NCBI RefSeq assembly: GCF_046105845.1
Contig: NZ_CP151004.1
Length of the DNA stretch: 64,000 nt
Strand: one strand, 5' to 3'
Origin: Escherichia coli
GTDB taxonomy: Bacteria > Pseudomonadota > Gammaproteobacteria > Enterobacterales > Enterobacteriaceae
Shown here: positions 1 through 64,000 of the stretch, piece after piece
Numbering within the stretch: the first letter of the stretch is position 1
How the letters are laid out: each line of letters begins with the position of its first letter
Notes under the pieces: model-generated
Database searches by the model: none
What the model saw: the letters and a program-made list of their open reading frames with translations, nothing else
What the model was told of the DNA's origin: nothing
Position numbers and translations under genes: made by a program

Positions 1-1
1 G

Positions 2-1024
2 GAGCAGTTCAAAAAGGATTACATCAGTCAGGAAGGGCGCGTCATTGACCCAAGTGACGCGCGTAAAATCACCACTTCCGAAGGGCAAAGTTACGGCATG
101 TTCTTTGCCCTGGCGGCTAACGACCGTGCAGCTTTCGATAATATTCTCGACTGGACGCAGAACAATCTCGCTCAGGGTTCTTTAAAAGAACGTTTGCCCG
201 CATGGCTGTGGGGCAAGAAAGAGAACAGTAAGTGGGAAGTGCTGGACAGCAATTCGGCCTCCGATGGTGATGTCTGGATGGCCTGGTCGTTGCTGGAGGC
301 GGGGCGTTTGTGGAAAGAGCAGCGTTATACCGACATCGGCAGCGCGTTGTTAAAACGTATTGCGCGGGAGGAAGTGGTGACGGTGCCTGGGCTGGGTTCC
401 ATGTTGTTGCCGGGCAAAGTGGGATTTGCAGAGGATAACAGCTGGCGTTTTAACCCCAGCTACCTGCCGCCGACGCTGGCGCAGTATTTCACCCGCTTTG
501 GCGCGCCGTGGACTACGCTGCGCGAAACCAATCAACGTTTATTGCTGGAAACCGCCCCGAAAGGCTTTTCGCCAGACTGGGTGCGCTATGAGAAAGACAA
601 AGGCTGGCAGCTAAAAGCCGAAAAAACATTGATCAGCAGCTACGACGCGATCCGCGTTTACATGTGGGTAGGCATGATGCCTGACAGCGATCCGCAAAAA
701 GCGCGGATGCTCAACCGGTTTAAACCGATGGCGACATTCACCGAGAAAAACGGCTATCCGCCAGAAAAAGTGGATGTGGCTACGGGGAAAGCGCAGGGTA
801 AAGGACCGGTCGGTTTTTCTGCCGCCATGCTGCCCTTTTTACAAAACCGCGATGCGCAGGCCGTTCAGCGCCAGCGCGTGGCCGATAACTTTCCCGGCAG
901 CGATGCCTATTACAACTATGTGCTGACCCTGTTTGGACAAGGCTGGGATCAACACCGTTTCCGCTTCTCGACAAAAGGTGAGTTATTACCTGACTGGGGC
1001 CAGGAATGCGCAAATTCACACTAA
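2..1024 (+). CDS. bcsZ: Endo-1,4-beta-glucanase BcsZ (cellulose synthase operon), 5'-truncated at window edge
   Basis: ORF 98..1024 stays open in frame back to position 2; translation ([21 protein letters not shown]...) looks like a family-8 glycoside hydrolase; its 3' end overlaps the bcsC start. Confidence 0.9.
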
Positions 1025-4000
1025 ACATATTCACGCTTTCTCTCGGTCTGGCCGTCATGCCGATGGTCGAGGCAGCACCAACCGCTCAGCAACAGTTGCT
1101 GGAGCAAGTTCGGTTAGGCGAAGCGACCCATCGTGAAGACCTGGTGCAACAGTCGTTGTATCGTCTGGAACTTATTGATCCGAATAACCCGGACGTCGTT
1201 GCCGCCCGTTTCCGTTCTCTGTTACGTCAGGGCGATATTGATGGCGCGCAAAAACAGCTCGATCGGCTGTCGCAGTTAGCGCCGAGTTCAAATGCGTATA
1301 AATCGTCGCGGACCACAATGTTGCTTTCCACGCCGGATGGTCGTCAGGCACTGCAACAGGCAAGATTGCAGGCGACGACTGGTCATGCAGAAGAAGCTGT
1401 GGCGAGTTACAACAAACTGTTCAACGGTGCGCCGCCGGAAGGTGACATTGCCGTCGAGTACTGGAGTACGGTGGCGAAAATTCCGGCTCGCCGTGGCGAA
1501 GCGATTAATCAGCTAAAACGCATTAATGCGGATACGCCGGGCAATACGGGCCTGCAAAACAATCTGGCGCTATTGCTGTTTAGTAGCGATCGCCGTGACG
1601 AAGGCTTTGCCGTCCTGGAGCAGATGGCGAAATCGAACGCCGGGCGCGAAGGAGCCTCTAAAATCTGGTACGGGCAGATTAAAGATATGCCCGTCAGCGA
1701 TGCCAGTGTGTCGGCGCTGAAAAAATATCTCTCGATCTTTAGTGATGGCGATAGCGTAGCTGCGGCGCAATCGCAACTGGCAGAACAGCAAAAACAGCTG
1801 GCCGACCCTGCTTTCCGCGCTCGTGCGCAAGGTTTAGCGGCGGTGGACTCTGGTATGGCGGGTAAAGCCATTCCCGAACTACAACAGGCGGTGCGGGCGA
1901 ACCCGAAAGACAGTGAGGCACTGGGGGCGCTGGGCCAGGCGTATTCTCAGAAAGGCGATCGCGCCAATGCGGTGGCGAATCTGGAAAAAGCCCTCGCCCT
2001 GGATCCGCACAGCAGCAACAACGACAAATGGAACAGTCTCCTGAAAGTAAACCGCTACTGGCTGGCGATCCAGCAGGGCGATGCTGCGCTGAAAGCCAAT
2101 AATCCTGACCGGGCAGAACGCCTGTTCCAGCAGGCGCGCAATGTCGATAACACCGACAGCTATGCAGTGCTGGGGCTGGGTGATGTGGCGATGGCGCGCA
2201 AAGATTACCCTGCAGCCGGACGTTATTATCAGCAGACGCTACGGATGGACAGTAGCAACACTAACGCCGTGCGCGGTCTGGCGAATCTTTATCGCCAGCA
2301 ATCGCCGGAAAAAGCCGAAGCGTTTATCGCCTCGCTCTCTGCCAGCCAGCGGCGCAGCATTGATGATATCGAACGCAGCCTGCAAAATGACCGTTTGTCA
2401 CAGCAGGCAGAGGCACTGGAAAAACAGGGCAAATGGGCGCAGGCAGCAGCACTTCAGCGCCAGCGACTGGCGCTGGACCCCGGCAGTGTATGGATTACTT
2501 ACCGACTTTCACAGGATCTCTGGCAGGCCGGACAACGCAGCCAGGCCGATACGTTAATGCGTAATCTGGCGCAGCAGAAGCCGAACGACCCGGAGCAGGT
2601 TTACGCTTACGGGCTGTATCTCTCTGGCCATGACCAGGACAGAGCGGCGCTGGCGCATATCAACAGCCTGCCGCGCGCGCAGTGGAACAGCAATATTCAG
2701 GAGCTGGTTAATCGACTGCAAAGCGATCAGGTACTGGAAACCGCTAATCGCCTGCGAGAAAGCGGCAAAGAAGCTGAAGCGGAAGCGATGCTGCGCCAGC
2801 AACCACCTTCCACGCGCATAGACCTCACGCTGGCTGACTGGGCGCAACAACGACGTGATTACACCGCCGCCCGCACTGCATATCAGAATGTCCTGACGCG
2901 GGAGCCAGCTAACGCCGATGCCATTCTTGGTCTGACGGAAGTGGATATTGCTGCCGGTGACAAAGCGGCGGCACGTAGCCAGCTGGCGAAGCTGCCTGCC
3001 ACCAATAACGCCTCGCTGAACACTCAGCGGCGCGTGGCGCTGGCACAGGCGCAGCTTGGCGATACCGCAGCGGCGCAGCAGACGTTTAATAAGTTGATCC
3101 CGCAGGCAAAATCTCAGCCACCGTCGATGGAAAGCGCGATGGTGCTGCGCGACGGTGCGAAGTTTGAAGCGCAGGCGGGCGATCCAACGCAGGCGCTGGA
3201 AACCTACAAAGACGCCATGGTTGCATCCGGTGTGACCACGATGCGTCCACAGGATAACGACACCTTTACCCGACTGACCCGCAATGACGAGAAAGATGAC
3301 TGGCTGAAACGCGGCGTGCGCAGCGATGCGGCGGACCTCTATCGTCAGCAGGATCTTAACGTCACCCTCGAGCACGATTACTGGGGTTCGAGCGGCACCG
3401 GTGGTTACTCCGATCTGAAAGCGCACACCACCATGTTGCAGGTGGATGCGCCGTACTCTGACGGGCGGATGTTCTTTCGCAGTGATTTCGTCAATATGAA
3501 CGTCGGCAGTTTCTCCACTAATGCCGATGGCAAATGGGATGACAACTGGGGCACCTGTACATTACAGGACTGTAGCGGCAACCGCAGCCAGTCGGATTCC
3601 GGTGCCAGCGTGGCGGTCGGTTGGCGAAATGACGTCTGGAGCTGGGATATCGGCACCACGCCGATGGGCTTCAACGTGGTGGATGTGGTCGGCGGCATCA
3701 GTTACAGCGATGATATCGGGCCGCTGGGTTACACCGTTAACGCCCATCGTCGGCCCATCTCCAGTTCTTTGCTGGCCTTTGGTGGGCAAAAAGACTCTCC
3801 GAGCAATACCGGGAAAAAATGGGGCGGCGTGCGTGCCGACGGCGTGGGGCTAAGCCTGAGCTACGATAAAGGTGAAGCAAACGGCGTCTGGGCATCGCTT
3901 AGCGGTGACCAGTTAACCGGTAAAAATGTCGAAGATAACTGGCGCGTGCGCTGGATGACGGGCTATTACTATAAGATCATCAACCAGAATAATCGCCGTG

Positions 4001-4479
4001 TGACCATTGGTCTTAACAATATGATCTGGCATTACGACAAAGACCTGAGTGGCTACTCACTCGGTCAGGGCGGTTACTACAGCCCGCAGGAATACCTGTC
4101 GTTTGCCATACCGGTGATGTGGCGGGAGCGCACGGAAAACTGGTCGTGGGAGCTGGGGGCGTCTGGCTCGTGGTCGCATTCACGCACCAAAACCATGCCG
4201 CGTTATCCGCTGATGAATCTGATCCCGACCGACTGGCAGGAAGAAGCTGCGCGGCAATCGAACGATGGCGGCAGCAGTCAGGGCTTTGGCTACACGGCGC
4301 GGGCATTACTTGAACGACGTGTTACTTCCAACTGGTTTGTCGGCACGGCAATTGATATCCAGCAGGCGAAAGATTACGCACCCAGCCATTTCCTGCTCTA
4401 CGTACGTTATTCCGCCGCCGGATGGCAGGGTGACATGGATTTACCGCCGCAGCCGCTGATACCTTACGCCGACTGGTAA
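1006..4479 (+). CDS. bcsC: Cellulose synthase outer-membrane subunit BcsC (TPR-repeat N-terminal region, C-terminal beta-barrel)
   Basis: 1157-aa ORF with N-terminal signal-like segment, long Ala/Leu/Gln-rich TPR-like region and Trp/Tyr/Gly-rich C-terminal barrel region; follows bcsZ with overlap. Confidence 0.95.
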
Positions 4480-4560
4480 GTTTTCAGATAGCGCCTCTCT
4501 TAATGCCGCTGCGATCGGGTATACTCGGGCGGCAATCTGGGATTTCCGGGGGGAGACAAT

Positions 4561-6549
4561 TTGCGCGTAAGTCGCTCGTTAACAATCAAGCAGATGGCAA
4601 TGGTGGCAGCCGTTGTCCTGGTGTTCGTTTTTATTTTTTGCACCGTTTTGCTGTTCCATCTGGTCCAGCAGAATCGCTATAACACGGCTACGCAACTGGA
4701 AAGCATTGCTCGCTCTGTCCGCGAACCCTTATCTTCAGCTATTTTGAAAGGCGATATTCCCGAAGCGGAAGCTATTCTTGCCAGCATTAAACCGGCAGGC
4801 GTGGTCAGCCGTGCCGATGTAGTGCTGCCTAACCAGTTCCAGGCGCTGCGTAAAAGTTTTATTCCAGAGCGTCCGGTGCCGGTAATGGTTACTCGCATGT
4901 TTGAGCTACCGGTTCAAATCTCGCTGGGTGTCTACTCGCTCGAACGTCCGGCAAATCCGCAGCCAATTGCCTATCTGGTGCTACAGGCGGATTCCTTCCG
5001 CATGTATAAGTTCGTGATGAGCACCCTCTCAACGTTAGTGACCATTTACTTACTTTTGTCGTTAATATTGACGGTGGCGATTAGCTGGTGCATTAACCGC
5101 CTGATTTTGCATCCGTTACGCAATATTGCTCGCGAACTTAACGCCATCCCTGCCCAGGAGCTTGTTGGTCACCAACTGGCATTACCACGTCTGCATCAGG
5201 ACGATGAAATCGGTATGCTGGTGCGCAGTTACAACCTCAACCAGCAATTGCTGCAGCGCCATTATGAAGAACAGAACGAAAACGCGATGCGCTTCCCGGT
5301 GTCGGATTTGCCGAACAAAGCCTTGCTGATGGAGATGCTGGAGCAGGTTGTCGCGCGTAAACAAACCACCGCGCTGATGATCATCACCTGTGAAACCCTG
5401 CGTGATACTGCGGGCGTGCTGAAAGAGGCGCAACGAGAAATTCTGCTGCTGACGCTGGTGGAAAAACTCAAATCGGTACTGTCGCCACGTATGATCCTCG
5501 CGCAGATTAGTGGTTATGACTTTGCTGTCATTGCCAACGGGGTACAGGAACCGTGGCACGCAATCACTTTGGGTCAGCAAGTGCTCACTATCATGAGCGA
5601 GCGCCTGCCGATTGAACGTATTCAACTCCGTCCGCACTGTAGCATTGGCGTGGAGATGTTCTACGGCGATCTCACCGCCGAACAGCTTTACAGTCGCGCT
5701 ATTTCTGCGGCATTTACCGCTCGCCATAAAGGCAAGAATCAGATTCAGTTCTTTGATCCGCAGCAGATGGAAGCCGCCCAACAGCGGTTGACGGAAGAGA
5801 GCGATATCCTTAATGCACTGGAAAATCATCAGTTTGCGATTTGGTTACAGCCACAGGTCGAGATGACCAGCGGTAAACTGGTCAGTGCAGAAGTGTTACT
5901 GCGTATCCAGCAACCGGATGGCAGTTGGGATCTGCCGGATGGCTTAATCGATCGCATTGAGTGCTGTGGGCTGATGGTTACCGTCGGTCACTGGGTGCTG
6001 GAAGAGTCCTGTCGATTGCTTGCTGCCTGGCAAGAGCGCGGCATTATGCTGCCCTTGTCGGTAAACCTCTCAGCGCTGCAACTGATGCATCCAAATATGG
6101 TGGCGGATATGCTGGAACTGTTAACCCGCTATCGCATTCAGCCGGGAACACTGATTCTGGAAGTGACAGAAAGCCGACGTATTGACGACCCTCATGCTGC
6201 GGTGGCAATCCTCCGTCCGTTGCGTAATGCCGGAGTTCGGGTGGCGCTGGATGATTTCGGCATGGGCTATGCGGGGCTGCGTCAGCTGCAGCATATGAAA
6301 TCGTTGCCAATCGACGTACTGAAAATCGACAAAATGTTTGTTGAAGGTTTGCCGGAAGATAGCAGCATGATTGCTGCAATTATCATGCTGGCGCAGAGCC
6401 TGAACTTACAAATGATTGCCGAAGGCGTGGAGACTGAAGCACAACGCGACTGGCTGGCAAAAGCGGGCGTTGGTATTGCCCAGGGCTTCCTTTTTGCTCG
6501 CCCACTCCCTATTGAAATCTTCGAAGAGAGTTACCTGGAAGAAAAGTAG
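4561..6549 (+). CDS. pdeK: Membrane c-di-GMP phosphodiesterase PdeK (YhjK); degenerate GGDEF (SGYDF) plus EAL (EVL) domain
   Basis: 662-aa ORF from a TTG start (alternative ATG at 4594); N-terminal TM segments, SGYDF in place of GGDEF, EVLLR EAL motif. Confidence 0.88.
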
Positions 6550-6695
6550 CTACCCCAAACTGATTACAAAACTTTAAAAAGTGCTGGTTTGTGCGAGCCA
6601 GCTCAAACTTTTTAACCTTTTTGTTTCAATTATGATCCAGGTACATTTCTGTGATGTTGTCTGGGTGTTATTTTAAGGCCGCAGGTACCCCATAA

Positions 6696-8018
<1,323 letters not shown>

Positions 8019-8032
8019 TCTCACCACTTATG

Positions 8033-8064
8033 CCCGCACTCCCTTCCCCGAGTGCGGGTGTTTG
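8033..8064 (+). terminator. Rho-independent terminator downstream of dctA
   Basis: GC stem cccgcactc / gagtgcggg followed by tgtttg, immediately after the dctA stop. Confidence 0.6.
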
Positions 8065-8237
8065 CGCATAATTGACCCCTGTGCCTGAACTTACCACCTG
8101 GGTGAGTTCAGGTTTATTTCACTTCTTCCGTGACATTTTCATGTTCTTGCGGTCTAACACGAAGTGTTTTTAACGTCATTTAGACTGACCGACAACGGGC
8201 AGTTTTTTATTACCAGGATAGTTGATCAGGGGTTCAC

Positions 8238-9734
8238 ATGCAGGGCACAAAAATTCGACTTTTAGCGGGCGGTTTGCTGATGATGGCCACTGCTGGCTAT
8301 GTGCAGGCAGATGCGCTCCAGCCTGATCCAGCATGGCAACAGGGGACGCTTTCCAACGGTTTACAGTGGCAAGTGCTGACCACGCCCCAGCGTCCCAGCG
8401 ATCGTGTTGAAATTCGCCTGCTGGTTAATACCGGTTCGCTCGCCGAAAGTACACAACAGAGCGGTTACAGCCACGCCATCCCTCGTATTGCGTTAACGCA
8501 AAGCGGTGGCCTTGAAGCAGCACAGGCGCGTTCATTGTGGCAGCAGGGGATCGACCCTAAACGCCCGATGCCGCCGGTAATTGTCTCTTATGACACCACG
8601 CTGTTTAATCTGAGTTTGCCCAATAACCGTAACGACTTGCTGAAAGAAGCGCTCTCTTATCTGGCAAATGCCACTGGCAAACTGACTATCACGCCAGAAA
8701 CCATCAACCACGCGCTGCAAAGTCAGGACATGGTGGCAACCTGGCCTGCCGATACTAAAGAGGGCTGGTGGCGCTATCGTCTGAAAGGATCAACCTTGTT
8801 AGGTCACGATCCTGCCGATCCGCTGAAACAACCCGTTGAAGCGGAAAAGATTAAAGATTTCTATCAGAAATGGTACACCCCGGATGCAATGACGCTGCTG
8901 GTGGTGGGAAACGTGGATGCGCGCTCGGTCGTCGACCAAATCAATAAAACGTTTGGCGAACTGAAAGGCAAACGTGAAACACCGGCTCCGGTGCCGACGC
9001 TTTCTCCGCTGCGTGCGGAAGCGGTGAGTATTATGACTGACGCGGTGCGTCAGGACCGGTTATCAATCATGTGGGATACGCCGTGGCAGCCGATTCGTGA
9101 ATCAGCCGCACTGCTGCGCTACTGGCGTGCGGACCTGGCCCGTGAGGCGCTGTTCTGGCATGTTCAGCAAGCGTTAAGCGCCAGTAACAGCAAAGATATC
9201 GGTCTTGGATTTGACTGTCGTGTGCTGTATCTGCGTGCGCAGTGTGCCATTAACATCGAATCACCAAACGACAAGCTGAGCAGCAACCTTAATCTGGTGG
9301 CGCGTGAACTGGCGAAGGTTCGCGATAAAGGTCTGCCGGAAGAAGAGTTCAATGCGTTAGTGGCGCAAAAGAAACTGGAGCTGCAGAAACTGTTTGCCGC
9401 CTATGCGCGAGCTGATACCGATATTCTGATGGGGCAGCGGATGCGTTCGTTGCAAAATCAGGTCGTCGATATCGCGCCGGAGCAATATCAGAAACTGCGT
9501 CAGGATTTCCTTAACAGCCTGACGGTGGAGATGTTAAATCAGGATCTGCGTCAGCAGTTGTCGAATGATATGGCGTTAATACTGCTGCAGCCGAAAGGCG
9601 AGCCGGAATTTAACATGAAAGCGTTGCAGGCGGCCTGGGATCAAATCATGACCCCATCTACTGCCGCTGCGACCACCTCTGTCGCCACGGATGACGTTCA
9701 TCCTGAAGTGACGGATATTCCACCCGCACAGTAA
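8238..9734 (+). CDS. yhjJ: Periplasmic M16-family (insulinase-like) zinc protease homologue YhjJ
   Basis: 498-aa ORF with signal peptide (MQGTKIRLLAGGLLMMATAGYVQA); K-12 yhjJ position between dctA and kdgK. Confidence 0.88.
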   Translation: MQGTKIRLLAGGLLMMATAGYVQADALQPDPAWQQGTLSNGLQWQVLTTPQRPSDRVEIRLLVNTGSLAESTQQSGYSHAIPRIALTQSGGLEAAQARSLWQQGIDPKRPMPPVIVSYDTTLFNLSLPNNRNDLLKEALSYLANATGKLTITPETINHALQSQDMVATWPADTKEGWWRYRLKGSTLLGHDPADPLKQPVEAEKIKDFYQKWYTPDAMTLLVVGNVDARSVVDQINKTFGELKGKRETPAPVPTLSPLRAEAVSIMTDAVRQDRLSIMWDTPWQPIRESAALLRYWRADLAREALFWHVQQALSASNSKDIGLGFDCRVLYLRAQCAINIESPNDKLSSNLNLVARELAKVRDKGLPEEEFNALVAQKKLELQKLFAAYARADTDILMGQRMRSLQNQVVDIAPEQYQKLRQDFLNSLTVEMLNQDLRQQLSNDMALILLQPKGEPEFNMKALQAAWDQIMTPSTAAATTSVATDDVHPEVTDIPPAQ

Positions 9735-9781
9735 TGTCTGATGGTGATGAGTTAGCACAACCATCAGGTATTTATGGATGA

Positions 9782-9817
9782 GCTGGATAGAGGGGTAACA
9801 CTTTATCCAGCCTTTTG
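9782..9817 (+). terminator. Hairpin plus T-tract between convergent yhjJ and kdgK
   Basis: gctggata...tatccagc stem followed by cttttg; a second hairpin (ctgatggt...accatcag) lies at about 9738..9767. Confidence 0.4.
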
Positions 9818-9829
9818 CATATGCTGCTT

Positions 9830-10759
9830 TTACGCCGGCATCGCCTCACGCGGGATAATCGCGCCGCGATACTGAATAACGGTACTTGCGGTCAGGTGCC
9901 CGCGTTTCGCCGCATTTTCCGCACTGCCGCCCGTCAAACGTACCGCCAGATAACCGGCACTGAAAGAGTCGCCAGCTGCGGTGGTATCGATCACTTTTTC
10001 TTTCGGCAGTTTCACCGCCGGAACATCCACTAACCCTTCGCCAGCAATGGACACCAGGCAAGAATCCGCCCCGCGTTTCACCACCACTTCTTTCACGCCC
10101 GCGTTATGGGTACGTGCAATGACGTCTTCCACCGGCTGTTGACCCCACAGAGCGTCTTCATCGTCCAGCGTCAGGAAGGCGATATCCGTGCATTCCAGCA
10201 TTTGCTGGTACACCTGCTGTGTCTCTTCTTTGCTGGCCCACAGGCGCGGACGATAGTTATTGTCGAAAATTACTTTTCCGCCGTTGGCGCGGCATTCGCG
10301 CAACAAAGAAAGCAGTTTCTCGCGGCTGGTCGGGCTTAAGATCGCCAGGCTAATCCCGCTCAGGTAGAGATAATCGAAATTCGCCAGCTCTTCGCAAATC
10401 GCCGCAGATTGCTCGCTCTCCAGCCAGAATTTGGCGGCGGCTTCGTTACGCCAGTAGTAGAACGTACGTTCGCCGGTGCTGTCGGTTTCAATGTAGTAAA
10501 GGCCCGGCAGACGGTTTTCCATCCGTTGGGTCAGGGAAGTATCAACGTTCTCGCCGTGCCAGGCGTCCAGCATCTGCTGGCTAAAACTGTCCGTTCCCAG
10601 CGCCGTTACGTAATGAACGGTTAATTCCGCAGGATCGACCTGACGGGCGATATAGACGGAAGTGTTCAGGGTATCGCCGCCGAAACCGCGCTTAACGTCC
10701 GCGCCTTTCTCGGAAAGCTCAATCATGCATTCGCCAATCACGGCAATCTTTTTGGACAT
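9830..10759 (-). CDS. kdgK: 2-dehydro-3-deoxygluconokinase KdgK
   Basis: PfkB-family sugar kinase sequence beginning MSKKIAVIGECMIEL at internal Met 117 of the 425-aa ORF; the upstream 116 codons run through the promoter region and are not counted. Confidence 0.92.
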   Translation of the reverse strand: MSKKIAVIGECMIELSEKGADVKRGFGGDTLNTSVYIARQVDPAELTVHYVTALGTDSFSQQMLDAWHGENVDTSLTQRMENRLPGLYYIETDSTGERTFYYWRNEAAAKFWLESEQSAAICEELANFDYLYLSGISLAILSPTSREKLLSLLRECRANGGKVIFDNNYRPRLWASKEETQQVYQQMLECTDIAFLTLDDEDALWGQQPVEDVIARTHNAGVKEVVVKRGADSCLVSIAGEGLVDVPAVKLPKEKVIDTTAAGDSFSAGYLAVRLTGGSAENAAKRGHLTASTVIQYRGAIIPREAMPA

Positions 10760-10827
10760 AGTCGTGAACCTGATCTGTAAAAAATTAGCGTTAGTTTGCG
10801 CTGTGGTGGTTTGCTGGTCAACCATAT

Positions 10828-10845
10828 TAAAACAGTGTTCCATTA
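10828..10845. promoter_or_regulatory. Candidate KdgR operator in the kdgK-pdeH divergent region
   Basis: taaaacagtgttccatta matches about 14 of 18 positions of the KdgR half-palindrome consensus as recalled (tgaaacattgtttcattt); about 70 bp upstream of the kdgK start. Confidence 0.3.
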
Positions 10846-10990
10846 TTTTTTTGAGCCAGAACGTATTCCTGAAAGATTCCGTTGTGGAGTGGGGAAATTT
10901 ACCCCGGCCAGGCGGTAAAGTTCTGCCCTTGCGCGCCGATAATCTTTGTCGAGTCCGGGCAGCATCACTTTTAAACACAGGACATCTTTG

Positions 10991-11758
10991 ATGATAAGGC
11001 AGGTTATCCAGCGAATAAGCAACCCTGAAGCAAGCATCGAGAGCTTGCAGGAACGGCGTTTTTGGTTGCAGTGTGAGCGTGCTTACACCTGGCAGCCGAT
11101 CTATCAAACATGCGGACGGTTAATGGCCGTGGAGCTATTAACGGTGGTCACACATCCCTTGACCCCTTCGCAACGCCTGCCGCCGGATCGCTATTTTACT
11201 GAAATCACCGTCAGCCATCGGATGGAGGTTGTGAAAGAGCAGATTGATTTGCTGGCGCAAAAAGCCGACTTCTTTATAGAGCACGGCCTGCTGGCATCGG
11301 TCAATATTGATGGCCCTACGCTCATCGCCCTGCGTCAGCAACCAAAAATCCTGCGCCAGATTGAGCGTCTTCCCTGGCTGCGTTTCGAACTGGTGGAGCA
11401 TATCCGTCTGCCGAAAGATTCAACCTTTGCCTCGATGTGTGAATTTGGCCCGCTGTGGCTGGATGATTTTGGTACCGGGATGGCAAATTTCTCTGCACTA
11501 AGTGAAGTGCGTTATGACTACATCAAAATCGCGCGAGAACTGTTTGTGATGCTGCGTCAGTCGCCGGAAGGCCGCACGCTCTTTTCTCAGCTTTTACATC
11601 TCATGAATCGCTATTGTCGCGGGGTGATTGTCGAGGGCGTAGAAACGCCGGAAGAGTGGCGTGATGTTCAGAACTCGCCCGCATTCGCCGCACAAGGCTG
11701 GTTTCTTTCACGCCCGGCACCGATAGAAACGCTGAATACGGCGGTTTTGGCGCTATAA
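10991..11758 (+). CDS. pdeH: EAL-only c-di-GMP phosphodiesterase PdeH (YhjH)
   Basis: 255-aa ORF from internal ATG (MIRQVIQRIS...), ELL EAL-type motif, no GGDEF domain. Confidence 0.92.
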   Translation: MIRQVIQRISNPEASIESLQERRFWLQCERAYTWQPIYQTCGRLMAVELLTVVTHPLTPSQRLPPDRYFTEITVSHRMEVVKEQIDLLAQKADFFIEHGLLASVNIDGPTLIALRQQPKILRQIERLPWLRFELVEHIRLPKDSTFASMCEFGPLWLDDFGTGMANFSALSEVRYDYIKIARELFVMLRQSPEGRTLFSQLLHLMNRYCRGVIVEGVETPEEWRDVQNSPAFAAQGWFLSRPAPIETLNTAVLAL

Positions 11759-11827
11759 GCTGCCTCATTTTCCGCCTGGCTGGACTATCTTTAGGACTGG
11801 CACAGGAAGAATATGAGGAAGCGAACG

Positions 11828-13888
11828 ATGAGCAAGGCAGGCAAAATAACCGCTGCGATTTCAGGGGCTTTCTTGTTGTTGATTGTCGTGGCGATCATTT
11901 TGATTGCAACTTTTGATTGGAATCGACTCAAACCGACCATCAACCAGAAAGTCTCTGCGGAGTTGAATCGTCCGTTCGCTATCCGTGGCGATCTGGGCGT
12001 CGTGTGGGAGCGACAAAAACAAGAAACTGGCTGGCGCAGCTGGGTGCCGTGGCCCCATATACACGCGGAAGACATCATTCTCGGCAACCCACCAGATATT
12101 CCCGAAGTCACAATGGTGCATTTGCCACGCGTAGAGGCAACACTGGCCCCGCTGGCGCTGCTGACCAAAACGGTCTGGTTGCCGTGGATCAAGCTCGAAA
12201 AGCCCGACGCACGCCTGATTCGCCTCTCAGAAAAGAACAATAACTGGACCTTTAATCTCGCCAACGATGATAACAAAGACGCGACTGCAAAGCCGTCGGC
12301 ATGGTCGTTTCGGCTGGATAATATTCTGTTCGATCAAGGGCGGATCGCCATTGATGACAAAGTAAGCAAAGCGGATCTGGAAATTTTTGTCGATCCGTTA
12401 GGCAAGGCGCTGCCGTTCAGCGAAGTTACTGGATCGAAAGGTAAAGCGGATAAAGAAAAGGTGGGTGATTACGTTTTTGGCCTGAAGGCGCAGGGACGTT
12501 ATAACGGTGAACCGCTCACGGGTACGGGAAAAATAGGCGGTATGCTGGCGCTGCGTGGCGAAGGGACGCCGTTTCCGGTACAGGCTGATTTCCGCTCTGG
12601 TAACACCCGTGTTGCTTTTGATGGCGTTGTGAATGACCCAATGAAGATGGGTGGTGTCGATTTACGGCTTAAATTTTCTGGCGATTCGCTGGGTGATCTC
12701 TATGAACTGACGGGCGTTCTGCTGCCCGATACCCCGCCGTTTGAAACGGATGGTCGGCTGGTAGCGAAAATCGACACTGAAAAATCGTCGGTCTTTGATT
12801 ATCGCGGTTTTAATGGGCGCATTGGCGATAGCGATATCCACGGTTCTCTGGTCTACACCACCGGCAAGCCACGACCAAAACTAGAAGGTGATGTCGAGTC
12901 GCGGCAATTGCGGCTGGCGGACCTGGGACCGTTGATTGGCGTTGATTCCGGGAAAGGAGCTGAAAAGTCGAAACGGTCTGAACAGAAGAAGGGTGAAAAA
13001 AGCATTCAGCCTGCGGGCAAAGTGCTGCCTTATGACCGCTTCGAAACCGATAAATGGGACGTCATGGATGCCGATGTTCACTTCAAAGGGCGGCGCATTG
13101 AGCATGGCAGTAGCCTGCCGATTAGCGATCTTTCTACTCATATCATCCTCAAAAATGCTGACCTGCGCCTGCAACCGCTGAAATTTGGCATGGCGGGCGG
13201 CAGCATTGCGGCGAATATTCATCTGGAAGGTGATAAAAAACCGATGCAGGGGCGGGCAGATATTCAGGCCCGTCGGCTGAAACTGAAAGAACTGATGCCC
13301 GATGTGGAACTGATGCAGAAGACGCTGGGGGAAATGAACGGTGACGCGGAACTACGCGGTAGCGGTAACTCGGTGGCGGCGCTTCTAGGCAACAGTAACG
13401 GCAACCTGAAACTGTTGATGAATGACGGGCTGGTGAGCCGCAACCTGATGGAGATTGTCGGGCTGAATGTCGGTAACTACATTGTCGGTGCGATATTTGG
13501 TGACGATGAGGTGCGGGTGAACTGTGCGGCGGCGAATCTGGATATTGCCAACGGCGTGGCGCGTCCGCAGATTTTTGCTTTTGATACTGAGAATGCGTTG
13601 ATCAATGTTACCGGCACGGCAAGTTTTGCTTCGGAGCAACTGGATTTGACTATCGATCCAGAAAGTAAAGGGATTCGGATTATCACGCTGCGTTCGCCGC
13701 TGTATGTGCGTGGGACGTTTAAAAATCCGCAGGCTGGGGTAAAAGCCGGACCGTTGATTGCTCGCGGAGCCGTCGCGGCGGCACTGGCAACGCTGGTAAC
13801 ACCAGCGGCGGCGTTACTGGCGCTGATCTCACCTTCCGAAGGGGAGGCTAATCAGTGTCGGACGATTTTGTCGCAGATGAAGAAGTGA
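11828..13888 (+). CDS. yhjG: AsmA-family inner-membrane-anchored protein YhjG
   Basis: About 686 aa, N-terminal TM anchor (ITAAISGAFLLLIVVAIILIATF) then large soluble region; alternative upstream ATG at 11813. Confidence 0.88.
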   Translation: MSKAGKITAAISGAFLLLIVVAIILIATFDWNRLKPTINQKVSAELNRPFAIRGDLGVVWERQKQETGWRSWVPWPHIHAEDIILGNPPDIPEVTMVHLPRVEATLAPLALLTKTVWLPWIKLEKPDARLIRLSEKNNNWTFNLANDDNKDATAKPSAWSFRLDNILFDQGRIAIDDKVSKADLEIFVDPLGKALPFSEVTGSKGKADKEKVGDYVFGLKAQGRYNGEPLTGTGKIGGMLALRGEGTPFPVQADFRSGNTRVAFDGVVNDPMKMGGVDLRLKFSGDSLGDLYELTGVLLPDTPPFETDGRLVAKIDTEKSSVFDYRGFNGRIGDSDIHGSLVYTTGKPRPKLEGDVESRQLRLADLGPLIGVDSGKGAEKSKRSEQKKGEKSIQPAGKVLPYDRFETDKWDVMDADVHFKGRRIEHGSSLPISDLSTHIILKNADLRLQPLKFGMAGGSIAANIHLEGDKKPMQGRADIQARRLKLKELMPDVELMQKTLGEMNGDAELRGSGNSVAALLGNSNGNLKLLMNDGLVSRNLMEIVGLNVGNYIVGAIFGDDEVRVNCAAANLDIANGVARPQIFAFDTENALINVTGTASFASEQLDLTIDPESKGIRIITLRSPLYVRGTFKNPQAGVKAGPLIARGAVAAALATLVTPAAALLALISPSEGEANQCRTILSQMKK

Positions 13889-13930
13889 TGAGGTTGGATT
13901 GTGTTTGTTGGTGAGTTCGGGAGCAGCGTG

Positions 13931-14107
13931 TTCCCCTCACCCTAACCCTCTCCCCAAAGGGGCGAGGGGACTGTTTTGTGCGTGTTGAAACAACGAGTAC
14001 CGCTTTTCCGTTCACTTTCTGGGGGGAGGGCTGTTATGTTCGCGATATAACATCTCGCTCCGCTTTTCTCCCTCTCCCTTTCAGGGAGAGGGCCGGGGTG
14101 AGGGTGG
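13931..14107. repeat. Pair of inverted GC-rich palindromic intergenic repeat units (REP/BIME-like; exact family not determined)
   Basis: Unit 1 at 13931-13972 (ttcccctcaccctaaccctctccccaaaggggcgagggg) and an inverted unit at 14068-14107 (ctccctctccctttcagggagagggccggggtgagggtgg). Confidence 0.7.
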
Positions 14108-14122
14108 CAGCCCGCACGATAC

Positions 14123-15445
14123 TTACAACGACTGATGTCGTGTCTCATGGGTCAGCAGCAGGGCGATTAAGGTCAAGCCAGCCATCGCCGCCAGATATAA
14201 CCCCACCGCACCTAACCCGTAGTTAGTCTGCAACCAGGCTGCGATATACGGCGCAACGGAAGCCCCGAGAATCGACGCTACGTTGTAAGAGAACGATGCT
14301 CCGGTGTAACGCACTTCTGTCGGGAACAGCTCTGGTAACAGCGCGCCCATCGGCCCGAAGGTCAGTCCCATCAGACTTAACCCCAGCAGCAGGAAGGCAA
14401 AAACCAGAATCGGGTTGCCAGAACCGAGCAGAGGGTTAAAGGCGAACAGCGCGAACAGGATGATCAGCGTGGTGATGATTACCATGCTTTTACGGCGACC
14501 AAAGGCATCAGCCAGTAATCCGGCGACTGGCACCATCACGCCAAAACCAATCACTGCCATCATCAGCATCCACAATACTTCGTTACGCGGCAGGCCAAGC
14601 CCAACTGGCGCGGCGGCGGTACTAAAGGTCATAGAGTAGACCGTCATGATGTAAAACAGCGTATAGGTTGCCAGCATGATGAAGGTACCGAGCACCGTGA
14701 CGCGTACGTGTTTGGTCAGCAGCGTACCCAGCGGGATCTTCACCTGCTTTTTCGCTTTAGCGACTTTCTCAAACACCGGCGACTCATGCAGCGACACGCG
14801 AACATACAGGCCGATAATGACCAGCACCGCCGAGAAGATAAACGGCACGCGCCAACCCCAGCTCATAAACTGCTCGTCGGTCAGTAGCCAGGAAAGCAGT
14901 AAGAAAGTGCCGTTGGCAAAGAAGAAGCCAATCGGTGCGCCCAGCTGCGGGAAGGAGCCGTACAATGCACGTTTGCGCGGTGGGGCGTTTTCAGTCGCCA
15001 GCAGCGCCGCGCCGCCCCATTCACCGCCTAAGCCCAGACCCTGACCAAATCGAGCCAGTGCCAGCAGCAGCGGGGCGAAAATACCAATCGTGGCATAGCC
15101 CGGCAGCAGACCAATCACCACGGTCGAAATCCCCATCGTTAGCAACGAGGCGACCAGCGTCGCTTTACGCCCAACACGATCGCCAAAATGACCAAAGACG
15201 GCAGAGCCAATAGGGCGCGCGACGAAGGCGATGGCGAAAGTGGCAAGCGACTGTAGCGTTGCTGCCGTAGGATCGCCCTGCGGGAAGAAGATATGCGGAA
15301 ACACAATAACGGCCGCAGTGGCGTAAATATAAAAGTCGAAGAACTCAATGGCCGTGCCAATGAGAGAGGCGACAAGGACTTTATTACGCGAGTTGATCGG
15401 CGTGTATTCTTGCTCGTGGTCGAGTGTTGTGGCTGTTGCTTGCAT
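14123..15445 (-). CDS. yhjE: MFS metabolite:H+ symporter-family transporter YhjE
   Basis: 440-aa ORF with about 12 hydrophobic segments and an MFS-like GxxxD/RxGRR region (FGHFGDRVGRK). Confidence 0.92.
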   Translation of the reverse strand: MQATATTLDHEQEYTPINSRNKVLVASLIGTAIEFFDFYIYATAAVIVFPHIFFPQGDPTAATLQSLATFAIAFVARPIGSAVFGHFGDRVGRKATLVASLLTMGISTVVIGLLPGYATIGIFAPLLLALARFGQGLGLGGEWGGAALLATENAPPRKRALYGSFPQLGAPIGFFFANGTFLLLSWLLTDEQFMSWGWRVPFIFSAVLVIIGLYVRVSLHESPVFEKVAKAKKQVKIPLGTLLTKHVRVTVLGTFIMLATYTLFYIMTVYSMTFSTAAAPVGLGLPRNEVLWMLMMAVIGFGVMVPVAGLLADAFGRRKSMVIITTLIILFALFAFNPLLGSGNPILVFAFLLLGLSLMGLTFGPMGALLPELFPTEVRYTGASFSYNVASILGASVAPYIAAWLQTNYGLGAVGLYLAAMAGLTLIALLLTHETRHQSL

Positions 15446-15760
15446 AATCTTTTCTTATTTTTTGGCTAACGAATAGCCATATTACGCACAGCAAAAGTGA
15501 TATTTCAATGTGTAACAAATCGCGGAAATAGTCAAAAATCAGGCAAAAAGGGGATAATGTTTAGGCCAGTGATTTTTCTTCTATGAAATGCTTCACATAA
15601 TTTTATAAATGGTGGATAAAACTGGTTTCAGGTTAAATAAAAGTTACCAACTGGATTTATATGCTGGGGTTATGAGTTGGAATGAAATTGTTTGCTCCTG
15701 AAGAGATGTAGTTTCAGGTGGTTATGTGCATGTCATTGCCTGGTCTCTGGCTGGCTTGTA

Positions 15761-15803
15761 CCCCCTCACCCTAATCCTCTCCCCGAAGGGGCGAGGGGAT
15801 CGA
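15761..15803. repeat. Third copy of the GC-rich palindromic repeat unit
   Basis: ccccctcaccctaatcctctccccgaaggggcgaggggatcg, same orientation as the unit at 13931. Confidence 0.7.
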
Positions 15804-15836
15804 CCGTGCGTTTATCAGGCATTATAAACCAATGAA

Positions 15837-16850
15837 TTACCGCTGCGTTTTCCCCGGCATTCGCGGGTCGTCTTTATATTCGGCGGTGGCAATCCACGCC
15901 GCGCAAAACAGCGTCAAACGGGCGAAGAAGTAGAAAAACGCCATCAGCCCCAGCACGGAACCAAATGCTGCGCCAGAGGGGGATTTCATCAGCGATGGCA
16001 GGGTGTAGGTCATCACGATTTTAATCACTTCAAAACCAATCGCAGCCAGAAATGTTCCGCGAATCAGGGCTTTTTTGCGCGGACGGTGGCGCGGTAACCG
16101 CCAGAAGATCCAGAAGAAAAGCAGATAGTTGGCGAAGATGGAAATCGCCAGGCCAATCAACCGCCACGTCGGTTTCAGCCACTCAATGCTGTTCAGGTGC
16201 AGGGCGCTAATAATCATTTGCTGCGCCGAACCGGCAACCGAGGTGATCGAAAGCGTCACAATCAGTGCAATCAACAAACCAATCAGCGAAATAAAATCAC
16301 GCAGATATTTTACCCAGAACTTCTCCTGATCTTGCGGCGAGCGTTCCCAGACATCGCGTGACTGGGCGCGAATCGCTTCACGCAGGTTACCCATCCAGTT
16401 GATGCCGGAATAAAGCGCCACCGCCAGGCCGACAAGCCCTACGGTAGTACGCTGCTGAACGGCGGTGTTAATGGTGTTTTTCAACGTGGCGGCTAGCGTC
16501 GGATCGCTGATGTTTTGCAGAATTTTGTCGAAGATATCCTGTAGCAACATCGGATGGGAGGCCAGCACAAAGCCCCCTGCGGCAAACGACACCATCAAAA
16601 TCGGGATCATCGATAAAAATGAGAAATAGGTGATAGCCGCACCAAACTGGTTACCCAGCCGATCGTTAAAGCGCTCTGTTGCGCGAATCAGGTGCGCAAT
16701 AACCGGTTGGCGTTGGACTTTTTCGGCAGTGGTGGTGACGGTTTCCAGCGCCTGGCTAACTTTGCCGCCTTTCTCGCTATTATCCAACTGCTTAATCGGC
16801 TCGTGCTCCAGATCCTGGGTGGGACGTTTGATCTCGTTTTCCTGCGTCAT
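15837..16850 (-). CDS. yhjD: YihY/BrkB-family inner membrane protein YhjD
   Basis: 337-aa ORF, polar N-terminus followed by multiple TM segments. Confidence 0.9.
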   Translation of the reverse strand: MTQENEIKRPTQDLEHEPIKQLDNSEKGGKVSQALETVTTTAEKVQRQPVIAHLIRATERFNDRLGNQFGAAITYFSFLSMIPILMVSFAAGGFVLASHPMLLQDIFDKILQNISDPTLAATLKNTINTAVQQRTTVGLVGLAVALYSGINWMGNLREAIRAQSRDVWERSPQDQEKFWVKYLRDFISLIGLLIALIVTLSITSVAGSAQQMIISALHLNSIEWLKPTWRLIGLAISIFANYLLFFWIFWRLPRHRPRKKALIRGTFLAAIGFEVIKIVMTYTLPSLMKSPSGAAFGSVLGLMAFFYFFARLTLFCAAWIATAEYKDDPRMPGKTQR

Positions 16851-16898
16851 CCGCTCTTTTGTCCTTCTGTCGTGGTCATTCTTAAAAAGTATAGTCGG

Positions 16899-17798
16899 TC
16901 AGTCCAGGTGCTCTTTCATTACGCCAGCCAGCCACTGCATAAACAGGTTTACACGCCGGGAAAGCTCCCGACGCTGCGGATAAATCAGCGAAAGGGAGAG
17001 CGGCTCGGCACGGTAGCCAGGCAACACTTCAATAAGCCGCCCGGCACGCAGGGCTTCGCGCACGGCAATGCGCGGGATCTGAATAATCCCCAGACCGGCA
17101 AGACCGGCGGCGAGATAGTTTTCGCGACTGTTTACCGTCAACATGCCGCCAGACTTAAACCACTGGACGCCATTAACGCTGGCAACCTCAAAACCTAACG
17201 GATGTACACCCAGGTGCGGTGTGTAGCGCACTATTGCGTGCGAAGTCAGATCGTCGGGGCTTTGAGGATAACCAAAGCGCGTCAGATAGTGCGGACTGGC
17301 ACAGTTGACCATGGTCAGTTTGCCGAGGGGACGGGCGATAACGCCATTTTCCGGTAACGCGCCAGTGCGTATCACGCAATCAAAACCATCGTGAAGAATA
17401 TCTACCGGACGGTCATGGCTACTCAGCTCCAGCTCAATTCCCGGATGCAGATAGAGAAATTCCGACAGACGCGGCAGTAACAGGCTTTTCGCGATTCCTG
17501 GCGGGATGTCGATGCGTAATTTACCGCTGATACTGGTGGCATCCTGTTGAAACAGACCGTCCAGTTCGTTGAGATTACTCAACACATCTTTTGCCCGTTG
17601 ATAATAGGTCATGCCTTCTGGCGTGAGTTTGACCCGCCGCGTGGTGCGCTGGAGAAGCTGGGTGCCAAGTTGATGTTCCAGTGCCTGTATCTGGCGCGAA
17701 ACACTTCCCTTTGGCAAAGCAAAGAAATCCGCCGCGCGGGAAAAACTTTCCAGCTCCGCGACTTTGATGAACAACTGCATTGCGTGAATTTTATCCAT
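16899..17798 (-). CDS. yhjC: LysR-family transcriptional regulator YhjC
   Basis: Start taken at internal Met (MDKIHAMQLFIKVAELESFSRAADF...), a typical LysR N-terminal HTH; the ORF extends 24 codons further upstream. Confidence 0.88.
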   Translation of the reverse strand: MDKIHAMQLFIKVAELESFSRAADFFALPKGSVSRQIQALEHQLGTQLLQRTTRRVKLTPEGMTYYQRAKDVLSNLNELDGLFQQDATSISGKLRIDIPPGIAKSLLLPRLSEFLYLHPGIELELSSHDRPVDILHDGFDCVIRTGALPENGVIARPLGKLTMVNCASPHYLTRFGYPQSPDDLTSHAIVRYTPHLGVHPLGFEVASVNGVQWFKSGGMLTVNSRENYLAAGLAGLGIIQIPRIAVREALRAGRLIEVLPGYRAEPLSLSLIYPQRRELSRRVNLFMQWLAGVMKEHLD

Positions 17799-18316
17799 TT
17801 CTTTGACCGATTGTTGTTCACAGCGAAACAGTAACGCGCATATCGCATTGTTTATTGTTTTTTCTAACATCTAATGCCGGGTTTCACAATGTTGTCATGA
17901 CGAATGTAGCGATTTCTCAGCAGGAAAATGGCGGAATAGCTTTATGAGAAGGTGAATCCCCTTAAACAGAGCGTATTTTTCAGCGATTCCCTTTAAAGTG
18001 AACAGAGGACGTATTGGCTATTTGTGCTTATTTTTGTCTCATTGCCATTTGTTATTTTTGCTTGTGGTCGCGGAGTTTCATTTTTAATTGCATGCGTACT
18101 AACCATCAATATAAGGAAATCCTCAAAATTGTTTTAAATAGTGCCCTCGACATGTAATTTCAGGCGTTTAGCTGTAACTATTTATATCGGTAACTATTTT
18201 CTACGCGTCATCTCTGTAGAATGGCTACCGCCAAATGGCGAATTCTTATTTTTTCTCGCGGGTAATACCCTTCCACTACTTAAGTCTTTTTAACGTATTC
18301 AGGTGGAGATTCAGTT

Positions 18317-18919
18317 ATGCAAATAGTCATGTTTGACAGGCAGTCAATATTTATTCATGGAATGAAAATCAGTTTACAGCAGCGTATTCCAGGAGTGAGT
18401 ATTCAGGGGGCCAGTCAGGCAGATGAGTTATGGCAAAAGCTGGAAAGTTACCCTGAAGCCTTAGTGATGCTCGATGGCGATCAGGATGGTGAGTTTTGCT
18501 ACTGGTTGCTGCAAAAAACCGTGGTGCAATTTCCTGAGATTAAGGTGTTAATCACGGCGACGGATTGCAATAAACGGTGGTTACAGGAAGTTATCCATTT
18601 TAATGTGCTGGCCATTGTGCCTCGTGATTCAACCGTTGAGACATTTGCGTTGGCGGTAAATAGTGCGGCGATGGGGATGATGTTTCTGCCGGGAGACTGG
18701 CGAACGACGCCGGAAAAGGACATTAAAGATCTCAAATCGTTAAGCGCCCGCCAGCGGGAGATTTTAACCATGTTAGCGGCGGGCGAATCAAATAAGGAGA
18801 TCGGCAGGGCGCTGAATATCAGTACCGGAACGGTAAAAGCGCATCTGGAATCCCTGTATCGCCGTCTGGAAGTGAAAAATCGCACCCAGGCGGCAATGAT
18901 GTTAAATATCTCCTCCTGA
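18317..18919 (+). CDS. yhjB: LuxR/FixJ-type HTH regulator with receiver-like N-terminal domain, YhjB
   Basis: 200-aa ORF; C-terminal LuxR-type HTH (LSARQREILTMLAAGESNKEIGRALNISTGTVKAHLESLYRRL). Confidence 0.88.
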   Translation: MQIVMFDRQSIFIHGMKISLQQRIPGVSIQGASQADELWQKLESYPEALVMLDGDQDGEFCYWLLQKTVVQFPEIKVLITATDCNKRWLQEVIHFNVLAIVPRDSTVETFALAVNSAAMGMMFLPGDWRTTPEKDIKDLKSLSARQREILTMLAAGESNKEIGRALNISTGTVKAHLESLYRRLEVKNRTQAAMMLNISS

Positions 18920-18969
18920 AGAGGATAATTTTACAGCCAGCAGGAAGTTAGCGGCTGGCTGTAAAAATA

Positions 18970-20649
<1,680 letters not shown>

Positions 20650-21023
20650 TTATCGGGCTTTTCTTTAAGGGTAGTCATTCGCTCCGCCTGGTGGGCGACA
20701 AAGCGTGCGGTGGATCACGTTTATTAACCTGTCAAAAAATATAACGCACTAATATCCATGGAATTTATAAAAATACAGATTTCGTGTTGTTTTTCATTTT
20801 CAGAACATTCAATCCTACTCTCGCCGCAATCATGATATGCCATTCCTGATCTGGATAATAGGCATAGGCTATCTTATTGATAGTTTATATTCATGTAATT
20901 GATTGATTCCTATCAAAAAGCGTATCTCCCTGTTTTTTATGATGGCTTTGTCTCGCAGAGACGTTTGCAGCATTCTGGAAAATTTTCTGGGTCACAATAA
21001 CTCACCACCGTGAGGGAAGAATA

Positions 21024-22421
21024 ATGAAAATGGTCTCACGTATTACCGCGATCGGCCTGGCTGGCGTCGCGATTTGCTATTTAGGGTTATCTGGTTATGT
21101 GTGGTACCACGATAATAAACGCAGTAAACAGGCTGATGTTCAGGCATCTGCTGTCAGTGAAAATAATCAGGTTTTAGGCTTTCTCCGCGAAAAAGGATGC
21201 GACTATTGCCACACGCCTTCGGCAGAATTACCCGCCTATTATTATATTCCTGGCGCGAAACAGTTGATGGATTACGACATTAAGCTCGGATATAAATCTT
21301 TTAACCTCGAGGCCGTGCGTGCGGCTCTGCTGGCTGATAAACCTGTTTCGCAAAGCGATCTGAATAAGATTGAATGGGTGATGCAGTATGAAACTATGCC
21401 ACCAACGCGTTATACCGCGCTACACTGGGCGGGTAAGGTGAGTGATGAAGAGCGGGCGGAAATACTGGCCTGGATTGCAAAACAGCGCGCAGAATATTAC
21501 GCCAGTAATGATACTGCTCCGGAGCATCGCAATGAACCGGTGCAGCCCATCCCGCAAAAACTGCCTACCGATGCGCAAAAAGTGGCGTTGGGCTTTGCGC
21601 TGTATCACGATCCCCGTTTATCGGCTGATAGCACCATTTCATGCGCTCATTGCCATGCGTTGAATGCGGGGGGCGTCGATGGCAGAAAAACATCGATTGG
21701 TGTTGGTGGCGCAGTTGGGCCGATTAACGCGCCGACGGTATTTAACTCAGTATTTAACGTTGAGCAGTTCTGGGATGGTCGTGCGGCAACATTGCAGGAT
21801 CAGGCTGGTGGACCGCCGTTGAACCCGATTGAAATGGCGTCGAAATCCTGGGACGAAATTATTGCTAAGCTGGAAAAAGATCCGCAGCTTAAAGCTCAGT
21901 TCCTCGAAGTCTATCCGCAAGGTTTCAGTGGCGAAAATATTACTGATGCCATTGCTGAATTTGAGAAAACATTAATTACGCCGGATTCCCCATTTGATAA
22001 ATGGTTGCGTGGAGATGAGAATGCGCTGACGGCACAACAGAAAAAAGGCTATCAATTATTTAAAGATAATAAATGTGCAACTTGTCATGGTGGTATTATT
22101 CTCGGCGGACGTTCCTTCGAACCGTTGGGGCTGAAAAAAGACTTTAATTTTGGTGAAATTACGGCGGCGGATATTGGTCGTATGAATGTGACTAAAGAAG
22201 AGCGCGATAAATTGCGTCAGAAAGTACCCGGTTTACGTAACGTTGCACTAACGGCACCGTACTTCCATCGCGGTGATGTGCCGACGCTGGACGGGGCGGT
22301 GAAACTGATGTTGCGCTATCAGGTAGGCAAAGAGCTGCCGCAGGAGGATGTGGATGATATCGTAGCTTTCCTGCACAGTCTGAACGGGGTTTACACGCCG
22401 TATATGCAGGATAAACAATAA
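21024..22421 (+). CDS. yhjA: Membrane-anchored c-type cytochrome peroxidase YhjA with three CXXCH haem motifs
   Basis: 465-aa ORF with N-terminal TM anchor and motifs CDYCH, CAHCH and CATCH. Confidence 0.93.
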   Translation: MKMVSRITAIGLAGVAICYLGLSGYVWYHDNKRSKQADVQASAVSENNQVLGFLREKGCDYCHTPSAELPAYYYIPGAKQLMDYDIKLGYKSFNLEAVRAALLADKPVSQSDLNKIEWVMQYETMPPTRYTALHWAGKVSDEERAEILAWIAKQRAEYYASNDTAPEHRNEPVQPIPQKLPTDAQKVALGFALYHDPRLSADSTISCAHCHALNAGGVDGRKTSIGVGGAVGPINAPTVFNSVFNVEQFWDGRAATLQDQAGGPPLNPIEMASKSWDEIIAKLEKDPQLKAQFLEVYPQGFSGENITDAIAEFEKTLITPDSPFDKWLRGDENALTAQQKKGYQLFKDNKCATCHGGIILGGRSFEPLGLKKDFNFGEITAADIGRMNVTKEERDKLRQKVPGLRNVALTAPYFHRGDVPTLDGAVKLMLRYQVGKELPQEDVDDIVAFLHSLNGVYTPYMQDKQ

Positions 22422-22532
22422 TTAATTTAATCGCCCGAACAGGAATGTTCGGGTGATTTTTATTGCGATAATAAAGTCTGTTTTTAATATTATCATGTTA
22501 AATGTTTATATTATAAAAAGTCGTTTTTCTGC

Positions 22533-22552
22533 TTAGGATTTTGTTATTTAAA
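22533..22552 (+). promoter_or_regulatory. GAD box (GadE/GadX/GadW-dependent activation site) upstream of gadA
   Basis: ttaggattttgttatttaaa matches the 20-bp GAD box as recalled; about 80 bp upstream of the gadA ATG. Confidence 0.7.
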
Positions 22553-22631
22553 TTAAGCCTGTAATGCCTTGCTTCCATTGCGGATAAATCCTACTTTTTT
22601 ATTGCCTTCAAATAAATTTAAGGAGTTCGAA

Positions 22632-24032
22632 ATGGACCAGAAGCTGTTAACGGATTTCCGCTCAGAACTACTCGATTCACGTTTTGGCGCAAAGGCCATT
22701 TCTACTATCGCGGAGTCAAAACGATTTCCGCTGCATGAAATGCGCGATGATGTCGCATTCCAGATTATCAATGATGAATTATATCTTGATGGCAACGCTC
22801 GTCAGAACCTGGCCACTTTCTGCCAGACCTGGGACGACGAAAATGTCCACAAGTTGATGGATTTATCCATTAACAAAAACTGGATCGACAAAGAAGAATA
22901 TCCGCAATCTGCAGCCATCGACCTGCGTTGCGTAAACATGGTTGCCGATCTGTGGCATGCGCCTGCGCCGAAAAATGGTCAGGCCGTTGGCACCAACACC
23001 ATTGGTTCTTCCGAGGCCTGTATGCTCGGCGGGATGGCGATGAAATGGCGTTGGCGCAAGCGTATGGAAGCTGCAGGCAAACCGACCAACAAACCAAACC
23101 TGGTGTGCGGTCCGGTACAAATCTGCTGGCATAAATTCGCCCGCTACTGGGATGTGGAGCTGCGTGAGATCCCTATGCGCCCCGGTCAGTTGTTTATGGA
23201 CCCGAAACGCATGATTGAAGCCTGCGACGAAAACACCATCGGCGTGGTGCCGACTTTCGGCGTGACCTACACCGGTAACTATGAGTTCCCGCAACCGCTG
23301 CACGATGCGCTGGATAAATTCCAGGCCGACACCGGTATCGACATCGACATGCACATCGACGCCGCCAGCGGTGGCTTCCTGGCACCGTTCGTCGCCCCGG
23401 ATATCGTCTGGGACTTCCGCCTGCCGCGTGTGAAATCGATCAGTGCTTCAGGCCATAAATTCGGTCTGGCTCCGCTGGGCTGCGGCTGGGTTATCTGGCG
23501 TGATGAAGAAGCGCTGCCGCAGGAACTGGTGTTCAACGTTGACTATCTCGGTGGTCAGATAGGGACTTTCGCCATCAACTTCTCCCGCCCGGCGGGTCAG
23601 GTAATTGCACAGTACTATGAATTCCTGCGCCTCGGTCGTGAAGGCTATACCAAAGTACAGAACGCCTCTTACCAGGTTGCCGCTTATCTGGCGGATGAAA
23701 TCGCCAAACTGGGGCCGTATGAGTTCATCTGTACCGGTCGCCCGGACGAAGGCATCCCGGCGGTTTGCTTCAAACTGAAAGATGGTGAAGATCCGGGATA
23801 CACCCTCTACGACCTCTCTGAACGTCTGCGTCTGCGCGGCTGGCAGGTTCCGGCCTTCACTCTCGGCGGTGAAGCCACCGACATCGTGGTGATGCGCATT
23901 ATGTGTCGTCGCGGCTTCGAAATGGACTTTGCTGAACTGTTGCTGGAAGACTACAAAGCCTCCCTGAAATATCTCAGCGATCACCCGAAACTGCAGGGTA
24001 TTGCCCAGCAGAACAGCTTTAAACACACCTGA
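22632..24032 (+). CDS. gadA: Glutamate decarboxylase alpha (PLP-dependent)
   Basis: 466-aa sequence from ATG 22632 ([21 protein letters not shown]...) with SD aaggag upstream; called gadA rather than gadB because gadX lies directly downstream. Confidence 0.95.
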
Positions 24033-24050
24033 TAACATAACGTTGTAAAA

Positions 24051-24097
24051 ACCGAATGCCCAACCTTTAAAAAACAGTTGGGCATTCGGTTGCTTAT
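24051..24097 (+). terminator. Rho-independent terminator of gadA
   Basis: Perfect 14-bp stem accgaatgcccaac / gttgggcattcggt followed by tgcttatt. Confidence 0.8.
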
Positions 24098-24400
24098 TAA
24101 TCGCAATAATATATTGGCTGTCTATTCATCGTGTTGATAAGATATATGTTATATGAATGTTTATTAAATGTAGCAATTATATTTAATGTAACAAAAAGGG
24201 ATTATTTGCTTACTATTAATTTCCCTGCGTTCTTATACACGTTTTTGTATTATAAATCCAGTCATCCTGCCCGTAGAACATCACACATTATCATCCTGTT
24301 TTCCCGCTTCGTTTAAATTTATTTATCAATCAATTTGACTTAAGAGGGCGGCGTGCTACATTAATAAACAGTAATATGTTTATGTAATATTAAGCCAACT

Positions 24401-25225
24401 ATGCAATCACTACATGGGAATTGTCTAATTGCGTACGCAAGACATAAATATATTCTCACCATGGTTAATGGTGAATATCGCTATTTTAATGGCGGTGATC
24501 TGGTTTTTGCGGATGCAAGCCAAATTCAAGTGGATAAGTGTGTTGAGAATTTCGTATTAGTTTCAAGAGACACGCTTTCATTATTTCTCCCGATGCTCAA
24601 GGAGGAGGCATTAAAACTTCATGCACATAAAAAAGTTCCTGCATTACTCGTTCATCACTGTACCAGAGATATTCCTGTTTTTCAGGAAGTTGCGCAACTA
24701 TCGCAGAATAAGAATCTTCGCTATGCAGAAATGCTACGTAAAAGGGCATTAATCTTTGCGTTGTTATCTGTTTTTCTTGAGGATACGCAGTTTATACCGT
24801 TACTTCTGAACGTGTTGCAACCGAACATGCGAACACGAGTTTGTACGGTCATCAATAATAATATCGCCCATGAGTGGACATTAGCCCGAATCGCTAGCGA
24901 ATTGTTGATGAGTCCAAGCCTGTTAAAGAAAAAATTGCGCGAAGAAGGTACGTCATATTCACAGTTGCTTACTGAGTGTAGAATGCAGCGTGCTTTACAA
25001 CTTATTGTTATATATGGTGTTTCAATTAAGCGAGTTGCAGTATCCTGTGGATATCACAGCGTGTCGTATTTCATTTACGTTTTTCGAAATTATTATGGGA
25101 TGACGCCCACAGAGTATCAGGAGCGATCGGCGCAGGAATTACCGAACTGTGGCTCGGCGGCAAGTATGGCTGCGCAAGGGAATTTTTACGGCACTGACCG
25201 TTCTGCGGAAGGAATAAGATTATAG
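24401..25225 (+). CDS. gadX: AraC-family acid-resistance regulator GadX
   Basis: 274-aa ORF with C-terminal AraC-type HTH; AT-rich. Confidence 0.93.
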   Translation: MQSLHGNCLIAYARHKYILTMVNGEYRYFNGGDLVFADASQIQVDKCVENFVLVSRDTLSLFLPMLKEEALKLHAHKKVPALLVHHCTRDIPVFQEVAQLSQNKNLRYAEMLRKRALIFALLSVFLEDTQFIPLLLNVLQPNMRTRVCTVINNNIAHEWTLARIASELLMSPSLLKKKLREEGTSYSQLLTECRMQRALQLIVIYGVSIKRVAVSCGYHSVSYFIYVFRNYYGMTPTEYQERSAQELPNCGSAASMAAQGNFYGTDRSAEGIRL

Positions 25226-25241
25226 AGTTTTACTCAGACAT

Positions 25242-25347
25242 AAAAAAAACCCGGCATAGGGGACCGGGAAGAGGATAGTCTGCCGTCTCCAGACTAATAA
25301 ACCGTTATAACACTCCCTGTTGGCACGGGAAACTTTGTGCTCTCAGT
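25242..25347 (-). ncRNA. gadY: GadY small RNA, cis-antisense to the gadX 3' end
   Basis: Minus-strand sequence actgagagcacaaagtttcccgtgccaacaggg...cccggtcccctatgccgggtttttttt matches GadY as recalled; terminal hairpin plus U-tract. Confidence 0.8.
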
Positions 25348-25593
25348 AAGTTAAATATAACTTTTACTGGAAATAAGATCAGCCATTTTTTTATAAACAT
25401 AAGCTATACGCTGTGCGAAAATATATTCGTGCTGCATTTACTTATTATCAATTAACTGTTATGCAAAACTACTTTGTGGATAAATTTTGGTCCTACCAAA
25501 TCTGGCAGTTTTTGCGCTAAGAAACAGTCTGGCATCATTTCATTAGTATACTGAAATTGAAATAATCGCAGTAATGAAATATAAGGGATAGTC

Positions 25594-26322
25594 ATGACTC
25601 ATGTCTGCTCGGTGATCCTCGTTCGTCGTTCATTCGATATTTATCATGAACAGCAAAAAATATCGTTGCACAACGAGAGTATCCTGTTACTGGATAAAAA
25701 TTTGGCAGACGATTTTACGTTTTGTTCACCGGATACGCGACGACTGGATATCGATGAGCTGACAGTTTGCCATTACTTACAAAATATTCGTCAGATACCA
25801 CGCAATTTAGGGTTACATAGCAAAGACCGTCTGTTAATTAACCAGTCACCCCCCATGCCGCTGGTGACGGCGATTTTTGATAGTTTCAATGACTCTGGGG
25901 TAAATTCGCCGATACTGAGCAAAATGCTCTATCTTTCCTGTTTATCGATGTTTTCTCATAAGAAAGAACTGATCCCCTTACTTTTCAATAGTATCAGTAC
26001 TGTTTCAGGAAAAGTTGAACGCCTTATTAGCTTTGATATCGCTAAACGTTGGTATCTGCGCGATATCGCGGAAAGAATGTATACCAGCGAGAGTCTCATC
26101 AAAAAAAAGTTGCAGGATGAAAATACCTGTTTCAGTAAAATATTACTCGCCTCCAGGATGTCGATGGCCAGACGATTACTCGAGTTACGTCAAATTCCTC
26201 TGCATACTATTGCGGAAAAATGTGGCTATAGCAGTACGTCGTACTTTATAAACACATTTCGACAATATTATGGTGTAACGCCACATCAGTTTGCGCAACA
26301 TTCGCCAGGTACCTTTTCCTGA
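25594..26322 (+). CDS. gadW: AraC-family acid-resistance regulator GadW
   Basis: 242-aa ORF with C-terminal AraC-type HTH, paralogous to GadX. Confidence 0.93.
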   Translation: MTHVCSVILVRRSFDIYHEQQKISLHNESILLLDKNLADDFTFCSPDTRRLDIDELTVCHYLQNIRQIPRNLGLHSKDRLLINQSPPMPLVTAIFDSFNDSGVNSPILSKMLYLSCLSMFSHKKELIPLLFNSISTVSGKVERLISFDIAKRWYLRDIAERMYTSESLIKKKLQDENTCFSKILLASRMSMARRLLELRQIPLHTIAEKCGYSSTSYFINTFRQYYGVTPHQFAQHSPGTFS

Positions 26323-26684
26323 CATATTTTGCATTTGAATATTGGTCAGGATCTCACACCTGCTTCATGTGAAACTCTTCCCTGATGATTTCTGCCGGGC
26401 TACCGGCTAGTTCTCTTTCGCAGTTTGCCAGGCGGTATAGGTATTTTCAGGAGGAAAAGACTCGGCATGTTTGGGATTATTAAGCTGACAATTCATACGA
26501 TTACGGGAATGTGGGTCAGTATTGTGTTGTTTAAATTGATGACGAATGGCTGGAGTGGTTTCTACTTTCAGTGCTGTGTACTAAGCCTGGTATTCCTGAC
26601 GGTTAGCTGGTTGTTGAGTGGTGAATGGTTAGCAGGAAAGAGTAAGGCTGAATCCTCACGTTCAACCTTACTCTCATTTACACG

Positions 26685-29600
26685 TTACGCTTTTTTAAAG
26701 CGGGCAAAGAGATGTTCCACTACAACGAAAAAGACCGGAACGAAGTAAATTGCCAGCACTGTTGCGGCAAACATCCCGCCCATCACGCCGGTACCTACCG
26801 CGTTTTGCGCGCCAGAACCGGCACCATGACTGATAACCAGCGGCAGCACGCCGAGAATAAAGGCCAGAGAGGTCATCAGGATTGGGCGTAAACGCATTCG
26901 CGCCGCTTCGATGATCGCCTCTATCGGCGTTTTCCCTTCTTTCTGCATCATCTCAACGGCAAATTCGACAATCAGGATGGCGTTTTTGGCGGAAAGCCCG
27001 ATGGTGGTCAGCAAACCAACCTGGAAGTAGACGTCATTACTTAAGCCGCGTAGATCGGTGGCCAGTAATGCGCCAACGACGCCTAACGGTACAACCAACA
27101 TCACCGAGAACGGAATTGACCAGCTCTCATAAAGTGCGGCGAGGGCGAGGAACACCACGACCAGTGAAATGGCATACAGCGCGGGAGCCTGGTTTGAGGA
27201 TAACGCTTCCTGATACGACAGTCCGGTCCATGAGTAGCCGACGCCTGCCGGAAGTTTAGCGACCAGGTCTGCCATAAATTTCATGGCGTCACCGGTACTT
27301 TTCCCGGCCGCCGCTTCACCTAAAATCTCCATTGACGGGATGCCGTTGTAGCGTTCCAGTCGCGGTGAACCATAGGTCCATTCGGTAGACGAATAGGCAG
27401 AAAGCGGTGCCATCGTGCCAGAGGCGTTGCGTACATACCACTGGTTGATGTTATCCGGCAACATACGGAACGGCGTGCCTGCCTGGACATACACTTTTTT
27501 CACCCGCCCCTGGTTGAGGAAGTCGTTCACGTAGCTGCTGCCGAAGGCGGTGGAAATTGTCTGGTTGATATCAGACAGCGCCACACCCATTGCCTCGGCT
27601 TTCGCGGCGTTGACGTTCACTTTGAACATCGGTGTATCTTCCAGGCCGTTCGGGCGTACCCCGGTGACTTGATTCGGTGATTGCGCTGCCAGTGATAATA
27701 GCTCGTTTCGCGCCTGGGTCAGTTTTTCGTGCCCCAGGTTGCCGTTGTCCAGCAGTTCCATATCAAAACCTGACGCGGTACCCAGTTCAGCCACCGCAGG
27801 TAAGTTGAACGGGAAGACGACGGCTTTATTGATACTGCTTAACGCAATCATTGCCCGCTGAATGATCGCGGTAACCGAGTTTTCCTCACCGACACGTTCA
27901 GACCACGGTTTGAGGCTGATAAACGCCAGACCGTTGTTTTGCCCCTGGCCGCTGAAGCCAAAGCCGCCAACGGTAAACACCGACTGAACATTATCTTTCT
28001 CTTTAGTCAGATAATAATCCGTCACCTGTTGCAGCACTTTCGTGGTGTTAACCATGGTGGCACCGGAAGGTAACTGCGCGGTGGTCATAAATACCCCCTG
28101 ATCCTCTTCTGGTAAGAAAGAGGTCGGCGTACGCAGGAACAGCACCGCCATCCCGGCGCAAATCAGCAGGTAGACCACCATGTAGCGACCGGTACAACGC
28201 AACAGCGAGCGGGTGCTATCGGTATAGTGCTGAGTTGATTTTTCAAACAGCGTGTTGAAGCGTGCGAACAGGGCGTTAGGTTTATGACCGCCTTCCGGCG
28301 CGGCTTTCAGAATGGTGGCGCACAGGGCAGGAGTCAGGCTCATTGCCACAAATACTGAAAGCAGCATGGAGGAGATCAGCGTGATGGAGAACTGGCGGTA
28401 GATCTCCCCGGTTGCACCGCTCATAAAGGCCATCGGCATAAACACTGCGGAAAGAACAACGGCAATCCCGACCAGCGCACGTTGGATCTGCCCCATCGAT
28501 TTATGCGTTGCTTCCTTCGGCGGTAGCTTATCTTCCGCAATGACACGCTCGACGTTCTCCACCACCACGATGGCGTCATCCACCAGTAACCCTATCGCCA
28601 GCACCATCCCGAACATAGTTAACGTGTTGATGGTGAAACCGACCGCCGACAAGATCGCAAACGTCCCGAGAATAACCACCGGTACGGCAATCGTCGGGAT
28701 GATTGTGGCACGGAAATTCTGCAAAAACAGATACATGACTAGGAAGACGAGGATGATAGCCTCAACCAGTGTTTTAAAAACTTCCTGAATAGAAATTTCG
28801 ATAAACGGCGTGGTGTCGTAAGGATAAACCGTCTTCAGACTTGCGGGGAAATAGGCTGATAAGCGGTTCAGCTCCTCTTTGACTGCCCGCGAGGTATCCA
28901 GGGCGTTTGCTCCGGTAGCCAGTTTGATGGCGATCCCGGCAGCAGGTTTGCCGTTATAGCGCGCCACGGTGGAATAATCTTCCGCTCCAAGTTCGACGCG
29001 GGCGACATCACGCAGCAGCACTTGCGAACCATCTTGCTGAACTTTCAACAGGATTTTGCCAAATTCTTCCGGCGTTTGCAGACGCGTCTGCACAATGATC
29101 GAGGCGTTTAGTTGCTGGTCTGCCGCCTGTGGCATGCCACCCAGTTGACCACCAGAAATCTGGTTGTTCTGCACCTTAATCTGGGAAATAACATCGGAAG
29201 GTACCAGATTGTATTTATTGAGTTTTTGCGGGTCCAGCCAGATACGCATGGCGTACTCGGAACCAAAGAGCTGTACGCTACCAACGCCCGCGGTACGGCT
29301 TAGCGGGTCTTTGATATTAGACGCTACATAGTCCGCGATATCGTACTGGTTGAGGCTGCCGTTATCAGAAATAAACGCCGCTACCATCAGGATATTACTG
29401 CTCGACTTATCGACGCTAATCCCCTGCTGCTGCACCGCTTCAGGTAATGAAGGCATAGCGAGTTGCAGTTTATTTTGCACCTGAACCTGTGCGATATCAG
29501 GAGATGTCCCAGTCTCGAAGGTCAGAGTGATAGAGGCATTGCCCGCCGCATCACTGGTTGAAGACATGTACATCAGGCCATCAAGCCCATTCATATTTTG

Positions 29601-29798
29601 CTCAATCACCTGAGTGACCGAGTCTTCTACCGTTTGCGCATCGGCACCTGGATAGGTAGCGCTGACGGTAATGGTCGGTGGCGCAATCTGCGGATACTGC
29701 GCAACCGGTAAGTTCATGATCGCCAGACCGCCTGCAAGCATCATAATAATGGCAAGTACCCAGGCAAAAACCGGGCGATCAATAAAATAGTTAGCCAT
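26685..29798 (-). CDS. mdtF: RND multidrug efflux transporter MdtF
   Basis: 1037-aa ORF with RND pump architecture ([24 protein letters not shown]...). Confidence 0.95.
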
Positions 29799-29822
29799 GA
29801 AAGTCCCCTTAAGCCTGCAACG

Positions 29823-30980
29823 TTATTGTTTCGATTCGGTGCTGGCGTTTTCCTGGCTGGAGGAAATTGCTCGTGCTTTGATACCCGGACGAATGCGTTG
29901 CAAACCGGAAACGATCACCCGATCGCCAGCCTGCAAGCCAGAGGTTACAACCCACTGGTCGCCGATGGCTTTGCTGGCTTCGATTTCGCGTAGCTGCACG
30001 ACATTGTCTTTATCCAGAATGAGCGCCGTTGCTTTACCCTGGGCGTTGTGGGTGACGCCTTCCTGCGGCACCAGTAATACATTCTGGCGGCTACCTTCAT
30101 CCACTAATGCCGTAACGTACATGCCAGGCAGCAAGTCACCATTTGGGTTGGGGAAAATCGCCCGTAACGTCACGGAGCCCGTGGTTTCATCCACCGTCGG
30201 GTCGGAGAATTTCAGCGTGCCGGTCTGGCTGTAACGTTTACCATTTTCCAGATTGAGCTGTACTGGCGTACTGCCCTGAACCTGTTTGATTTGCCCACTG
30301 GCGACCTCTTCTTTCATACGCAAGAAATCCTGCACCGACTGCGTGAGATCGACATAAATCGGGTCCAGACGTTGTACGGTAACCAGCGAATCTGCCTGAT
30401 TAGCGGTAACGAGTGCGCCGACGGTCACCGACGATTTCCCGCTGACGCCCGTAATCGGCGAGGTGACATTCGCGTATTGCAAATTGATCGTCGCCTGTTC
30501 AACAGCCGCTTTGGCGACGGTGACATTGGCTTCTGCTTCATTCAGCTGGGTGCGCGCGGTGTCGTAATCCTGACGGCTAACGTAGTTGGTCTTCAGCAAC
30601 GATGCCTGGCGGTTAAAGGTGATGCGGGCATTGCTGGCGGTAGAGAGCGCTTTCGCCAGCGTGCCTTTGGCGGAGTTCAGCTCGGCCTGTAAAGGTGCAG
30701 GATCAATCTGATACAGCGAATCGCCCTGGTTCACTTTATCGCCTTCGATAAAGTTGCGTTTAATGATAATACCGCCCACCTGGGGACGTATCTCGGCAAC
30801 TTCATAAGGAACGGTTCTACCGGGCAATTCGCTCAATACATTGACCGAACCGGGGGAGAGTGTGACGACACCGACCTCAGGCGTCATGGCGGCAGCGTTT
30901 TCCGCCGATTTGTCATCGCAGGCGGTGAGCATCGCGCCGCAGAATAACAACGGTATTAACAGCTTTCTTCTTCTGTTCAT
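29823..30980 (-). CDS. mdtE: RND efflux membrane fusion (periplasmic adaptor) lipoprotein MdtE
   Basis: 385-aa ORF with lipobox (LTAC); directly upstream of mdtF. Confidence 0.95.
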   Translation of the reverse strand: MNRRRKLLIPLLFCGAMLTACDDKSAENAAAMTPEVGVVTLSPGSVNVLSELPGRTVPYEVAEIRPQVGGIIIKRNFIEGDKVNQGDSLYQIDPAPLQAELNSAKGTLAKALSTASNARITFNRQASLLKTNYVSRQDYDTARTQLNEAEANVTVAKAAVEQATINLQYANVTSPITGVSGKSSVTVGALVTANQADSLVTVQRLDPIYVDLTQSVQDFLRMKEEVASGQIKQVQGSTPVQLNLENGKRYSQTGTLKFSDPTVDETTGSVTLRAIFPNPNGDLLPGMYVTALVDEGSRQNVLLVPQEGVTHNAQGKATALILDKDNVVQLREIEASKAIGDQWVVTSGLQAGDRVIVSGLQRIRPGIKARAISSSQENASTESKQ

Positions 30981-31318
30981 TTTAGTCCCTGAAAATTCTT
31001 GAGAAATAACGGTTCTTTAAATTGCGCGCGAGGAGAGATATGAGGGATTTACAGACCAGCGGCGTAGTGGGGTTGTCAGCCAGTAAGGTGGGATACAGGC
31101 ATAGTGATCGACATGGTGAGGTCAACGACAAAAAAAATGTTGCCGTTCTGCCAACAGTTCCTGCCAGCATTCGGGCAACGAAGGGTTCTACTGGTGGATA
31201 CATATACCAGGGGAATAAAGTCGTTTTAACCTCTCCTTTAGTAATCACCGGGGGTAATGAAATCAGCATCTGCATCCCTCGTCATGCCAGCCATCAATTT
31301 CAGTTGCTTATGTCCTGA

Positions 31319-31846
31319 CTAAAAATAAGATGTGATACCCAGGGTGACGATGTCGCTCATACGTCTTAGTTTCAGCTTGTACATAATGTTGAATTTCTGA
31401 ATCTTTAATGTTTGTTGCGAAATATTGAGCGTCGACGTGATATTGCTTTCATTTTTATTTTTCAGAATCAGTTGCATAATTTTGAACTGATTATGTGAAA
31501 AACATAATTGTGAATTCTTATGGGGCAAGTGTTTACCATAAGTAATCTCAAGAAGATTTTTGATACTTTCTTTGCGGCTGACAAAATAAATAGGCGCTTT
31601 AGCTTTTAGTTTACTGATGTGATAAGGTGCCAAAACAATAATTCTCTCGGCATCTAATTTCTCCAGAAATTTAATCGCTTCTTCATCAAGGATATGATTG
31701 TGATAGGTATCAATGATAACCTTGAAGGGTTTATTACCTACTTTTTTGATCTCTGACAGGGAATTGATTTTTATCATTTCGTGATTATCTTTCAACTGCC
31801 AAAAGCCCTGTAAAAGAAAAGAATCTTTCGTCATGAGAAAAATCAT
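31319..31846 (-). CDS. gadE: LuxR-family acid-resistance master regulator GadE
   Basis: 175-aa sequence from internal Met (MIFLMTKDSFLLQGFWQL...); the ORF extends 26 codons upstream; very AT-rich. Confidence 0.92.
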   Translation of the reverse strand: MIFLMTKDSFLLQGFWQLKDNHEMIKINSLSEIKKVGNKPFKVIIDTYHNHILDEEAIKFLEKLDAERIIVLAPYHISKLKAKAPIYFVSRKESIKNLLEITYGKHLPHKNSQLCFSHNQFKIMQLILKNKNESNITSTLNISQQTLKIQKFNIMYKLKLRRMSDIVTLGITSYF

Positions 31847-32644
31847 AACTTGCTCCTTAGCCGTTATCGTTTCGAACATGTCATCCTTTTCATTATTTAC
31901 ATCCTTGTCCGAATCGTTGTTCAATATAGTAAACGCCTATAAGAACTTTGCCCTTCGTGAACTAATACGTCTATTAACACTAATCAATGCTTCAGATTTA
32001 TCCATCACGCACTCCATATATTGATCCTAAGTAAAATTCCTGGTTGTTATCAGTTTGTAAACAGCAAACAAAAACTTAACGTTTGCGGATTACTGCCCAA
32101 GAATAAGTTATCAATAACCAGTTTGTGATCTCTGAAGAATATTACTAAAGTTAAAATGTAATCCGATTTAAATATCGAGTCTCCTTGTTTCGACTTAAGC
32201 TGGCAATTGGATTGCCAGCTTTCTTTTAACGCATTGAAATTACCTGAGTAAATAACTCATTCATGTCTTCAGGTTTTTATATAGCGTCTGGAGACACGGA
32301 TATTTATGCAATGTAATCAACGCCAGTTGCAAAAAAATGAACCCGGATTACTTATTTAACCGCCCATAGCATCAACGCTTACGGAACTCTTTGTTCACTT
32401 TCCCACAGCACTTTTAAAACATTAAACCTGACTACGGAAAATATCAGCCATGATAATGTTTGAAATGGCTAATTTGCCATGGAATGAAAAAAATTAGATG
32501 AAATTCAGTAGGTTGAAATAATCATCAGCAGGTAATTATTTCAATGATAGTGCGCAATTGATCTACAACGCTGTGTAGCGGAGAGAGTATTAATCGGATC
32601 ATAGTCACATCAAGTGACTATGATCCGGGTGACAACAGGGATAA

Positions 32645-33217
32645 TTATTGCTGCTTAACGAACAAACTGGCGAAGCTGAACAGGCTGGCGGCGCTAAATA
32701 TCAGTTCAATACCCACCAGTGTGGAAACCAAAGTTACAGACACCATCGGCGTTGCACCAAGGAATATCCATGCAATGACGATATCCAGCACACCAATAAC
32801 GAGCTGTAGCCAGCTGCCTTTCATTGAACGCTGACGATACCAACTCATCAGGCGAATAACCCCTGCAACACAGAACAAACCGGCAATAAATGCCGCAATG
32901 GCAAAAATGCCCAGCTCCGGTGCGCGGATGAAGAAATAGCCGATCAATAAATAGGCGACTGCGACGAGGAAACCGGATAATACAGGCCAGAAATTATGAC
33001 TGCGGTTGCTGAATAATCCAACAATAAGCGCTATGCCCGAGCAGATTAATAATGCACCCACTACCGTGCTTAAAATATCGCCAGAGACGAACGGGAAACT
33101 GATACACAGCAACCCGACGATAAACAGTAGCACGGCAATAAACTGGATTGCTCTGCGATGCTTTTTCAGCATCTCCAGATCAAACTTCAAAATTGTTGCC
33201 TTATCTATATATAACAT
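32645..33217 (-). CDS. hdeD: Acid-resistance membrane protein HdeD
   Basis: 190-aa ORF with about 6 TM segments, divergent from hdeAB. Confidence 0.93.
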   Translation of the reverse strand: MLYIDKATILKFDLEMLKKHRRAIQFIAVLLFIVGLLCISFPFVSGDILSTVVGALLICSGIALIVGLFSNRSHNFWPVLSGFLVAVAYLLIGYFFIRAPELGIFAIAAFIAGLFCVAGVIRLMSWYRQRSMKGSWLQLVIGVLDIVIAWIFLGATPMVSVTLVSTLVGIELIFSAASLFSFASLFVKQQ

Positions 33218-33471
33218 AGAACCACCCTATAAAATTAAGAAGAAAATCCCCTGCTATCAATCTATGCCAAAAACGCGTCTAAGAATGCAGTCGATTTAAT
33301 AAAAATTTCCTAATTACAGTATCTGATGCATCTGTAACTCATTGTATTGAAATAAAAATATCTGATTTTGATATTTTCCATCAACATGACATATACAGAA
33401 AACCAGGTTATAACCTCAGTGTCGAAATTGATTCGTGACGGCTCTTTCACTTTATAGTTGAGGATATTACG

Positions 33472-33804
33472 ATGAAAAAAGTATTAGGCGTTATTCTTGG
33501 TGGTCTGCTTCTTCTGCCAGTTGTGAGCAATGCAGCGGATGCGCAAAAAGCAGCTGATAACAAAAAACCGGTCAACTCCTGGACCTGTGAAGATTTCCTG
33601 GCTGTGGACGAATCCTTCCAGCCAACTGCAGTTGGTTTTGCTGAAGCGCTGAACAACAAAGATAAACCAGAAGATGCGGTTTTAGATGTTCAGGGTATTG
33701 CAACCGTAACCCCAGCTATCGTTCAGGCTTGTACTCAGGATAAACAAGCCAACTTTAAAGATAAAGTTAAAGGCGAGTGGGACAAAATTAAGAAAGATAT
33801 GTAA
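33472..33804 (+). CDS. hdeA: Periplasmic acid-stress chaperone HdeA
   Basis: 110-aa ORF with signal peptide (MKKVLGVILGGLLLLPVVSNA). Confidence 0.95.
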   Translation: MKKVLGVILGGLLLLPVVSNAADAQKAADNKKPVNSWTCEDFLAVDESFQPTAVGFAEALNNKDKPEDAVLDVQGIATVTPAIVQACTQDKQANFKDKVKGEWDKIKKDM

Positions 33805-33919
33805 TTCCGGGAATGCGTTACATCGTACTTCCTTGCATATTGAACAGGCCGGAATATCTTCTTTAAAAGCAGCTATTCCGCCTGTTCATATATAATCTCT
33901 ATATTGAATGGGTTACAAA

Positions 33920-34246
33920 ATGAATATTTCATCTCTCCGTAAAGCGTTTATTTTTATGGGCGCTGTAGCGGCTTTGTCACTGGTGAACGCACAATCTGCG
34001 CTGGCAGCCAATGAATCCGCTAAAGATATTACCTGCCAGGAATTTATTGATCTGAATCCAAAAGCAATGACACCGGTTGCATGGTGGATGCTGCATGAAG
34101 AGACAGTATATAAAGGTGGCGATACCGTTACTTTAAATGAAACCGATCTCACTCAAATTCCTAAAGTGATCGAATACTGCAAGAAAAACCCGCAGAAAAA
34201 TTTGTATACCTTCAAAAATCAAGCATCTAATGACTTGCCGAATTAA
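33920..34246 (+). CDS. hdeB: Periplasmic acid-stress chaperone HdeB
   Basis: 108-aa sequence from internal Met (MNISSLRKAFIFMGAVAALSLVNAQSALA...). Confidence 0.93.
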   Translation: MNISSLRKAFIFMGAVAALSLVNAQSALAANESAKDITCQEFIDLNPKAMTPVAWWMLHEETVYKGGDTVTLNETDLTQIPKVIEYCKKNPQKNLYTFKNQASNDLPN

Positions 34247-34258
34247 TGAGGTACAAGT

Positions 34259-34306
34259 AAAAAGGAGTAGCAAGTTGAGCCATCTTGCTGCTCCTTTTTG
34301 CATTTT
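34259..34306 (+). terminator. Hairpin plus T-tract after hdeB (partial terminator ahead of yhiD)
   Basis: aaaaggagtagcaag / cttgctgctccttttt stem followed by ttttgcattttt. Confidence 0.6.
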
Positions 34307-34309
34307 TAT

Positions 34310-34957
34310 ATGACAGCAGAATTTATTATACGTCTTATACTCGCAGCAATTGCCTGTGGCGCTATTGGCATGGAAAGGCAAATACGCGGCAAAGGAGCAG
34401 GGTTACGCACACATGTATTAATTGGCATGGGAAGCGCCCTGTTTATGATTGTTTCGAAATATGGTTTTGCTGACGTACTGTCTTTAGATCACGTCGGACT
34501 GGACCCCAGCCGTATTGCTGCTCAGGTGGTGACGGGCGTCGGGTTTATCGGTGCAGGTAACATTCTCGTTCGTAACCAAAATATTGTAGGTCTGACGACG
34601 GCAGCGGATATCTGGGTGACCGCCGCCATAGGTATGGTTATTGGCAGTGGTATGTACGAACTGGGTATTTATGGTTCAGTGATGACCTTGCTGGTGCTGG
34701 AAGTCTTCCATCAATTAACCTTCCGCCTGATGAACAAAAATTACCATTTACAGCTGACATTAGTGAACGGTAATACGGTATCAATGCTCGACTGGTTTAA
34801 GCAGCAAAAAATAAAAACGGATTTAGTTTCGTTGCAGGAAAATGAAGATCATGAAGTGGTCGCCATTGATATCCAGCTTCATGCCACGACGTCGATAGAA
34901 GATCTGTTGCGATTATTAAAAGGTATGGCAGGGGTGAAAGGCGTTTCAATTAGCTAA
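34310..34957 (+). CDS. yhiD: MgtC/SapB-family inner membrane protein YhiD
   Basis: 215-aa sequence from ATG (MTAEFIIRLILAAIACGAIGMERQ...); the ORF track starts at an upstream TTG. Confidence 0.9.
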   Translation: MTAEFIIRLILAAIACGAIGMERQIRGKGAGLRTHVLIGMGSALFMIVSKYGFADVLSLDHVGLDPSRIAAQVVTGVGFIGAGNILVRNQNIVGLTTAADIWVTAAIGMVIGSGMYELGIYGSVMTLLVLEVFHQLTFRLMNKNYHLQLTLVNGNTVSMLDWFKQQKIKTDLVSLQENEDHEVVAIDIQLHATTSIEDLLRLLKGMAGVKGVSIS

Positions 34958-35008
34958 TCTGTATAGTTATTTATTCGCAGGAGTACCAAAGCGGTACTCC
35001 TGTTGGTT

Positions 35009-35779
35009 TTAATGATCGAGGACGATCAGTGGTGAATGGTTGGCAGGATCTTTAAGTACGGTAATATCCGCGCCGTAGAGCATTGTCAGCGCCTGCTGTG
35101 TCAATACATCCTGCGGTTTACCATTTGCGATAACCTTTCCTTTTTGCATTAATACAATACGGTCTGCATAACGTGCGGCAAGATTTAGATCGTGCAATAC
35201 GCAGCAAACATTGAATTGCCGTTCGTGAACTAACTGGCGTAATAAACGGAACAAGTGCTGCTGATGGTGAATATCCAGCGCCGAAGTTGGTTCATCAAGA
35301 AATAACCATTTCGGTGAGGGAGTAGGTTCCCAGAGTTGCACCAGCAGGCGCGCTAATTGCACGCGCTGTTGTTCACCACCGGATAATTGCCGATAGTCGC
35401 GGTTTGCTAACGCCTGACAGTCACATAACGCCATTATTTGTGCTGTTTCATTATCCTGATTACCAGTACGATGCGGATGCCGACCCATCTGGATAACTTC
35501 TTGTACGCTGAATGGAAACGCCATGTGGCTATTTTGACGCATCACGGCCCGGTGTTTCGCCAGTTCAGTAATCGACCATTCATTTAATGGCTTATTAAAC
35601 AACCGACATTCGCCGCTATCAGGTTGAAGATAGCCGGTTAACTGGCGAAGCAGCGTAGATTTTCCCGCACCATTAGGGCCGAGAATGGCAACAATTTCCC
35701 CACCGGGAAAAGTCAGCGAGACATTATCAGTCAGACGCCGCCCCTGAAGGCTATAAACCAGATTCTGGGCGCTGATCAT
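35009..35779 (-). CDS. chuV: Haemin ABC transporter ATP-binding protein (ChuV/HmuV)
   Basis: Walker [13 protein letters not shown] signature LSGGEQQR, Walker [12 protein letters not shown]; start at internal Met (MISAQNL) overlapping the chuU stop as ATGA. Confidence 0.9.
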
Positions 35780-36768
35780 GTGATCCTCCGGTTGCGCAGA
35801 ATCAACCACATAAAATAAGGACCACCAAGCAGGCTGGTTAATAATCCCACGGGCATTTCTGCTGGCTGTACCAGCGTGCGGGCAAGCGTGTCTGCCATCA
35901 GCAATAAACAGGCTCCGGCGAGGGCGGAACAAGGGATTAGCCAGCGGTGATTTGCTCCGGTAGTCATGCGAATCAGATGCGGGATTACCAGGCCAATAAA
36001 GCCGATAATGCCGCTTACCGATACGGCAGCACCAACGAGCAGTGAGCTCACTAACAGTAATTGCTGGCGTTTACGCTTAACGTTCACGCCGAGGTAATGG
36101 GCTTCTTCATCACCGAGCTGCAGTAAATTCAGCGTTCCGGCGAGATAAGTTGTTGCGATAATGGCCGGTAGGATGAATGAACTGGCAACCAATAACGTCG
36201 GCCATTGCGCCTGTCCAAGATTGCCCATCATCCACAATGTGAGTTGTCGTAGCTGCTGCTCATCGCCGATATAGCTCAGGATGCCGATCGCTGCGCCGCA
36301 CAGGGCATTGATGGCGATACCGGCGAGTAATAATTGCATCATGCTGCCATCGCGATGGCGCTGCGTGATGAGAAAAATGATGGTGCAGACCACTAAACTT
36401 CCGGCAATGGCAAACACCATTTGCTCATAGAGCACCAGCACCACTGGGAAGGAGAAGGGCAGCACAATAGCAACGCCAACCATTAATGCAGAACCGCTAC
36501 TGACGCCGAGTAATCCAGGGTCAGCCATTGGGTTGCGAAAAAGCCCCTGCATAATTACCCCGGCGGTTGCCAACGCTGCACCTACCAGCACCGCCAGCAA
36601 AACCCGTGGTAGACGAATATTGAGCCAGATATCGCGGTATTCCTCATCAAAAAGGGCATCAAAACTGATCTTTAACGCTCCCTGACTGGCACCGAACAGC
36701 ACTAGGGCAAGCAATAATAGTGATAGCCCCATAAAGACCCTGGCGGATGAAAATGAATCCTTGAGCAC
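35776..36768 (-). CDS. chuU: Haemin ABC transporter permease (FecCD family) ChuU
   Basis: 330-aa polytopic ORF; 2-nt overlap into chuV. Confidence 0.9.
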
Positions 36769-36818
36769 GCAAAACTCCGTTATGACGTTGCGGCGCGGAG
36801 AGTCTGCGCCGCATGGGA

Positions 36819-37442
36819 TTACGCCGGTTTCAGGTCAGGTTCAATCAGACTGTAGATCTGCTTGTTGAGTGCTGGCGCGTTTGCCAGTTCATGAATGTGT
36901 GCAGCGACATCGGCACGGTGAACAAAACCATGACACTCCTGATGTTGTATCCGTTGTGCTTTGCCCGTTGCCGCACCATCAAGCAGACCGCCAGGGCGGA
37001 GAATGGCGTAATCAAGCTGGCTGGTTTGCAACCAGCTTTCCGCCAGCGTTTTTTCCCGTACCGCCTGACCAAACGCAGCCTTTGCCCGCTCCGATAAAAA
37101 CGGCCAGCTATCGCCGCATCCCAAAGAGGTCACCAGAATCATGCGACTGATGCCGGCCTTTTCGGCCTCATCAATCACTGTTCTGTGCGCCAGATAATCC
37201 TGAGCTCCGCCCATTGTTGAGATGATAAGCGCATCCGGGCCAGCTGCGCGGCAAGCAGCCGCAACTACGCTGGCATCACAGGCGTCGCCTGTAAAAACCT
37301 GTACGCCTTGTTGCGCCAGTTTCGTGGCGGCATCGGCATGACGAATGACAGCAACGACCGGACGTTGTTCCGCCAGCGCCAGTTCAAGCGTTCTGGCACC
37401 CACACCTTTTCCGCCTGCGCCAAAGAGTAGCCACGGCGTCAT
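36819..37442 (-). CDS. chuY: NAD(P)-binding Rossmann-fold reductase ChuY (haem catabolite reductase)
   Basis: 207-aa ORF with N-terminal GxGxxG-like motif (LLFGAGGKGVGA); start overlaps the chuX stop by 1 nt. Confidence 0.85.
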   Translation of the reverse strand: MTPWLLFGAGGKGVGARTLELALAEQRPVVAVIRHADAATKLAQQGVQVFTGDACDASVVAAACRAAGPDALIISTMGGAQDYLAHRTVIDEAEKAGISRMILVTSLGCGDSWPFLSERAKAAFGQAVREKTLAESWLQTSQLDYAILRPGGLLDGAATGKAQRIQHQECHGFVHRADVAAHIHELANAPALNKQIYSLIEPDLKPA

Positions 37443-37936
37443 CAGGCGTGCTCCTTTAACGATGCCGCCAGAGCATGGAAAGCGTTGACCTGTTCGCTCA
37501 GGAGCTGACGATGGTCATCCCTGCCGAGGAAGATTTTCAGCATGGCGCTGCCTTCCTTATTGAAAAAGAGAATAGAGGCGGTGTCCATGCCCATAAATTT
37601 ACGTTCGATCAAGGCAATATGCGTGCAGTTTTCTGCTTTGATATGCCCGGACATGCCGTGCTTTCCGCGTAGGTTGAAATAGCCGTGGCGGTGGAAACCC
37701 GAAGGCAGTTCGCCGCTAAATTCGAGGATTACATCGGCAGTATGTACTAACGTGGTGACGTTGCCCCATTCGCAGACGGTATCCCAGACAGTATCGAATT
37801 TATCGCCTGACACTATGGTAGAGGAGGGCAGATTTTTCACTACTTCCAGCAGTGTGGTGTTGTATTGTTCGGCTACCACCTCCAGCGTACCGTCCGGCTC
37901 CGTTTTCAAAAATTCTTGTAACGAGACATGGCTCAT
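37442..37936 (-). CDS. chuX: Haem utilisation / haem-binding protein ChuX
   Basis: 164-aa ORF between chuW and chuY. Confidence 0.85.
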   Translation of the reverse strand: MSHVSLQEFLKTEPDGTLEVVAEQYNTTLLEVVKNLPSSTIVSGDKFDTVWDTVCEWGNVTTLVHTADVILEFSGELPSGFHRHGYFNLRGKHGMSGHIKAENCTHIALIERKFMGMDTASILFFNKEGSAMLKIFLGRDDHRQLLSEQVNAFHALAASLKEHA

Positions 37937-37948
37937 AAATCACTCCTG

Positions 37949-39286
37949 TTATGGTTTTTCACGCACAATCGCTGGCGCATTAAGTACCTGAATTAGTTCA
38001 TTAAGAGACTGCAAAATATTGCTTGCCCAGAAACGACCTTCATTAGTCAGCCGCAGGCAAGTTGAAGCATCGCGGCTTAAGCCTTTTTGGTGCCATTGAG
38101 CCAGTAACGGCGCGAGTTTTTCGGCATGTGGCGTAAGTTCATCCAGCGGTACACGCGCTGTTTCAACACCTGACTGCAAGGTATGACGCCATTGCGCATT
38201 ACGTTCGGCGTTACGCATGATCATCATCAGCGGTTTTTTGCCTGCCGCGACGGATTCATGCCAGGTCTGCAGATTGCGTTCGTTCATCCAGGAGTAACCA
38301 TTAATCGAACCGCCGGCTCCGGAACCAAAGGCCAGACAATCGGCACCTTGTTTAATCAGCAGGTTATAGAGATTGCATTCGCGTGTGGTACGGCCCCAGT
38401 GGCTGTTACTAATACAGCGCCAACCGGCTTCGTCCATGAAGTCACACCCTTGCAGATAAAGATCGCGACGTTCTGCCGGAGAGGGCACGGTAGTACGCCC
38501 ATTTTCCACGGCTTTGCCCAGCGGTGTATTGGGCAGGACATTGAGCGCATAGAGATCGACGCCGTCGAGACCGATATCGCGAGCAATAGCCAGATCTTCT
38601 CCCCAGGTTTGCGCATCCTGACCCGGCAGGCCAAACAGCAGGTCACAGACCACCGCTGCACGGTCGCGTTTGACCAGGCTTTCCATAAACGCAATGGCGG
38701 TTGGGCCATCCGAGGTGCGGGCCATTTTCTTGCGGATTTTGCTGTTAAACGACTGAATACCAATTGAGAAGCGGTTTGCTCCTGCATCAAGGCAAGCATC
38801 GATTCGCTCAGCGTCAAAATTCAGTACCCGGCCTTCGATAGTGATTTCACAATCAGGGGCCAGTGGCAGCTTTTCTCGTAATGTGGTGATAATTCTGGCC
38901 AAATCGTGTGCCGAAAGCGCGGAAGGCGTGCCGCCACCGAAATAGACCGCGTGGATGGGGGCAGACTGATGCAATACGCTGTCCGCTTCCATTTCTATTT
39001 CACGAATCAGGGCGTCGGTATAATGAGCACACGCATCCTCATTAAAACGGTTCTGATAAAAACCACAAAACGTGCAGTGTGTCGCACAAAAAGGAATGTG
39101 TAGATAAACCAGTCGCTTACGTGGTGATACCGTTTGATTGATCATCTCTTGCCAGGTCTGTGCCAGTTGCTCTTTGGCAACTGGAATGGCCCCACGAAAC
39201 GGCATCATGGCGCGCCTGTCTTTAAATGGCTGATCACCGTCTAAAGCAAAATGTGGCGTGAGATCCAGGGTGTTATTTACGTTCAT
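37949..39286 (-). CDS. chuW: Radical-SAM anaerobic haem-degrading enzyme ChuW (HemN-like)
   Basis: 445-aa ORF with CxxxCxxC motif (CATHCTFC) near the N-terminus. Confidence 0.9.
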   Translation of the reverse strand: MNVNNTLDLTPHFALDGDQPFKDRRAMMPFRGAIPVAKEQLAQTWQEMINQTVSPRKRLVYLHIPFCATHCTFCGFYQNRFNEDACAHYTDALIREIEMEADSVLHQSAPIHAVYFGGGTPSALSAHDLARIITTLREKLPLAPDCEITIEGRVLNFDAERIDACLDAGANRFSIGIQSFNSKIRKKMARTSDGPTAIAFMESLVKRDRAAVVCDLLFGLPGQDAQTWGEDLAIARDIGLDGVDLYALNVLPNTPLGKAVENGRTTVPSPAERRDLYLQGCDFMDEAGWRCISNSHWGRTTRECNLYNLLIKQGADCLAFGSGAGGSINGYSWMNERNLQTWHESVAAGKKPLMMIMRNAERNAQWRHTLQSGVETARVPLDELTPHAEKLAPLLAQWHQKGLSRDASTCLRLTNEGRFWASNILQSLNELIQVLNAPAIVREKP

Positions 39287-39305
39287 TCGTCTGATTTAAA
39301 TCCAT

Positions 39306-40220
39306 TTATTGCGGCCAAAGCTGCTGGTGTAAAGACTCAACGACATCAGCAATACGCGGACCCATTCCCAGAATCAGGTTTTGATCAACGGTGATAATGC
39401 GCTGGTTTTTCCATGCGGCAGTGTGGGTAATTCCGGCAATAGAACGTAGCCGGTTAATATCGCCATCGACCATTTGTGAGGTTACGACAATCACTTCTGG
39501 ATTAGCCGCAATCAGTGATTCTGCACTGTAGCTTTTGTACTGCTGGTGGGTTGCGACGTTTTCTGCTCCGGCAAGCGAAAGAATGGCGTCCGCGACGCTG
39601 CCTTTACCGGCAACCTGTGGCGCACTTCCGCCTGCGGAGAGAATAAACATGGCTTTAACCGGGGCTTTTTTGGCCGCCACGTTTTGCTGTACTCGCTCCA
39701 GGCGTTGGTTGATCTGTGTCACCAGCGCCTCGCCTTGTTCAGGAACCTGTAGCGTTTTTGCCAGTTGGCGAATGTTGGCGTACATCTGCTGAAGGGTGGC
39801 AGGCACACGCGGCAGGGTGACGACGTTGACTTTCTGCGCTCGTAATTGGTCGAGCACAATTTGTGGCCCGGCATCCTGCCAGGTAATTACGCTATCCGGG
39901 CGAAGTGACAAAATGCCTTCGCTGTTGAGTTGTTTCCAGTAGCCAATATGCGGCAGTTTGGCGGTTTCTGGTGGATAAGATGTCGTTTCATCGACACCAA
40001 CCACGCGTTCGCCAGCGCCCATCGCGTAGATTAGCTCCGTCAGCGATCCTCCTGCGACCACGATACGTTCGGCAGCCGTTACGCTAAAAGCCCAGCTAAG
40101 AGCCAGTACTGCCGTAAACAATTTTTTTCGTTTTACCGCGGTCTTCGCGGCAGAGGCCACGGCTGAAATACATAACGTCAGTGGAGAAAAAAGAAACGGC
40201 CTGGTGATGATCCTTGGCAT
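39306..40220 (-). CDS. chuT: Periplasmic haemin-binding protein ChuT (start uncertain)
   Basis: Substrate-binding-protein-like ORF; the longest ORF start (40298) lies upstream of a Fur box, so the ATG at 40220 or a downstream non-ATG start before the signal-like KKLFTAVLALSWAFSVTA is more likely. Confidence 0.8.
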   Translation of the reverse strand: MPRIITRPFLFSPLTLCISAVASAAKTAVKRKKLFTAVLALSWAFSVTAAERIVVAGGSLTELIYAMGAGERVVGVDETTSYPPETAKLPHIGYWKQLNSEGILSLRPDSVITWQDAGPQIVLDQLRAQKVNVVTLPRVPATLQQMYANIRQLAKTLQVPEQGEALVTQINQRLERVQQNVAAKKAPVKAMFILSAGGSAPQVAGKGSVADAILSLAGAENVATHQQYKSYSAESLIAANPEVIVVTSQMVDGDINRLRSIAGITHTAAWKNQRIITVDQNLILGMGPRIADVVESLHQQLWPQ

Positions 40221-40245
40221 AATATGAGAACTCTTATCAAGTTGA

Positions 40246-40264
40246 GAATGATCATGATTATCAT
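40246..40264. promoter_or_regulatory. Fur box at the chuT(WXYUV) promoter
   Basis: gaatgatcatgattatcat closely matches the Fur consensus gataatgataatcattatc. Confidence 0.65.
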
Positions 40265-40594
40265 TTGAGTTATATATGAAATACAACCGTCGATTCAATA
40301 CGCACGGCGTTACAAGCGTATTTATTTTTGATTTTTATCAAGATGCTTCGTCAGCTAACGTTCTTGTTACCGACTAAATTTCAGCGCGGGAAAAAGCTGA
40401 GAACCCAGAGATATCGAGGCTTGCAGAGCAAAGCGAAGAGAAAATTATCACTGTTAACGACAAAGTTTAGTGATGAGGTCATGGGGGAATAACCATAAAA
40501 ATAAAGTGGTTTTCAGGGCGCGGGATAGGTTTCATAACCCCCTGTTTATTGTGTTAATGGCGGTTAAAAAAAGCTTGATCATAAAAAATTGATC

Positions 40595-40613
40595 GATAAT
40601 AATTCTCATTATC
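40595..40613. promoter_or_regulatory. Fur box at the chuA promoter
   Basis: gataataattctcattatc matches 15 of 19 consensus positions; about 290 bp upstream of the chuA ATG, implying a long 5' leader. Confidence 0.65.
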
Positions 40614-40881
40614 ACATTTGCGCTTAACAAAACACGACCATATGGATAACAAAACCATAGCATTTGCAAGGGATAACGCACAGCGCTCTTCACTCCTGAT
40701 GGGGCATATCGTTTTGCCTGACAAAGAGGGCGTGCTTTTGCGTATTTGCCGAGATACCAGGCAATTTCATGGGATATAAACGCCTGTAAACTCACCCGGC
40801 GAATATTATCGCCCTGAATTTTAAATAAATTTATTTTTCGCCAGCCACCCCGGTATTAACCCAGGCAGCCAGCATTTTTTA

Positions 40882-40896
40882 TTTTCCTCATGGAGA
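40882..40896 (+). promoter_or_regulatory. U-rich/SD hairpin in the chuA leader (candidate FourU-type RNA thermometer)
   Basis: ttttcc tcat ggaga: the U-rich tract can pair with the GGAG Shine-Dalgarno just 5' of the ATG. Confidence 0.4.
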
Positions 40897-40902
40897 ATCG
40901 CT

Positions 40903-42885
40903 ATGTCACGTCCGCAATTTACCTCGTTGCGTTTGAGTTTGTTGGCTTTGGCTGTTTCTGCCACCTTGCCAACGTTTGCTTTTGCTACTGAAACCATGAC
41001 CGTTACGGCAACGGGGAATGCCCGTAGTTCCTTCGAAGCGCCTATGATGGTCAGCGTCATCGACACTTCCGCTCCTGAAAATCAAACGGCTACTTCAGCC
41101 ACCGATCTGCTGCGTCATGTTCCTGGAATTACTCTTGATGGTACCGGACGAACCAACGGTCAGGATGTAAATATGCGTGGCTATGATCATCGCGGCGTGC
41201 TGGTTCTTGTCGATGGTGTTCGCCAGGGAACGGATACCGGACACCTGAATGGTACTTTTCTTGATCCGGCGCTGATCAAGCGTGTTGAGATTGTTCGCGG
41301 ACCTTCAGCATTACTGTATGGCAGTGGCGCGCTGGGTGGGGTGATCTCCTACGATACGGTCGATGCAAAAGATTTATTGCAGGAAGGACAAAGTAGTGGT
41401 TTTCGTGTCTTTGGTACTGGCGGCACGGGGGACCATAGCCTGGGATTAGGCGCGAGCGCGTTTGGACGAACTGAAAATCTGGATGGTATTGTGGCCTGGT
41501 CCAGTCGCGATCGGGGTGATTTACGCCAGAGCAATGATGAAACCGCGCCGAATGACGAGTCCATTAATAACATGCTGGCGAAAGGGACCTGGCAAATTGA
41601 TTCAGCCCAGTCTCTGAGCGGTTTAGTGCGTTACTACAACAACGACGCGCGTGAACCAAAAAATCCGCAGACCGTTGAAGCTTCTGATAGCAGCAACCCG
41701 ATGGTTGATCGTTCAACAATTCAACGCGATGTGCAGCTTTCTTATAAACTCGCCCCGCAGGGCAACGACTGGTTAAATGCAGATGCAAAAATTTACTGGT
41801 CGGAAGTCCGTATTAATGCGCAAAACACGGGGAGTTCCGGCGAGTATCGTGAACAGATAACAAAAGGAGCCAGGCTGGAGAACCGTTCCACTCTATTTGC
41901 CGACAGTTTCGCTTCTCACTTACTGACATATGGCGGTGAGTATTATCGTCAGGAACAACATCCGGGCGGCGCGACGACGGGCTTCCCGCAAGCAAAAATC
42001 GATTTTAGCTCTGGCTGGCTACAGGATGAGATCACCTTACGCGATCTGCCGATTACCCTGCTTGGCGGAACCCGCTATGACAGTTATCGCGGTAGCAGCG
42101 ACGGCTACAAAGATGTTGATGCTGACAAATGGTCATCTCGTGCGGGGATGACTATCAACCCGACCAACTGGCTGATGTTATTTGGCTCATATGCCCAGGC
42201 ATTCCGCGCCCCGACGATGGGCGAAATGTATAACGATTCTAAGCACTTCTCGATTGGTCGCTTCTATACCAACTATTGGGTGCCAAACCCGAACTTACGT
42301 CCGGAAACTAACGAAACTCAGGAGTACGGTTTTGGGCTGCGTTTTGATGACCTGATGTTGTCCAATGATGCCCTGGAATTTAAAGCCAGCTACTTTGATA
42401 CCAAAGCGAAGGATTACATCTCCACGACCGTCGATTTCGCGGCGGCGACAACTATGTCGTATAACGTCCCGAACGCCAAAATCTGGGGTTGGGATGTGAT
42501 GACGAAATATACCACTGATCTGTTTAGCCTTGATGTGGCCTATAACCGTACCCGCGGCAAAGACACCGATACCGGCGAATATATCTCCAGTATTAACCCG
42601 GATACCGTTACCAGCACCCTGAATATTCCGATCGCTCACAGTGGCTTCTCTGTTGGGTGGGTTGGTACGTTTGCCGATCGCTCAACACATATCAGCAGCA
42701 GTTACAGCAAACAACCAGGCTATGGCGTGAATGATTTCTACGTCAGTTATCAAGGACAACAGGCGCTCAAAGGTATGACCACTACTTTGGTGTTGGGTAA
42801 CGCTTTCGACAAAGAGTACTGGTCGCCACAAGGCATCCCACAGGATGGTCGTAATGGAAAAATTTTCGTGAGTTATCAATGGTAA
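40903..42885 (+). CDS. chuA: TonB-dependent outer-membrane haem/haemoglobin receptor ChuA
   Basis: 660-aa ORF with signal peptide, TonB-box-like region (ETMTVTAT) and aromatic C-terminus ending ...VSYQW. Confidence 0.95.
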   Translation: MSRPQFTSLRLSLLALAVSATLPTFAFATETMTVTATGNARSSFEAPMMVSVIDTSAPENQTATSATDLLRHVPGITLDGTGRTNGQDVNMRGYDHRGVLVLVDGVRQGTDTGHLNGTFLDPALIKRVEIVRGPSALLYGSGALGGVISYDTVDAKDLLQEGQSSGFRVFGTGGTGDHSLGLGASAFGRTENLDGIVAWSSRDRGDLRQSNDETAPNDESINNMLAKGTWQIDSAQSLSGLVRYYNNDAREPKNPQTVEASDSSNPMVDRSTIQRDVQLSYKLAPQGNDWLNADAKIYWSEVRINAQNTGSSGEYREQITKGARLENRSTLFADSFASHLLTYGGEYYRQEQHPGGATTGFPQAKIDFSSGWLQDEITLRDLPITLLGGTRYDSYRGSSDGYKDVDADKWSSRAGMTINPTNWLMLFGSYAQAFRAPTMGEMYNDSKHFSIGRFYTNYWVPNPNLRPETNETQEYGFGLRFDDLMLSNDALEFKASYFDTKAKDYISTTVDFAAATTMSYNVPNAKIWGWDVMTKYTTDLFSLDVAYNRTRGKDTDTGEYISSINPDTVTSTLNIPIAHSGFSVGWVGTFADRSTHISSSYSKQPGYGVNDFYVSYQGQQALKGMTTTLVLGNAFDKEYWSPQGIPQDGRNGKIFVSYQW

Positions 42886-42933
42886 TCATCTGCCCCGATA
42901 TTTCGGGGCATTTATCTGGAAGGAAGAGAGACA

Positions 42934-43962
42934 ATGAACCACTACACACGCTGGCTTGAGTTAAAAGAACAAAATCCCGGAAAGTACGCGCGTGACATCG
43001 CAGGTTTAATGAATATTAGCGAAGCAGAACTGGCATTTGCACGCGTCACGCACGATGCGTGGCGGATGCGCGGCGATATCCGTGAAATTCTGGCGGCGCT
43101 CGAAAGTGTTGGCGAGACCAAATGTATTTGTCGTAATGAATATGCAGTCCATGAGCAAGTTGGTGCGTTCACAAACCAGCATTTGAACGGACATGCCGGA
43201 TTGATCCTCAATCCACGCGCGCTGGATTTGCGTCTGTTTCTCAATCAATGGGCCAGTGTTTTCCACATCAAAGAAAATACGACTCGTGGCGAACGCCAGA
43301 GTATTCAGTTCTTTGATCATCAGGGCGATGCATTACTAAAAGTTTATGCCACCGACAATACCGATATGGCGGCATGGAGTGAGCTTCTGGCACGGTTTAT
43401 CGCCGATGAGAATACGCCGCTTGAGTTAAAAGCCGTTGATGCGCCAGTCGTTCAAATGCGAGCCGATGCCAGTGTGGTCGAGCAAGAGTGGCGGGCGATG
43501 ACCGACGTTCATCAGTTTTTTACGTTGCTCAAGCGCCACAACCTGACGCGCCAACAGGCGTTCAATCTGGTGGCAGACGATTTGGCCTGCAAAGTATCCA
43601 ACAGTGCGTTGGCGCAAATTCTTGAATCTGCACAGCAGGATGGCAATGAAATCATGGTGTTTGTTGGCAACCGTGGCTGCGTACAGATTTTCACTGGCGT
43701 GGTAGAAAAAGTGGTGCCAATGAAAGGTTGGCTGAATATTTTTAACCCGACGTTTACTCTTCATCTATTAGAAGAGAGCATTGCTGAAACCTGGGTAACC
43801 CGTAAACCTGCTAGTGACGGTTATGTGACCAGTCTGGAATTGTTTGCCCATGATGGTACGCAGATAGCGCAACTTTATGGTCAACGTACAGAAGGCGAAC
43901 AGGAGCAAGCGCAATGGCGTAAGCAAATTGCTTCGCTGATACCGGAAGGCGTTACTGTATAA
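42934..43962 (+). CDS. chuS: Cytoplasmic haem oxygenase / haem utilisation protein ChuS
   Basis: 342-aa ORF immediately downstream of chuA. Confidence 0.92.
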   Translation: MNHYTRWLELKEQNPGKYARDIAGLMNISEAELAFARVTHDAWRMRGDIREILAALESVGETKCICRNEYAVHEQVGAFTNQHLNGHAGLILNPRALDLRLFLNQWASVFHIKENTTRGERQSIQFFDHQGDALLKVYATDNTDMAAWSELLARFIADENTPLELKAVDAPVVQMRADASVVEQEWRAMTDVHQFFTLLKRHNLTRQQAFNLVADDLACKVSNSALAQILESAQQDGNEIMVFVGNRGCVQIFTGVVEKVVPMKGWLNIFNPTFTLHLLEESIAETWVTRKPASDGYVTSLELFAHDGTQIAQLYGQRTEGEQEQAQWRKQIASLIPEGVTV

Positions 43963-44022
43963 CGTATAATTAACGGGAGGTCTGGCTATTTATTGTTGGG
44001 CCTCTTTATATTAATCAATCGA

Positions 44023-44553
44023 TCACACCAGATAATCAATATGCTGATGGCGTACCAACTCATTGATCCGCTTAAGATTGAGGATCATCATGATATTGTG
44101 TTTATGGCAGTAGAACGTTTTTAGCGATATTTTCAGTTTCTCCAGAATATCTTCCGTTGTCATTTGATTCGCAATGCAGCTCAGAACCTGATGCTGCTTG
44201 CGCGAAAGGGACACATCCGCTTCAGGCACAGAGCAGTAACTGCCATTGATGAGTGCGACAAAGTCGATGATGGTGATAGTTCGCGGAACAAAGGTCACCG
44301 GTACTTTCCCCAGGCAGCGTTTAATATTAAAGGGGGAGAAAATAATCACATGGACAGGTTTTAATCGTTCAATTTGAGTGAGCAAATTAGAATGAAATAC
44401 ATTATTCATTAATGTATCAATAATGACGAAGGCATGCTGATGCAACATTACGTCGATCTCTTCTTCGTTCTGTATATGAACGACATTACCTTTACTCAGA
44501 ATGTTTTTCATCGCAGTGAAGAACATCGTATCCCTGGTAATTATAAGAAACAT
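44023..44553 (-). CDS. dctR: LuxR-family regulator DctR (YhiF)
   Basis: 176-aa AT-rich ORF with C-terminal LuxR-type HTH. Confidence 0.9.
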   Translation of the reverse strand: MFLIITRDTMFFTAMKNILSKGNVVHIQNEEEIDVMLHQHAFVIIDTLMNNVFHSNLLTQIERLKPVHVIIFSPFNIKRCLGKVPVTFVPRTITIIDFVALINGSYCSVPEADVSLSRKQHQVLSCIANQMTTEDILEKLKISLKTFYCHKHNIMMILNLKRINELVRHQHIDYLV

Positions 44554-44708
44554 AACCGACTCCTGGTGCGGACATTAACTTTATAATCAGTTTGCCAAAG
44601 GTAATTAACAGGACAGGGCTTATAATAATAATAGTTAGCTGGCTGTGTATTAATTTGATGTAATGCATGATGCAGATGCTGAGAAAGCATCTGCATCTCT
44701 CGGTGGTG

Positions 44709-45275
44709 TTATTTGACCAGCTCAGGTGTTACCTGACTCACCGCATTGGTGTAGTAAGGCGCGCCCCAGCCCGGTTCCGGCCAGAATGCACCATAGCCGT
44801 AATCCCACAGGTTATAGGTGGTATTAACCACTTCTCTCAAATGCCACACCTGGATGCCCTGCATATTCACTTCGAGGAAGTTATACGGGACTTTATTGAT
44901 AAAGCCAGGTTGTTCACCCTGAATGGTACCGAGGATGGTAACAAAGTGATTACGATAGTTCACTGGATCAAGGAAGCCGCTTTGTCTGGCGAGCAGTCGG
45001 CCCTGATAGTTGGCTTCAATATCAGGCTTCGCATAGCTATCCAACGGTAATACAGCGATTTCTAACAACGTATCCGTTTTGCCATTGATAACGTTGATAA
45101 CCTTCCCACCAAAGCGCGCTTGTTGACCAACATATAACCCCGGCTGGTTATGAACAGCAACAAAACTTTTTTGAATATCAGGTTGGTTATTGCCTTTGAT
45201 ATTTTGCGGAATTGAACTACATGCGGCAAGCAAAAATGAAAGGCTGAGGATGAGTGCACCTTTTGTCATGTTCAT
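44709..45275 (-). CDS. slp: Starvation-inducible outer membrane lipoprotein Slp
   Basis: 188-aa sequence from internal Met (MNMTKGALILSLSFLLAACSS, lipobox LAAC); the ORF extends 11 codons upstream. Confidence 0.9.
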   Translation of the reverse strand: MNMTKGALILSLSFLLAACSSIPQNIKGNNQPDIQKSFVAVHNQPGLYVGQQARFGGKVINVINGKTDTLLEIAVLPLDSYAKPDIEANYQGRLLARQSGFLDPVNYRNHFVTILGTIQGEQPGFINKVPYNFLEVNMQGIQVWHLREVVNTTYNLWDYGYGAFWPEPGWGAPYYTNAVSQVTPELVK

Positions 45276-45518
45276 GTTACTATCCTTATCAACAAATATT
45301 AAAACCATAATAGATATTTCTTTATAGTTTTCATCTGATTCTGAGGCGATATGCCTGATAGTAACGTAAACCTGTCTGATGTTTATATCCCTCTGTTTAG
45401 TTTAATTCTGTTAATTTTGGGGCGTGACATGAGTATCCATCGCCCCATAAAATAGCCTTTTTTTAAAGGTACATAAAATCTATTTTATTCAATGATTATA
45501 AAGCGCTAATGTTCAATA

Positions 45519-46742
45519 TTATGGGATTATATTCTGGTAATGATTTGATAAGCGAATTCTTTTGCCAGTTGGTATTTCTATTTCCACCCCATAATTTATA
45601 GTTTTTTCATCAGGTAGCGATCTCTTTAAATAAGGTGCGCATGACATTTTTTTTGGGTTAAGCGTCTCGCGTTGAAATACTTCGAATTGATATTCAGACA
45701 TTTCTGCCCATGTTTGAATTTTATTGTATCGGGAGAGTGTCGTAAAGGCTTTAACTTGCTTATAACATTGTTTTTTGAATTCTTGCTGATATTTTAATAT
45801 GTCATTGTATGAAATATTGGTTATCCTGGCCTCTAAGAATTTAATTATTGTCGAAGCAATTTCCGCTTTTGCTCGTAAAAAGTTGTCATTAATGGTTAAT
45901 AATGTTGAAAATAAACCTTCGATTTGTTTGTCAAGATATTGTTCGTCTTTATATAATTTGGGGGTAGGGTGTTCTTTATGTGAAAAAATAGTGTCACCTA
46001 AATTTGCGTCAGTGAAATTTATATTAAGTAGATCTTCGAAATAAAACCTTGACAAGGTTAGAACGAACCCGGACAGGTTCTGTCCTGTCATATTGAAATC
46101 AATAAAGTTGGTTCCGGCAAAGACTTTCATCCTGTTTTTATTTTCACTGTGCTCAATATATAACTTCGTCATTTTTTGATACAGGTTTTGAATATCTTTT
46201 ATATTAGTCGGTAAGTCAGCTCGTTGTTCAGCAATAAAATTAGTATCTGAAAACGTGGTTTGGACACTGAATGTTATGGGTATTCCCTCTTCTACGCTAA
46301 TTTTAGTTATGATTGCCTTGTCGGGTTTAGGATTAGCGACAACAATGATTCGACATTCAGCACTTTTGTTCTTTTCGTATCTAATGTTATTAATTTGATT
46401 AAGTAGTCCCTGTGCCTGCCGCGTAAGTGGTGTCGAACTTATCGATTCAATGTTAGTAATAAGACTTACAAGTTGAGCCACAACTTTGGAGTAGTCTGCA
46501 TTTGTATATGTGGTGTTCGTGCGGCACGCATAAATTTGTGGGAGGTGTTTCCGCGCTAAATCATATTGTTCAGGGTTGTATCCTTCTCCAGAGAATGGGG
46601 AATTAATGGGTTGTTGTTCTTCCTGATTATCACAAGGCCACATCGGTGTGTCTGGTGTTTTAACATTGTCGGTATCTGTTGTGCGGTTATAAATATCGCC
46701 GTGATATGTATTTATCATACTTGGGGTAAAGTCAATTGACAT
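45519..46742 (-). CDS. yhiS: YhiS-type hypothetical protein, intact 407 aa; polar N-terminus and a pentapeptide-repeat-like tract
   Basis: ATG at 46742 with SD aagga 6 nt upstream; very AT-rich; no signal peptide or TM segment; central tract [45 protein letters not shown]. Confidence 0.8.
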
Positions 46743-47322
46743 AACATTCCTTATTGTTCATCTATTTCGCTAAATTTTTGTAAATCGGAGAATTAGAGCA
46801 GGAATGGATTTTCTTCTACGCGGAAATAAACACAATGCGCCATATCTTCCTGATATAATTACCTTTAACTTCCCTTTCATTTCCACCCGGTAATATTTGT
46901 GTATAAAAAAAGGGCAGTGATAGTATCGTAAAGGAAAACGTTAACAACTATCAAAAAGCGCTCATTTTAAAAAGTTATGATGTTCTCCGATAGTGTGTGA
47001 AGTGATATTTTTGTGATGTTTTAGATGTGTAATAATGAACCAGGTTAAAGTGTATTTAAAAATGTGTTGTATTGGCGACTGAAATCTGCCCTTTAAAAGG
47101 GGGGATAGCACTGAGACAAAGAGGCATTGCTTCTCCGATAAAATGTCAGAGAAGCATGATTGCGTGGTGATTGTCGATTGATGACTTACTGACGGATCCG
47201 TCATCATTCTCAAAGCATTAGTTAAGTTATTTGTGATTTTTAAGGATTATCCTATCTATGATTTTCTACTCAGAAGGATAAGGCACTCACAATGCTCCTT
47301 ATAGTTTACTGCTGGCATCTAT

Positions 47323-48324
47323 TTAAAATAGCATTTGAGTCAAATAGCCCATCAAGATAGCCATACCTAAGATAACCGTCAGGAATGCAGCTATCATCGG
47401 CATTCTGAACATTGATTTAAGTAATATCACTTCCGTCAGGCTTGCTCCGGCACTGCCGATGATTAATGCCATTAATGCTCCCAGCCCCATTCCTTTTGTC
47501 ATCAGAACAGATGCCAGAGGGATAACCGCCTCTGCCCGGATATACAGCGGAATTCCGACAACGGCGCTCAATGGGATGGCGAAGGGATTATCTGCCCCTG
47601 CATGAGCGGCAATCCACTCTGAGGGAATAAAGCCATAAATAAAAGAGCCTATTAATACCCCTAACAAAAGATATGGCAGTACATCTTTAAACTGTTGCAA
47701 CGCATCTTTGGTGGCTAGTTTTATGGGATTAATACTTACCACAGCTTTGGTACTGCAACAGTTTACTACAGGTTTCTCAATGGCTTTAGCCGCTGGACTA
47801 CAGCAACTCACTTTTATTGGCGTATATGTCGTCCCCGGCGAAGTTTTGGCTGGAGCACAACAATTTGCTGATGAGCTTTTACTGGCAATGATATGACGTT
47901 CAAATCCCAGGGAATCCAGGATAATACTGGCAAGTACGGAGACGCCGGCGGCGATAATCGCGTACAACAAGGTAACTTTCCAGCCAAAGGTCACCCACAT
48001 TAACCCGACGATAATGGGATTAAGTAATGGGGAAACAAATAAAAAAGTGAGGGTCGGACCAAACCCGGCTTTCGCTGATAACAATCCACGTAACATGGGG
48101 ATTGTCGAGCAACTACAGAACGGGGTAACGGCTCCCAACAGAGCAGCCAGGAGATAACCTCTCCCTTTTCTGGCCCCCATCATCTGCTGGATTTTATGGT
48201 CTGGCACCTTTTGTCTTATCAGGCTGACACCGGCACTAATCACTATAAACAGCAAAGAAAGCTCGACGGCGAGAAACACAAACATCTCTGCGGCATCTTG
48301 CAGCATCGCAAGCCAACTACTCAT
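47323..48324 (-). CDS. Cys-rich polytopic permease (DUF318 / ArsP-like, TPFCSCS motif)
   Basis: Start taken at ATG 48324 (MSSWLAMLQ...), which has SD gagg; an alternative ATG lies at 48336. At least 8 hydrophobic segments, motif AVTPFCSCSTIPML, central loop with three CC pairs. Confidence 0.8.
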   Translation of the reverse strand: MSSWLAMLQDAAEMFVFLAVELSLLFIVISAGVSLIRQKVPDHKIQQMMGARKGRGYLLAALLGAVTPFCSCSTIPMLRGLLSAKAGFGPTLTFLFVSPLLNPIIVGLMWVTFGWKVTLLYAIIAAGVSVLASIILDSLGFERHIIASKSSSANCCAPAKTSPGTTYTPIKVSCCSPAAKAIEKPVVNCCSTKAVVSINPIKLATKDALQQFKDVLPYLLLGVLIGSFIYGFIPSEWIAAHAGADNPFAIPLSAVVGIPLYIRAEAVIPLASVLMTKGMGLGALMALIIGSAGASLTEVILLKSMFRMPMIAAFLTVILGMAILMGYLTQMLF

Positions 48325-48349
48325 ACGTAACCTCATTGAATAAATCTAT

Positions 48350-48369
48350 ATTTCCAGAATAATCGAAAT
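48350..48369. promoter_or_regulatory. 20-bp dyad box 1 (ATTTC-N10-GAAAT) in the divergent permease/regulator promoter region
   Basis: atttccagaataatcgaaat; second near-identical copy 37 bp away. Confidence 0.4.
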
Positions 48370-48386
48370 GAAATTCAGATCAAGAT

Positions 48387-48406
48387 ATTTCTGGTATTAT
48401 CGAAAT
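48387..48406. promoter_or_regulatory. 20-bp dyad box 2 (ATTTC-N10-GAAAT), candidate operator of the adjacent ArsR-like regulator
   Basis: atttctggtattatcgaaat; about 25 bp upstream of the regulator ATG. Confidence 0.4.
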
Positions 48407-48431
48407 ATCAACCAGACAAAGGGGGTGTCAT

Positions 48432-48728
48432 ATGCAGTTGGAAGAAGTTGCTAAAGCGCTGAAAGAGCTAGGTCACCCGACCCGTTTGTTCATATTCAAA
48501 CACCTGGTCAAAGCGGGGGAACAAGGTTTGCCGGTCGGTGAGTTGCAAAAGCAGCTTGGGATACCCGGCTCTACACTCAGTCACCATATTTCAGCACTGG
48601 TATCGGTAGGGCTGGTCAAACAAAACCGTGAGAGTCGGACGCTGATGTGTGTTTCGCAATACGCAATGCTGGAAGCGATAATTGAATTCTTACGCGAGGA
48701 GTGCTGCGTAAATAGCAAAATTGCCTGA
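48432..48728 (+). CDS. ArsR/SmtB-family winged-helix regulator, atypical (no CVC site; C-terminal CC pair)
   Basis: 98-aa ORF with ATG and strong SD (aaaggggg); HTH region LGHPTRLFIFKHLV...LGIPGSTLSHHISALVSVGLV; C-terminal EECCVN. Confidence 0.8.
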   Translation: MQLEEVAKALKELGHPTRLFIFKHLVKAGEQGLPVGELQKQLGIPGSTLSHHISALVSVGLVKQNRESRTLMCVSQYAMLEAIIEFLREECCVNSKIA

Positions 48729-48777
48729 TGCGCTACGCGCTACAGATTTCATGCCATATATTGAATTTGCACGGTTT

Positions 48778-48816
48778 TGTAGGTCGGATAAGACGCGTTA
48801 GCGTCGCATCCGACAT
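48778..48816. repeat. REP (repetitive extragenic palindrome) element
   Basis: tgtaggtcggataagacgcgttagcgtcgcatccgacat resembles canonical E. coli REP units (gccggataaggcg...cgcatccggc); lies between convergent genes. Confidence 0.6.
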
Positions 48817-48861
48817 AAACGAAGCGCACTTTACCAACTATCGGCAGTGGATATCGCCGCT

Positions 48862-49287
48862 TTATTTCAGGCGTTTACCCGCTTCATCAACCACTTTCTC
48901 GCCATCTTCCTTGGTGAACGCGCCTTGTTGCGCATTTGGCAGAATTTCCAGCACCACTTCTGAAGGGCGGCACAGGCGAGTTCCCAGCGGCGTCACCACA
49001 ATCGGGCGATTAATCAGAATCGGGTGCTGAAGCATAAAGTCGATTAACTGATGGTCAGTAAATTTATCTTCTGCAAGGCCCAGTTCCTCATACGGCTCGA
49101 CGTTTTTACGCAGCAGCGCGCGTACGGAAATCCCCATATCGGCAATGAGTTTGACCAGCTCATCGCGCGTTGGCGGTGTTTCCAGATAATAGATAATGGT
49201 CGGTTCTGTACCGCTGTTGCGGATCATCTCCAGCGTGTTACGCGACGTGCCGCAGGCCGGGTTGTGATAAATGGTAATGTTGCTCAT
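48862..49287 (-). CDS. arsC: Arsenate reductase (glutaredoxin-coupled) ArsC
   Basis: 141-aa ORF, N-terminal MSNITIYHNPACGTSRNTLEMI with catalytic Cys. Confidence 0.95.
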   Translation of the reverse strand: MSNITIYHNPACGTSRNTLEMIRNSGTEPTIIYYLETPPTRDELVKLIADMGISVRALLRKNVEPYEELGLAEDKFTDHQLIDFMLQHPILINRPIVVTPLGTRLCRPSEVVLEILPNAQQGAFTKEDGEKVVDEAGKRLK

Positions 49288-49299
49288 ATCAATATCTCA

Positions 49300-50589
49300 T
49301 TACAAAGTGAAAGAGAGACGTAGCGCCAGCGCAGCCAGCGTCACAAAAAGCACCGGCAGGGTCATGATAATTCCTGTACGGAAGTAATATCCCCAGCTGA
49401 TAGTCATATTCTTCTGCGAAAGTACGTGCAGCCAGAGTAGCGTAGCCAGGCTACCAATTGGGGTAATTTTCGGTCCCAAATCGCAGCCAATCACGTTGGC
49501 ATAAATCATCGCTTCTTTGATAACGCCAGATGCCGTGCTGCCATCAATGGACAACGCGCCAACCAGTACCGTCGGCATATTGTTCATAATAGAAGAGAGG
49601 AAGGCGGTGAGGAATCCGGTGCCGAGCGTCGCGGCCCACAGGCCGTTTTCCGCCAGCACGTTGAGTACGCCAGAAAGATATTCCGTTAGTCCGGCATTGC
49701 GCAGGCCATAAACCACCAGATACATGCCGAGCGAGAAGATGACAATCTGCCAGGGCGCACCGCGTAGCACCTTACCCGTATTAATTGCATGACCGCGTTT
49801 AGCGACGGCAAATAATATCAGCGCGCCCACTGCCGCAATGGCGCTGACCGGAATGCCGAGCGGTTCCAGGACGAAAAATCCCACCAGCAGAAACAGTAAA
49901 ACAACCCAGCCAGTTTTGAAGGTTGCAGGATCTTTAATCGCTTCTGCGGGAGATTTCAGCAGCGCCATATCGTAGTTCTGCGGAATATCTTTGCGGAAAT
50001 AGAGATGCAACATCACCAGCGTGGCAACAATTGCGGCGATATCCACCGGCACCATCACCGATGCGTATTCGCGAAAGCCGAGGCCAAAGAAATCTGCGGA
50101 AACGATATTCACCAGGTTGGAGACAATAAGCGGCAGGCTGGCGGTATCGGAAATGAATCCGGCCGCCATCACGAACGCCAGCGTAGTGCCTTTACTGAAC
50201 CCTAAAGCCAGCAGCATGGCGATGACAATTGGCGTTAAAATCAGCGCCGCACCATCATTGGCAAACAGAGCTGCAACGGCAGCACCGAGCAGGACAATCC
50301 AGGTGAACAGCAAGCGACCGCGTCCATTGCCCCAGCGTGAGACGTGCAGCGCTGCCCATTCAAAAAAGCCGGACTCATCCAGCAGCAGGCTGATGATAAT
50401 AACGGCAATAAACGCAGCCGTCGCGTTCCAGACGATATTCCACACCACCGGAATATCACCCGGATGTACCACGCCCGTAACTAACGCCAGTACTGCGCCG
50501 AGTGTTGCACTCCAGCCGATGCCTAAACCTTTCGGCTGCCAGATAACCAATACGATGGTCAGGACAAAGATAGCGCCTGCCAGTAACAT
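49300..50589 (-). CDS. arsB: Arsenite/antimonite efflux pump ArsB
   Basis: 429-aa polytopic protein from internal Met ([17 protein letters not shown]...). Confidence 0.95.
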
Positions 50590-50643
50590 AATGCCTCCCG
50601 GAAAAAACACATGTGCAAATCCATATGTGTTTAGATAAATTTT

Positions 50644-50997
50644 TTAACTACAAATGTTCTTACTGTCTTCGGAACAATTTTGTCGAGCCAGGTTGCGGAC
50701 AATCACCTGAACCTTTTCCTGTTCACATCGCCAGGCCTCATCAATAATTTTCGCCGCCCATGCTGGAATATGCGGTGATAAGCGGTAATGAACCCACTTA
50801 CCTTGCTTGCGATCCAGCAATAGCCCGCTTTCACGAAGAAGCGCCAGGTGGCGGGATATCTTGGGCTGCGACTGATCGAGGGCAGTACAGAGATCGCAGA
50901 CACATAACTCTCCCAGCTCGCTTAGCAGTAAAACGATGCCCAGACGGGTCTCATCAGCAAGAATTTTGAACAGTTGGATGGGTAACAGAAATGACAT
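50644..50997 (-). CDS. arsR: Arsenical resistance operon repressor ArsR (canonical, CVC metal site)
   Basis: 117-aa ORF with ELCVCDLC As(III)-binding motif and ArsR HTH. Confidence 0.95.
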   Translation of the reverse strand: MSFLLPIQLFKILADETRLGIVLLLSELGELCVCDLCTALDQSQPKISRHLALLRESGLLLDRKQGKWVHYRLSPHIPAWAAKIIDEAWRCEQEKVQVIVRNLARQNCSEDSKNICS

Positions 50998-51148
50998 ATT
51001 GCGCTCCTGATTGTTGCCGGTAGTGTCTCTCTTCGAAGCGGATAAGTCAAAAACATATATGACTTAACGAATATGTAAGTGTGGAGAAAGGTATAGATGT
51101 GAATTAAGCGTTGGGTATTCATTTGAAAGGAGGTCTGAATCAGGACGT

Positions 51149-51233
51149 AAAAAAACCGACTTTGCGTCGGTTTTTTACTTTCCAGCCCTGAGTTGGTGGC
51201 TCTGGCTGGAGTGAGAGAGCTCTTATCTAACAG
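51149..51233 (-). ncRNA. agrB: agr-type antisense sRNA repeat (probably agrB), antitoxin of dinQ
   Basis: About 85 nt between arsR and dinQ; minus-strand transcript would end at hairpin ccgacgcaaagtcgg plus U-tract; body is complementary to a dinQ leader segment (ctggccggagtgagagagttcttatctaaca at about 51632-51662); A/B assignment from recalled K-12 order. Confidence 0.5.
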
Positions 51234-51383
51234 TTCAATACTATTAGCCAGTGGCTAACATTGCAAGAATTAGCGATTTCTTCAGCTGGAGAAGGGACAG
51301 TTTGCTATACATGTTGGTGAAAGAGGATTTATATACTTTCATCGGGTCGCTGCCGTACCAAGCCTTGTCCGAATCCGGACGTA

Positions 51384-51467
51384 AAAAAACCGACTTCGCG
51401 TCGGTTTTTTACTTTCCAGCCCTGAGTTGGTGGCTCTGGTTGGAGTGAGAATGCCATCATCTAACGC
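51384..51467 (-). ncRNA. agrA: agr-type antisense sRNA repeat (probably agrA)
   Basis: Second copy of the same repeat and hairpin, 235 bp from the first. Confidence 0.5.
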
Positions 51468-51529
51468 ATCAATGCTAATACCATACTGAAACTATTGCAA
51501 GGACGTGCTGGTTTTATAACCTGCATGTA

Positions 51530-51545
51530 CTGTATGATTATCCAG
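51530..51545. promoter_or_regulatory. LexA (SOS) box at the dinQ promoter
   Basis: ctgtatgattatccag fits CTGT-N8-(A/C)CAG; about 195 bp upstream of the dinQ ORF. Confidence 0.55.
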
Positions 51546-51738
51546 TTAGCTCTGAGGCATTTTCACTCTGGTAATGCGCATAAACGCTTTCAAAGTCCTG
51601 GTCAGAAGTACGGGTGGTGCCGTTAACTGATGCTCTGGCCGGAGTGAGAGAGTTCTTATCTAACAATGAGACATGCGCCGTGACAGGCAGTGGATGAGTA
51701 AGCGGATGCATTCTCACTCCATCGCATGGAGAAAACGG

Positions 51739-51822
51739 GTGATTGATAAAGCAATCATCGTTCTTGGGGCGTTAATTGCGCTGCTGGAACTGATCCGCTT
51801 TCTGCTTCAGCTTCTGAACTGA
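51739..51822 (+). CDS. dinQ: Type I toxin DinQ (27-aa membrane peptide)
   Basis: GTG-initiated 27-codon ORF translating to (M)IDKAIIVLGALIALLELIRFLLQLLN, matching DinQ as recalled. Confidence 0.7.
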   Translation: MIDKAIIVLGALIALLELIRFLLQLLN

Positions 51823-51838
51823 TAGCGGAAACGTAACT

Positions 51839-51868
51839 AAGGGCAAAGAGCACACCACTCTTTGCCCT
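51839..51868. terminator. Hairpin between convergent dinQ and gor (bidirectional terminator)
   Basis: Perfect 11-bp stem agggcaaagag / ctctttgccct followed by ttaacattt. Confidence 0.6.
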
Positions 51869-51875
51869 TTAACAT

Positions 51876-53228
51876 TTAACGCATGGTCACGAACTCTTCT
51901 GCCGCCGTCGGGTGAATGGCGACGGTATTGTCGAAGTCTTTTTTGGTCGCCCCCATCTTCAGCGCCACCGCGAAGCCCTGCAACATTTCATCCATACCAA
52001 AACCAATGCCGTGAATTCCGACAATCTTCTCTTCCGGTCCAACGCATACCAGTTTCATGCGGCACGGCTGGCGGTGAGTGGTGACGGCGGTATACATCGC
52101 GGTGAAAGAGGATTTATACACTTTCACCTGATCGTCGCCGTACTGCTCGCGCGCCTGCGGTTCCGTTAAACCAACAGTACCAATCGGCGGATGGCTGAAG
52201 ACCACGGTCGGAATGTTGCTGTAATCCAGATGCTCATCAGGCTTGTTATTAAACAGGCGTTCAGAGAGACGGCGACCCGCTGCAACTGCCACCGGTGTCA
52301 GTTCCACTGCACCCGTGTTATCGCCCACCGCGTAAATACCTTCAACGTTGGTGTTTTGATATTTATCGACGACGATATAGCCTTTTTCGTTGGTTTTTAC
52401 ACCAGCGGCTTCCAGGTTGATGTTGTCATTGGCAGGCTCGCGACCAATCGCCCAAATCAGGCAATCTACCGTTTCACTGCGACCATCTTCCAGCTCCAGC
52501 GTCAGGCTGCCGTCGGCATTTTTCACCACCGCTTTCGGGATGGCGTTGGTGTGCAGCTGCGGGCCTTCGGCGTTCATCACTTCGACCAGCGTTTCAGAGA
52601 TCATCGGGTCGAAGCTGCGCAGCGGCGCATGTTTACGCACAAACAGATGCGTTTTCGCGCCGAGGCCGTTAATCACGCCCGCCAGCTCAACGGCGATGTA
52701 ACCCGCGCCAACAACCGCCACGCGCTCTGGCAAAGCAGGAAGGGCGAAGAAGCCATCAGAATCAATACCGTATTCCACGCCCGGAATATCCGGGTGGCTC
52801 GGACGACCGCCGGTGGCGATCAGAATATGATCGGCCGTGATGGTTTCGCCGTTTACCTCCAGCGTTTTGGCATCAACGAAGCGGGCAAAGCCTTTGATTA
52901 CATCAACGTTATTTTTACCGAGCACGTTTTCATAGGAAGTATGAATACGGTCGATATAGGCGGTACGGCTGGCGATCAACGTTTCCCAGTTGAATTTATT
53001 TATAGTGGTATCGAAACCATAATCCGGACCGTACATGTGGATCGCTTCACGGATTTGCGCCGCGTGCCACATCACTTTCTTCGGTACGCAGCCGACGTTC
53101 ACGCAGGTGCCGCCCAGCTCTTTGGCTTCAATCAGCGCGCATTTCTGGCCGTACATAGCCGCGCGGTTGATGGAGGCGATACCGCCGCTGCCGCCGCCGA
53201 TGGCGATGTAATCATAGTGTTTAGTCAT
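51876..53228 (-). CDS. gor: Glutathione-disulfide reductase
   Basis: 450-aa ORF with FAD-binding GGGSGG and redox-active [10 protein letters not shown] motif. Confidence 0.95.
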
Positions 53229-53299
53229 GACAGAGTGTCCTTATCGTTGATTACCGCGATTGTAGCGCGAGACGTAATAGGTGCCAGCAATGGCTGCAA

Positions 53300-54142
53300 T
53301 TACTCCGGCACGATCCAGCTTACGGTGGCGTGCCCGGTACCAGCCGGAACCAGTTTGCTGTGCAGCCACGGCAGCACGTTATTCATCTGCTGTTCCAGCT
53401 TCCACGGCGGATTAATCACAATCATGCCGGAAGCGGTCATGCCACGGCGATCGCTGTCTGGCAGTACCGCCAGTTCAATTTGCAGAATTTTGCGAATGCC
53501 GGTCGCTTCCAGGTCGTGGATCATGCGCTTAATTTGCTGGCGCAGCACCACCGGATACCACAGTGCGTAAGTGCCAGTGGCGAAACGTTTGTAACCTTCT
53601 GCTATCCCGCTGACCACCGACTGATAGTCGGTTTTCATTTCATACGGCGGATCGATAAGGATTAAACCACGGCGGGAAACCGGCGGCAGTTTGGCCTTAA
53701 GCTGCTGGAAGCCATCGGCTTTTTCGACGCGCGCACGGCTGTCTTTCTGAAATTCAGAACGCAGCAACGGGTAATCGCTCGGGTGCAGTTCGGTCAGTTG
53801 CAGGCTGTCCTGTTCACGCAGTAACTGACGGGCAATCAACGGTGAACCGGGGTAGTAACGCAACTGACCGCTACGGTTGAAGTGTTTTACCACATTGATG
53901 TACGCCTCCAGCTCCGCAGGCAAATCGTCCTGCTGCCAGATACGGGCGATACCTTCGAGATATTCGCCGGTACGCTCGGCATGTTCGCTGCCTAACTGAT
54001 AACGCCCGGCCCCTGCGTGGGTATCGAGATAGAGAAACGGTTTATCTTTCTCTTTCAGCGACTCGATGATCAGGCTCTGAACGGTATGTTTAAGGACGTC
54101 GGCGTGGTTGCCAGCGTGAAAGCTGTGGCGATAACTGAGCAT
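53300..54142 (-). CDS. rlmJ: 23S rRNA m6A2030 methyltransferase RlmJ (YhiR)
   Basis: 280-aa sequence from internal Met (MLSYRHSFHAGNHADVLKH...), DPPY motif (LILIDPPYE); the ORF extends 17 codons upstream. Confidence 0.9.
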   Translation of the reverse strand: MLSYRHSFHAGNHADVLKHTVQSLIIESLKEKDKPFLYLDTHAGAGRYQLGSEHAERTGEYLEGIARIWQQDDLPAELEAYINVVKHFNRSGQLRYYPGSPLIARQLLREQDSLQLTELHPSDYPLLRSEFQKDSRARVEKADGFQQLKAKLPPVSRRGLILIDPPYEMKTDYQSVVSGIAEGYKRFATGTYALWYPVVLRQQIKRMIHDLEATGIRKILQIELAVLPDSDRRGMTASGMIVINPPWKLEQQMNNVLPWLHSKLVPAGTGHATVSWIVPE

Positions 54143-54344
54143 GGGTAAAGGTGTTCCGGTAAGTAAAAATCGGCCCGTATTCGGGGCGCACAAAAGCCTA
54201 TCAGGACAGTATACCGAAAAGAGGCCGCCGCCGCGAAAGCGTAACGTTTCTCATTGAAATTCACTACACTTAACCCCATGCTACAAACATTATGTAAAGC
54301 GCCTGTTGAGCGCTTCCTTAACCTCTTTAACCAGGACTGCGCTA

Positions 54345-56387
54345 ATGACGAATCCGTTACTGACTCCCTTTGAATTGCCTCCGTTTTCTAAAATTCTCCC
54401 GGAACATGTCGTTCCAGCCGTGACTAAGGCGCTGAACGACTGCCGCGAAAATGTGGAGCGCGTAGTAGCGCAAGGGGCACCGTACACCTGGGAAAATCTC
54501 TGCCAGCCGTTGGCGGAAGTGGACGATGTGCTGGGGCGTATCTTCTCCCCGGTCAGCCATCTGAACTCGGTGAAAAATAGCCCGGAACTGCGTGAAGCGT
54601 ACGAACAAACCCTGCCGCTGCTGTCGGAATACAGCACCTGGGTAGGGCAACATGAAGGGCTGTATAAAGCGTATCGCGACCTACGCGATGGCGATCATTA
54701 CGCCACGCTGAACACGGCGCAGAAGAAAGCGGTTGATAACGCACTGCGCGACTTCGAACTCTCTGGCATCGGTCTACCAAAAGAGAAACAACAACGCTAC
54801 GGTGAGATTGCTACCCGTCTTTCTGAACTGGGCAATCAGTACAGCAACAACGTCCTCGATGCGACGATGGGCTGGACCAAACTCGTTACCGACGAAGCGG
54901 AGCTGGCGGGGATGCCAGAAAGCGCGCTGGCTGCGGCAAAAGCCCAGGCCGAAGCGAAAGAGCTGGAAGGTTATTTGCTGACGCTGGATATCCCAAGCTA
55001 CTTGCCGGTAATGACCTACTGCGACAACCAGGCTCTGCGCGAAGAGATGTATCGTGCTTACAGCACCCGCGCTTCCGATCAAGGCCCGAACGCCGGTAAG
55101 TGGGACAACAGCAAGGTGATGGAAGAGATCCTCGCGCTGCGTCACGAACTGGCGCAACTGCTGGGTTTTGAAAACTACGCCTTTAAATCCCTTGCCACTA
55201 AAATGGCAGAAAATCCGCAGCAGGTGCTTGATTTCTTAACCGATCTGGCAAAACGCGCGCGTCCGCAAGGTGAAAAAGAGCTGGCGCAACTGCGTGCCTT
55301 CGCTAAAGCCGAATTTGGCGTGGATGAGTTGCAGCCGTGGGATATCGCGTACTACAGCGAAAAACAAAAACAGCACCTCTACAGCATCAGTGACGAACAA
55401 CTGCGTCCGTACTTCCCGGAAAACAAAGCGGTTAACGGCTTGTTTGAAGTGGTGAAACGTATTTACGGCATCACCGCTAAAGAGCGTAAAGATGTTGATG
55501 TCTGGCATCCGGATGTACGTTTCTTCGAACTGTATGACGAGAACAACGAACTGCGCGGCAGCTTCTACCTCGACCTGTATGCCCGTGAAAACAAGCGCGG
55601 CGGGGCGTGGATGGATGACTGTGTAGGCCAGATGCGTAAAGCCGACGGTTCGCTGCAAAAACCGGTCGCGTATCTGACCTGTAACTTCAACCGCCCGGTA
55701 AATGGTAAACCGGCGCTGTTTACCCATGACGAAGTGATCACCCTGTTCCACGAGTTCGGTCACGGCCTGCACCATATGCTGACCCGCATTGAAACTGCTG
55801 GTGTATCTGGTATCAGCGGGGTGCCGTGGGATGCGGTCGAACTGCCGAGCCAGTTTATGGAAAACTGGTGCTGGGAGCCGGAGGCGCTGGCGTTTATCTC
55901 CGGTCACTATGAAACCGGCGAACCGCTGCCGAAGGAGCTGCTGGATAAAATGCTGGCGGCTAAGAACTACCAGGCGGCGCTGTTTATTCTGCGCCAGCTG
56001 GAGTTCGGCCTGTTTGATTTCCGCCTCCATGCCGAGTTCCGCCCGGATCAGGGAGCGAAAATCCTCGAAACTCTGGCAGAAATCAAGAAACTGGTTGCCG
56101 TAGTACCGTCTCCATCCTGGGGCCGTTTCCCGCACGCTTTCAGCCATATTTTCGCCGGTGGTTATGCCGCAGGTTACTACAGCTACCTGTGGGCCGACGT
56201 GCTGGCGGCAGATGCCTTCTCGCGCTTTGAGGAAGAGGGCATTTTCAACCGTGAAACCGGACAGTCGTTCCTCGACAACATTCTGAGCCGTGGCGGTTCA
56301 GAAGAGCCGATGGATCTGTTCAAACGCTTCCGTGGTCGTGAACCGCAGCTGGATGCGATGCTGGAGCATTACGGCATTAAGGGCTGA
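54345..56387 (+). CDS. prlC: Oligopeptidase A (M3 family zinc metallopeptidase)
   Basis: 680-aa sequence from internal ATG ([17 protein letters not shown]...), HEFGH zinc-binding motif. Confidence 0.95.
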
Positions 56388-56394
56388 TCATTCA

Positions 56395-57147
56395 GTGAAA
56401 ATCTGCTTAATTGATGAAACAGGCACCGGAGACGGTGCCTTATCTGTTCTGGCGGCCCGCTGGGGGCTGGAGCACGATGAAGACAACCTGATGGCGCTGG
56501 TGTTAACGCCGGAACATCTGGAATTGCGCAAGCGTGATGAGCCAAAACTTGGCGGCATCTTTGTTGATTTTGTTGGCGGAGCGATGGCGCACCGACGCAA
56601 ATTCGGCGGTGGTCGCGGTGAGGCGGTGGCGAAAGCGGTGGGCATTAAAGGCGATTATTTGCCGGATGTGGTGGATGCCACTGCAGGACTTGGGCGCGAT
56701 GCCTTTGTGCTGGCTTCAGTCGGCTGCCGCGTGCGGATGCTGGAGCGTAATCCAGTCGTTGCCGCATTGCTCGACGACGGCCTGGCGCGTGGTTATGCGG
56801 ATGCGGAAATCGGCGGCTGGTTGCAGGAGCGTTTGCAGTTAATTCACGCCTCCAGCCTGACGGCGCTGACCGATATTACTCCGCGCCCGCAGGTGGTCTA
56901 TCTCGATCCGATGTTCCCGCATAAGCAGAAAAGCGCGCTGGTGAAAAAAGAGATGCGTGTCTTTCAGTCGCTGGTGGGGCCGGATCTCGACGCGGATGGG
57001 TTGCTGGAGCCTGCGCGGCTGCTGGCGACTAAACGCGTGGTGGTAAAGCGTCCGGACTACGCGCCACCGCTGGCGAATGTTGCTACGCCAAACGCGGTTG
57101 TCACTAAAGGGCATAGGTTTGATATTTATGCAGGTACGCCAGTGTAA
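56395..57147 (+). CDS. rsmJ: 16S rRNA m2G1516 methyltransferase RsmJ (YhiQ)
   Basis: About 250 aa from a GTG start just after the prlC stop ([30 protein letters not shown]...); the ORF track's upstream extension overlaps prlC. Confidence 0.85.
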
Positions 57148-57152
57148 AAGTA

Positions 57153-57182
57153 AAGCAGGGTAGCGATAACGCTACCCTGCTT
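57153..57182. terminator. Bidirectional hairpin between convergent rsmJ and dtpB
   Basis: Perfect 12-bp stem agcagggtagcg / cgctaccctgct with loop ataa. Confidence 0.65.
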
Positions 57183-57195
57183 TCTGCAAGAATAA

Positions 57196-58665
57196 TTAAT
57201 GGCTTTCCGGCGTCGCAATCATGCGTTTCAGCCACGGCACCATCAACAGCATCACTACTGCAACGCCCAGCGTGACCAGGCCAATCTTACCAAACACGTT
57301 GGTATAGACGGGCAACGTCTCAAGCGGATCGGTAATGTTGTCTGGTACTGCGGTAAATGTTGCCACATAGCCGCCCAGCAAGAACGCGGCAGCCTGCGTC
57401 AGGAACCACATCCCGAGAATAAAGCCCATCAAATGCTGCGGCACCAGGGCAGCAATCATCGCCAGACCCAGGGCGCTAATAAACAATTCACCCAGGCTCT
57501 GGAACAAGTAAACCAGCACGATAAACCACGGCGATGTCAGTCCTTGTGCATCAGCAAACCACATTCCCGCAGCGGCGGCTGTAAGAAAGCCCAGCGAGCA
57601 CATAAACATGCCGAGAGTAAATTTCATCGGCATCGAGAGGTCTTTGCCTTTGTTACCCAGATGCGTGTAAATGCCTGCTAGTATTGGGCTGGCGAGTACC
57701 ACCCAGAACGGGTTAAGCGCCTGGAAGCTGACCGGGTTGATGGAAAAGCCGAGAATTTCATGATGCACGTTGTTGATAGCAAAGAAATTCAGCGACGTTG
57801 GCATCTGGGCGTAGAGAATGTAAAACACCACCGCTTCGAGCATCAGGACAAAGGCGACAAACATTTTATTGCGCCCGGTTTTATCCAGCTTGAATGCCTG
57901 ACGAAAGAAAATGATGGTGACGACGATGGAGAGAACAATCAGCACCAGATTGGCGACTTCTACGTTGTGCATCAGCCATGCACAGACGAAGATCATCACC
58001 ACGCTGCCAAGTAACACGTACAACAGTTTGCTGAAGCTCATCGGCCGGAAGTCGGGTTCAGAACCAATGTCTTTCACCATTCCGCGACAGGCGATGTAAA
58101 CCAATAGCGCGATAATTAATCCCGCACCGCACAGGTTGTAGGTGACTGAATAGCCGAATCTATCAGCGATCACAGGGGCCAGCGATAACGCTATCAACGA
58201 GCCGATGTTGATCGACATATAGAACAGGGTAAATGCGCCATCAAGCCGCGGATCTTTCGGCGGATAGCACTTCGAAAGCAAGCTGGCTGGGTTAGCTTTA
58301 AACAGGCCGTTACCGACAGCGATAGTCCCCAGGGCGATGAAAATCAGGTCAGGCTTAAGTAGCGACAGGCCGGTCATGAAGTAGCCAATCGCCAGCACAA
58401 GTGCTCCGAGAACAATGGTGCGTTTGGTCCCCAGCAGGTGGTCGCCGACATAGCCGCCAATGGAAATGAGGCCATAGACCAGCGCAGCAAAAGCACCAAA
58501 AGTGACAAAAGCCTGTTCTTGCGAGAATCCAAGCTGCTTAACGAAGAAAACCGCCAGTACGCCCTGCACGCCGTAGTAGCCGAATCGCTCCCATAACTCG
58601 ACAAAAAAGATCATGAAAAATGGGCGAGGTTGCTGCAGCATCCCCATGGGTGTTGTTGTATTCAT
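57196..58665 (-). CDS. dtpB: Di-/tripeptide:H+ symporter DtpB (POT family)
   Basis: 489-aa polytopic ORF, POT/PTR2-like. Confidence 0.93.
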
Positions 58666-58921
58666 ATTTATTAACCTTCCAATACCATCCTGAAAAGTAT
58701 GAACGCGTAAGGGATAACGCGCGAAAAAGTTTACATCTGTCAGAGATTCTTAATATTGATGCGGTGAATAGATTAATACACTATTACAACAGAAAATAAC
58801 CAGCTGATCACACTAATGATGGAAAATATGATGGTGTTAAATGTTGTATTGGTAGGGGATTTTGATTGCGTACGCAGACCGTAGGCCAGATAAGGTGTTT
58901 ACGCTGCAAGGTAACAAGGCG

Positions 58922-58956
58922 CGCCAAAAAGCAAAACGCCCGCATATGCGGGCGTT
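58922..58956 (-). terminator. Rho-independent terminator of uspA
   Basis: Minus-strand stem aacgcccgc / gcgggcgtt with loop atat, followed by ttttgcttttt. Confidence 0.8.
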
Positions 58957-58980
58957 CAGGAACACGTCGTAGAGGGAAGA

Positions 58981-59415
58981 TTATTCTTCTTCGTCGCGCA
59001 GCGGAACAATCAGCATATCAACGTGAACGGTGTTGATCAGCTGACGTGCGGAAGACATCAGTTTGCTCCAGAAGTCCTGGTGGTGACCACAAACCACCAA
59101 ATCCATATCGTATTTCTTGATTGCATCGACCAGAACCTGACCCAGGTCGCCGCTGCCGCTCAGGGTTTCAGTGATTGGGTAGCCTGCATTAGTGGAAAGC
59201 TCGGTCAGCGCATGATGTGTCTCTTCAGAGATGCGTTTCTGCATATCACCCAGATTCACATCAATAAGCCCGGTGTATAGGTCAGAGTAGTTTACATCTA
59301 CGTGGATCAGAGAAACTTTCGCATTGTAGGGGCGAGCCATAGAGACTGCTTTCTCTACCAGAACTTTGCTTTCCGGGGAGAGATCGACCGCGATGAGAAT
59401 GTGTTTATAAGCCAT
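58981..59415 (-). CDS. uspA: Universal stress protein A
   Basis: 144-aa ORF ([40 protein letters not shown]...). Confidence 0.95.
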
Positions 59416-59805
59416 AGTGTTACTCCTTCCATAAAGTTGTCGATGACTGGCCAGCTAGCGTTTCTTGTGCCGTTACGTCACCCGCGTCCTGCGAACTACG
59501 TGCGCGGGGCTAACCCAGCCGTAAAGATTCAGTGTTAAGACCATCCTTACCTTATAGCGACCCGGATGATCCGTCAATCCGCCTTGCTTACCCGTTAGAT
59601 AAACAAATTTTCGACATGAATATATTGATAGTGGTTAACCTTCTGGAAAAAAAACAACCTGATCTCCTACACTATCTATAGAGCCGCTCGGATGTTGGTC
59701 ACCACAAAAGCGGTTTCTCCAGGACCTGGTGTTAACTGATTGGCAGCGTATCGGGAGCGGTAGCCCCGGGGTGGAACTCCGCGGGCAGGTCGCCGGGGAG
59801 GAGGT

Positions 59806-60141
59806 ATGATAAGCACCGTCGCATTATTTTGGGCTTTATGTGTCGTTTGCATTGTTAACATGGCGCGCTATTTCTCATCACTACGCGCGTTGTTAGTGGT
59901 ACTGCGTAACTGCGATCCATTGCTCTATCAATATGTTGATGGAGGGGGCTTTTTTACCTCACATGGCCAACCCAACAAACAGGTGCGTCTCGTTTGGTAT
60001 ATCTATGCCCAACGTTATCGCGATCATCACGATGATGAGTTTATTCGCCGCTGTGAGCGGGTGCGTCGGCAGTTTATTCTGACCAGCGCATTGTGTGGTC
60101 TGGTGGTGGTCAGCCTGATTGCATTGATGATTTGGCATTAA
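59806..60141 (+). CDS. uspB: Universal stress protein B (small membrane protein)
   Basis: 111-aa ORF with two TM segments, divergent from uspA. Confidence 0.93.
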
Positions 60142-60211
60142 GCACTTCAGCAAAAATAACGCATAAAAAAAGCGGGCCAGTAAACTGACCCGCTCGTTTT
60201 GGTGCGTGCGA

Positions 60212-61711
60212 TTACAGGAACTGCAAGGAGAGCCAGTAAAGCCCGCCGGAAAGCAGTACCGCAGCCGGAAGGGTAAACACCCAGGCCATCAGAATACTGG
60301 TCACGGTTTTACGCTGTAAGCCGCCGCCATCTACCACCATCGTCCCCGCGACAGAAGAGGAGAGTACGTGAGTGGTGGAAACCGGCATCCCGGTATAACT
60401 CGCCAGGCCGATGGACACTGCCGCCGTCATCTGGGCAGACATCCCCTGAGCGTAGGTCATGCCTTTCTTACCGATTTTCTCACCGATAGTCGTTGCCACA
60501 CGACGCCAGCCAATCATCGTACCGATACCTAACGCCAGCGCGACCGCCATGATGATCCACACCGGTGCATACTCGATGGTGCTAAGCATGTCGGACTTCA
60601 GTTTCTTCAACAGGCGCTGATCGTCAGCACTCACACCAGGCATCTTCACCACTTTGTCGATAGTGTCAGAAACGCACAGCATAATGCGGCGCATCTGGCT
60701 ACGTTGATCAAGCGACAGCTTGTCGTAGCTTTCCACATCGGTAGTCAACATGCCTTTCAGGCGGTTGAGCGCGTTAATGGTATTCGACGGATGGCAATGG
60801 AACTCCGCAGGTTGCGTTGCGCCAGCTTCCGGAGCCGGTACTAACTGATCAGCACCGGTAGCCTGTTTCAGCAGCGCAGGGTGCTGCTCAAAGTAAGCTT
60901 CCACGTTGTTGATGGCATCACGGGTACGGGTGATTTCGTAGCCAGTGGCATTCATGTTCACCACGAAGCCTGCTGGTGCGACGCCAATCAATACCAACAT
61001 AACCAGACCAATGCCTTTCTGACCATCGTTCGCGCCATGCGAAAACGCCACGCCGATAGCGGAAAGGATCAGCGCAATACGCGTCCAGAACGGCGGCTTT
61101 TTCTTGCCGTCTTTCTTTTCACGCTCCGCTGGGGTCAGGTGGATACGGGCGCGTTTCTTGGTGCCGCTCCAGTAGCGACGCAGCAAGAAAATCAGACCGC
61201 CAGCAAACACCAGGCCGACAATAGGGGAAACGATCAGAGAACCGAAAATACTTAATACTTTCGGGATATTGAGTGCATCCACCACTGACGTCCCGGTCAT
61301 CAACGCATTGGTTAAACCAATCCCGATGATCGCGCCAATCAGCGTATGAGAGCTGGATGCAGGTAAACCAAAGTACCAGGTACCCAGGTTCCAGATAATC
61401 GCCGCCAGCAACATAGAGAACACCATGGCAAGGCCATGAGACGATCCCATATTAAGCAGCAGATCCGTCGGCAGCATATGCACAATGGCATAGGCAACAC
61501 TCAGACCACCCAGCAAAACACCCAAAAAGTTGAATACCGCCGCCATAACCACGGCGAGCTGAGAACGCATCGCGCGGGTATAGATAACGGTTGCCACGGC
61601 GTTGGCTGTGTCATGGAAACCATTGATGGCTTCGTAGAACAGCACAAAAGCCAGTGCAAGCAATAATAACAGCCCGGTATGCAAATCCAGGCCAGCAAAC
61701 AAATGTAGCAT
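60212..61711 (-). CDS. pitA: Low-affinity inorganic phosphate transporter PitA
   Basis: 499-aa polytopic ORF, PiT-family like. Confidence 0.95.
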
Positions 61712-61942
61712 AGGACGTTACGCCATTTTGAGGACATGAACGCGGCGCATTATCAGTGACTTTCGCGGCGCGGGCAAAGTGAAATATAGACTTTTTTTGA
61801 TTTGCCTCCTGTATGGATTTCACTCAAAAAATAATTATCTTATATAATTCAGGCAAATACTTCCTTTTAGTAATATTGATGCTGGTGCGACCACTGAGGA
61901 ATCTTTACAATTCACGCCCGTTTTTTCTAAGAGGAGCGCAAC

Positions 61943-63157
61943 GTGGAAAGGTTTGATGCCATTATTATAGGCGCTGGTGCGGCGGGTATGTTCTGTTCTG
62001 CGCTGGCAGGTCAGGCAGGACGCCGGGTTCTGCTGATCGATAATGGTAAAAAACCAGGGCGCAAAATCCTTATGTCTGGCGGTGGGCGCTGCAACTTTAC
62101 CAACCTTTATGTCGAACCAGGCGCTTATCTGAGCCAGAATCCGCATTTTTGTAAGTCTGCACTCGCGCGTTTTACCCAGTGGGATTTCATTGATCTGGTC
62201 AATAAACACGGCATCACCTGGCACGAGAAAACGTTAGGGCAACTCTTCTGCGATGACTCCGCGCAGCAGATTGTCGACATGCTGGTGGATGAGTGCGAGA
62301 AGGGCAATGTGGCCTTCAGATTGCGTAGCGAAGTGCTGAGCGTGGCGAAGGATGATACAGGCTTCACGCTTGAACTGAACGGCATGACTGTCGGTTGCGA
62401 AAAGCTGGTCATCGCGACCGGTGGACTGTCAATGCCGGGGCTGGGCGCGTCGCCGTTTGGTTATAAGATTGCCGAACAATTTGGCCTCAACGTGCTGCCG
62501 ACCCGCGCGGGCCTGGTGCCATTCACTCTGCATAAACCGTTGCTCGAAGAGTTACAGGTGCTGGCGGGCGTGGCGGTGCCTTCCGTGATTACCGCTGAAA
62601 ACGGCACCGTTTTCCGTGAGAACTTACTCTTCACCCACCGCGGCTTATCTGGACCGGCGGTGTTGCAAATTTCCAGCTACTGGCAACCGGGTGAATTTGT
62701 CAGTATCAATCTGCTACCGGATGTGGACCTCGAAACCTTCCTGAATGAGCAGCGTAATGCACATCCGAATCAGAGCCTGAAAAACACACTGGCGGTTCAT
62801 CTACCGAAGCGGTTGGTTGAACGTTTACAACAACTCGGGCAAATCCCGGATGTTTCGCTAAAACAGCTCAACGTGCGTGACCAACAGGCACTGATTAGCA
62901 CATTGACCGACTGGCGCGTACAACCCAACGGCACTGAAGGCTATCGCACTGCCGAAGTGACGCTCGGCGGAGTGGACACCAACGAACTCTCTTCACGGAC
63001 GATGGAAGCGCGCAAAGTGCCTGGGCTGTACTTCATCGGCGAAGTGATGGACGTCACCGGTTGGCTGGGGGGCTATAATTTCCAGTGGGCGTGGTCGAGT
63101 GCGTGGGCTTGTGCGCAGGATTTGATTGCAGCGAAGTCGTCCAGAGCTATTTCCTAA
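61943..63157 (+). CDS. yhiN: FAD-dependent flavoprotein YhiN (HI0933-like family)
   Basis: 404-aa ORF with N-terminal dinucleotide-binding motif (DAIIIGAGAAGMFC). Confidence 0.9.
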   Translation: MERFDAIIIGAGAAGMFCSALAGQAGRRVLLIDNGKKPGRKILMSGGGRCNFTNLYVEPGAYLSQNPHFCKSALARFTQWDFIDLVNKHGITWHEKTLGQLFCDDSAQQIVDMLVDECEKGNVAFRLRSEVLSVAKDDTGFTLELNGMTVGCEKLVIATGGLSMPGLGASPFGYKIAEQFGLNVLPTRAGLVPFTLHKPLLEELQVLAGVAVPSVITAENGTVFRENLLFTHRGLSGPAVLQISSYWQPGEFVSINLLPDVDLETFLNEQRNAHPNQSLKNTLAVHLPKRLVERLQQLGQIPDVSLKQLNVRDQQALISTLTDWRVQPNGTEGYRTAEVTLGGVDTNELSSRTMEARKVPGLYFIGEVMDVTGWLGGYNFQWAWSSAWACAQDLIAAKSSRAIS

Positions 63158-63458
63158 AGATGAAAATTATTAGAGTCGCATTAAAAATGAGCTAATTTTG
63201 ATAGTGGTTATCTTGTGATTATTTTCTAATGAGCCTGTGAACTGAGACCCTCCATGCTTAATATAAGGTGGAGGGAAAGGTGATTAAAACTCCCCCAGTG
63301 GCCAGATCTTTATAAAATATGAACAGGTTGAAAAAAACAGTAACTTTGCTGTTTTTTATACTTAACCACTATGCATTAATGCTGCGTTATTTCATTCTAC
63401 CTAAGAAAAACCAGCGTTACGCAAATGGTCAACGCTGGTTTTATCCGGTACGTTGCAA

Positions 63459-64000
63459 TTATTTTTTAGCAGAACCCGCTTCTAATATTGAAACGATTGA
63501 GAACAACGTAAAGCATACCGCTCCCAAACCGACCAGAACCCGCGAAGGAATAAAATATCCCATATCGGTCTGCGCCATTTCCGCAAGAAACGATGCCAGG
63601 AAAAGGCAAAACAGGCAGGTGAAGACGGGAATCATCGGTATTCTGTTGGCTAACGAACAGGTACGTCTCCAGACCAGTGCCAGTAGCCAGACTTTTGAGA
63701 ATATGCTGTAACAGATCATTCCGAGGCAAATGAGGATAATGCCGGGAGCCAGTCGGGCGCTTGCATCGGAGCTGACTAACACGTATATGCCCTGCAGCAC
63801 CGTGATTGAGCCGAGAATAATAACCCAATAACACCACAGCCAGTGCTCTTTGGATGAGAACGTATTACGTGTTTGATGGACGATTGTGGCAACAAGGCCA
63901 ATTAGACAGGCACAGATTGCGGTTAACCCAAGCAATACGTGACCGGCGACATAATGCGGAGTTATGTCGGCACTACGTAACAGCGTAATAGACCAAATGA
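63459..64000 (-). CDS. yhiM: Inner membrane protein, probably YhiM, 5'-truncated at window end
   Basis: Hydrophobic multi-TM ORF reaching the window edge; identity rests mainly on recalled position next to yhiN. Confidence 0.6.
   Translation of the reverse strand, partial: IWSITLLRSADITPHYVAGHVLLGLTAICACLIGLVATIVHQTRNTFSSKEHWLWCYWVIILGSITVLQGIYVLVSSDASARLAPGIILICLGMICYSIFSKVWLLALVWRRTCSLANRIPMIPVFTCLFCLFLASFLAEMAQTDMGYFIPSRVLVGLGAVCFTLFSIVSILEAGSAKK

Follow-up and report, generated by a model that had tools for sequence, protein, structure and literature searches.

Repeat units on both sides of Escherichia coli yhjE match the known BoxC/PIT/TMECO family

Three short GC-rich repeat units lie around the transporter gene yhjE in a 64,000-nucleotide stretch of Escherichia coli DNA, hereafter the window. 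Judged by their sequence, they are members of an already known repeat family, described under the names BoxC, PIT and TMECO. It is very probable that they are ordinary members of this family, carrying no dedicated regulatory role at this locus and representing selfish or neutral, structure-prone DNA in which slippage would give rise to small insertions and deletions; the absence of a dedicated role, the selfish or neutral character and the slippage are the parts of this explanation that we infer. The main value of the analysis lies in the correct label, which is BoxC/PIT/TMECO and not REP, terminators or a device that removes yhjE, and no new annotation category is called for.

A 2.8-kb query around the units has a match in 5425 of the 5426 complete genomes of E. 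coli, which assigns this DNA to the E. coli chromosome. The genes were identified as open reading frames and named from the RefSeq annotation of the matching loci:

11813–13888, plus strand: yhjG (AsmA family)
14123–15445, minus strand: yhjE, an MFS transporter gene, the bracketed gene, itself outside the repeat family
15837–16850, minus strand: yhjD

The repeat units, with the strand that carries the G-rich sequence, are as follows:

13929–13983 (36-nt core at about 13933–13969), minus strand: unit 1, BoxC/TMECO type A with one stem mismatch, an exact fit to the published pattern
14000–14033, plus strand: degenerate, type B-like remnant, CCGCTTTTCCGTTCACTTTCTGGGGGGAGGGCTG, read directly in the sequence
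14060–14116 (core 14070–14105), plus strand: unit 2, BoxC/TMECO type B with a perfect stem of 9–10 bp, an exact fit to the published pattern
15758–15810 (core at about 15762–15798), minus strand: unit 3, BoxC/TMECO type A, slightly degenerate, one mismatch to the published pattern

The preliminary description of this DNA had reported three copies flanking yhjE, and all three are present where it placed them, with 0.00 expected in shuffled sequence. It had also put two copies upstream of the gene and one downstream, which is right in window coordinates and reversed in gene terms: since yhjE is encoded on the minus strand, the pair formed by units 1 and 2 is located 3' of the gene and unit 3 is located 5' of it. 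The pair occupies the spacer between the convergent genes yhjG and yhjE, past the yhjE stop codon; unit 1 begins 46 nt beyond the yhjG stop codon, and 17 nt separate the end of unit 2 from that of yhjE. Unit 3 follows the yhjD stop by 38 nt and precedes the yhjE start codon by about 320 nt, so that all three units stand less than 50 nt (17–46 nt) from a stop codon. Elsewhere in the window, the 30–36 kb region corresponds to the gadE–mdtE–hdeD area and is 99.6% identical to several strains.

Each unit, read on its G-rich strand, consists of CCCTCNCCC, a loop of 3–6 nt, GGGNGAGGG, a loop of 3 nt, and a second GGGNGAGGG. The core of unit 1 reads CCCTCGCCCCTTTGGGGAGAGGGTTAGGGTGAGGGG on the minus strand and that of unit 2 reads CCCTCTCCCTTTCAGGGAGAGGGCCGGGGTGAGGGT on the plus strand, while unit 3 departs from the pattern in its second block, GGGAGAGGA. 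Blocks 1 and 2 can form a hairpin of 9–10 bp, interrupted by a G·A mismatch in units 1 and 3 and perfect in unit 2, and block 3 is mirror-related to block 2. Because of this third, mirror block, the word “palindromic”, which had been applied to the units, describes them only in part: it fits the hairpin of blocks 1 and 2, but the unit as a whole is no plain palindrome. Alignment with paralogous pairs at flgH-flgG, entC-fepB and rhaD-rhaA gives a conserved unit of about 55 nt, in agreement with the 56 bp given for BoxC (PMC2267715).

The relative orientations of the units had been read correctly from the sequence. Units 1 and 3, the outer copies, form a direct repeat (13933–13970 versus 15762–15799) in which 36 of 38 nt (95%) are identical, and unit 2 (14070–14104) is inverted with respect to both, with 80% complementarity over 35 nt. 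Units 1 and 2 thus constitute a divergent inverted pair, 100 nt apart. The remnant at 14000–14033 represents a fourth unit, in direct orientation with unit 2 at an offset of 60–62 nt, that fails the published BoxC pattern even in a relaxed version. Searching the 64-kb window with the 36-nt pattern at up to three mismatches returned two sites, and with the hairpin-core pattern three sites; shuffled sequences yielded an expectation of 0.00 in both cases.

BoxC, a dispersed, GC-rich intergenic repeat known from E. coli and from many other bacteria, is listed as a known E. coli family of 56 bp with 32 copies (PMC2267715). Maher’s group came upon it again as the PIT element, and Holder et al. 2015 (PMC4666352) renamed it TMECO; the latter paper is the basis for treating the three names as equivalent. 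The family literature includes Bergler 1992 and Bachellier 1999 (both cited through PMC2267715 and PMC4666352) and Hoyne and Maher 2000. The published pattern, 5'-CCCTCNCCC N3-6 GGGNGAGGG N3 GGGNGAGGG[GTC-]-3', was accompanied by a table of 23 K-12 copies (Table 1, PMC4666352). Units 1 and 2 fit this pattern exactly, with 0.00 fits expected by chance, and unit 3 fits it with one mismatch. In that table, K-12 TMECO numbers 7, 11 and 15 have exactly the sequence of unit 1, number 10 is 1 nt away from unit 2, and numbers 6, 7, 11 and 15 are each 2 nt away from unit 3. The second loop is TTA in unit 1, as in type A, and CCG in unit 2, as in type B; close inverted pairs were always of the A+B kind in the published survey (Holder et al., PMC4666352), and units 1 and 2 reproduce this pairing. 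Of the families that had been put forward as candidates (REP, BIME and boxC), boxC is therefore the right one, by pattern and by identity to K-12 copies, and the REP consensus is absent. We take the copy beside fabI (envM) to be the one at which BoxC was first described. The K-12 copy between fabI and ycjD (3706–3740 of the K-12 locus, minus strand) fits the pattern and is number 9 of Table 1. The yhjE locus is missing from the K-12 table because the K-12 spacers carry REP elements, and the available part of the supplementary text of Holder et al. (PMC4666352) contains neither yhjE, yhjG, yhjD nor the sequence of unit 2.

The proposed genome-wide count of the motif established that the units are far from single-copy. 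With a 49-nt unit as the query, matches came from 5425 of the 5426 complete E. coli genomes, at a median of 19 places per genome and at 35 at most, for a total of 96,148 places, 367 of them on plasmids. Among the matches listed, the best ones fall under no annotated feature. Copies are few, at only 1–4 places, in some strains, among them ATCC 25922, F11 and Nissle (EcN), and Holder et al. (PMC4666352) recorded only one motif in IHE3034.

Other families of elements were also considered. The REP tail CTTATC(C/A)GGCCTAC is absent from 13889–14122 and from 15709–15836, which rejects REP/BIME membership; the four REP-like matches in the window all fall outside both spacers, and the K-12 REPs found at both spacers do not align with the BoxC units. 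A consensus scan of both strands for intrinsic terminators revealed no terminator-like site at any unit, and no U-tract directly follows the stems. The sole match to an Rfam RNA family, IRES_Bag1 (E = 0.96), scores well below the gathering threshold and is at chance level.

Structural work on the family provides a basis for considering what the units might form. A single-stranded oligonucleotide of the type A G-rich strand, with one mismatch, was shown by CD and NMR to fold into a hairpin joined by a third G-rich strand, a purine-motif intrastrand triplex that melts at approximately 70–82 °C and gives way to duplex when the complementary strand is present; the G-to-C mutant control of that oligonucleotide corresponds to the sequence of unit 1 (PMC4666352). 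In vivo DMS footprinting showed no protection, and a stable triplex was not detected (PMC4666352). In a set of 324 units drawn from five sources, 323 have T or A at the free position of block 3, and compensatory C-G pairs occur in blocks 1 and 2. At the level of primary sequence, the units obey the rules expected of a hairpin plus a third strand. Folding, which had been suggested as a check on the units, gave RNA hairpins of moderate stability (−20 to −35 kcal/mol in 61-nt windows), but the z-scores of RNA and DNA folds are unremarkable at −0.6 to −2.7 when computed with ViennaRNA, which cannot model triplexes. Competing hairpins appear in these folds, as either G-block is a possible partner for the C-block. 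That the relevant structure is instead a G-quadruplex is very improbable. Units 1 and 3 do fit the usual motif of four G-runs, as in the G-rich strand GGGG AGA GGG TTA GGG TGA GGGG, and the published CD spectra are similar to parallel-quadruplex spectra, as their authors note (Holder et al., PMC4666352). However, the 18 sharp imino signals in the NMR spectrum were read by the same authors as a triplex, and a quadruplex would need neither the conserved C-rich block nor its compensatory pairing with block 2.

The spacers that carry the units proved to be polymorphic across E. coli, and two intervals define the repeat-bearing alleles:

13889–14122, no strand assigned: yhjG-yhjE spacer, a polymorphic cassette in its repeat-pair allele of 234 bp, present at full length in 1620 of 5426 genomes (30%)
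15709–15836, no strand assigned: variable distal part of the yhjD-yhjE spacer in its unit-3 allele, present in 599 of 5426 genomes (11%)

The left (yhjG-yhjE) spacer exists in at least four alleles: the 234-bp pair allele of the window; a derivative in strain VCSW7 that has lost 62 bp, with endpoints in the remnant at 14000–14033 and in unit 2; a REP/BIME allele in K-12, AR_0104 and Z0117EC0056; and, in the divergent strain TUM13773, a spacer of 40 bp that contains nothing but a perfect hairpin. In the right (yhjD-yhjE) spacer the unit-3 allele is set against REP alleles, and K-12 MG1655 has REP/BIME sequences instead of BoxC units in both spacers. The combinations of alleles were surveyed with a 2-kb query in 59 chromosomal rows sampled evenly down the ranking of matches:

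query 1–2001, units in both spacers: 2 of 59 rows
query 1–1849, pair allele only: 16 of 59 rows
query 264–2001, unit-3 allele only: 5 of 59 rows
query 264–1849, neither, K-12-like: 36 of 59 rows

All four combinations thus occur among the 59 sampled rows, with units on both sides of yhjE in approximately 3% of genomes. This share is close to the product of the two allele frequencies, so that the bracketing of yhjE in the window is a coincidence of two independent spacer polymorphisms. The breakpoint in the right spacer, at query position 1849, corresponds to position 15708 of the window, and the allele breakpoints coincide with the stop codons of yhjG, yhjE and yhjD. The repeat-bearing alleles are replacements of whole spacers, with no clean insertion into a short allele, and alleles free of BoxC vary as well, through differences in REP copy number and an 18-nt difference in AR_0104.

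The position of the units between yhjE and its neighbors had led to the proposal that they could act as substrates for recombination that deletes the gene (between direct repeats 1 and 3) or inverts it (between inverted repeats 2 and 3), a reading that we hold to be extremely improbable. It could draw on the 36 of 38 identical nucleotides shared by units 1 and 3 and on the inversion of unit 2 relative to both, on the published statistical association of the family with rearranged loci (PMC4666352), and on the existence of the 62-bp deletion between two nearby units. Yet the order yhjG-yhjE-yhjD is preserved colinearly in 5419 of the 5426 complete genomes, the balance consisting of six matching genomes with less than 80% coverage and one genome with no match; the comparison of strains that had been recommended brought no loss of yhjE to light in these 5419. 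A synthetic junction representing deletion between copies 1 and 3 was covered over at least 80% of its length in 0 of 5426 genomes, and one representing inversion between copies 2 and 3 was covered in 0 of 5426. The low frequency of genomes with units on both sides at once also argues against such events, as does the conclusion of Holder et al. (PMC4666352) that the main outcome is something other than large-scale recombination. The 62-bp internal deletion in VCSW7 is the sole rearrangement attributable to the units, so the suggestion that they serve as recombination sites survives on this small scale and not for larger events. Imperfect homology of 36–38 nt is also close to the lower limit for RecA-dependent exchange, which counts against deletion or inversion of yhjE. 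A role in the 3' untranslated regions, in which the units would end or protect transcripts of yhjG, yhjE and yhjD in the manner of REP, or would load Rho through C-rich RNA, is quite unlikely, though several observations are in keeping with it. All three units follow closely on a stop codon, their RNA hairpins are moderately stable, and REP, a known stabilizer of mRNA, holds the same positions in other strains. In addition, the pair allele lacks a perfect 14-bp hairpin, TAATTGCCGGATGTCTGACATCCGGCAATTA, that the left spacer has in its K-12-type and TUM13773 alleles, so that something else must define the 3' ends there. Against this role, the scans found neither a terminator-like site at the units nor a U-run directly after a stem, and the z-scores of the RNA folds reach no further than −0.6 to −2.6. 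The strands are inconsistent, since the repeats would be C-rich in the yhjG and yhjE transcripts and G-rich in the yhjD transcript, and members of the family are seen at entC-fepB, where the promoters diverge, and within operons at rhaD-rhaA and flgH-flgG. In earlier tests reported by Holder et al. (PMC4666352), Maher and colleagues found neither promoter nor terminator activity, and the published tests as given there show no positional trend. The terminator or mRNA-stabilizer function first suggested for the units is accordingly not borne out.

The dispersal of the family raises the alternative that the units, and especially their inverted pairs, are non-autonomous mobile elements of the MITE or REPIN kind, moved in trans by a putative enzyme that would recognize a folded single strand. 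We regard this as unlikely, although several observations speak for it. Copies are dispersed, at about 1–2 to 35 places per genome depending on lineage, and are found on plasmids at the 367 places noted above; their presence varies at orthologous sites, and pairs of units of about 55 nt, with their flanks conserved, turn up repeatedly at unrelated loci. The family also extends beyond E. coli: a scan of a species-genome collection, which covered four genomes and so indicates breadth rather than providing a taxonomic census, found in the DNA scanned at least 150 exact units in Mitsuaria chitosanitabida, at least 13 in a Methylomirabilota MAG and at least 3 in Ca. Contendobacter. In IMG/VR at least 146 units were found on at least 120 stretches with GC contents of 32–74%. 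Across E. coli, Mitsuaria, the Methylomirabilota MAG, Ca. Contendobacter and the IMG/VR contigs the three 9-mers hardly change, while the loops differ. In Mitsuaria, among the matches listed, units less than 300 bp apart form about 45 divergent doublets as against 2 convergent and 15 direct ones, a strong bias. Against mobility stand the absence of a target-site duplication or a clean pair of empty and filled sites, the alleles being whole-spacer replacements, as well as the variable spacing of the doublets and the stability of most loci across 56 strains (PMC4666352). A tblastn search with E. coli RayT of 1.07 Mb around the non-E. coli copies produced only chance matches (E above 3), and hence no RayT homologue, and the IMG/VR contigs may include host DNA. 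A fuller version of this proposal, which is less probable than mobility as such, holds that the units, particularly the divergent A+B doublets, form the termini of a non-autonomous element of the REPIN or MITE kind that would be moved or copied by a putative enzyme recognizing the fold of the G-rich strand, and that would compete with REP/BIME for the spacers that follow stop codons. At rhaD-rhaA one strain has a BoxC pair where K-12 has a REP cluster. If true, the proposal would explain why the 9-mers are almost the same in viral contigs and in distant bacteria, why doublets are favored, and why REP and BoxC alternate at three of three compared spacers.

The reading that we favor remains that of ordinary family members, selfish or neutral and prone to adopt structure, lying in permissive 3' spacers. 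When the DNA becomes transiently single-stranded during replication or repair, the units could fold, and folding would favor stalling of the polymerase and slippage between nearby units. Slippage of this kind may produce small insertions and deletions, of which the 62-bp deletion would be an example, and would leave yhjE neither lost nor inverted. Because the triplex went undetected in vivo, this structural route to instability is put forward as a deduction. Loci with the repeat have been found to vary more between strains than control spacers (PMC4666352). The link between repeats and variability may also run the opposite way, with these spacers tolerating any insert. Our literature search found no later functional work on BoxC, PIT or TMECO elements. 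The yhjE locus illustrates cleanly, in natural strains, the published association of the repeat with intergenic variability, with two independent spacer polymorphisms 1.6 kb apart, REP as the alternative occupant and one internal 62-bp deletion. Strains with differing alleles constitute ready-made material for studying the effects of the repeats on neighboring transcripts.

With intrinsic (Rho-independent) terminators the yhjE units share a GC-rich stem-loop shortly past a stop codon, but BoxC has no U-tract. REP (PU, BIME) and BoxC are both short, GC-rich, hairpin-forming intergenic repeats that often occur as inverted pairs just after stop codons, and REP occupies the yhjG-yhjE, yhjD-yhjE and rhaD-rhaA spacers in other strains; however, the REP sequence is different and has no third mirror block, and REP possesses a cognate transposase (RayT) and known roles whereas BoxC has neither. 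Like REPIN and MITE doublets, BoxC units are dispersed in spacers as inverted doublets with a copy number that depends on lineage, but their spacing is variable and neither a target-site duplication nor an associated transposase was found. From the published BoxC/PIT/TMECO elements nothing essential separates the yhjE units: the locus is absent from the 23 K-12 sites, unit 3 is one base off the pattern and the fourth unit is a remnant, while the tripartite pattern, the A and B loops, the A+B pairing, the intergenic location and the copy number are alike, and the association of the family with intergenic polymorphism is seen at the yhjE locus as well.

BoxC units and REP/BIME elements were found to replace one another at the same place in all three of the spacers compared, with BoxC units present in some strains and REP/BIME in K-12. 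These spacers, two of them in the window and compared with the K-12 locus (L001), are as follows:

13889-14122, window, yhjG-yhjE spacer, compared with L001
15709-15836, window, yhjD-yhjE spacer, compared with L001
rhaD-rhaA spacer, compared between L011 and L132

In the yhjD-yhjE spacer, alignment of the TMECO allele to part of the K-12 REP region persists until approximately position 15756. A pattern search of the window for REP-tail-like sequences returned four matches elsewhere, against 0.48 expected:

19813-19826, REP-tail-like match
48215-48228, REP-tail-like match
48779-48792, REP-tail-like match
58881-58894, REP-tail-like match

The yhjG-yhjE spacer is reduced to 40 bp in E. coli TUM13773, a lineage of 93.6% identity (L008, 640-720), where it contains one perfect hairpin, GCCGGATGTCTGACATCCGGC. 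This hairpin is retained in the K-12 allele but is wholly missing from the BoxC allele, and the 40-bp spacer may represent the unoccupied state of the site. The haplotype carried by the window around yhjE is rarer than its surroundings, since the best match to the yhjE region reaches only 98.6% identity, while the acid-fitness region at 30000-36000 (gadE, mdtE, hdeD, yhiD) is 99.6% identical to several E. coli strains.

BoxC pairs were also located at other E. coli loci:

L009, 1463-1668, flgH-flgG spacer of a second flagellar cluster
L010, 960-1179, K-12 spacer separating the divergent genes entC and fepB
L011, 961-1201, rhaD-rhaA spacer within the rhaBAD operon of one strain

Beyond the enterobacteria, exact copies of the TMECO pattern are very numerous among the matches listed, and one of the metagenome-assembled genomes (MAGs) carrying it is assigned outside the Proteobacteria. 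The non-enterobacterial carriers among these matches are:

L020-L131, Mitsuaria chitosanitabida
L012-L019, Methylomirabilota MAG JACPAT01
L027-L029, Candidatus Contendobacter MAG

The non-enterobacterial copies have nearly the same 9-mer blocks as those of E. coli, with differences in the loops, and the Mitsuaria units are strongly biased towards inverted doublets in divergent orientation. A stem variant carrying G at position 6 of block 1, which forms a G·A mismatch with block 2 and a G·T wobble with block 3, occurs in approximately 18-70% of units in E. coli, Mitsuaria, Contendobacter and viral contigs (all units collected); at the same position, a few viral units contain a compensatory C-G pair.

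Holder et al. (PMC4666352) reported that TMECO has no association with phages. In IMG/VR, the pattern was detected on putative viral contigs (L135-L254), which may include host flanks, with at least 146 units on at least 120 stretches; among the matches listed, the GC content of these stretches ranges from 32 to 74%.

Follow-up and report, generated by a model that had tools for sequence, protein, structure and literature searches.

A trihaem peroxidase with an N-terminal helix encoded by yhjA (ccp) of Escherichia coli

The classical bacterial cytochrome c peroxidases (CCPs) are dihaem proteins of ~300-345 residues in their mature form, which take their electrons from soluble cytochromes or cupredoxins. 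YhjA of E. coli, at 465 residues, carries a third CXXCH motif within an extra 170 residues. Its nearest described counterparts are QPO of Aggregatibacter actinomycetemcomitans and PerC of Zymomonas mobilis, which have a similar N-terminal membrane segment, monohaem domain and dihaem core and use quinol donors; the comparison with these two is made from their description in the literature (PMC10301912) and from 22 distant relatives that have this architecture. YhjA itself has been described as a trihaem, membrane-anchored enzyme that is fed from the quinol pool (PMC10301912, PMC8115020), and as such it is an example of a dihaem peroxidase rewired to that pool by a fused membrane helix and monohaem module.

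The three haems of YhjA have potentials of +133 mV (NT haem, ligated by His63/Met125), +210 mV (E haem) and -170 mV (P haem) (PMC10301912). Ca2+ is needed for full activity, no reductive activation is required, and both hydroquinone and ABTS can serve as electron donors (PMC10301912). The P haem has a labile hydroxo ligand and H2O2 is bound in the oxidised state, while mutation of Met125 to alanine renders the NT haem high-spin and lowers both its potential and the activity (PMC10301912). An older statement that YhjA was negative for quinol peroxidase activity (PMC4899803) is superseded by the biochemistry from 2018 and 2023 cited in PMC10301912. All of the published biochemistry was carried out on a soluble construct that lacks the helix, and the artificial donors may bypass the NT haem (PMC10301912); for this reason the direct oxidation of quinol by the membrane-bound enzyme is still referred to as 'proposed'. 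With regard to its physiological role, a passage in PMC8115020, citing Khademian & Imlay 2017, has H2O2 acting as a terminal acceptor for E. coli through YhjA when oxygen and nitrate are absent. The known importance of the enzyme lies in this, that E. coli respires on hydrogen peroxide without oxygen.

Here we describe the gene as it occurs in a 64-kb window, the whole stretch of E. coli DNA that was analysed. We are highly confident that the open reading frame at 21024-22421 is yhjA (= ccp) and that it encodes a non-classical trihaem bacterial peroxidase, membrane-anchored, quinol-fed and H2O2-reducing; nothing that can be read from its sequence speaks against the trihaem peroxidase assignment. 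The haem potentials, the quinol peroxidase activity, the ligation by Met125 and the physiological role are taken from the papers cited, and our own analysis concerns sequence features, homology, fold and regulatory motifs. YhjA is an already known enzyme, with its genetics, biochemistry and structure characterised, and is annotated correctly in thousands of genomes. The initial annotation of this stretch was correct, the finding is an ordinary one and the analysis adds nothing new on YhjA/Ccp.

The yhjA gene and its regulatory region

The gene and the elements surrounding it are as follows.

20858..20894, + strand: OxyR-type site, ATAG-N7-CTAT-N7-ATAG-N7-tCAT, from a scan with the four-element consensus; some 74 bp upstream of where transcription is inferred to start
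20903..20916, + strand: perfect FNR box TTGAT-TCCT-ATCAA (TTGATTCCTATCAA), an exact match to the consensus
20938..20943, + strand: candidate -10 hexamer TATGAT, picked out by eye for its distance from the FNR box, and put forward on that basis only
21012..21017, + strand: Shine-Dalgarno sequence GAGGGA, 6 nt before the ATG, from the sequence
21024..22421, + strand: yhjA/ccp coding sequence, from the open reading frame, the RefSeq annotation and an exact protein match
22429..22468, + strand: intrinsic terminator (13-bp stem, 4-nt loop, T-run) 8 nt past the stop codon, from a sequence scan

On re-translation yhjA is a single ATG-initiated open reading frame of 465 codons plus a stop, the latter being included in the end coordinate, while the opposite strand in the same register holds many stops. 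The ccp gene annotated in RefSeq has an identical start and end, and a protein of exactly this sequence is recorded as "cytochrome c peroxidase [Escherichia coli]" for no fewer than 1000 contigs. Of 5426 complete E. coli genomes, 5422 have an annotated ccp that the DNA matches, in every case on the chromosome. Over the surrounding region the identity to the best-matching complete E. coli genome in RefSeq is only ~99%. Two close genomes were inspected, those of strains C4 and A10, and both have the gene order treF-ccp-gadA. Strain A10 has a five-ORF insertion between yhjJ and kdgK, which is absent from the 64-kb window. Relative to strain C4 there are 11 differences in yhjA, 10 of them synonymous and the other a conservative non-synonymous change (Q49K), a ratio that argues for purifying selection on a functional gene. 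Compared with YhjA/Ccp of E. coli K-12, the protein and its surroundings are alike in the treF-ccp-gadA locus, the length, the haem ligands, the catalytic and Ca2+ residues and the FNR and OxyR motifs.

The spacer between treF and yhjA is 404 bp long. With up to 2 mismatches allowed, the four-element OxyR consensus has no match in the window other than the site in this spacer, where 0.01 would be expected by chance, and for the FNR box, which is conserved in strain A10, 0.09 exact matches would be expected per whole window. Were TATGAT to act as the -10 element, the centre of the FNR box would fall near -40.5, which is a class II position. The yhjA promoter was not reported by a scan with the sigma-70 consensus, as would be expected of an activator-dependent promoter that has no -35 element. 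The predicted FNR and OxyR-type sites match the dual regulation that has been published, co-activation by FNR and OxyR being attributed to Partridge 2007 in the passages of PMC10301912 and PMC4207228 that cite it. Transcription of yhjA would then need both FNR, signalling low oxygen, and OxyR, signalling peroxide, and with both needed YhjA would thus be a terminal respiratory oxidase that uses H2O2 at oxic/anoxic boundaries. Since the terminator begins 8 nt past the stop codon the gene looks to be monocistronic. The copy of yhjA in the window is intact, with every functional residue and both regulatory sites retained.

Haem motifs and the additional N-terminal domain

The haem attachment sites and the N-terminal domain are located as follows.

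21198..21212, + strand: CXXCH 1, CDYCH, aa 59-63, attachment site of the NT haem with proximal ligand H63; from re-translation, with C59, C62 and H63 invariant in 23 sequences
21642..21656, + strand: CXXCH 2, CAHCH, aa 207-211, peroxidatic (P) haem with proximal ligand H211; from re-translation and alignment, the P assignment being that of PMC10301912
22074..22088, + strand: CXXCH 3, CATCH, aa 351-355, electron-transfer (E) haem with proximal ligand H355; from re-translation, alignment and PMC10301912
21159..21530, + strand: extra N-terminal monohaem (NT) domain, Haem_bd, aa 46-169, from PF14376; no counterpart in dihaem CCPs
21396..21398, + strand: codon of M125, distal ligand of the NT haem; present and invariant, the ligand role coming from M125A (PMC10301912)

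Re-translation gives exactly three CXXCH motifs, so that the three listed in the initial annotation (CDYCH, CAHCH and CATCH) are borne out with none of them missing. Six of the seven cysteines of YhjA lie inside these motifs and the seventh, C18, is within the hydrophobic segment at the N-terminus. When the protein sequence was shuffled 20,000 times a single CXXCH arose in 39 of the shuffles and two or more in none; three motifs are therefore far beyond chance.

Conservation was assessed from an alignment of YhjA with 22 distant trihaem relatives (23 sequences, 36-47% identity). Invariant in all 22 relatives are C59, C62, H63, M125, C207, C210, H211, W250, Q260, E270, C351, C354, H355, T410, P412 and M429, with N235, H134 and W135 near-invariant. 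The residues of YhjA that have been named in the literature are present in the window's protein, namely Y19, Y25, D30, F53, H63, Y72, M82, Y90, W118, M125, H134, W135, H211, N235, W250, Q260, E270, H355, T410 and P412. The one mention of 'M84' in PMC10301912 conflicts with the M82 that the paper gives at other places and is probably an error.

The first CXXCH lies in a match to the Pfam family Haem_bd (PF14376) over aa 19-152, with an E-value of 3e-30 and a score of 105.3 bits against a cut-off of 27. A search with aa 1-176 against 1.84 billion representative proteins returned 383 relatives at an E-value of 0.001 or better. These include at least 22 full-length proteins of 421-492 residues with the layout of YhjA, one of them from a Bilophila sp., together with many stand-alone proteins of 165-196 residues that have a signal sequence, one CXXCH and the signature 'MPP..Y...HW'. 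As relatives exist both in full-length and in stand-alone form, the NT domain is a self-contained monohaem module which became fused to a dihaem peroxidase.

It might be argued, given that CXXCH is a short motif, that the third copy is there by chance or is vestigial, sitting in a non-functional N-terminal extension of an otherwise ordinary dihaem peroxidase. This general point is all that speaks for such a reading, to which we attach next to no weight. More than one motif was not seen in any of the 20,000 shuffles, C59, C62, H63 and M125 do not vary among the 22 divergent relatives, and the domain matches a curated haem-binding family that also occurs as stand-alone monohaem proteins. Moreover, M125A alters both the spectra and the activity, and a C59A/C62A variant could not be isolated (PMC10301912).

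An extra haem domain is what emerges from alignment with the dihaem CCPs, the check that had been suggested with the initial annotation. The CCPs aligned were those of N. europaea (1IQC), N. gonorrhoeae (6QKN), P. aeruginosa (1EB7), S. oneidensis (3O5C) and P. pantotrophus (2C1U), as well as others. They match only aa ~167-459 of YhjA, individual alignments starting at aa 167-184 and ending at 456-459 with E-values of 1e-64 to 1e-75, and residue 2 of the N. europaea protein aligns with residue 170 of YhjA. The extra N-terminal haem domain is thereby confirmed. The same is seen in terms of structure, where the dihaem folds cover ~60% of a model of YhjA (TMq 0.60) while being themselves almost fully covered (TMt 0.82-0.91). 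As the dihaem CCPs align and superpose only on the C-terminal part, residues 1-169 of YhjA, the helix and the monohaem domain, are a genuine addition that the classical enzymes do not have.

The dihaem core and its relatives

The core and two of its key positions are as follows.

21531..22391, + strand: dihaem peroxidase core, aa 170-456 (CCP_MauG plus cytochrome c domain), from PF03150, the solved dihaem CCPs and the fold
21702..21704, + strand: codon of V227, at the site of the distal His of classical CCPs ('SIGVGG' against 'SIGHKW' in N. europaea)
22308..22310, + strand: codon of M429, aligned with the Met ligand of the E haem of dihaem CCPs ('KLMLRYQ' against 'ETMGRIQ' in N. europaea); invariant

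The core is covered by the Pfam families CCP_MauG (PF03150; aa 185-332, 193.3 bits against a cut-off of 25.6, E 5e-57) and Cytochrom_C (PF00034; aa 340-453, 45.9 bits against a cut-off of 21.3). It is 38-46% identical to the classical dihaem CCPs (1IQC, 1EB7/2VHD, 6QKN/6FU3, 2C1U/2C1V and 3O5C) and has the same fold. The two CXXCH motifs of the core, CAHCH and CATCH, align with those of the solved enzymes, and common to both are a bridging Trp, a Ca2+ site, a catalytic Glu and Gln and a Met ligand to the E haem, which in YhjA are W250, N235/T410/P412, E270/Q260 and M429 respectively.

Where the two differ is on the P haem, to which the classical enzymes provide a distal His that locks them in the resting state. 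The corresponding residue of YhjA is Val227, which pairs with the histidine of 'SIGHKW' in 1IQC and of 'SQGHKG' in 6QKN. The column holds Ile or Val in 21 of the 22 trihaem relatives, with a gap in the other (P0087), and His in none. With valine in place of the distal His the P haem would be open to substrate without reductive activation, which fits what has been published on YhjA (PMC10301912). By this substitution, and by its size and the number of its haems, YhjA falls outside the classical subgroup of soluble, reductively activated dihaem CCPs, and it belongs with the non-classical trihaem quinol peroxidases (YhjA/QPO/PerC).

The closest solved structure is PDB 9QDT, "Cytochrome c peroxidase YhjA" (released 2025-07-30), in which 415 of 417 residues are identical over aa 46-462. 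Relative to the crystallised protein the allele in the window has Q49 in place of Lys and A291 in place of Thr, both of them conservative and neither involving a named functional residue. A literature search for a paper on 9QDT or a crystal structure of YhjA found none. An AlphaFold2 model of YhjA, built on 23 sequences (mean pLDDT 88, pTM 0.85), superposes on 9QDT in a fold search with a TMt of 0.96 and an rmsd of 1.9 Å. Together, the Pfam domains, the near-identity to 9QDT and the literature on YhjA support the initial reading of the protein as a trihaem, membrane-bound quinol peroxidase.

Searching with the same model in Foldseek retrieved the dihaem structures 1IQC, 3O5C, 6QKN, 2VHD and 2C1V with E-values of 1e-24 to 1e-26 and TMt of 0.82-0.91. 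The model superposes on the constitutively active or mixed-valence forms with an rmsd of 1.6 for 1IQC and 3O5C and of 2.0 for 2VHD, compared with 5.7 for 1EB7 and 5.1-6.7 for 2C1U, which are oxidised closed forms. The model thus appears to be closer to the open than to the closed forms of the CCPs, which would fit with the absence of reductive activation, though coming from a model this is only suggestive.

CCP_MauG takes in two kinds of enzyme, and YhjA might also be thought of as a dihaem enzyme of the MauG/MbnH type, oxidising a protein or peptide substrate rather than reducing peroxide in respiration. Its best matches in NCBIfam are indeed to MbnH (1e-46) and MauG (1.5e-42), yet these score far below the curated cut-offs of their models (159.6 against 362.85 for TIGR04039 and 145.8 against 443.85 for TIGR03791), and no model in the NCBIfam profile search exceeded its cut-off. 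The solved CCPs are matched with E-values of ~1e-75; with MauG and MbnH-like chains the values are 1e-23 to 1e-31. The ligand position of the six-coordinate haem is occupied by Met429, as in the CCPs. In MauG a tyrosine is found at this position, at which the entry title 'Y294H-MauG' only hints. No mau or mbn genes neighbour yhjA, which is flanked by treF and gadA, and peroxidase activity of YhjA has been measured (PMC10301912). An enzyme of the MauG/MbnH type would therefore seem extremely improbable and we retain the assignment as a peroxide-reducing enzyme.

The helix at the N-terminus and the path of electrons

A single feature precedes the NT domain.

21042..21113, + strand: N-terminal transmembrane anchor, aa 7-30, from hydropathy, the modelled helix and the TM prediction in PMC10301912

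YhjA has only one strongly hydrophobic stretch, a predicted helix at aa ~4-30 (Kyte-Doolittle peak at aa 3-27); windows of 19 residues with a mean above 1.6 start only at aa 3-9, inside ITAIGLAGVAICYLGLSGYVW. In the AlphaFold2 model aa 2-38 form a single unbroken helix, after which comes a disordered linker of low confidence (aa 33-43), and a hydrophobic N-terminal segment is found in 21 of the 22 distant trihaem relatives. The membrane anchor proposed in the initial annotation thus agrees with both the hydropathy peak and the modelled helix. In the literature a transmembrane helix has been predicted at aa 7-30, and a signal-peptide prediction gave no cleavage site (PMC10301912). From this we infer that the helix is kept uncleaved as a membrane anchor.

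The layout of the segment, with MKMVSR followed by a hydrophobic core and G21-L22-S23, is nevertheless that of the n, h and c regions of a Sec signal peptide, with the small residues G21 and S23 satisfying the -3/-1 rule. If it were cleaved, YhjA would be a soluble periplasmic trihaem peroxidase with some other periplasmic redox protein as its donor. The relative P0148 ('MRKITLLLCFLALSQPCFAKK', with a maximum Kyte-Doolittle value of only 1.29) resembles a classical cleaved signal, a second relative, P0069, has a Cys after the hydrophobic stretch as in a lipoprotein signal, and the soluble construct of YhjA without the helix is active (PMC10301912). We nonetheless regard cleavage as very unlikely. 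Besides the published prediction of a helix at aa 7-30 without a cleavage site (PMC10301912), the model would have the helix run on unbroken from aa 2 to 38 before reaching the disordered linker. The homologous QPO of A. actinomycetemcomitans has been reported to be membrane-bound (PMC10301912, PMC4899803), as has the E. coli enzyme by Imlay's group (PMC8115020), and neither a small cytochrome nor a cupredoxin that could act as donor is encoded next to yhjA.

With the helix retained as an anchor, it would seem likely that YhjA sits in the inner membrane by one uncleaved N-terminal helix with the remainder in the periplasm, where the Ccm system would attach the three c-type haems. Three such sites require export and Ccm maturation, so the bulk of the protein should be periplasmic and tethered by the helix. 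Electrons from membrane quinols would enter at the NT haem (His63/Met125) and pass to the E haem (His355/Met429), and from there across Trp250 to the P haem (His211), next to the Ca2+ site formed by Asn235, Thr410 and Pro412. At the P haem Glu270 and Gln260 would assist in the reduction of H2O2 to water. The overall path, from quinol through the NT and E haems and W250 to the P haem and H2O2, is well supported.

The exact site at which YhjA oxidises quinol is more a matter of inference. It is also the sole point at which the present analysis goes slightly beyond the YhjA literature, and the lead is a weak one given how poorly the TM region can be aligned. Tyr19, Tyr25 and Asp30 of the TM helix have been proposed in the literature as the quinol site. 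Among the 22 distant trihaem relatives these three residues show no conservation, in an alignment that is unreliable over the TM region; a subgroup has in their stead, at the segment's periplasmic end, a 'P-[LV]-x-N-L' motif, and a few of the relatives appear to be cleaved or lipid-anchored. H134 and W135 of the NT domain are near-invariant. One tentative possibility, though on balance we think it unlikely, is that electron entry lies on the side of the NT haem domain that faces the membrane and not within the helix, which would then be mainly a tether.

The chu/shu haem-uptake cluster and its FNR-type palindrome

Synteny with strain A10, a close complete E. coli genome, puts the chu/shu haem-uptake cluster within the acid fitness island, with yhiD on one side and dctR on the other. 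The placement is backed by the coding start of chuA (around position 40904) and by the thermoregulator immediately 5' of that start codon:

40874-40905, plus strand, shuA/chuA FourU 5'-UTR thermoregulator (Rfam RF02597, 60.1 bits, barely over the gathering score of 58)

In chu-positive strains the cluster is found in this same place. The chuTWXY operon encodes ChuW and ChuY, the enzymes of anaerobic haem degradation. The divergent spacer between chuT (shuT) and chuA contains a second perfect FNR-type palindrome, TTGATTTTTATCAA, at 40328-40341. From there it is about 114 bp downstream to the ATG of chuT (40220-40218, minus strand), and the palindrome is kept in strain A10 (43226-43239 of the corresponding locus, L002). 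It would make biological sense for anaerobic haem breakdown to be under the direct control of FNR through this putative site. The regulators of chu given in PMC9002310, a paper on chu regulation, are Fur, the FourU thermometer, CyaR, RyhB and FnrS, and no direct FNR site at chu is described there.

The yhjA gene and the N-terminus of its relatives

In an alignment of YhjA with 22 distant trihaem relatives (36-47% identity), a P-[LV]-x-N-L motif is conserved near the N-terminus, at the periplasmic end of the hydrophobic segment, in a subgroup comprising P0066, P0070, P0087, P0093, P0094, P0099, P0105, P0116 and P0119. The stand-alone relative P0102 also has this motif, whereas E. coli YhjA has Y..Y.D at the same position. 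The N-terminus of P0148 looks like an ordinary cleavable signal peptide and that of P0069 resembles a lipoprotein signal. Taken with the motif subgroup, these N-terminal sequences suggest that the mode of membrane attachment may vary among the YhjA-type trihaem relatives.

The 5' leader of yhjA carries a short inverted repeat, CTCAC-CACC-GTGAG, at 21001-21014, which runs into the beginning of the Shine-Dalgarno region (GTGAGGGA). This repeat could partially occlude the ribosome-binding site; the scan listed it only as a weak terminator-like site on the minus strand.

Against 5426 complete RefSeq E. coli genomes the best identity was 98.9% across the 10 kb from 17000 to 27000 and 99.2% for the yhjA DNA alone. 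In contrast to the DNA identity of at most 98.9% over the surrounding 10 kb, the protein sequence of YhjA exactly matches a common allele. The lineage from which the DNA comes is therefore absent from this genome set, and may be a Shigella or an atypical branch of Escherichia.

Small RNAs and the start of gadA

Small RNAs matched by Rfam families:

25237-25350, minus strand, GadY small RNA (RF00122, 150 bits)
31130-31201, minus strand, ES205 sRNA match (RF02754, 105 bits)
51147-51230, minus strand, AgrB-family antisense RNA, first of two copies (RF02891, 108 bits)
51381-51464, minus strand, AgrB-family antisense RNA, second copy (RF02891, 100 bits)

The gene for GadY sits between gadX and gadW, the usual arrangement for this locus. 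The two AgrB-family RNAs are in tandem, and are the agrA/agrB pair of the arsR-gor region that opposes the dinQ toxin.

The mechanical ORF list gives gadA as 487 residues from a TTG start (22569-24032, plus strand). We rejected this N-terminally extended form as an artefact of longest-ORF calling, since in close genomes gadA is annotated with 466 residues from an internal ATG (MDQKLL..., at about 22632).

What the first reader, a model, noticed from the sequence alone, without database searches (positions are those of the whole stretch)
25226..25347. gadY antisense sRNA overlapping the gadX 3' end
The minus strand directly downstream of the gadX stop reads as GadY, ending in a GC hairpin plus eight U (cccggtcccctatgccggg tttttttt). 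Its complementarity to the gadX 3' UTR is the basis of the known stabilisation of gadX mRNA. It is invisible to ORF-based annotation.
Basis: partly seen in the sequence, partly recalled or inferred. Interest (0 to 1): 0.3.

Follow-up and report, generated by a model that had tools for sequence, protein, structure and literature searches.

The report
GadY small RNA, already well known

Summary
Window 25242-25347 (minus strand) is gadY. It matches Rfam RF00122 end to end (150 bits against a cut-off of 45, E 8e-32). It is 106/106 identical to the annotated K-12 MG1655 ncRNA gadY (b4452). It lies between gadX (24401-25225, +) and gadW (25594-26322, +) on the opposite strand. It ends in the hairpin CCCGGTCCCCTATGCCGGG followed by eight U.

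Two refinements apply:
- GadY stops 16 nt short of the gadX stop codon. It overlaps the gadX 3' UTR, which is the gadX-gadW intergenic RNA, and not the coding sequence.
- The current model is GadY-directed cleavage of the bicistronic gadX-gadW mRNA by RNase III plus an unidentified nuclease, giving more stable gadX and gadW transcripts. Roles in trans, through Hfq and CsrA, have also been reported.

A cis-encoded antisense RNA stays complementary to its target whatever mutates.

One modest extra: gadY is 98-100% identical in other Escherichia species where gadX and gadW are only 78-86% identical. Pairing alone does not explain that.

Novelty: already known. Interest is low.

The parts
25242..25347 (-). 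gadY small RNA gene. This is the 105/106-nt primary form: 5' end at A 25347, 3' end in the U-tract.
   Evidence: 106/106 identical to K-12 ncRNA gadY b4452. Rfam RF00122 matches 25237-25350 at 150 bits, E 8e-32.
25301..25347 (-). Predicted 5' stem-loop 1 of GadY (RNA nt 1-47). It contains one GGA at 25316-25314.
   Evidence: The MFE fold agrees with the Rfam consensus structure. This is a prediction only: the whole-RNA fold z-score is -0.73, which is not significant. The two substitutions seen in E. whittamii and Escherichia sp. E1V33 break predicted pairs rather than compensating.
25276..25296 (-). Predicted stem-loop 2 (UAGUCUG-GAGACGG-CAGACUA), with a GGA at the loop edge (25290-25288). This is a candidate CsrA contact.
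   Evidence: PMC10081199 Table 1 lists GadY with 2 GGA, 1 of them in a stem-loop loop.
25242..25268 (-). Intrinsic terminator: hairpin CCCGGTCCCCTATGCCGGG (25268-25250) plus eight U (25249-25242). It is also the expected Hfq-binding 3' module.
   Evidence: Terminator scan and exact-string check. Hfq binding is taken from the literature and was not tested here.
25354..25359 (-). Promoter -10 hexamer TATATT of gadY, at -12 to -7 relative to +1 (25347).
   Evidence: Position. The hexamer is invariant in all 7 Escherichia sequences aligned. The sequence upstream of gadY is identical to K-12. RpoS dependence comes from the literature. The generic sigma-70 scan did not call it, because the -35 is weak.
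25379..25386 (-). ATGGCTGA, a match to the AppY motif ATGSCWGM reported to overlap the -35 of the gadY promoter.
   Evidence: The motif and its location are described in PMC10057817. It varies among Escherichia species (ATAGCTGA, TTGGCTGA).
24401..25225 (+). gadX coding sequence (274 aa, AraC-family acid-resistance activator). Stop codon TAG at 25223-25225.
   Evidence: ORF list. 94.7% nucleotide identity to K-12 gadX. Annotated as gadX in syntenic genomes.
25226..25593 (+). gadX-gadW intergenic region, transcribed on the + strand as the gadX 3' UTR and the linker of the gadX-gadW mRNA. The stretch 25242-25347 is the perfectly complementary target of GadY.
   Evidence: No terminator-like site on the + strand between gadX and gadW. 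366 of 368 aligned positions match K-12. The bicistronic mRNA and its GadY-dependent cleavage come from the literature.
25594..26322 (+). gadW coding sequence (242 aa, AraC-family regulator), the downstream cistron of the gadX-gadW mRNA.
   Evidence: ORF list. 97.0% identity to K-12 gadW. Annotation.

Best explanation
This is gadY, the cis-encoded antisense small RNA of the E. coli acid fitness island.

It is transcribed from its own promoter (-10 TATATT at 25359-25354, +1 at 25347) on the strand opposite gadX and gadW. The literature describes this promoter as RpoS-dependent and activated by GadX/GadW. Transcription ends at an intrinsic terminator (25268-25242).

The RNA is perfectly complementary to the gadX-gadW intergenic part of the gadX-gadW mRNA. 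It pairs there, and the duplex is cut by RNase III and by at least one other, unidentified endonuclease. The separated gadX and gadW transcripts are more stable and accumulate. That raises GadX and GadW levels and, through them, the glutamate-dependent acid-resistance genes (gadA, gadBC, gadE).

GadY also binds Hfq and CsrA and is reported to act in trans.

What is shown here: the identity of the sequence, its position and strand, the terminator, the unchanged promoter sequence, the lack of a + strand terminator between gadX and gadW, and its conservation. What is inferred from the K-12 literature: transcription, pairing in vivo, cleavage, stabilisation and protein partners.
For: - Rfam RF00122 full-length hit at 150 bits, E 8e-32.
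- 106/106 identity to K-12 gadY, and 366/368 over the whole gadX-gadW intergenic region, promoter included.
- Gene order ccp-gadA-gadX-[gadY]-gadW-mdtF-mdtE-gadE, as in K-12 and other E. coli.
- Terminator hairpin plus eight U.
- No terminator-like site on the + strand between gadX and gadW, consistent with read-through into gadW.
- Present once in 5412 of 5426 complete E. coli genomes, at >=99% identity in 5410.
- 98-100% identical in E. whittamii and three other Escherichia lineages whose gadX and gadW are 78-86% identical. The drop in identity falls within a few bases of both transcript ends.
- Literature, all at second hand:
  - three species of 105, 90 and 59 nt with a common 3' end, and stabilisation of gadX mRNA (PMC3050690);
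  - GadY-dependent processing of gadXW with RNase III and another nuclease (PMC3919570; PMC5029454; PMC11230228);
  - RNase III-cut dsRNA captured at gadY in vivo (PMC7373196);
  - blocking GadY with dCas13a lowered gadX mRNA by 73-81% and caused acid sensitivity (PMC10783499).
Against: Nothing in the sequence argues against it. The limits are these:
- No expression data exist for this strain.
- The three-stem fold is no more stable than shuffled sequence (z = -0.73).
- The only two substitutions seen among relatives break predicted pairs rather than compensating. The secondary structure upstream of the terminator therefore has no comparative support here.
- The primary papers (Opdyke 2004, 2011; Tramonti 2008; Parker 2017) were not available, so the mechanism is cited at second hand.
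- Secondary sources disagree on the nuclease. PMC10783499 names RNase E in its text and RNase III in a figure legend.
Confidence: 0.95

Rival explanations
1. GadY simply shields the 3' end of a monocistronic gadX mRNA from nucleases by forming a duplex. This is the 2004 model and the first reader's wording. No cleavage is involved.
For: This is how several papers still describe it. [quoted passage not shown] See also PMC7373196 and PMC3050690.
Against: There is no + strand terminator between gadX and gadW, so a discrete gadX 3' end is more likely made by processing. Later work reports GadY-dependent cleavage of a gadX-gadW transcript within the paired region. RNase III-cut dsRNA has been recovered from the gadY locus.
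Confidence: 0.15
2. The function that selection mainly preserves is in trans. GadY acts as an Hfq-dependent base-pairing RNA and/or CsrA-binding RNA on unlinked mRNAs, and the cis effect on gadX-gadW is secondary.
For: - gadY is 98-100% identical across Escherichia lineages where the flanking genes and the rest of the intergenic region are 76-86% identical. Fisher p is 2e-8 to 2e-10 after removing the 20-mer used for retrieval.
- Cis complementarity is automatic and needs no sequence conservation.
- Hfq co-purification with many mRNAs suggests trans action (PMC11230228).
- CsrA binds GadY in CLIP-seq and EMSA.
- Two GGA motifs are present.
- GadY is reported to titrate CsrA and to target sdiA.
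Against: - The same DNA also encodes the gadX-gadW processing site and lies next to the divergent gadY/gadW promoters and GadX/GadW binding sites. Constraint on both strands could explain the conservation.
- CsrA sponge activity was not reproduced in one study.
- The loci were retrieved through an exact 20-mer within gadY, so lineages with a diverged gadY would have been missed.
Confidence: 0.35
3. The hairpin plus T-run is merely the terminator of gadX, or a bidirectional terminator, and no separate small RNA is made.
For: The hairpin lies only 25 nt downstream of the gadX stop codon, and its stem is symmetric enough to form on either strand.
Against: - On the + strand the hairpin is preceded by the A-run and followed by AAGAGGAT, so it has no T-tract. 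The scan calls it on the minus strand only.
- The full 114-position GadY model matches, not just the hairpin.
- An invariant -10 hexamer sits at the right distance from the K-12 +1.
- The conserved block covers the whole 106 nt and the promoter.
Confidence: 0.02

Closest known systems
GadY (IS183) of Escherichia coli K-12, ncRNA b4452, Rfam RF00122
   Same: Identical sequence (106/106), the same promoter sequence, the same terminator, and the same position and strand between gadX and gadW.
   Different: Nothing within the RNA. The host strain is not K-12. Its gadX is 94.7% and its gadW 97.0% identical to K-12, and the acid fitness island carries the chu/shu heme-uptake locus.
OOP RNA of phage lambda, antisense to the cII-O mRNA
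   Same: A short cis-encoded antisense RNA overlapping the 3' region of an mRNA. The duplex is cut by RNase III, and some cleavage persists without RNase III (PMC3919570).
   Different: OOP lowers expression of its target, whereas GadY-directed cleavage raises the levels of both products. The sequences are unrelated. This comparison rests on the literature and was not tested here.
Type I antitoxin and other cis-antisense RNA pairs (Sok/hok, IstR/tisB, OrzO/zorO, RyeA/SdsR)
   Same: Antisense pairing followed by RNase III cleavage of the duplex.
   Different: Those pairs repress a toxin or degrade each other. GadY is a positive regulator of transcription-factor mRNAs, binds Hfq, and has no toxin partner.

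Membership tests
GadY (Rfam RF00122) | Scores above the curated gathering threshold of the family covariance model over its full length | tested here: met
   150 bits against a gathering score of 45, E 8.3e-32, model positions 1-114 of 114, window 25237-25350 (-).
GadY (Rfam RF00122) | Sequence identity to the experimentally defined K-12 gadY gene (b4452) | tested here: met
   106/106 identical to NC_000913.3 3664864-3664969.
GadY (Rfam RF00122) | Encoded between gadX and gadW on the opposite strand, complementary to the gadX 3' UTR | tested here: met
   gadX is at 24401-25225 (+), gadY at 25242-25347 (-) and gadW at 25594-26322 (+). The layout is the same in K-12 and other E. coli.
GadY (Rfam RF00122) | Rho-independent terminator with a U-tract at the common 3' end | tested here: met
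   A 6-bp stem with 5 G-C pairs and a 7-nt loop, followed by eight T.
GadY (Rfam RF00122) | Own promoter upstream of +1 (RpoS-dependent, activated by GadX/GadW) | tested here: inconclusive
   The promoter sequence is identical to K-12, and the -10 TATATT is invariant across 7 Escherichia sequences. The generic sigma-70 scan does not call it. Sigma-factor dependence and activity cannot be read from sequence.
GadY (Rfam RF00122) | Three-stem secondary structure supported by covariation | tested here: inconclusive
   The MFE fold equals the Rfam consensus structure, but z = -0.73 against shuffles. Only two substitutions occur among 7 sequences, and both break predicted pairs.
GadY (Rfam RF00122) | Expressed as ~105, 90 and 59-nt RNAs in stationary phase | not testable with these tools
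   Reported for K-12 (PMC3050690 citing Opdyke 2004). No expression data exist for this strain.
GadY (Rfam RF00122) | GadY-dependent cleavage and stabilisation of gadX-gadW mRNA; Hfq binding | not testable with these tools
   Literature only.

The most novel reading that the evidence does not exclude
The conservation island may mean that cis pairing is not what selection holds constant. gadY is near-invariant (98-100%) across Escherichia species whose gadX, gadW and remaining intergenic DNA have diverged by 14-24%, and the conserved block ends within a few bases of both transcript ends. On this reading, GadY is above all a trans-acting or protein-binding RNA (Hfq and CsrA networks), or it presents a sequence-specific site for the still unidentified second endonuclease.
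Probability: 0.35. Interest if true: 0.3.

Novelty: already known. Interest (0 to 1): 0.08.

Why it matters
It matters little as a discovery. GadY has been characterised since 2004 and this copy is identical to the reference.

It has two practical uses:
- It confirms that this non-K-12 strain carries an intact GadY/GadX/GadW post-transcriptional circuit for acid resistance.
- It illustrates an annotation gap. RefSeq/PGAP leaves gadY unannotated in the non-K-12 genomes examined, although it is present in 5412 of 5426 complete E. coli genomes.

The conservation pattern also gives a simple comparative argument that GadY is constrained by more than cis pairing. That fits recent experimental hints of trans-acting roles.

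Tried and rejected
- I tried to read the primary papers: Opdyke 2004 (PMC522195), Opdyke 2011 (PMC3030618) and Parker 2017 (PMC5510166). None is held, so the mechanism is cited through secondary sources.
- I looked for comparative support for the three-stem structure. The sequences are too similar. Only 2 substitutions and 1 single-base insertion occur among 7 sequences, and neither substitution is compensatory. I therefore built no covariance model and ran no pair count.
- Thermodynamic support is also absent (z = -0.73).
- The genome-contig scan with an exact 20-mer from GadY returned 5 Escherichia loci and one chance match in Exiguobacterium profundum, which has no GadY hit. E. albertii, E. 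fergusonii and E. marmotae did not appear. An exact-match scan cannot tell absence from divergence.
- I considered a small ORF inside GadY (GUG-initiated, 10 codons). I rejected it by inspection of the sequence: it has no ribosome-binding site, and the G-to-U change in E. whittamii would be non-synonymous in that frame.
- I considered the hairpin as a gadX terminator and rejected it.

Full report
**1. Checking the observation**

The string CCCGGTCCCCTATGCCGGG lies at 25268-25250 and is followed by exactly eight T at 25249-25242. A generic terminator scan calls this site on the minus strand only: a 6-bp stem with 5 G-C pairs and a 7-nt loop. It found 3 terminator-like sites in 24700-25900, against 0.7 +/- 0.8 in shuffles.

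A scan of the whole window against Rfam 15 gives a full-length hit to RF00122 (GadY) at 25237-25350 (-). It covers model positions 1-114 of 114, at 150 bits against a gathering score of 45, with E 8.3e-32.

**2. What it is**

The K-12 MG1655 record annotates ncRNA gadY (b4452) at 3664864-3664969, between gadW and gadX on the opposite strand. Window 25242-25347 (-) is 106/106 identical to it. The whole gadX-gadW intergenic region matches K-12 at 366 of 368 aligned positions, and both differences lie next to the gadW start codon.

The flanking ORFs are:
- gadX, 24401-25225 (+), 274 aa, ending ...EGIRL with stop TAG at 25223-25225;
- gadW, 25594-26322 (+), 242 aa.

The wider gene order is treF-ccp-gadA-gadX-gadW-mdtF-mdtE-gadE-hdeD-hdeAB-yhiD, the acid fitness island. 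Here the chu/shu heme-uptake locus is inserted between yhiD and dctR.

The strain is not K-12. Its gadX is 94.7% and its gadW 97.0% identical to K-12. The best match of window 20000-44000 to any of 5426 complete RefSeq E. coli genomes is 99.1%.

**3. Anatomy (minus-strand features, window coordinates)**

- +1 is A at 25347, the K-12 5' end.
- The -10 hexamer TATATT lies at 25359-25354, which is -12 to -7.
- The -35 is weak: CTGATC by my reading, 3 of 6 matches to consensus. This explains why the generic sigma-70 scan did not call the promoter.
- ATGGCTGA at 25386-25379 matches the AppY motif ATGSCWGM. PMC10057817 places that motif over the gadY -35.
- The predicted fold has three stem-loops and equals the Rfam consensus: 25347-25301, 25296-25276, and the terminator at 25268-25250.
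- The fold is no more stable than shuffled sequence (z = -0.73). Apart from the terminator, the structure is therefore a prediction without statistical support here.
- Two GGA triplets are present, at 25316-25314 and 25290-25288. This agrees with the count in PMC10081199.
- GadY ends 16 nt before the gadX stop codon. It overlaps no coding sequence, only the gadX 3' UTR.
- On the + strand no terminator-like site lies between gadX and gadW. This fits the published bicistronic gadX-gadW mRNA.

**4. Distribution and conservation**

The 122-nt finding occurs in 5412 of 5426 complete E. coli genomes. The median is one copy per genome (at most two), always on the chromosome, and 5410 genomes have >=99% identity.

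RefSeq/PGAP shows no feature under the match in the 20 sampled genomes, nor in the two regions I inspected. Only MG1655 has the ncRNA feature.

A scan of one genome per GTDB species with a 20-mer from GadY returned six loci:
- E. coli, two loci;
- E. whittamii;
- Escherichia sp. E1V33;
- Escherichia sp. MOD1-EC7003;
- one chance match in Exiguobacterium, with no GadY hit.

In the three most divergent of these lineages the contrast with the flanks is strong:

| Region | E. whittamii | E1V33 | 'E. coli' E69 |
|---|---|---|---|
| gadY | 98.1% | 98.1% | 100% (plus one inserted A) |
| gadX CDS | 81.5% | 80.0% | 81.2% |
| gadW CDS | 78.3% | 79.9% | 86.3% |
| Rest of the intergenic region | 75.6% | 78.0% | 83.3% |

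A 40-nt profile shows identity of 0.93-1.00 from 25241 to 25360. It falls to 0.30-0.65 in the last ~100 nt of gadX and to 0.50-0.72 beyond 25400. The alignment shows that variation resumes within about 3 nt of both transcript ends.

With the retrieval 20-mer removed, gadY is still more conserved than its flanks (Fisher p = 2e-8 to 2e-10).

One caveat applies. Retrieval by an exact GadY 20-mer would miss lineages with a diverged gadY.

**5. How it most likely works**

What is shown here: the sequence, promoter and terminator are those of K-12 gadY, and the RNA is by construction perfectly complementary to the + strand transcript of 25242-25347.

What comes from the literature, all at second hand because the primary papers are not held:
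- GadY accumulates in stationary phase in an RpoS-dependent way.
- It appears as species of 105, 90 and 59 nt with a common 3' end.
- It binds Hfq.
- It pairs with the gadX 3' UTR and raises gadX mRNA.
[quoted passage not shown] RNase III takes part, and another unidentified endonuclease is involved.
- RNase III-cut dsRNA has been captured at the locus in vivo.
- Blocking GadY with dCas13a lowered gadX mRNA by 73-81% and made cells acid-sensitive.

Additional inputs have been reported: AppY, ArcA, and GadX/GadW. Additional outputs have been reported: CsrA binding or titration (with one negative sponge assay) and sdiA.

**6. A point of logic**

This cannot refute a cis-antisense mechanism, because any mutation changes both partners and complementarity is kept.

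The same logic makes the conservation island informative, because pairing alone imposes no sequence constraint. Three things could be constrained instead:
- structure or protein-binding sites in GadY (Hfq, CsrA, nuclease recognition);
- trans targets;
- the opposite-strand mRNA and nearby DNA sites.

I rate the trans or protein-binding reading at about 0.35 as the dominant constraint. It is already suggested in the literature, so it is not new.

**7. Rivals**

- A purely protective 3' duplex, the 2004 wording, is an older version of the same idea. It is less consistent with the missing + strand terminator and with the reported cleavage.
- A mere gadX terminator is excluded. The T-tract is on the minus strand only, the full-length model matches, and the promoter is conserved.

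**8. Verdict**

The feature is already known and of low interest.

Noticed in passing
window 25121-25400; loci L005, L006, L007: There is a sharp conservation island. GadY plus its core promoter are 93-100% identical across Escherichia species. The adjoining last ~100 nt of gadX, which encode the GadX C-terminal tail, are only 30-47% identical in the same genomes. Even against K-12, gadX has 44 mismatches in 825 nt while the 368-nt intergenic region has 2 differences.
   Followed up: partly
window 31130-31201 (-): Rfam RF02754 (ES205 sRNA) hits at 105 bits. By offset from the aligned genome NZ_CP102244.1, the hit lies about 100 nt downstream of gadE on the same strand, in the gadE 3' UTR region. 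From memory, this probably corresponds to the sRNA called GadF. In that genome PGAP calls a 'hypothetical protein' on the opposite strand across this spot.
   Followed up: no
window 51147-51230 (-) and 51381-51464 (-): Two tandem hits to Rfam RF02891 (AgrB), at 108 and 100 bits, lie in the arsR-gor interval next to dinQ in the syntenic genome. From memory, these are presumably the agrA/agrB antisense RNAs of the dinQ type I toxin locus.
   Followed up: no
window 40874-40905 (+): Rfam RF02597, the shuA/chuA 5' UTR thermoregulator (60 bits against a gathering score of 58), hits at the start of chuA. The chu/shu heme-uptake locus sits inside the acid fitness island between yhiD and dctR, so the strain is not K-12-like.
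   Followed up: no
window 20000-44000: The best match to any of 5426 complete RefSeq E. coli genomes is only 99.1% over 24 kb (an O7:H15 ST70 strain). The source lineage therefore has no near-identical complete E. coli genome in that collection. It could be a Shigella or an under-sampled E. coli lineage.
   Followed up: no
gadY locus in RefSeq genomes (H1-H20, L002, L009): RefSeq/PGAP annotates nothing at gadY in any non-K-12 genome sampled, although the sequence is present in 5412 of 5426 genomes. Only MG1655 carries the ncRNA feature.
   Followed up: yes
L003 (Exiguobacterium profundum NZ_MRSV01000001.1) 903-922: There is an exact 20-mer match to GadY in a Firmicute genome with no GadY hit by Rfam. 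This is about the number of chance matches expected for a 20-mer in 298 Gb (my estimate is roughly 0.5).
   Followed up: yes

Follow-up and report, generated by a model that had tools for sequence, protein, structure and literature searches.

What occupies the long, AT-rich gap upstream of gadE in this E. coli chromosome, and does any part of it code for protein? In the window, which is the whole 64,000-nt stretch of DNA that was analysed, the gap between hdeD and gadE covers positions 31847-32644 and measures exactly 798 bp, with both flanking genes on the (-) strand. Its GC content is 36.0% (64% AT) against 49.8% for the whole window, which corresponds to the 2.6th percentile among all 798-bp stretches of the window; a long AT-rich gap had been described here in an earlier note made from the letters alone, and its coordinates proved exact. 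The lowest-GC 798-bp stretch of the window lies elsewhere, at about 45258-46055, and with 31.3% GC it falls below the gadE upstream region. PCN033 is the closest genome and its annotation was used to rank gap sizes; in a 40-kb annotated stretch of that genome the hdeD-gadE gap is the largest intergenic gap, followed by gaps of about 740 and 680 bp.

The gap and its K-12 counterpart

Positions 31847-32644 (-) are almost certainly the orthologue of the K-12 hdeD-gadE intergenic region, that is, the long promoter and leader of the gadE-mdtEF operon. Alignment to K-12 MG1655 (NC_000913.3, 3657568-3658365), the check that the earlier note had proposed, is colinear over 798 of 798 columns without indels and reaches 98.0% identity (782/798), and arrS as well as the published transcription starts were mapped through it. 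The flanking genes, their orientation and the 798-bp length are shared with K-12, and the sequence around the starts at -566, -324/-317, -124 and -21 is retained in the window, while 16 SNPs distinguish the two copies. The K-12 region is reportedly known as the gadE "sensory integration region" from Ma et al. 2004 and Sayed & Foster 2009.

The flanks agree with this assignment. The upstream flank, the hdeD CDS at 32645-33217 (-), matches the NCBIfam HdeD equivalog at 8.6e-91 and encodes a protein identical to K-12 HdeD. The downstream flank, the gadE CDS at 31319-31846 (-), encodes 175 aa identical in sequence to GadE of both K-12 and PCN033, and a Shine-Dalgarno sequence, AAGGAG, precedes it at 31853-31858. 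The program-made ORF listing extends gadE to an upstream TTG, but the annotated start, the ATG at 31846, is the true one. With mdtE downstream of gadE and hdeAB-yhiD divergent, the setting is the acid fitness island.

Of 5426 complete E. coli genomes, 5406 carry the region at a coverage of at least 80%, in every case on the chromosome, and its best genome matches (99.7%) are PCN033, ST70-like and O166:H15 strains. Among the matches listed from the complete E. coli genomes no CDS is annotated under the region, and K-12 and five further RefSeq genomes have none annotated within it either. The description of the gap as non-coding therefore stands as far as annotated CDSs are concerned, but does not extend to RNA genes, for an sRNA gene, arrS, sits inside it on the opposite strand. 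In comparison with other H-NS-silenced, AT-rich regions with multiple promoters in horizontally acquired islands, such as those of gadW/gadX and hdeAB in the same island, the gadE region shares the low GC content (36%), the island location and the presence of several activator-dependent promoters without a match to the sigma-70 consensus; it differs in being much longer and in carrying an embedded antisense sRNA gene. The region is already known, and its copy in the present strain reads as intact and ordinary.

Several neighbouring elements were recorded on the way. Downstream of gadE, the ES205/GadF sRNA was matched over its full length at 31130-31201 (-) (Rfam RF02754, 105 bits), corresponding to K-12 gadF (b4718). 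A PGAP "hypothetical protein", WP_001205329.1 with its variants, is called antisense and directly downstream of gadE, at 31022-31318 (+) in the window and at 21327-21605 in the compared locus L002; this call overlaps the gadF sRNA locus and is probably spurious. Other Rfam hits in the window are GadY at 25237-25350 (-), two AgrB-family antisense RNAs at 51147-51230 (-) and 51381-51464 (-), and the shuA/chuA 5' UTR thermoregulator at 40874-40905 (+). In PCN033 the acid fitness island encloses the chu heme-uptake cluster, and dinQ is annotated in the vicinity.

The island was also met in unusual forms in other assemblies. E. coli acid fitness island sequence occurs in NZ_JAUFQN010000010.1 (L009), labelled "Flavobacterium paronense", and in NZ_JARVKW010000110.1 (L010), labelled "Streptomyces sp. 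DH24"; the K-12-like copy in L009 is full of 1-nt indels, so that GadE appears only 73% identical, and contamination plus uncorrected long-read errors is the most likely origin of the island sequence in L009 and L010. In E. coli strain 3059 (NZ_CP103559.1), a blood isolate, the region breaks off at a Tn3-family transposase remnant, with only its first 232 bp left; directly behind the remnant come a glutamate decarboxylase fragment and then ccp, and from this junction it follows that gadE, mdtEF and gadWX are deleted.

Promoters, regulators and the ArrS RNA

The 798-bp gadE promoter has been described with four transcription starts and more than 10 regulators, including H-NS (Deng et al. 2013; PMC3708157). 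Relative to the gadE ATG, the starts lie at -21, -124 (T1), -324/-317 (T2) and -566 (T3); the main promoters P3, P2 and P1 give rise to the starts at -566, -324/-317 and -124, respectively, and the start at -21 is weak (PMC3708157). With position -n placed at 31846 + n of the window, these starts map to 31867 (-21), 31970 (T1), 32170/32163 (T2) and 32412 (T3). The regulators reported for gadE include H-NS, EvgA, YdeO, GadE, GadX/W, ArcA and RpoS; P1 is autoactivated by GadE, and H-NS is antagonised by ArcA at P3 and P1 (PMC3708157). The suggestion made beforehand, that this is a gadE control region with multiple promoters and H-NS silencing, matches both the K-12 annotation and that study.

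Scans of the region recovered only part of this published architecture. A sigma-70 consensus scan returned 6 sites against 6.8 in shuffled sequence, with none at the published starts; the promoters are not recognisable from sequence alone. A match of 18/20 to the GadX/GadW ChIP-exo motif (PMC4918353), ATGGCTGATATTTTCCGTAG, was found at 32432-32451 (-), where it occupies -39 to -20 relative to T3; it is the only hit of at least 80% in the region and may serve as a GadX/W site. Scans for the GAD box and the GadE ChIP-exo motif gave best scores of 13/20 and 12/15, respectively; these hits are weak and lie outside P1, and consensus matching thus gave no position for the published P1 GAD box. Hexamers of the YdeO box, as defined in PMC4222967, occur five times in the region by hexamer scan, and a perfect 10-bp inverted repeat, TTGAAATAAT-N12-ATTATTTCAA, at 32513-32544 (no strand assigned) is formed by two of these putative YdeO-box hexamers, TGAAAT/ATTTCA.

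The small RNAs that the earlier note had expected are represented by arrS, an antisense sRNA gene that is annotated inside the K-12 region (b4704, 3657985-3658054) and corresponds to 32158-32227 (+) of the window. All 70 of its 70 nt, terminator included, are identical to K-12, and the gene is nearly invariant across Escherichia species. Its intrinsic terminator, recognised by a terminator scan and as an inverted repeat at 32197-32221 (+), is composed of an 11-bp stem and a 3-nt loop followed by UUUCUUUU; the stem contains GC, and the RNA fold reaches -20.2 kcal/mol (z = -3.8). A putative promoter on the (+) strand can be read as TTGTGA at 32123-32128 and TAAAGT at 32146-32151, separated by 17 nt. 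Rfam 15 did not match arrS, either at an E-value threshold of 1 on 30500-34500 or at the gathering threshold over the whole window, and because of this its identification rests on the K-12 annotation. Compared with K-12 ArrS (b4704), the position antisense to the T3 leader and the terminator hairpin are alike, without any difference in sequence.

The position of arrS among the starts is defined by geometry. The T3 start (32412) lies upstream of the gene, the T2 starts (32170/32163) inside it and the T1 start (31970) downstream, so that ArrS is fully antisense to the T3 gadE 5' UTR and not to the T1 leader. ArrS was reportedly described by Aiso et al. in 2011 and 2014. Its role is treated in PMC6755755 and PMC6212723, and its expression is acid-induced via sigma-S and GadE (PMC6755755).

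Based on the literature, the region is a signal-integration platform. In the scheme that would apply, H-NS would silence the promoters on AT-rich DNA and activators would turn them on, the reported activators being the EvgA-YdeO cascade together with GadX and GadW. GadE would further activate its own expression from P1, and ArcA would counter H-NS at P3 and P1. The long 5' UTRs would allow post-transcriptional control, in which ArrS, encoded within the region, would pair with the T3 leader, with a dependence on RNase III suggested. The promoters, binding sites and ArrS presumably work in this strain as in K-12, to judge from the retained sequence.

Constraint across Escherichia and the hairpins of the region

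Cross-species comparison covered seven GTDB species representatives (E. albertii, E. whittamii and other non-coli Escherichia among them) and five further E. coli genomes. The gap is 720-797 bp long in all Escherichia sampled, and the order of its conserved blocks is constant. In a sliding profile of 13 Escherichia sequences, three non-coding blocks equal the flanking CDSs in conservation, and they coincide with P3, arrS/P2 and P1/leader. The P3 block at 32400-32480 (-), with the T3 start (-566, 32412) and the match to the GadX/GadW motif, has a mean column conservation of 0.94-1.00; the arrS/P2 block at 32095-32227 (-), with the T2 starts, has 0.92-0.99; and the P1/leader block at 31847-32050 (-), which holds T1 (31970), the -21 start (31867), the GGA repeats and the Shine-Dalgarno sequence, has 0.93-1.00 and is more conserved than much of the gadE CDS.

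Variation is found in the first ~165 bp past hdeD (32481-32644), in 32230-32395 and in 32055-32090. The spacer between the T3 start and arrS, at 32230-32395 (-), has a conservation of 0.66-0.89, and only E. coli and its closest clade have it in full: about 60-100 bp are missing in the other non-coli Escherichia, among them E. albertii and E. whittamii. The variable spacer (32230-32360) was considered as a repeated or mobile element, and this was rejected: it is present in a single copy per E. coli genome, without flanking repeats, and being single-copy it is not a repeated mobile element.

In the gadE leader, two copies of A(A/C)AAGGATG form a direct repeat at 31882-31891 and 31900-31909 (-), 18 nt apart, in addition to the AAGGAG of the Shine-Dalgarno sequence. 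Binding of the gadE leader by CsrA was observed in gel shifts (PMC11210196), and the GGA motifs of the leader may be the CsrA sites that those gel shifts imply. Folding of the 124-nt T1 leader gave z = -1.3, indistinguishable from shuffles.

At the other end of the region, a perfect hairpin with a 14-bp stem and a 5-nt loop occupies 32595-32627 (-), with a fold of -25 kcal/mol (z = -7.0). It lies 18 nt past the hdeD stop codon. Among 8 distinct Escherichia sequences, 93.8% of its cells are paired, compared with 24-47% when the partners are slid, and three pairs carry compensatory double changes. Because the hairpin has no U-tract, it is read as a stem-loop in preference to a canonical terminator, and it is probably the 3'-end stem-loop of hdeD. 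It could possibly act as a stabiliser of the hdeD 3' end, as an unusual terminator or as a palindromic protein site. Another near-perfect long palindrome, with a stem of about 17-20 bp, was seen at 34258-34300, between hdeB and yhiD; mir-761 was hit there spuriously on either strand, and the palindrome has the look of a hairpin within an operon or of a bidirectional one.

Coding potential, gene decay and strain alleles

Six ORFs of at least 20 aa touch the region. None has a significant Pfam match, the best E value of 0.066 being far below the curated cut-off, and an NCBIfam scan of three of the six gave no match. Five of them are broken by frameshifts or stops in non-coli Escherichia species, and the sixth, with 26 codons, MECVMDKSEALISVNRRISSRRAKFL, at 31937-32017 on the (-) strand, the same strand as gadE, is open in all 14 of 14 Escherichia sequences without a coding signature. 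The earlier assertion that no credible ORF lies in the gap is borne out by this comparison, and none of the six emerged as a conserved, expressed coding ORF.

The 26-codon ORF is the candidate for a functional translated upstream ORF, either at full length or as an internal 22-codon version from a second ATG, that could modulate gadE from the T2 and T3 leaders. Its start and stop are retained in all the Escherichia sequences, those of E. albertii and E. whittamii among them, while the other five ORFs are broken; E. coli has a GGAG 6 nt upstream of the internal ATG; and a precedent exists in the same circuit in EvgL, a leader peptide coupled to evgA (PMC11210196). The pattern of variation, however, is not that of a protein: the 16 variant states comprise 3 synonymous and 13 non-synonymous ones, as at random, where 22% synonymous would be expected, and within a 36-nt core none of the three codon positions varies at all, a sign of constraint on DNA or RNA. 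Given the observed variants, the chance of the ORF staying open is ~0.15. Furthermore, the ribosome-binding site is not conserved, as GGAG is lost in two species (GGAC in L005, GGAA in E. albertii), and the T1 start at 31970 falls within the ORF. Neither K-12 RefSeq nor the PGAP genomes annotate it, and an exact look-up of small-ORF peptides returned only two singleton, fragmentary metagenome gene calls, mislabelled as a CsgD-family regulator. Nor does any of the acid-stress Ribo-seq sORF candidates in the part of the PMC10746267 supplements covered here fall at the K-12 coordinates of the ORF. A translated function for this ORF is accordingly very improbable.

Codons for Lys, Glu, Leu and Arg abound in the ORF. 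tRNAs modified by MnmE read such codons, and why MnmE activates gadE has long gone unexplained. A leader peptide of this kind, carried only by the T2 and T3 leaders, would couple gadE expression to translation status, a scheme to which we give very little credence. We read the 26-codon ORF as kept open passively, probably through constraint that acts on the nucleotides of the P1 promoter and leader.

The long gap might also be what decay has left of a lost gene, in which case part of it would be pseudogene debris rather than regulatory DNA. The segments 32481-32644 and 32230-32395 are in fact poorly conserved and show indel variation between species. Against this, the ORFs of the region lack recognisable protein domains as described above, the variable spacer is single-copy and bears no repeat signature, the gap keeps its length and block order in all Escherichia sampled, and deletions reported in the literature reveal a contribution of the P3 region to promoter activity (PMC3708157). 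Taken with these points, decay of a gene is extremely unlikely, and the promoter and leader of gadE-mdtEF remains the preferred reading.

The earlier note had raised strain-specific differences, and another explanation builds on them: the SNPs of this strain, above all a T to C change at -143, would rewire gadE control by altering GadE autoactivation, with consequences for the acid-resistance phenotype. This SNP, at 31989 (-), lies 19 nt upstream of T1 and is C here against T in K-12. K-12, O157, B2 strains and every other Escherichia species that was sampled have the T, within a P1 block that is otherwise nearly invariant, and the C allele, searched for as an exact 41-mer, is limited to 201 of 5426 complete genomes (3.7%). 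Yet it is one change at a spacer position, outside the likely -10/-35 positions, and the C allele has become fixed in a successful lineage, one to which PCN033 and ST70-like strains belong. Of the 16 SNPs relative to K-12, none falls in arrS, in its putative promoter or in the P3 and P2 promoter cores, and the differences from K-12 other than -143 are common polymorphisms or lie in variable segments. From PCN033 the window differs at two positions only, both carrying alleles shared with K-12, and hence it has no private SNPs. The window has the majority allele at -31 and -104, whereas the K-12 alleles at these sites occur in roughly 28-33% of genomes; that the latter are laboratory mutations was ruled out, as they were found in 1503 and about 1775 of 5426 genomes, respectively. 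Rewiring of gadE control by these SNPs is therefore unlikely; -143 is the sole candidate regulatory difference of the lineage.

In conclusion, for the biology of E. coli the region matters little beyond its correct annotation, being among the most intensively studied of E. coli promoters. The annotation should list arrS instead of calling the gap empty, and the landmarks P3, P2, P1 and arrS are now placed on window coordinates. The additions made here are modest, namely the coordinate map, the cross-species constraint map, the covarying hdeD hairpin and the negative test for a coding ORF. The constrained portion amounts to ~420 bp in three blocks, with the remainder free to vary, and this division could guide the dissection of the gadE promoter.

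Follow-up and report, generated by a model that had tools for sequence, protein, structure and literature searches.

The segment between positions 34963 and 44022 of the window (the whole 64,000-nucleotide stretch of Escherichia coli DNA that was analysed) is, with high confidence, the chu haem uptake/utilisation locus (shu in Shigella; O-island 140), and homology together with published work on its orthologues indicates that it would act in the manner typical of its family. Its presence in some genomes and absence from others probably goes back to a single ancient insertion, made when the acid-fitness island (AFI) was already in place, and to a long-lived presence/absence polymorphism thereafter. 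The locus is important and well studied, with ChuA being a virulence-associated haem receptor and a vaccine candidate. In addition, chuA is one marker of the Clermont phylogrouping PCR. The chu genes and their placement between yhiD and dctR are already known and constitute textbook material rather than a discovery: the arrangement inside the acid fitness island has been published (PMC10540162, PMC5799925 and bioRxiv 10.1101/429480, each citing earlier work), with chuVUYXWT running divergently from chuA-chuS between yhiD and dctR/yhiF (PMC10540162). Finding it again shows only that a known island is recognisable from raw sequence.

Gene content and borders

The original prediction had placed eight chu genes between yhiD and dctR, and all of them (chuV-U-Y-X-W-T on the minus strand, chuA-chuS on the plus strand) were recovered as intact open reading frames on the strands named, with no internal stop in any of the eight. 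Their identities were drawn from curated HMMs, solved structures and RefSeq annotation, and the HMM, Pfam and structure matches bear out that they are chu homologues. The left flank is formed by yhiD (34310..34957, plus strand), an acid fitness island gene of the MgtC/SapB family that scored 400 bits against NF007431 (cutoff 214) and is 100% identical to yhiD of E. coli TUM14759. It is followed on the minus strand by chuV (35009..35779), annotated as the haem ABC transporter ATPase (NF010068, 395.5 bits, cutoff 261), and by chuU (35776..36768), the haem ABC transporter permease of FecCD/BtuC type, which is 100% identical to an annotated ShuU/ChuU and whose matches to BtuC/FecCD-type HMMs all fall under their equivalog cutoffs. 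The same strand carries chuY (36819..37442), annotated as an anaerobilin reductase with an NAD(P)H-binding fold (PDB 5FFQ and 5GUY, ShuY-like/ChuY, E = 1e-133; PF13460), chuX (37442..37936), a cytosolic haem carrier of the HutX family (TIGR04108, 210 bits, cutoff 110; PF06228), chuW (37949..39286), a radical-SAM methyltransferase of anaerobic haem degradation (TIGR04107, 567 bits, cutoff 400), and chuT (39306..40220), encoding the periplasmic haem-binding protein (PF01497; 98% identical to an annotated ShuT). On the plus strand, chuA (40903..42885) encodes the TonB-dependent outer-membrane haem/haemoglobin receptor, a protein of 660 amino acids that is matched over its full length by TIGR01785 (587.5 bits, cutoff 316.85) and shares 99.2% amino-acid identity with the annotated ChuA/ShuA. 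The succeeding chuS (42934..43962) encodes a cytoplasmic haem-degrading protein with two HemS/ChuX domains (PDB 4CDP and 1U9T, E. coli ChuS, E = 1e-226; PF05171 in two stretches). The right flank is dctR (yhiF; 44023..44553, minus strand), a LuxR-type regulator recognised through annotation, alignment and GerE/LuxR-type C-terminal matches. The locus thereby holds the haem receptor ChuA, the transporter ChuT/ChuU/ChuV, the two-domain ChuS and the anaerobic ChuW/ChuX/ChuY, in the gene order and at the yhiD/dctR site of chu/shu, together with Fur-box divergent promoters and a FourU thermometer.

Base-level alignment to an empty-site genome (CP137765) delimited an island-specific segment of 9,060 bp, with breakpoints at 34962|34963 and 44022|44023. 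The last bases common to the empty site on the left are TCTGT (34958..34962, no strand assigned), and the TCTGT|AT junction is identical in the Escherichia lineages L003, L004 and L006; on the right, homology to the empty site restarts at the dctR stop codon. Of the span initially proposed (34958-44022), the right end thus stood and the left end moved inwards by 5 nt. The abrupt borders with gaps of about 50 and 60 bp were measured as 51 nt (from the yhiD stop at 34957 to the chuV stop at 35009) and 60 nt (from the chuS stop at 43962 to the dctR stop at 44023). Moreover, the adjacency of dctR and yhiD in K-12 was confirmed: in MG1655 they are convergent neighbours without chu, separated by a 41-bp spacer.

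Regulatory elements and predicted mode of action

The whole 64 kb contains only two 16/19 matches to the Fur box, both of them in the divergent chuT/chuA promoter region. The one on the chuT side (40244..40262, no strand assigned) lies inside the 42-nt stretch that precedes the chuT ATG, in agreement with the Fur site in the 42-nt shuT 5' UTR (PMC5458455). The one on the chuA side (40595..40613, plus strand) overlaps the -10 of promoter-like hexamers (40575..40603, plus strand; start inferred). These hexamers would give chuA a 5' UTR of about 290 nt, close to the approximately 300-nt leader that is reported for shuA, whose FourU element occupies -29..+3 (PMC5458455). In the window, the shuA/chuA FourU RNA thermometer (Rfam RF02597, 60.1 bits, gathering score 58) was located at 40874..40905 on the plus strand, i.e. 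at -29 to +3 of chuA; its UUUUCCU pairs with the Shine-Dalgarno GGAGAA, and the element folds as expected (z = -2.83). This thermometer has been characterised by experiment (PMC3660397), and for the orthologues it is known that haem as sole iron source supports growth, that iron represses and that 37 C induces (PMC3660397, PMC5458455). A thermometer hairpin in the chuT 5' UTR would be compatible with PMC5458455; folding by itself gives it no statistical support, as the weak hairpin present there was indistinguishable from shuffled sequences (z = -0.14).

Both borders are marked by hairpins. On the left, within island DNA, a terminator scan placed an 11-bp hairpin with a T-run (34977..35003, plus strand; -19.4 kcal/mol, z = -4.87), terminator-like for yhiD, which forms a 3' end structure between the convergent yhiD and chuV and is kept in L003 and L006. 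On the right, a 12-bp hairpin (43975..44006, plus strand; -16 kcal/mol, z = -2.93) follows chuS, between the convergent chuS and dctR, and lies at the right-hand limit of the island-specific DNA (to 44022); its stem is kept in L003, L004, L006 and E. albertii. Since both borders combine convergent gene pairs with strong hairpins, the island is predicted to be transcriptionally insulated from the acid-fitness genes. A further terminator-like hairpin (8 bp, 6 of them G-C pairs, with a T-run) lies between chuA and chuS (42891..42910, plus strand), an observation that fits the prediction by Wyckoff 1998, quoted in PMC5458455, that shuA and shuS are transcribed separately.

On the basis of family knowledge, haem (free or derived from haemoglobin) is predicted to cross the outer membrane through ChuA on TonB energy, to be carried through the periplasm by ChuT and to be pumped into the cytoplasm by ChuU and ChuV. 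With oxygen, it would be broken down by ChuS, with ChuX as haem carrier; under anaerobic conditions, ChuW (radical SAM) and ChuY (anaerobilin reductase) would open the ring and the iron would be freed. Two gates may control this route: at high iron, Fur would repress the divergent chuT and chuA promoters, and below body temperature the FourU hairpin would mask the chuA ribosome-binding site.

Distribution and origin

The island was present in 2,234 (approximately 40%) and the empty site in 3,179 of 5,426 complete E. coli genomes; every occurrence of the island fell at one chromosomal site, with 0 plasmid-borne copies. The expected correspondence with the EHEC locus was confirmed, in that O157:H7 strains (97.8% nucleotide identity, 12-kb query) and many other E. 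coli carry the island at the same site. Identities to other E. coli islands span 96.8-99.3%, which is the normal core divergence between phylogroups, and the highest value belongs to the nearest complete genome, TUM14759 (the rest of the window 98.3-98.9%). As the chu region diverges by at least 0.7% from all 5,426 complete RefSeq genomes, the window copy stems from a less-sampled lineage. The occupied and empty counts point to an island that is old yet polymorphic and not fixed in the species. Of the 'old, fixed acquisition' first suggested, the age was upheld (by species-level divergence of the island in four other Escherichia lineages), and the fixation holds only in the sense of 'immobilised'.

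Signs of mobility were sought along the locus and its surroundings. ARAGORN detected no tRNA or tmRNA genes in positions 25000-55000, the border-to-border repeat search (which had been proposed as a check) found no flanking direct or inverted repeats, and the collinear region of TUM14759, flanking acid-fitness genes included, carries no annotated integrase, transposase or other mobility gene; in the window, every island ORF is accounted for by a chu gene; the anticipated lack of integrase, tRNA and flanking direct repeats was thus sustained. The 8-nt TATTTATT, which occurs near both borders of the window copy, was considered as a repeat and dismissed as a chance occurrence because it is missing in L003. 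The only IS1 of that collinear genome, in yhjD, lies approximately 18 kb away and is missing from the window. Base composition, also proposed as a check, gave a signal contrary to that of a typical island: the GC content of the island (50.2%) is genome-like (window 49.8%, non-AFI DNA 51.6-52.6%), and it is the AT-rich acid-fitness flanks (42-43%) that deviate.

Beyond E. coli, we compared six other Escherichia lineages and one metagenomic contig (L009). The island lies at the yhiD/dctR site in L003, L004 and L006 as well as in E. albertii, the deepest-branching of the lineages sampled; E. whittamii and Escherichia sp. E1V33 have an empty site. Between lineages the island shows 90-92% nucleotide identity (neighbouring core 92-95%), a species-level divergence in step with that of the species themselves, and the acid-fitness genes of L005/L008 are approximately 85-86% identical, against 93-95% in adjacent core genes. 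In L009 (YhiD 73%, DctR 63% identical), hdeB-yhiD and dctR are adjacent without chu; of the YhiD homologues tried as outgroups it alone was useful, and two other candidates, P0009 and P0015, proved to be frameshift-ridden E. coli assemblies. The E. fergusonii acid-fitness island lacks chu (PMC5799925), and a single DctR scan of genome contigs did not recover it as an outgroup. In L004 a deletion (window 34966-40473) has removed chuV-chuT, and its left endpoint falls just 3 nt away from the border of the island. L006 shows mosaic boundaries inside yhiD and in the 3' part of chuS, which indicates that recombination acts in the chu region. In L006 and E. albertii the island is less diverged than its flanks, a pattern that either recombination or faster evolution of the acid-fitness genes may produce; a reading of the L006 profile as proof of recent island introgression was tempered, as the island is core-like and the acid-fitness genes (approximately 85%) are the outlier; the mosaic boundary inside yhiD stands regardless.

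The alignment further revealed that the empty site has its own 36 nt, which are missing from the window; because the island replaces them, the event was not a pure insertion. Such spacers (36-42 nt of own sequence; reference sequence GTGGCAGCGTAGCC...) are homologous in E. coli, E1V33 and E. whittamii: those of E1V33 and E. whittamii are 88% identical to each other and, within the bounds of such short sequences (41 nt), share 27/41 identities with E. coli (p = 0.002 and 0.0007). A search for the 36-nt filler in the window and island (up to 3 mismatches, then blastn-short with word size 7) returned only chance-level matches of 9-11 nt. A clean insertion with the original yhiD/dctR hairpin surviving to the right of chuS was rejected by local alignment against shuffled sequences, where the resemblance between GTAATTGTGCGGAGG... 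of L006 and TTAATGTGTGCGGCAG... of E1V33 was not significant (p = 0.11-0.16); reverse-complement matches (p = 0.002-0.014) were 9-10 nt long, failed correction for approximately 48 comparisons and were not common across species.

How the locus came to be so distributed may be answered in several ways, of which a recent horizontal acquisition by the strain's lineage (e.g. by transduction or conjugation from another pathogen) is scarcely credible. The literature does link chu to pathogenic lineages (PMC3660397), and the nearest genome is closer in the chu region than in the rest of the window; these points are set against identities in the ordinary core range, a constant chromosomal site with no plasmid copies, a genome-like GC content and the lack of mobility genes. 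A joint arrival of chu and the acid-fitness island as one block would account for chu genes embedded in the latter in both E. albertii and E. coli, and for the finding that, within a small genome set, the two appear to go back to one most recent common ancestor (PMC5799925). We regard it as very improbable, given the contrast in GC between chu and the adjacent acid-fitness genes, their different divergence regimes (core-like for chu, approximately 85-86% for the acid-fitness genes of L005/L008) and the existence of chu-free acid-fitness modules in L009, E. whittamii, E1V33 and E. fergusonii (the last according to PMC5799925).

An occupied state ancestral to Escherichia, with the empty sites (K-12-like, E. 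whittamii, E1V33) arising through deletion (once with spread, or several times), is unlikely, though it deserves more weight. 'Clean deletion' is among the options listed in PMC5799925, the same-site island reaches from L003 and L006 to E. albertii, and deletions inside the locus do occur, as L004 illustrates. The empty site, however, is no clean excision, as its 36-42 nt are homologous in three species and match neither the island nor its ends; deletions arising separately would not generate identical filler, and chu-free yhiD/dctR or acid-fitness regions exist in the distant L009 and in E. fergusonii. A single deletion followed by the spread of the empty allele across species is conceivable.

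An ancient insertion is favoured over 'clean deletion' because the three species share a homologous spacer unrelated to the island, and because the shared site is combined with species-level divergence. According to this ancient-insertion reading, a 9,060-bp block without mobility machinery of its own would have entered the pre-existing yhiD/dctR spacer once, before the split of E. albertii and E. coli, replacing approximately 36 nt; thereafter occupied and empty alleles would have coexisted, with homologous recombination in the acid-fitness genes on either side reassorting them. We argue from the conserved cross-species spacer that the patchy distribution probably reflects an ancient polymorphism moved by homologous recombination, rather than the outcome of repeated gain or clean loss. 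More tentatively, we suggest that the polymorphism may be genus-wide, with both alleles older than the Escherichia species splits, the empty one being the original spacer, and with both kept by opposing selection. The same junctions bound the occupied allele from E. albertii to E. coli. The benefit of haem iron in host tissue would be offset in other niches by what it costs to expose ChuA or to carry the locus, and homologous recombination across the fast-diverging flanks of acid-fitness genes would reshuffle the alleles. If true, this would answer, without clean deletion, the 'puzzling distribution' noted since 1998. The spacer result modestly refines a question that PMC5799925 had already posed, and a further search of the literature on gain versus loss of chu yielded nothing to add.

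Comparison with known systems

The closest counterpart is O-island 140 of O157:H7, which has the same eight genes in the same order and orientation at the same yhiD/dctR (yhiD/yhiF) site, with the Fur boxes and the FourU thermometer, and from which the window copy shows no structural difference. For Shigella dysenteriae, Wyckoff et al. 1998 (Mol Microbiol 28:1139), as summarised in PMC5458455, describe a 9.1-kb shu locus of eight genes with four predicted promoters (shuA, shuS, shuTWXY and shuUV), and the positions of the shuA FourU element and of the shuT Fur site map exactly onto the window. More distant relatives belong to other genera and to other chromosomal contexts: HemS of the Yersinia hemRSTUV system is homologous to ChuS (PDB 2J0P and 2J0R, E = 1e-150), and the HutW and HutX equivalog models of the Vibrio hutWXZ-type system match ChuW and ChuX above their cutoffs. 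The Escherichia/Shigella arrangement joins a HemS-type ChuS to the anaerobic ChuW/X/Y branch at the yhiD/dctR site. With the classical tRNA-associated islands (e.g. LEE at selC), chu shares strain variability, a link to virulence and the name 'O-island'; unlike them, it comes without tRNA, integrase, direct repeats or atypical composition, and its behaviour is that of a long-standing chromosomal indel polymorphism rather than of a mobile island.

Gene content and borders of the haem island

Six minus-strand and two plus-strand open reading frames fill positions 35009-43962 of the window, between a plus-strand frame ending at 34957 and a minus-strand one ending at 44023. In the nearest complete genome (TUM14759, NZ_CP128877.1) the annotated order is yhiD / ATPase-shuU-chuY-hutX-hutW-shuT / chuA-chuS / dctR. 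Checked independently of annotation (by HMM, domain and structure matches), the genes correspond to chuV (NF010068, 395.5 bits, cutoff 261), chuU (BtuC/FecCD-type permease), chuY (ChuY/ShuY structures 5GUY and 5FFQ, E = 1e-133), chuX (TIGR04108, 210 bits, cutoff 110), chuW (TIGR04107, 567 bits, cutoff 400), chuT (Peripla_BP_2, PF01497), chuA (TIGR01785, 587.5 bits, cutoff 317) and chuS (two HemS domains; E. coli ChuS structures 4CDP and 1U9T, E = 1e-226), and each of the eight runs from a start to a stop codon without an internal stop. In K-12 MG1655, dctR (b3507) and yhiD (b3508) are convergent and directly adjacent, separated by 41 bp. Since K-12 does not carry chu at this position and the frames are chu homologues, the original prediction (eight chu genes separating two K-12 neighbours) stands: the observation is confirmed by the frames, the profile and structure matches and the TUM14759 annotation, and its interpretation is supported. 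The arrangement itself is already known and published, as the literature describes a 23-kb acid fitness island (AFI) of O157:H7 that includes an O-island for haem transport (bioRxiv 10.1101/429480, citing Carter 2012), chu embedded in the AFI of both O157:H7 and E. albertii, its distribution called 'puzzling' and traced to Wyckoff 1998 (PMC5799925), and a shu locus of 9.1 kb, eight genes and four promoters (PMC5458455).

Alignment to an empty-site genome (yhiD/dctR without chu) showed that homology stops after 34962 (yhiD TAA plus TCTGT) and restarts at 44023, the dctR stop codon, which delimits 9,060 bp of island-specific DNA. As 36 nt specific to the empty site (GTGGCAGCGTAGCCAGACTCACCGTAAGCCTGAAAT) are missing from the window, the event was a replacement and not a simple insertion. 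No tRNA or tmRNA gene was found between 25 and 55 kb of the window, no repeat family joins the two island borders, and no integrase is annotated in the collinear TUM14759 region, which is ordinary chromosome (bcs ... gadAXW-mdtFE-gadE-hdeD-hdeAB-yhiD-[chu]-dctR-slp ... arsRBC-gor); the predicted abrupt borders, free of mobility signatures, were thereby borne out. The GC profile proposed as a check on the junctions pointed the other way, in that the island (50.2%) looks native (remaining window 51.6-52.6%), and the foreign-looking DNA is that of the AFI flanks (hdeD-yhiD 42.5%, dctR-slp 42.8%).

Two further features of the surroundings were observed. Right of slp lies an intact 407-aa ORF (45519-46742, minus strand, GC ~35%) without Pfam match. 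It corresponds to K-12 yhiS, which IS5 interrupts in MG1655; its identity to the homologue from one E. coli with an empty site is only 75%, and the TUM14759 copy is frameshifted. The stretch from this ORF up to the ars genes (broadly 45600-51300) is non-homologous or variably present in other Escherichia species and forms a second hypervariable spot, adjoining the AFI. Between mdtE and gadE, a strong Rfam ES205 sRNA match (31130-31201, minus strand, 105 bits, gathering score 86) runs antisense to a short ORF annotated as hypothetical.

State of the site in E. coli and other Escherichia

Of 5,426 complete E. coli genomes, 5,421 matched a 12-kb query around the region, every match being chromosomal. 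The entire query was covered in 2,234 genomes (annotated, among the full-coverage matches listed, with chuA, chuS, shuT/chuT, hutW, hutX, chuY, shuU and a haem ABC ATPase), and the other matching genomes align to the flanks only (~25% of the query; annotated hdeA, hdeB, yhiD, dctR and slp). A 201-nt empty-junction query found a one-piece match in 3,179 genomes, and the two states together explain 5,413 of the 5,426. In this clinically biased collection, presence or absence of the locus is a near-binary polymorphism; the island is therefore 'fixed', as had been proposed, in the sense of immobilised, but not as a population state. TUM14759 is 99.3% identical over the 12-kb query, with no complete RefSeq E. 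coli genome closer, which places the source strain in a lineage scarce among complete genomes. Over the remainder of the window the identity of TUM14759 drops to 98.3-98.9%, and its yhjD carries an IS1 absent from the window. Other states of the locus are rare in E. coli. In O157:H7 strains Z892 and Z852 the query matched in two pieces (~180 nt absent) and the permease is annotated just as 'FecCD family'; strains GS04 and DA61218 account for one empty site with an IS903B insertion and one genome keeping only slp of the region.

Scanning genome contigs with DctR yielded six Escherichia species-level representatives. The full island occupies the same site in E. coli SCPM-O-B-8794 (L003) and E. 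coli E69 (L006); E. albertii NBRC 107761 (L007) has the full island without yhiD, so that chuV adjoins hdeB; Escherichia sp. MOD1-EC7003 (L004) has chuA-chuS only; and Escherichia sp. E1V33 (L005) and E. whittamii (L008) are empty. The E. albertii chuV-hdeB spacer holds another hairpin (L007 19560-19626), and because this spacer differs, its left junction is unlike that of E. coli. In MOD1-EC7003, chuV-chuT and the chuT promoter are deleted (window 34966-40473); an 83-nt ERIC/IRU-like element marks the joint (the two copies lie at L004 13774-13897 and 14206-14288), 3 nt from the left island border, and a second, inverted copy of 123 nt lies in the chuA 5' UTR. Both elements, which we take to match ERIC primers, were found neither in the window nor in the other loci compared.

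Age of the island and direction of the change

Measured per gene between the window and each outgroup, chu divergence tracks species divergence: nucleotide/third-position identities of chu and flanks, respectively, are 91.6/79.8% and 92.1/80.0% for SCPM-O-B-8794, 96.1/91.1% and 96.4/91.9% for MOD1-EC7003, 92.4/81.5% and 88.0/70.3% for E69, and 89.9/76.2% and 87.2/71.0% for E. albertii. No sign of recent island transfer appeared in this comparison, in agreement with the old acquisition originally proposed. In all six species, core genes nearby (~51.3-57 kb) show 92-95% identity, and the AFI (~24940-34962 and 44023-45400) is ~85-86% identical in E1V33 and E. whittamii, as against 93-95% for the adjacent core gor-prlC. 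With chu at core-level identity and the AFI below it, the island's rate is core-like, and it is the AFI that evolves fast or has diverged deeply. The AFI flanks adjoining chu in SCPM-O-B-8794 (yhiD, dctR, slp) reach the similarity of the core (~92%), and the AFI seems to be present as deeply diverged haplotypes across the genus. In E69, identity rises from ~84% to ~95% inside yhiD (~34400-34650) and falls again in 3' chuS (~43400-43650), and the final ~40 nt of its yhiD match E. coli completely, positions at which E1V33 and E. whittamii differ. This profile is a recombination mosaic and shows homologous exchange at work in the region, which is not by itself proof of island gain.

The spacers at the empty sites of E. 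coli, E1V33 and E. whittamii can be aligned collinearly (27/41 identities of E. coli with each, p = 0.002 and 0.0007 against shuffles; 88% identity between the latter two) and bear no resemblance to island sequence beyond chance. As independent deletions would not remake homologous filler, the empty allele is a single old one, and its homology across species would point to a polymorphism of ancient date rather than to a clean deletion. A metagenomic contig from a far more divergent lineage (L009; YhiD 73%, DctR 63% identical) has hdeB-yhiD convergent with dctR, the 74-nt spacer in between containing a terminator of its own and no chu, and a non-syntenic E. fergusonii AFI also lacks chu (PMC5799925). 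On these grounds, we favour yhiD/dctR adjacency as the ancestral architecture and chu as a later single insertion. A joint arrival of AFI and chu, raised in PMC5799925, is disfavoured by their contrasting composition (50.2% against 42.5-42.8% GC) and by their unlike divergence regimes (chu core-like, AFI fast or deep). The cross-species homology of the empty-site spacer is the only increment over known facts.

Regulation and comparison with known systems

Only two 16/19 Fur consensus matches occur in the 64 kb, both within the chuT-chuA intergenic region. One (40244-40262) lies in the 42 nt that precede the chuT ATG, and the shuT 5' UTR is 42 nt long and reportedly carries the Fur site (PMC5458455); the other (40595-40613) overlaps the -10 of a promoter-like site, whose position implies a putative chuA 5' UTR of ~290 nt, in agreement with the ~300 nt reported for shuA (PMC5458455). 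Additional roles have been reported for the long chuA 5' UTR. The Rfam shuA/chuA thermoregulator (60.1 bits, gathering score 58) was found at 40874-40905, i.e. -29 to +3 of chuA, as in PMC3660397, with UUUUCCU pairing with the Shine-Dalgarno sequence (z = -2.83); folding of the hairpin in the chuT UTR is only weak (z = -0.14). The intergenic part between both Fur-controlled promoters (40150-40650) is by far the most variable stretch of the island (identity with other species of 77-81%, versus ~91% elsewhere in it), and also the site of the MOD1-EC7003 ERIC-like insertion.

Hairpins stand between convergent yhiD/chuV at the left border (34977-35003, -19.4 kcal/mol, z = -4.9) and between convergent chuS/dctR at the right (43975-44006, -16 kcal/mol, z = -2.9), and another terminator-like hairpin sets chuA and chuS apart. 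Because both borders are convergent gene pairs with strong hairpins between them, the island is probably insulated transcriptionally from the Gad/Hde genes. Compared with known systems, this copy displays all the features that define the chu/shu locus and can be tested from sequence. It departs from the classical mobile pathogenicity island in every one of its defining features.

What the first reader, a model, noticed from the sequence alone, without database searches (positions are those of the whole stretch)
36819..39286. chuW-chuX-chuY: tightly coupled anaerobic haem-degradation trio
ChuW carries the radical-SAM CxxxCxxC signature (CATHCTFC), ChuY has an N-terminal Rossmann-type glycine motif, and chuX/chuY overlap by one nucleotide (stop/start), consistent with translational coupling. 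Together with chuS this would give the locus both an oxygen-dependent and an oxygen-independent route to release iron from haem.
Basis: partly seen in the sequence, partly recalled or inferred. Interest (0 to 1): 0.3.

Follow-up and report, generated by a model that had tools for sequence, protein, structure and literature searches.

The report
Known E. coli anaerobic haem-degradation genes chuWXY

Summary
On the minus strand lie chuW (37949-39286, 445 aa), chuX (37442-37936, 164 aa) and chuY (36819-37442, 207 aa). ChuW has CATHCTFC at residues 67-74. ChuY has GAGGKG at residues 8-13. The chuX stop and chuY start share one base (TGATG).

The interpretation also holds:
- ChuW scores 567 bits on the ChuW/HutW equivalog model (cut-off 400).
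- ChuX is about 97% identical to solved ChuX (2OVI).
- ChuY is about 98% identical to solved ChuY (5FFQ, 5GUY).
- RefSeq annotates the same DNA in 2238 of 5426 complete E. coli genomes as ChuW/HutW, HutX and anaerobilin reductase.
- ChuW and ChuY biochemistry is published.

Corrections:
- The trio is the middle of a compact chuT-W-X-Y-U-V array. The only Fur boxes and promoter-like sites lie upstream of chuT.
- Pfam does not call a HemN C-terminal domain (E = 0.12), although a family profile aligns across it.
- The chuX/chuY junction varies between genera (-1, -4, +14 nt).
- Calling ChuS simply the "oxygen-dependent" route is disputed in the literature.

One oddity: this ChuW has Cys304 where every compared relative has Arg.

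Verdict: already known, low interest.

The parts
37949..39286 (-). chuW: class C radical-SAM methyltransferase (anaerobilin synthase), 445 aa
   Evidence: ORF. TIGR04107 ChuW/HutW equivalog 567 bits against cut-off 400. PF04055 E = 7.7e-21. RefSeq annotation of 99.9% identical DNA. Profile alignment to HemN 1OLT over residues 52-434.
39065..39088 (-). Codons for CATHCTFC (ChuW C67, C71, C74), the [4Fe-4S] cluster-binding CxxxCxxC motif
   Evidence: Invariant in 25 family members. Aligned with the HemN CHKLCYFC motif.
38375..38377 (-). ChuW codon 304, TGC (Cys) in this window where relatives have Arg
   Evidence: Arg in the 99.9% relative, O157:H7, F11 and CFSAN061770. Arg in 23 of 23 aligned family members that have the position; no exact match in complete E. 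coli genomes; aligns with HemN R308.
37442..37936 (-). chuX: cytoplasmic haem-binding carrier (ChuX/HutX), 164 aa
   Evidence: PF06228 E = 2e-35. TIGR04108 210 bits against cut-off 110. About 97% identical to PDB 2OVI ChuX.
37440..37444 (-). TGATG: chuX stop and chuY start sharing one base (37442). AAGGAG Shine-Dalgarno-like sequence 7 nt upstream, inside chuX
   Evidence: The same overlap is present in O157:H7, F11 and CFSAN061770 alleles.
36819..37442 (-). chuY: NADPH-dependent anaerobilin reductase, 207 aa
   Evidence: PF13460 E = 5e-37. About 98% identical to PDB 5FFQ and 5GUY. RefSeq name 'anaerobilin reductase'.
37404..37421 (-). Codons for GAGGKG (ChuY residues 8-13), the Rossmann-type dinucleotide-binding glycine motif
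39306..40220 (-). chuT: periplasmic haem-binding protein, first gene of the array. RefSeq start is at 40220; the mechanical ORF runs to a TTG at 40298
35776..36768 (-). chuU: haem ABC transporter permease
35009..35779 (-). chuV/hmuV: haem ABC transporter ATPase. Its start overlaps the chuU stop by 4 nt (ATGA)
   Evidence: NF010068 395 bits against cut-off 261.
36789..36813 (-). GC-rich hairpin in the 50-nt chuY-chuU spacer, with no T-run after it
   Evidence: A hairpin is present in all four alleles but in a different register. The fold z-scores are weak (-0.4 to -1.6).
40244..40268 (.). Two overlapping Fur-box matches (16/19 and 15/19) just upstream of chuT, overlapping a minus-strand promoter-like site
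40595..40613 (.). Fur-box match (17/19, the best in the window) overlapping a plus-strand promoter-like site upstream of chuA
40874..40905 (+). shuA/chuA 5' UTR RNA thermometer
   Evidence: Rfam RF02597, 60.1 bits against gathering score 58.
40903..42885 (+). chuA: TonB-dependent haem/haemoglobin outer-membrane receptor
   Evidence: TIGR01785 587 bits. RefSeq annotation.
42934..43962 (+). chuS: cytoplasmic haem-binding/degrading protein
   Evidence: E = 1e-225 to PDB 1U9T and 4CDP. RefSeq name 'hematinate-forming heme oxygenase ChuS'.

Best explanation
The region is the chuW-chuX-chuY segment of the E. coli chu haem-utilisation island. The proposed sequence of events is as follows. Haem enters through ChuA and the ChuTUV transporter. 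ChuX, and possibly ChuS, binds it in the cytoplasm. Under anaerobic, iron-limited conditions ChuW opens the ring. ChuW is a [4Fe-4S] class C radical-SAM methyltransferase reduced by flavodoxin. It cleaves one SAM to a 5'-deoxyadenosyl radical, which generates a methylene radical on a second SAM. That radical adds to a meso carbon of the porphyrin and the ring opens, releasing iron and the linear tetrapyrrole anaerobilin. ChuY then reduces anaerobilin with NADPH, probably to limit its toxicity. The three genes are most likely transcribed with chuT, chuU and chuV from a Fur-repressed promoter upstream of chuT. The chuX/chuY stop-start overlap probably helps ribosomes pass from chuX to chuY. Shown here: gene identities, motifs, near-identity to the characterised proteins, gene order, junctions, Fur-box positions. 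Taken from the literature: the chemistry. Inferred: the single transcript, translational coupling, and the activity of this particular allele.
For: Family models: TIGR04107 567 bits against cut-off 400, and TIGR04108 210 bits against 110. Pfam Radical_SAM, ChuX_HutX and NAD_binding_10. ChuY is about 98% identical to 5FFQ/5GUY and ChuX about 97% to 2OVI. ChuW differs from O157:H7 ChuW at 7 of 445 residues. RefSeq names for the same DNA in 2238 of 5426 complete E. coli genomes. CxxxCxxC, GGGTP and the N-terminal 26 residues are conserved across genera. The W-X-Y order is conserved in Citrobacter, Leminorella and Pectobacterium. The three best Fur-box matches of the 64-kb window all fall in the chuT-chuA spacer and overlap promoter-like sites. 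Published mechanism and ChuY function: PMC10114669, PMC12670364, PMC12077173, PMC6449446.
Against: No experiment bears on this strain. Its ChuW carries Cys304 at a position that is Arg in every compared homologue and in HemN, which could reduce activity. Pfam HemN_C is below threshold. One review describes chuWXY as a three-gene operon and another as part of chuTWXYUhmuV, and I could not settle the transcript structure by sequence. Promoter-like sites were no more frequent than in shuffled sequence. The variable chuX/chuY junction in other genera shows that the one-base overlap is not required.
Confidence: 0.93

Rival explanations
1. The genes are chuWXY, but in this particular strain ChuW is impaired or inactive because of the private R304C change. 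Anaerobic haem degradation would then be weakened, and the strain would depend on ChuS or other iron sources.
For: Arg304 is present in the 99.9% identical relative, in three other E. coli alleles, and in all 23 aligned family members that have the position, down to 59% identity. No complete E. coli genome matches the 38-mer or 61-mer around the codon exactly. The profile alignment places it on HemN R308, directly before N309-F310-Q311. From my recollection of the HemN structure paper, not checked here, that segment contacts the second SAM.
Against: The rest of the gene is intact and nearly identical to functional alleles. A single conserved-site substitution is often tolerated. It may be a sequencing error. 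No mutational data for this residue were found.
Confidence: 0.2
2. The main physiological role of the trio is detoxification of excess haem and tetrapyrroles in the anaerobic gut rather than iron acquisition, with iron release as a by-product.
For: A 2025 review states that anaerobic haem degraders are increasingly seen as haem-detoxification enzymes. It also states that ChuW accepts metal-free and non-iron porphyrins. The reported chuY deletion phenotype suggests that the ChuW product is toxic.
Against: The locus sits behind Fur boxes together with a haem receptor and importer, which is the signature of iron acquisition. The two roles are not mutually exclusive.
Confidence: 0.15
3. ChuX serves mainly as a regulator or buffer of ChuS-dependent haem degradation rather than as the haem donor to ChuW, so the 'trio' is not a linear pathway.
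For: [quoted passage not shown] ChuX shares the HemS/ChuX fold (PF05171, E = 1e-4).
Against: hutX-type genes follow hutW-type genes even where no chuS is nearby: within the 5-kb flanks shown for Citrobacter, and in the stand-alone Pectobacterium trio. HutX is reported to deliver haem to HutW anaerobically.
Confidence: 0.15

Closest known systems
E. coli O157:H7 / CFT073 ChuW, ChuX, ChuY (LaMattina et al. 2016 and 2017; Suits et al. 2009; Kim et al. 2017, as cited in PMC10114669 and PMC12670364)
   Same: Same genes, same order, same junctions. ChuW differs at 7 of 445 residues, ChuX at 5 of 164 and ChuY at 4 of 207 from an O157:H7 allele. The solved ChuX and ChuY structures are of near-identical sequence.
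   Different: Allelic differences only. The one notable difference is ChuW R304C, private to this sequence. The chuY Shine-Dalgarno-like sequence is AAGGAG here and AAGGAA in the other alleles.
Vibrio cholerae hutWXZ
   Same: A radical-SAM HutW followed by HutX, Fur-regulated, degrading haem anaerobically. Both fall under the same NCBIfam equivalog models.
   Different: The third gene is hutZ, a peroxide-dependent haem oxygenase with a different fold, not a ChuY-type reductase. HutW uses NADPH directly and releases an already reduced product. There is no ChuS homologue. HutW is 39% identical to ChuW (all).
E. coli HemN/CpdH (PDB 1OLT), oxygen-independent coproporphyrinogen III oxidase
   Same: Same fold family. 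The family profile aligns over residues 52-434 of ChuW at E = 3.6e-39, covering the CxxxCxxC motif, the GGGTP motif and the C-terminal domain.
   Different: HemN scores far below the ChuW model here (TIGR00538: 127 bits against a cut-off of 325). HemN decarboxylates a biosynthetic intermediate, whereas ChuW methylates and opens haem. ChuW lacks the fourth cysteine of the HemN motif: CYFCGC in HemN, CTFCGF in ChuW.
Fusobacterium nucleatum HmuW/HmuF and Enterococcus faecalis RS05575
   Same: ChuW-type anaerobilin synthases used to obtain iron from haem anaerobically.
   Different: Distant sequences (23% identity for the enterococcal enzyme). In Fusobacterium the anaerobilin reductase is a flavodoxin-like protein, not a ChuY-type Rossmann protein. 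The enterococcal gene is monocistronic and not Fur-regulated.

Membership tests
ChuW/HutW anaerobilin synthase (class C radical-SAM methyltransferase, TIGR04107) | Whole-protein score above the curated equivalog cut-off | tested here: met
   567.3 bits against cut-off 400, covering model positions 2-418 of 419.
ChuW/HutW anaerobilin synthase (class C radical-SAM methyltransferase, TIGR04107) | CxxxCxxC motif ligating the [4Fe-4S] cluster, within a radical-SAM core | tested here: met
   C67, C71 and C74. PF04055 E = 7.7e-21. Invariant in 25 homologues. Aligned with the HemN motif.
ChuW/HutW anaerobilin synthase (class C radical-SAM methyltransferase, TIGR04107) | HemN-like C-terminal domain | tested here: inconclusive
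   Pfam HemN_C gives only E = 0.12, 12.9 bits against a cut-off of 24. The family profile nevertheless aligns with HemN 1OLT through residue 434.
ChuW/HutW anaerobilin synthase (class C radical-SAM methyltransferase, TIGR04107) | All family-invariant residues retained | tested here: not met
   Residue 304 is Cys; all 23 aligned homologues that have the position carry Arg. The other invariant columns are retained. This bears on the activity of this allele, not on homology.
ChuW/HutW anaerobilin synthase (class C radical-SAM methyltransferase, TIGR04107) | Linked to a hutX-type gene and haem-uptake genes | tested here: met
   chuT-W-X-Y-U-V with chuA-chuS divergent. W-X-Y order is also found in three other genera.
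ChuW/HutW anaerobilin synthase (class C radical-SAM methyltransferase, TIGR04107) | SAM-dependent anaerobic opening of haem to anaerobilin with release of iron | not testable with these tools
   Published for the O157:H7 enzyme. That enzyme differs from this one at 7 residues.
ChuX/HutX haem carrier (PF06228, TIGR04108) | Score above curated cut-offs and near-identity to the solved ChuX | tested here: met
   PF06228 122 bits against cut-off 25. TIGR04108 210 bits against cut-off 110. E = 3e-107 to 2OVI with 5 substitutions.
ChuY anaerobilin reductase (NAD(P)H-binding Rossmann protein, PF13460) | N-terminal GxGxxG dinucleotide-binding motif in an NAD_binding_10 domain | tested here: met
   GAGGKG at residues 8-13. 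PF13460 128 bits against cut-off 27.2, covering profile positions 1-184 of 184.
ChuY anaerobilin reductase (NAD(P)H-binding Rossmann protein, PF13460) | Orthology with the characterised ChuY | tested here: met
   E = 7e-133 to 5FFQ and 5GUY over all 207 residues with 4 substitutions. Same position after chuX. No NCBIfam HMM matched, so RefSeq's name must rest on another kind of rule.
ChuY anaerobilin reductase (NAD(P)H-binding Rossmann protein, PF13460) | NADPH-dependent reduction of anaerobilin | not testable with these tools
   Reported in the literature.
Translationally coupled gene pair | Stop/start overlap with a ribosome-binding site inside the upstream gene | tested here: met
   TGATG overlap with AAGGAG 7 nt upstream. 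The overlap is conserved in four E. coli alleles. It is not conserved across genera: -1, -4 and +14 nt.
Translationally coupled gene pair | chuY translation depends on translation of chuX | not testable with these tools
   This needs reporter fusions with premature stop codons in chuX.

The most novel reading that the evidence does not exclude
This strain carries a naturally occurring ChuW variant, R304C, at a residue that is Arg in all compared ChuW homologues and in HemN, next to the segment that in HemN lines the second SAM site. If the change is real and damaging, the strain would be a natural knock-down of anaerobic haem degradation. The residue would also become a handle on how class C radical-SAM methyltransferases position the second SAM or the porphyrin.
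Probability: 0.2. Interest if true: 0.25.

Novelty: already known. Interest (0 to 1): 0.07.

Why it matters
The chu island lets pathogenic and many commensal E. coli take iron from host haem, and ChuW/ChuY explain how this can work in the anoxic gut. That is established knowledge, so nothing new follows from finding the genes here. The result is still useful for the scan in three ways:
- The annotation is confirmed.
- The trio should be read as part of a six-gene chuTWXYUV array behind a Fur box.
- One private substitution in ChuW is worth a glance if this strain is ever used for haem-utilisation work.

Tried and rejected
It is below threshold (E = 0.12). I resolved this with a profile-to-HemN alignment instead.
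- **An internal promoter or terminator that would set chuWXY apart from chuT and chuUV.** The consensus scan found no promoter-like site between chuT and chuW. Promoter-like sites were fewer than in shuffles (6 found, 10.1 expected). The terminator-like hits inside the genes have weak stems and look like chance.
- **A Fur box in front of chuW.** There is none. The only matches of 15/19 or better in the 64-kb window are in the chuT-chuA spacer.
- **The chuY-chuU hairpin as a significant structure.** The fold z-scores are only -0.4 to -1.6, so I record it as a note, not a claim.
- **An alternative chuW start at Met27.** The published residue numbering (R311 there, R337 here) suggested it. I rejected it as the natural start because residues 8-26 are conserved across genera and the equivalog model aligns from residue 19.
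- **Reading the primary papers** (PMC5087033, PMC7189753, PMC7210504). They are not held, so the chemistry is cited from reviews and later papers.
Full report
**Observation**

The ORF list shows three consecutive minus-strand ORFs that fill the reported interval exactly:

| Gene | Window coordinates | Length |
|---|---|---|
| chuW | 37949-39286 | 445 aa |
| chuX | 37442-37936 | 164 aa |
| chuY | 36819-37442 | 207 aa |

- Translation gives CATHCTFC at ChuW residues 67-74 and GGGTP at 117-121.
- ChuY begins MTPWLLFGAGGKGVG, with GxGxxG at residues 8-13.
- On the coding strand the chuX/chuY junction reads ...AAAGGAGCACGCCTGATGACG.... The TGA stop of chuX and the ATG of chuY share base 37442, and AAGGAG lies 7 nt upstream.

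**Identity**

- ChuW matches Pfam Radical_SAM (E = 7.7e-21). It matches the NCBIfam equivalog 'heme anaerobic degradation radical SAM methyltransferase ChuW/HutW' at 567 bits against a cut-off of 400. The HemN, HemW and HemZ models all score far below their own cut-offs.
- ChuX matches ChuX_HutX (PF06228) and the HutX equivalog. It differs from the solved O157:H7 ChuX (2OVI) at five residues.
- ChuY matches NAD_binding_10 over the full profile. It differs from the solved ChuY structures 5FFQ and 5GUY at four residues.
- No ChuW structure exists in the PDB copy. The nearest chains are HemN 1OLT and the methyltransferase NocN.

**Population and context**

- The 3.1-kb stretch is found once per genome, always on the chromosome, in 2238 of 5426 complete E. 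coli genomes. RefSeq annotates it there as hutW, hutX and chuY (anaerobilin reductase). The best match is 99.9% identical.
- The window is an E. coli chromosome segment running from bcsZ to yhiM.
- The chu genes sit between yhiD and dctR/slp, among the gadE, hdeAB and gadAXW acid-resistance genes.
- The full set is chuV (35009-35779), chuU, chuY, chuX, chuW and chuT (39306-40220) on the minus strand, with chuA (40903-42885) and chuS (42934-43962) on the plus strand.

**Organisation**

- The junctions along the minus-strand array are: chuT to chuW +19 nt, chuW to chuX +12, chuX to chuY -1, chuY to chuU +50, and chuU to chuV -4 (ATGA).
- I scored a 19-mer Fur consensus over the whole 64-kb window. 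The only three matches of 15/19 or better all fall in the 682-bp chuT-chuA spacer:
  - 40244-40262 (16/19) and 40250-40268 (15/19), next to the chuT start;
  - 40595-40613 (17/19), upstream of chuA.
- Each overlaps a promoter-like site on the appropriate strand.
- Nothing comparable lies in front of chuW. The simplest reading is one Fur-repressed chuTWXYUV transcript, as one review states. Another review speaks of a three-gene operon. I could not decide between them from sequence alone.
- Rfam finds the known shuA/chuA RNA thermometer at 40874-40905.

- I aligned 24 homologues from Escherichia, Shigella, Klebsiella, Citrobacter, Raoultella, Salmonella, Yokenella, Erwinia, Pantoea, Limnobaculum, Paramixta, Leminorella, Pectobacterium, Brenneria and metagenomes. 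They reach down to 59% identity.
- The query for searches lacked Met1, so alignment numbers are one lower than protein numbers.
- C67, C71 and C74, the GGGTP motif and many other positions are invariant. The refutation criterion 'cysteines missing on alignment' is therefore not met.
- Residues 8-29 are also conserved. This supports the ATG at 39286 as the start rather than Met27.
- Pfam HemN_C is not called (E = 0.12). A profile built from the alignment nevertheless aligns with HemN 1OLT from residue 52 to 434 at E = 3.6e-39, which includes the C-terminal domain.

**Conservation of the trio**

| Genome | Locus | Gene order | chuX/chuY junction |
|---|---|---|---|
| Citrobacter | L008 | receptor-T-W-X-Y-U-V | 1-nt overlap |
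| Leminorella grimontii | L010 | W-X-Y-U-V | 4-nt overlap |
| Pectobacterium aquaticum | L009 | W-X-Y alone, no transporter genes beside it | 14-nt gap |

- W-X-Y is therefore a conserved module, but the one-base overlap is not a conserved requirement.
- Within E. coli the TGATG overlap is identical in the O157:H7, F11 and CFSAN061770 alleles.
- Translational coupling is plausible but untested.

**Mechanism, from the literature**

- ChuW is an oxygen-sensitive class C radical-SAM methyltransferase. With reduced flavodoxin it cleaves SAM and generates a methylene radical on a second SAM. The radical adds to the porphyrin, the ring opens, and iron and anaerobilin are released.
- ChuY reduces that product with NADPH, and a chuY deletion phenotype suggests the product is toxic.
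- HutX-type proteins are reported to deliver haem to the degrading enzymes.
- ChuS has been described in three ways: as an aerobic degrader, as a haem store that hands haem to ChuW anaerobically, and as an NADH-dependent anaerobic degrader in vitro.

**One oddity**

- This ChuW has Cys at residue 304 (TGC, window 38375-38377).
- The 99.9% relative differs from the window's ChuW only by having Arg there. O157:H7, F11 and CFSAN061770 also have Arg.
- All 23 aligned homologues that have the position carry Arg.
- None of the complete E. coli genomes that match the surrounding 61-mer (2235 genomes) or 38-mer (1800 genomes) matches it exactly.
- The profile alignment puts this Arg on HemN R308, directly before N309-F310-Q311. 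From memory, that segment lines the second SAM site in the HemN structure; I did not check this here.
- The change could be a sequencing error, a neutral change or a damaging one.

**Verdict**

The system is already known and well characterised. Interest is low.

Noticed in passing
window 38375-38377 (minus strand, ChuW codon 304): Cys in place of an Arg that is present in the 99.9% identical relative, in three other E. coli alleles, in all 23 aligned homologues that have the position, and in HemN (R308). No complete E. coli genome has an exact match to the surrounding 38-mer or 61-mer.
   Followed up: yes
window 36789-36813 (minus strand), chuY-chuU spacer: A GC-rich hairpin (7-8 bp stem) starts 6 nt after the chuY stop and has no T-run after it. 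Other E. coli alleles have a hairpin there too, but with a different sequence and register. The fold z-scores are weak. It might modulate the chuTWXY to chuUV expression ratio or mRNA stability.
   Followed up: partly
window 40244-40268 and 40595-40613: The three best Fur-box matches of the whole 64-kb window (16/19, 15/19 and 17/19) all lie in the 682-bp chuT-chuA spacer. Each overlaps a promoter-like site for the divergent operons.
   Followed up: yes
window 40874-40905 (+): Rfam shuA/chuA 5' UTR thermoregulator (FourU thermometer), just above its gathering score (60.1 against 58).
   Followed up: no
L005 (E. coli HH97) 6118-6980: A natural deletion fuses a 111-aa chuY remnant to dctR. It removes chuX, chuW, chuT, chuA and chuS but keeps chuU and chuV, leaving a decaying chu island.
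   Followed up: partly
P0002 (Shigella dysenteriae) and P0003 (E. coli), 412 aa: In the alignment, P0002 has a 33-residue internal deletion that removes the highly conserved ERNLYNLLIKQGADCLAFGSGAGGS...block, so it is probably an inactive variant. P0003 has the same 412-aa length but was not aligned.
   Followed up: no
L009 (Pectobacterium aquaticum) 5001-7455: The chuW-chuX-chuY trio stands alone there, with no haem receptor or ABC transporter genes within 5 kb. This shows that the trio moves as an independent module.
   Followed up: partly
window 39209-39286 (first 26 codons of chuW): The published ChuW residue numbering (R311) fits R337 of this ORF. That suggests the literature numbers from Met27. 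However, residues 8-26 are conserved across genera, so the longer form is probably the natural protein.
   Followed up: partly
window 25237-25350 (-), 31130-31201 (-), 51147-51230 (-), 51381-51464 (-): Rfam gathering-level matches to GadY sRNA, ES205 sRNA and two AgrB antisense RNAs (next to dinQ). All are expected for this part of the E. coli chromosome.
   Followed up: no
window 45519-46742 (-): A 407-aa ORF lies where the closest genome annotates a frameshifted hypothetical gene (corresponding to roughly 45624-46740). I did not check whether the window copy is intact.
   Followed up: no
window 37458-37462 (minus strand, end of chuX): A synonymous GAA to GAG change in chuX codon 162 turns the chuY ribosome-binding sequence from AAGGAA (other alleles) into AAGGAG in this lineage.
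   Followed up: partly
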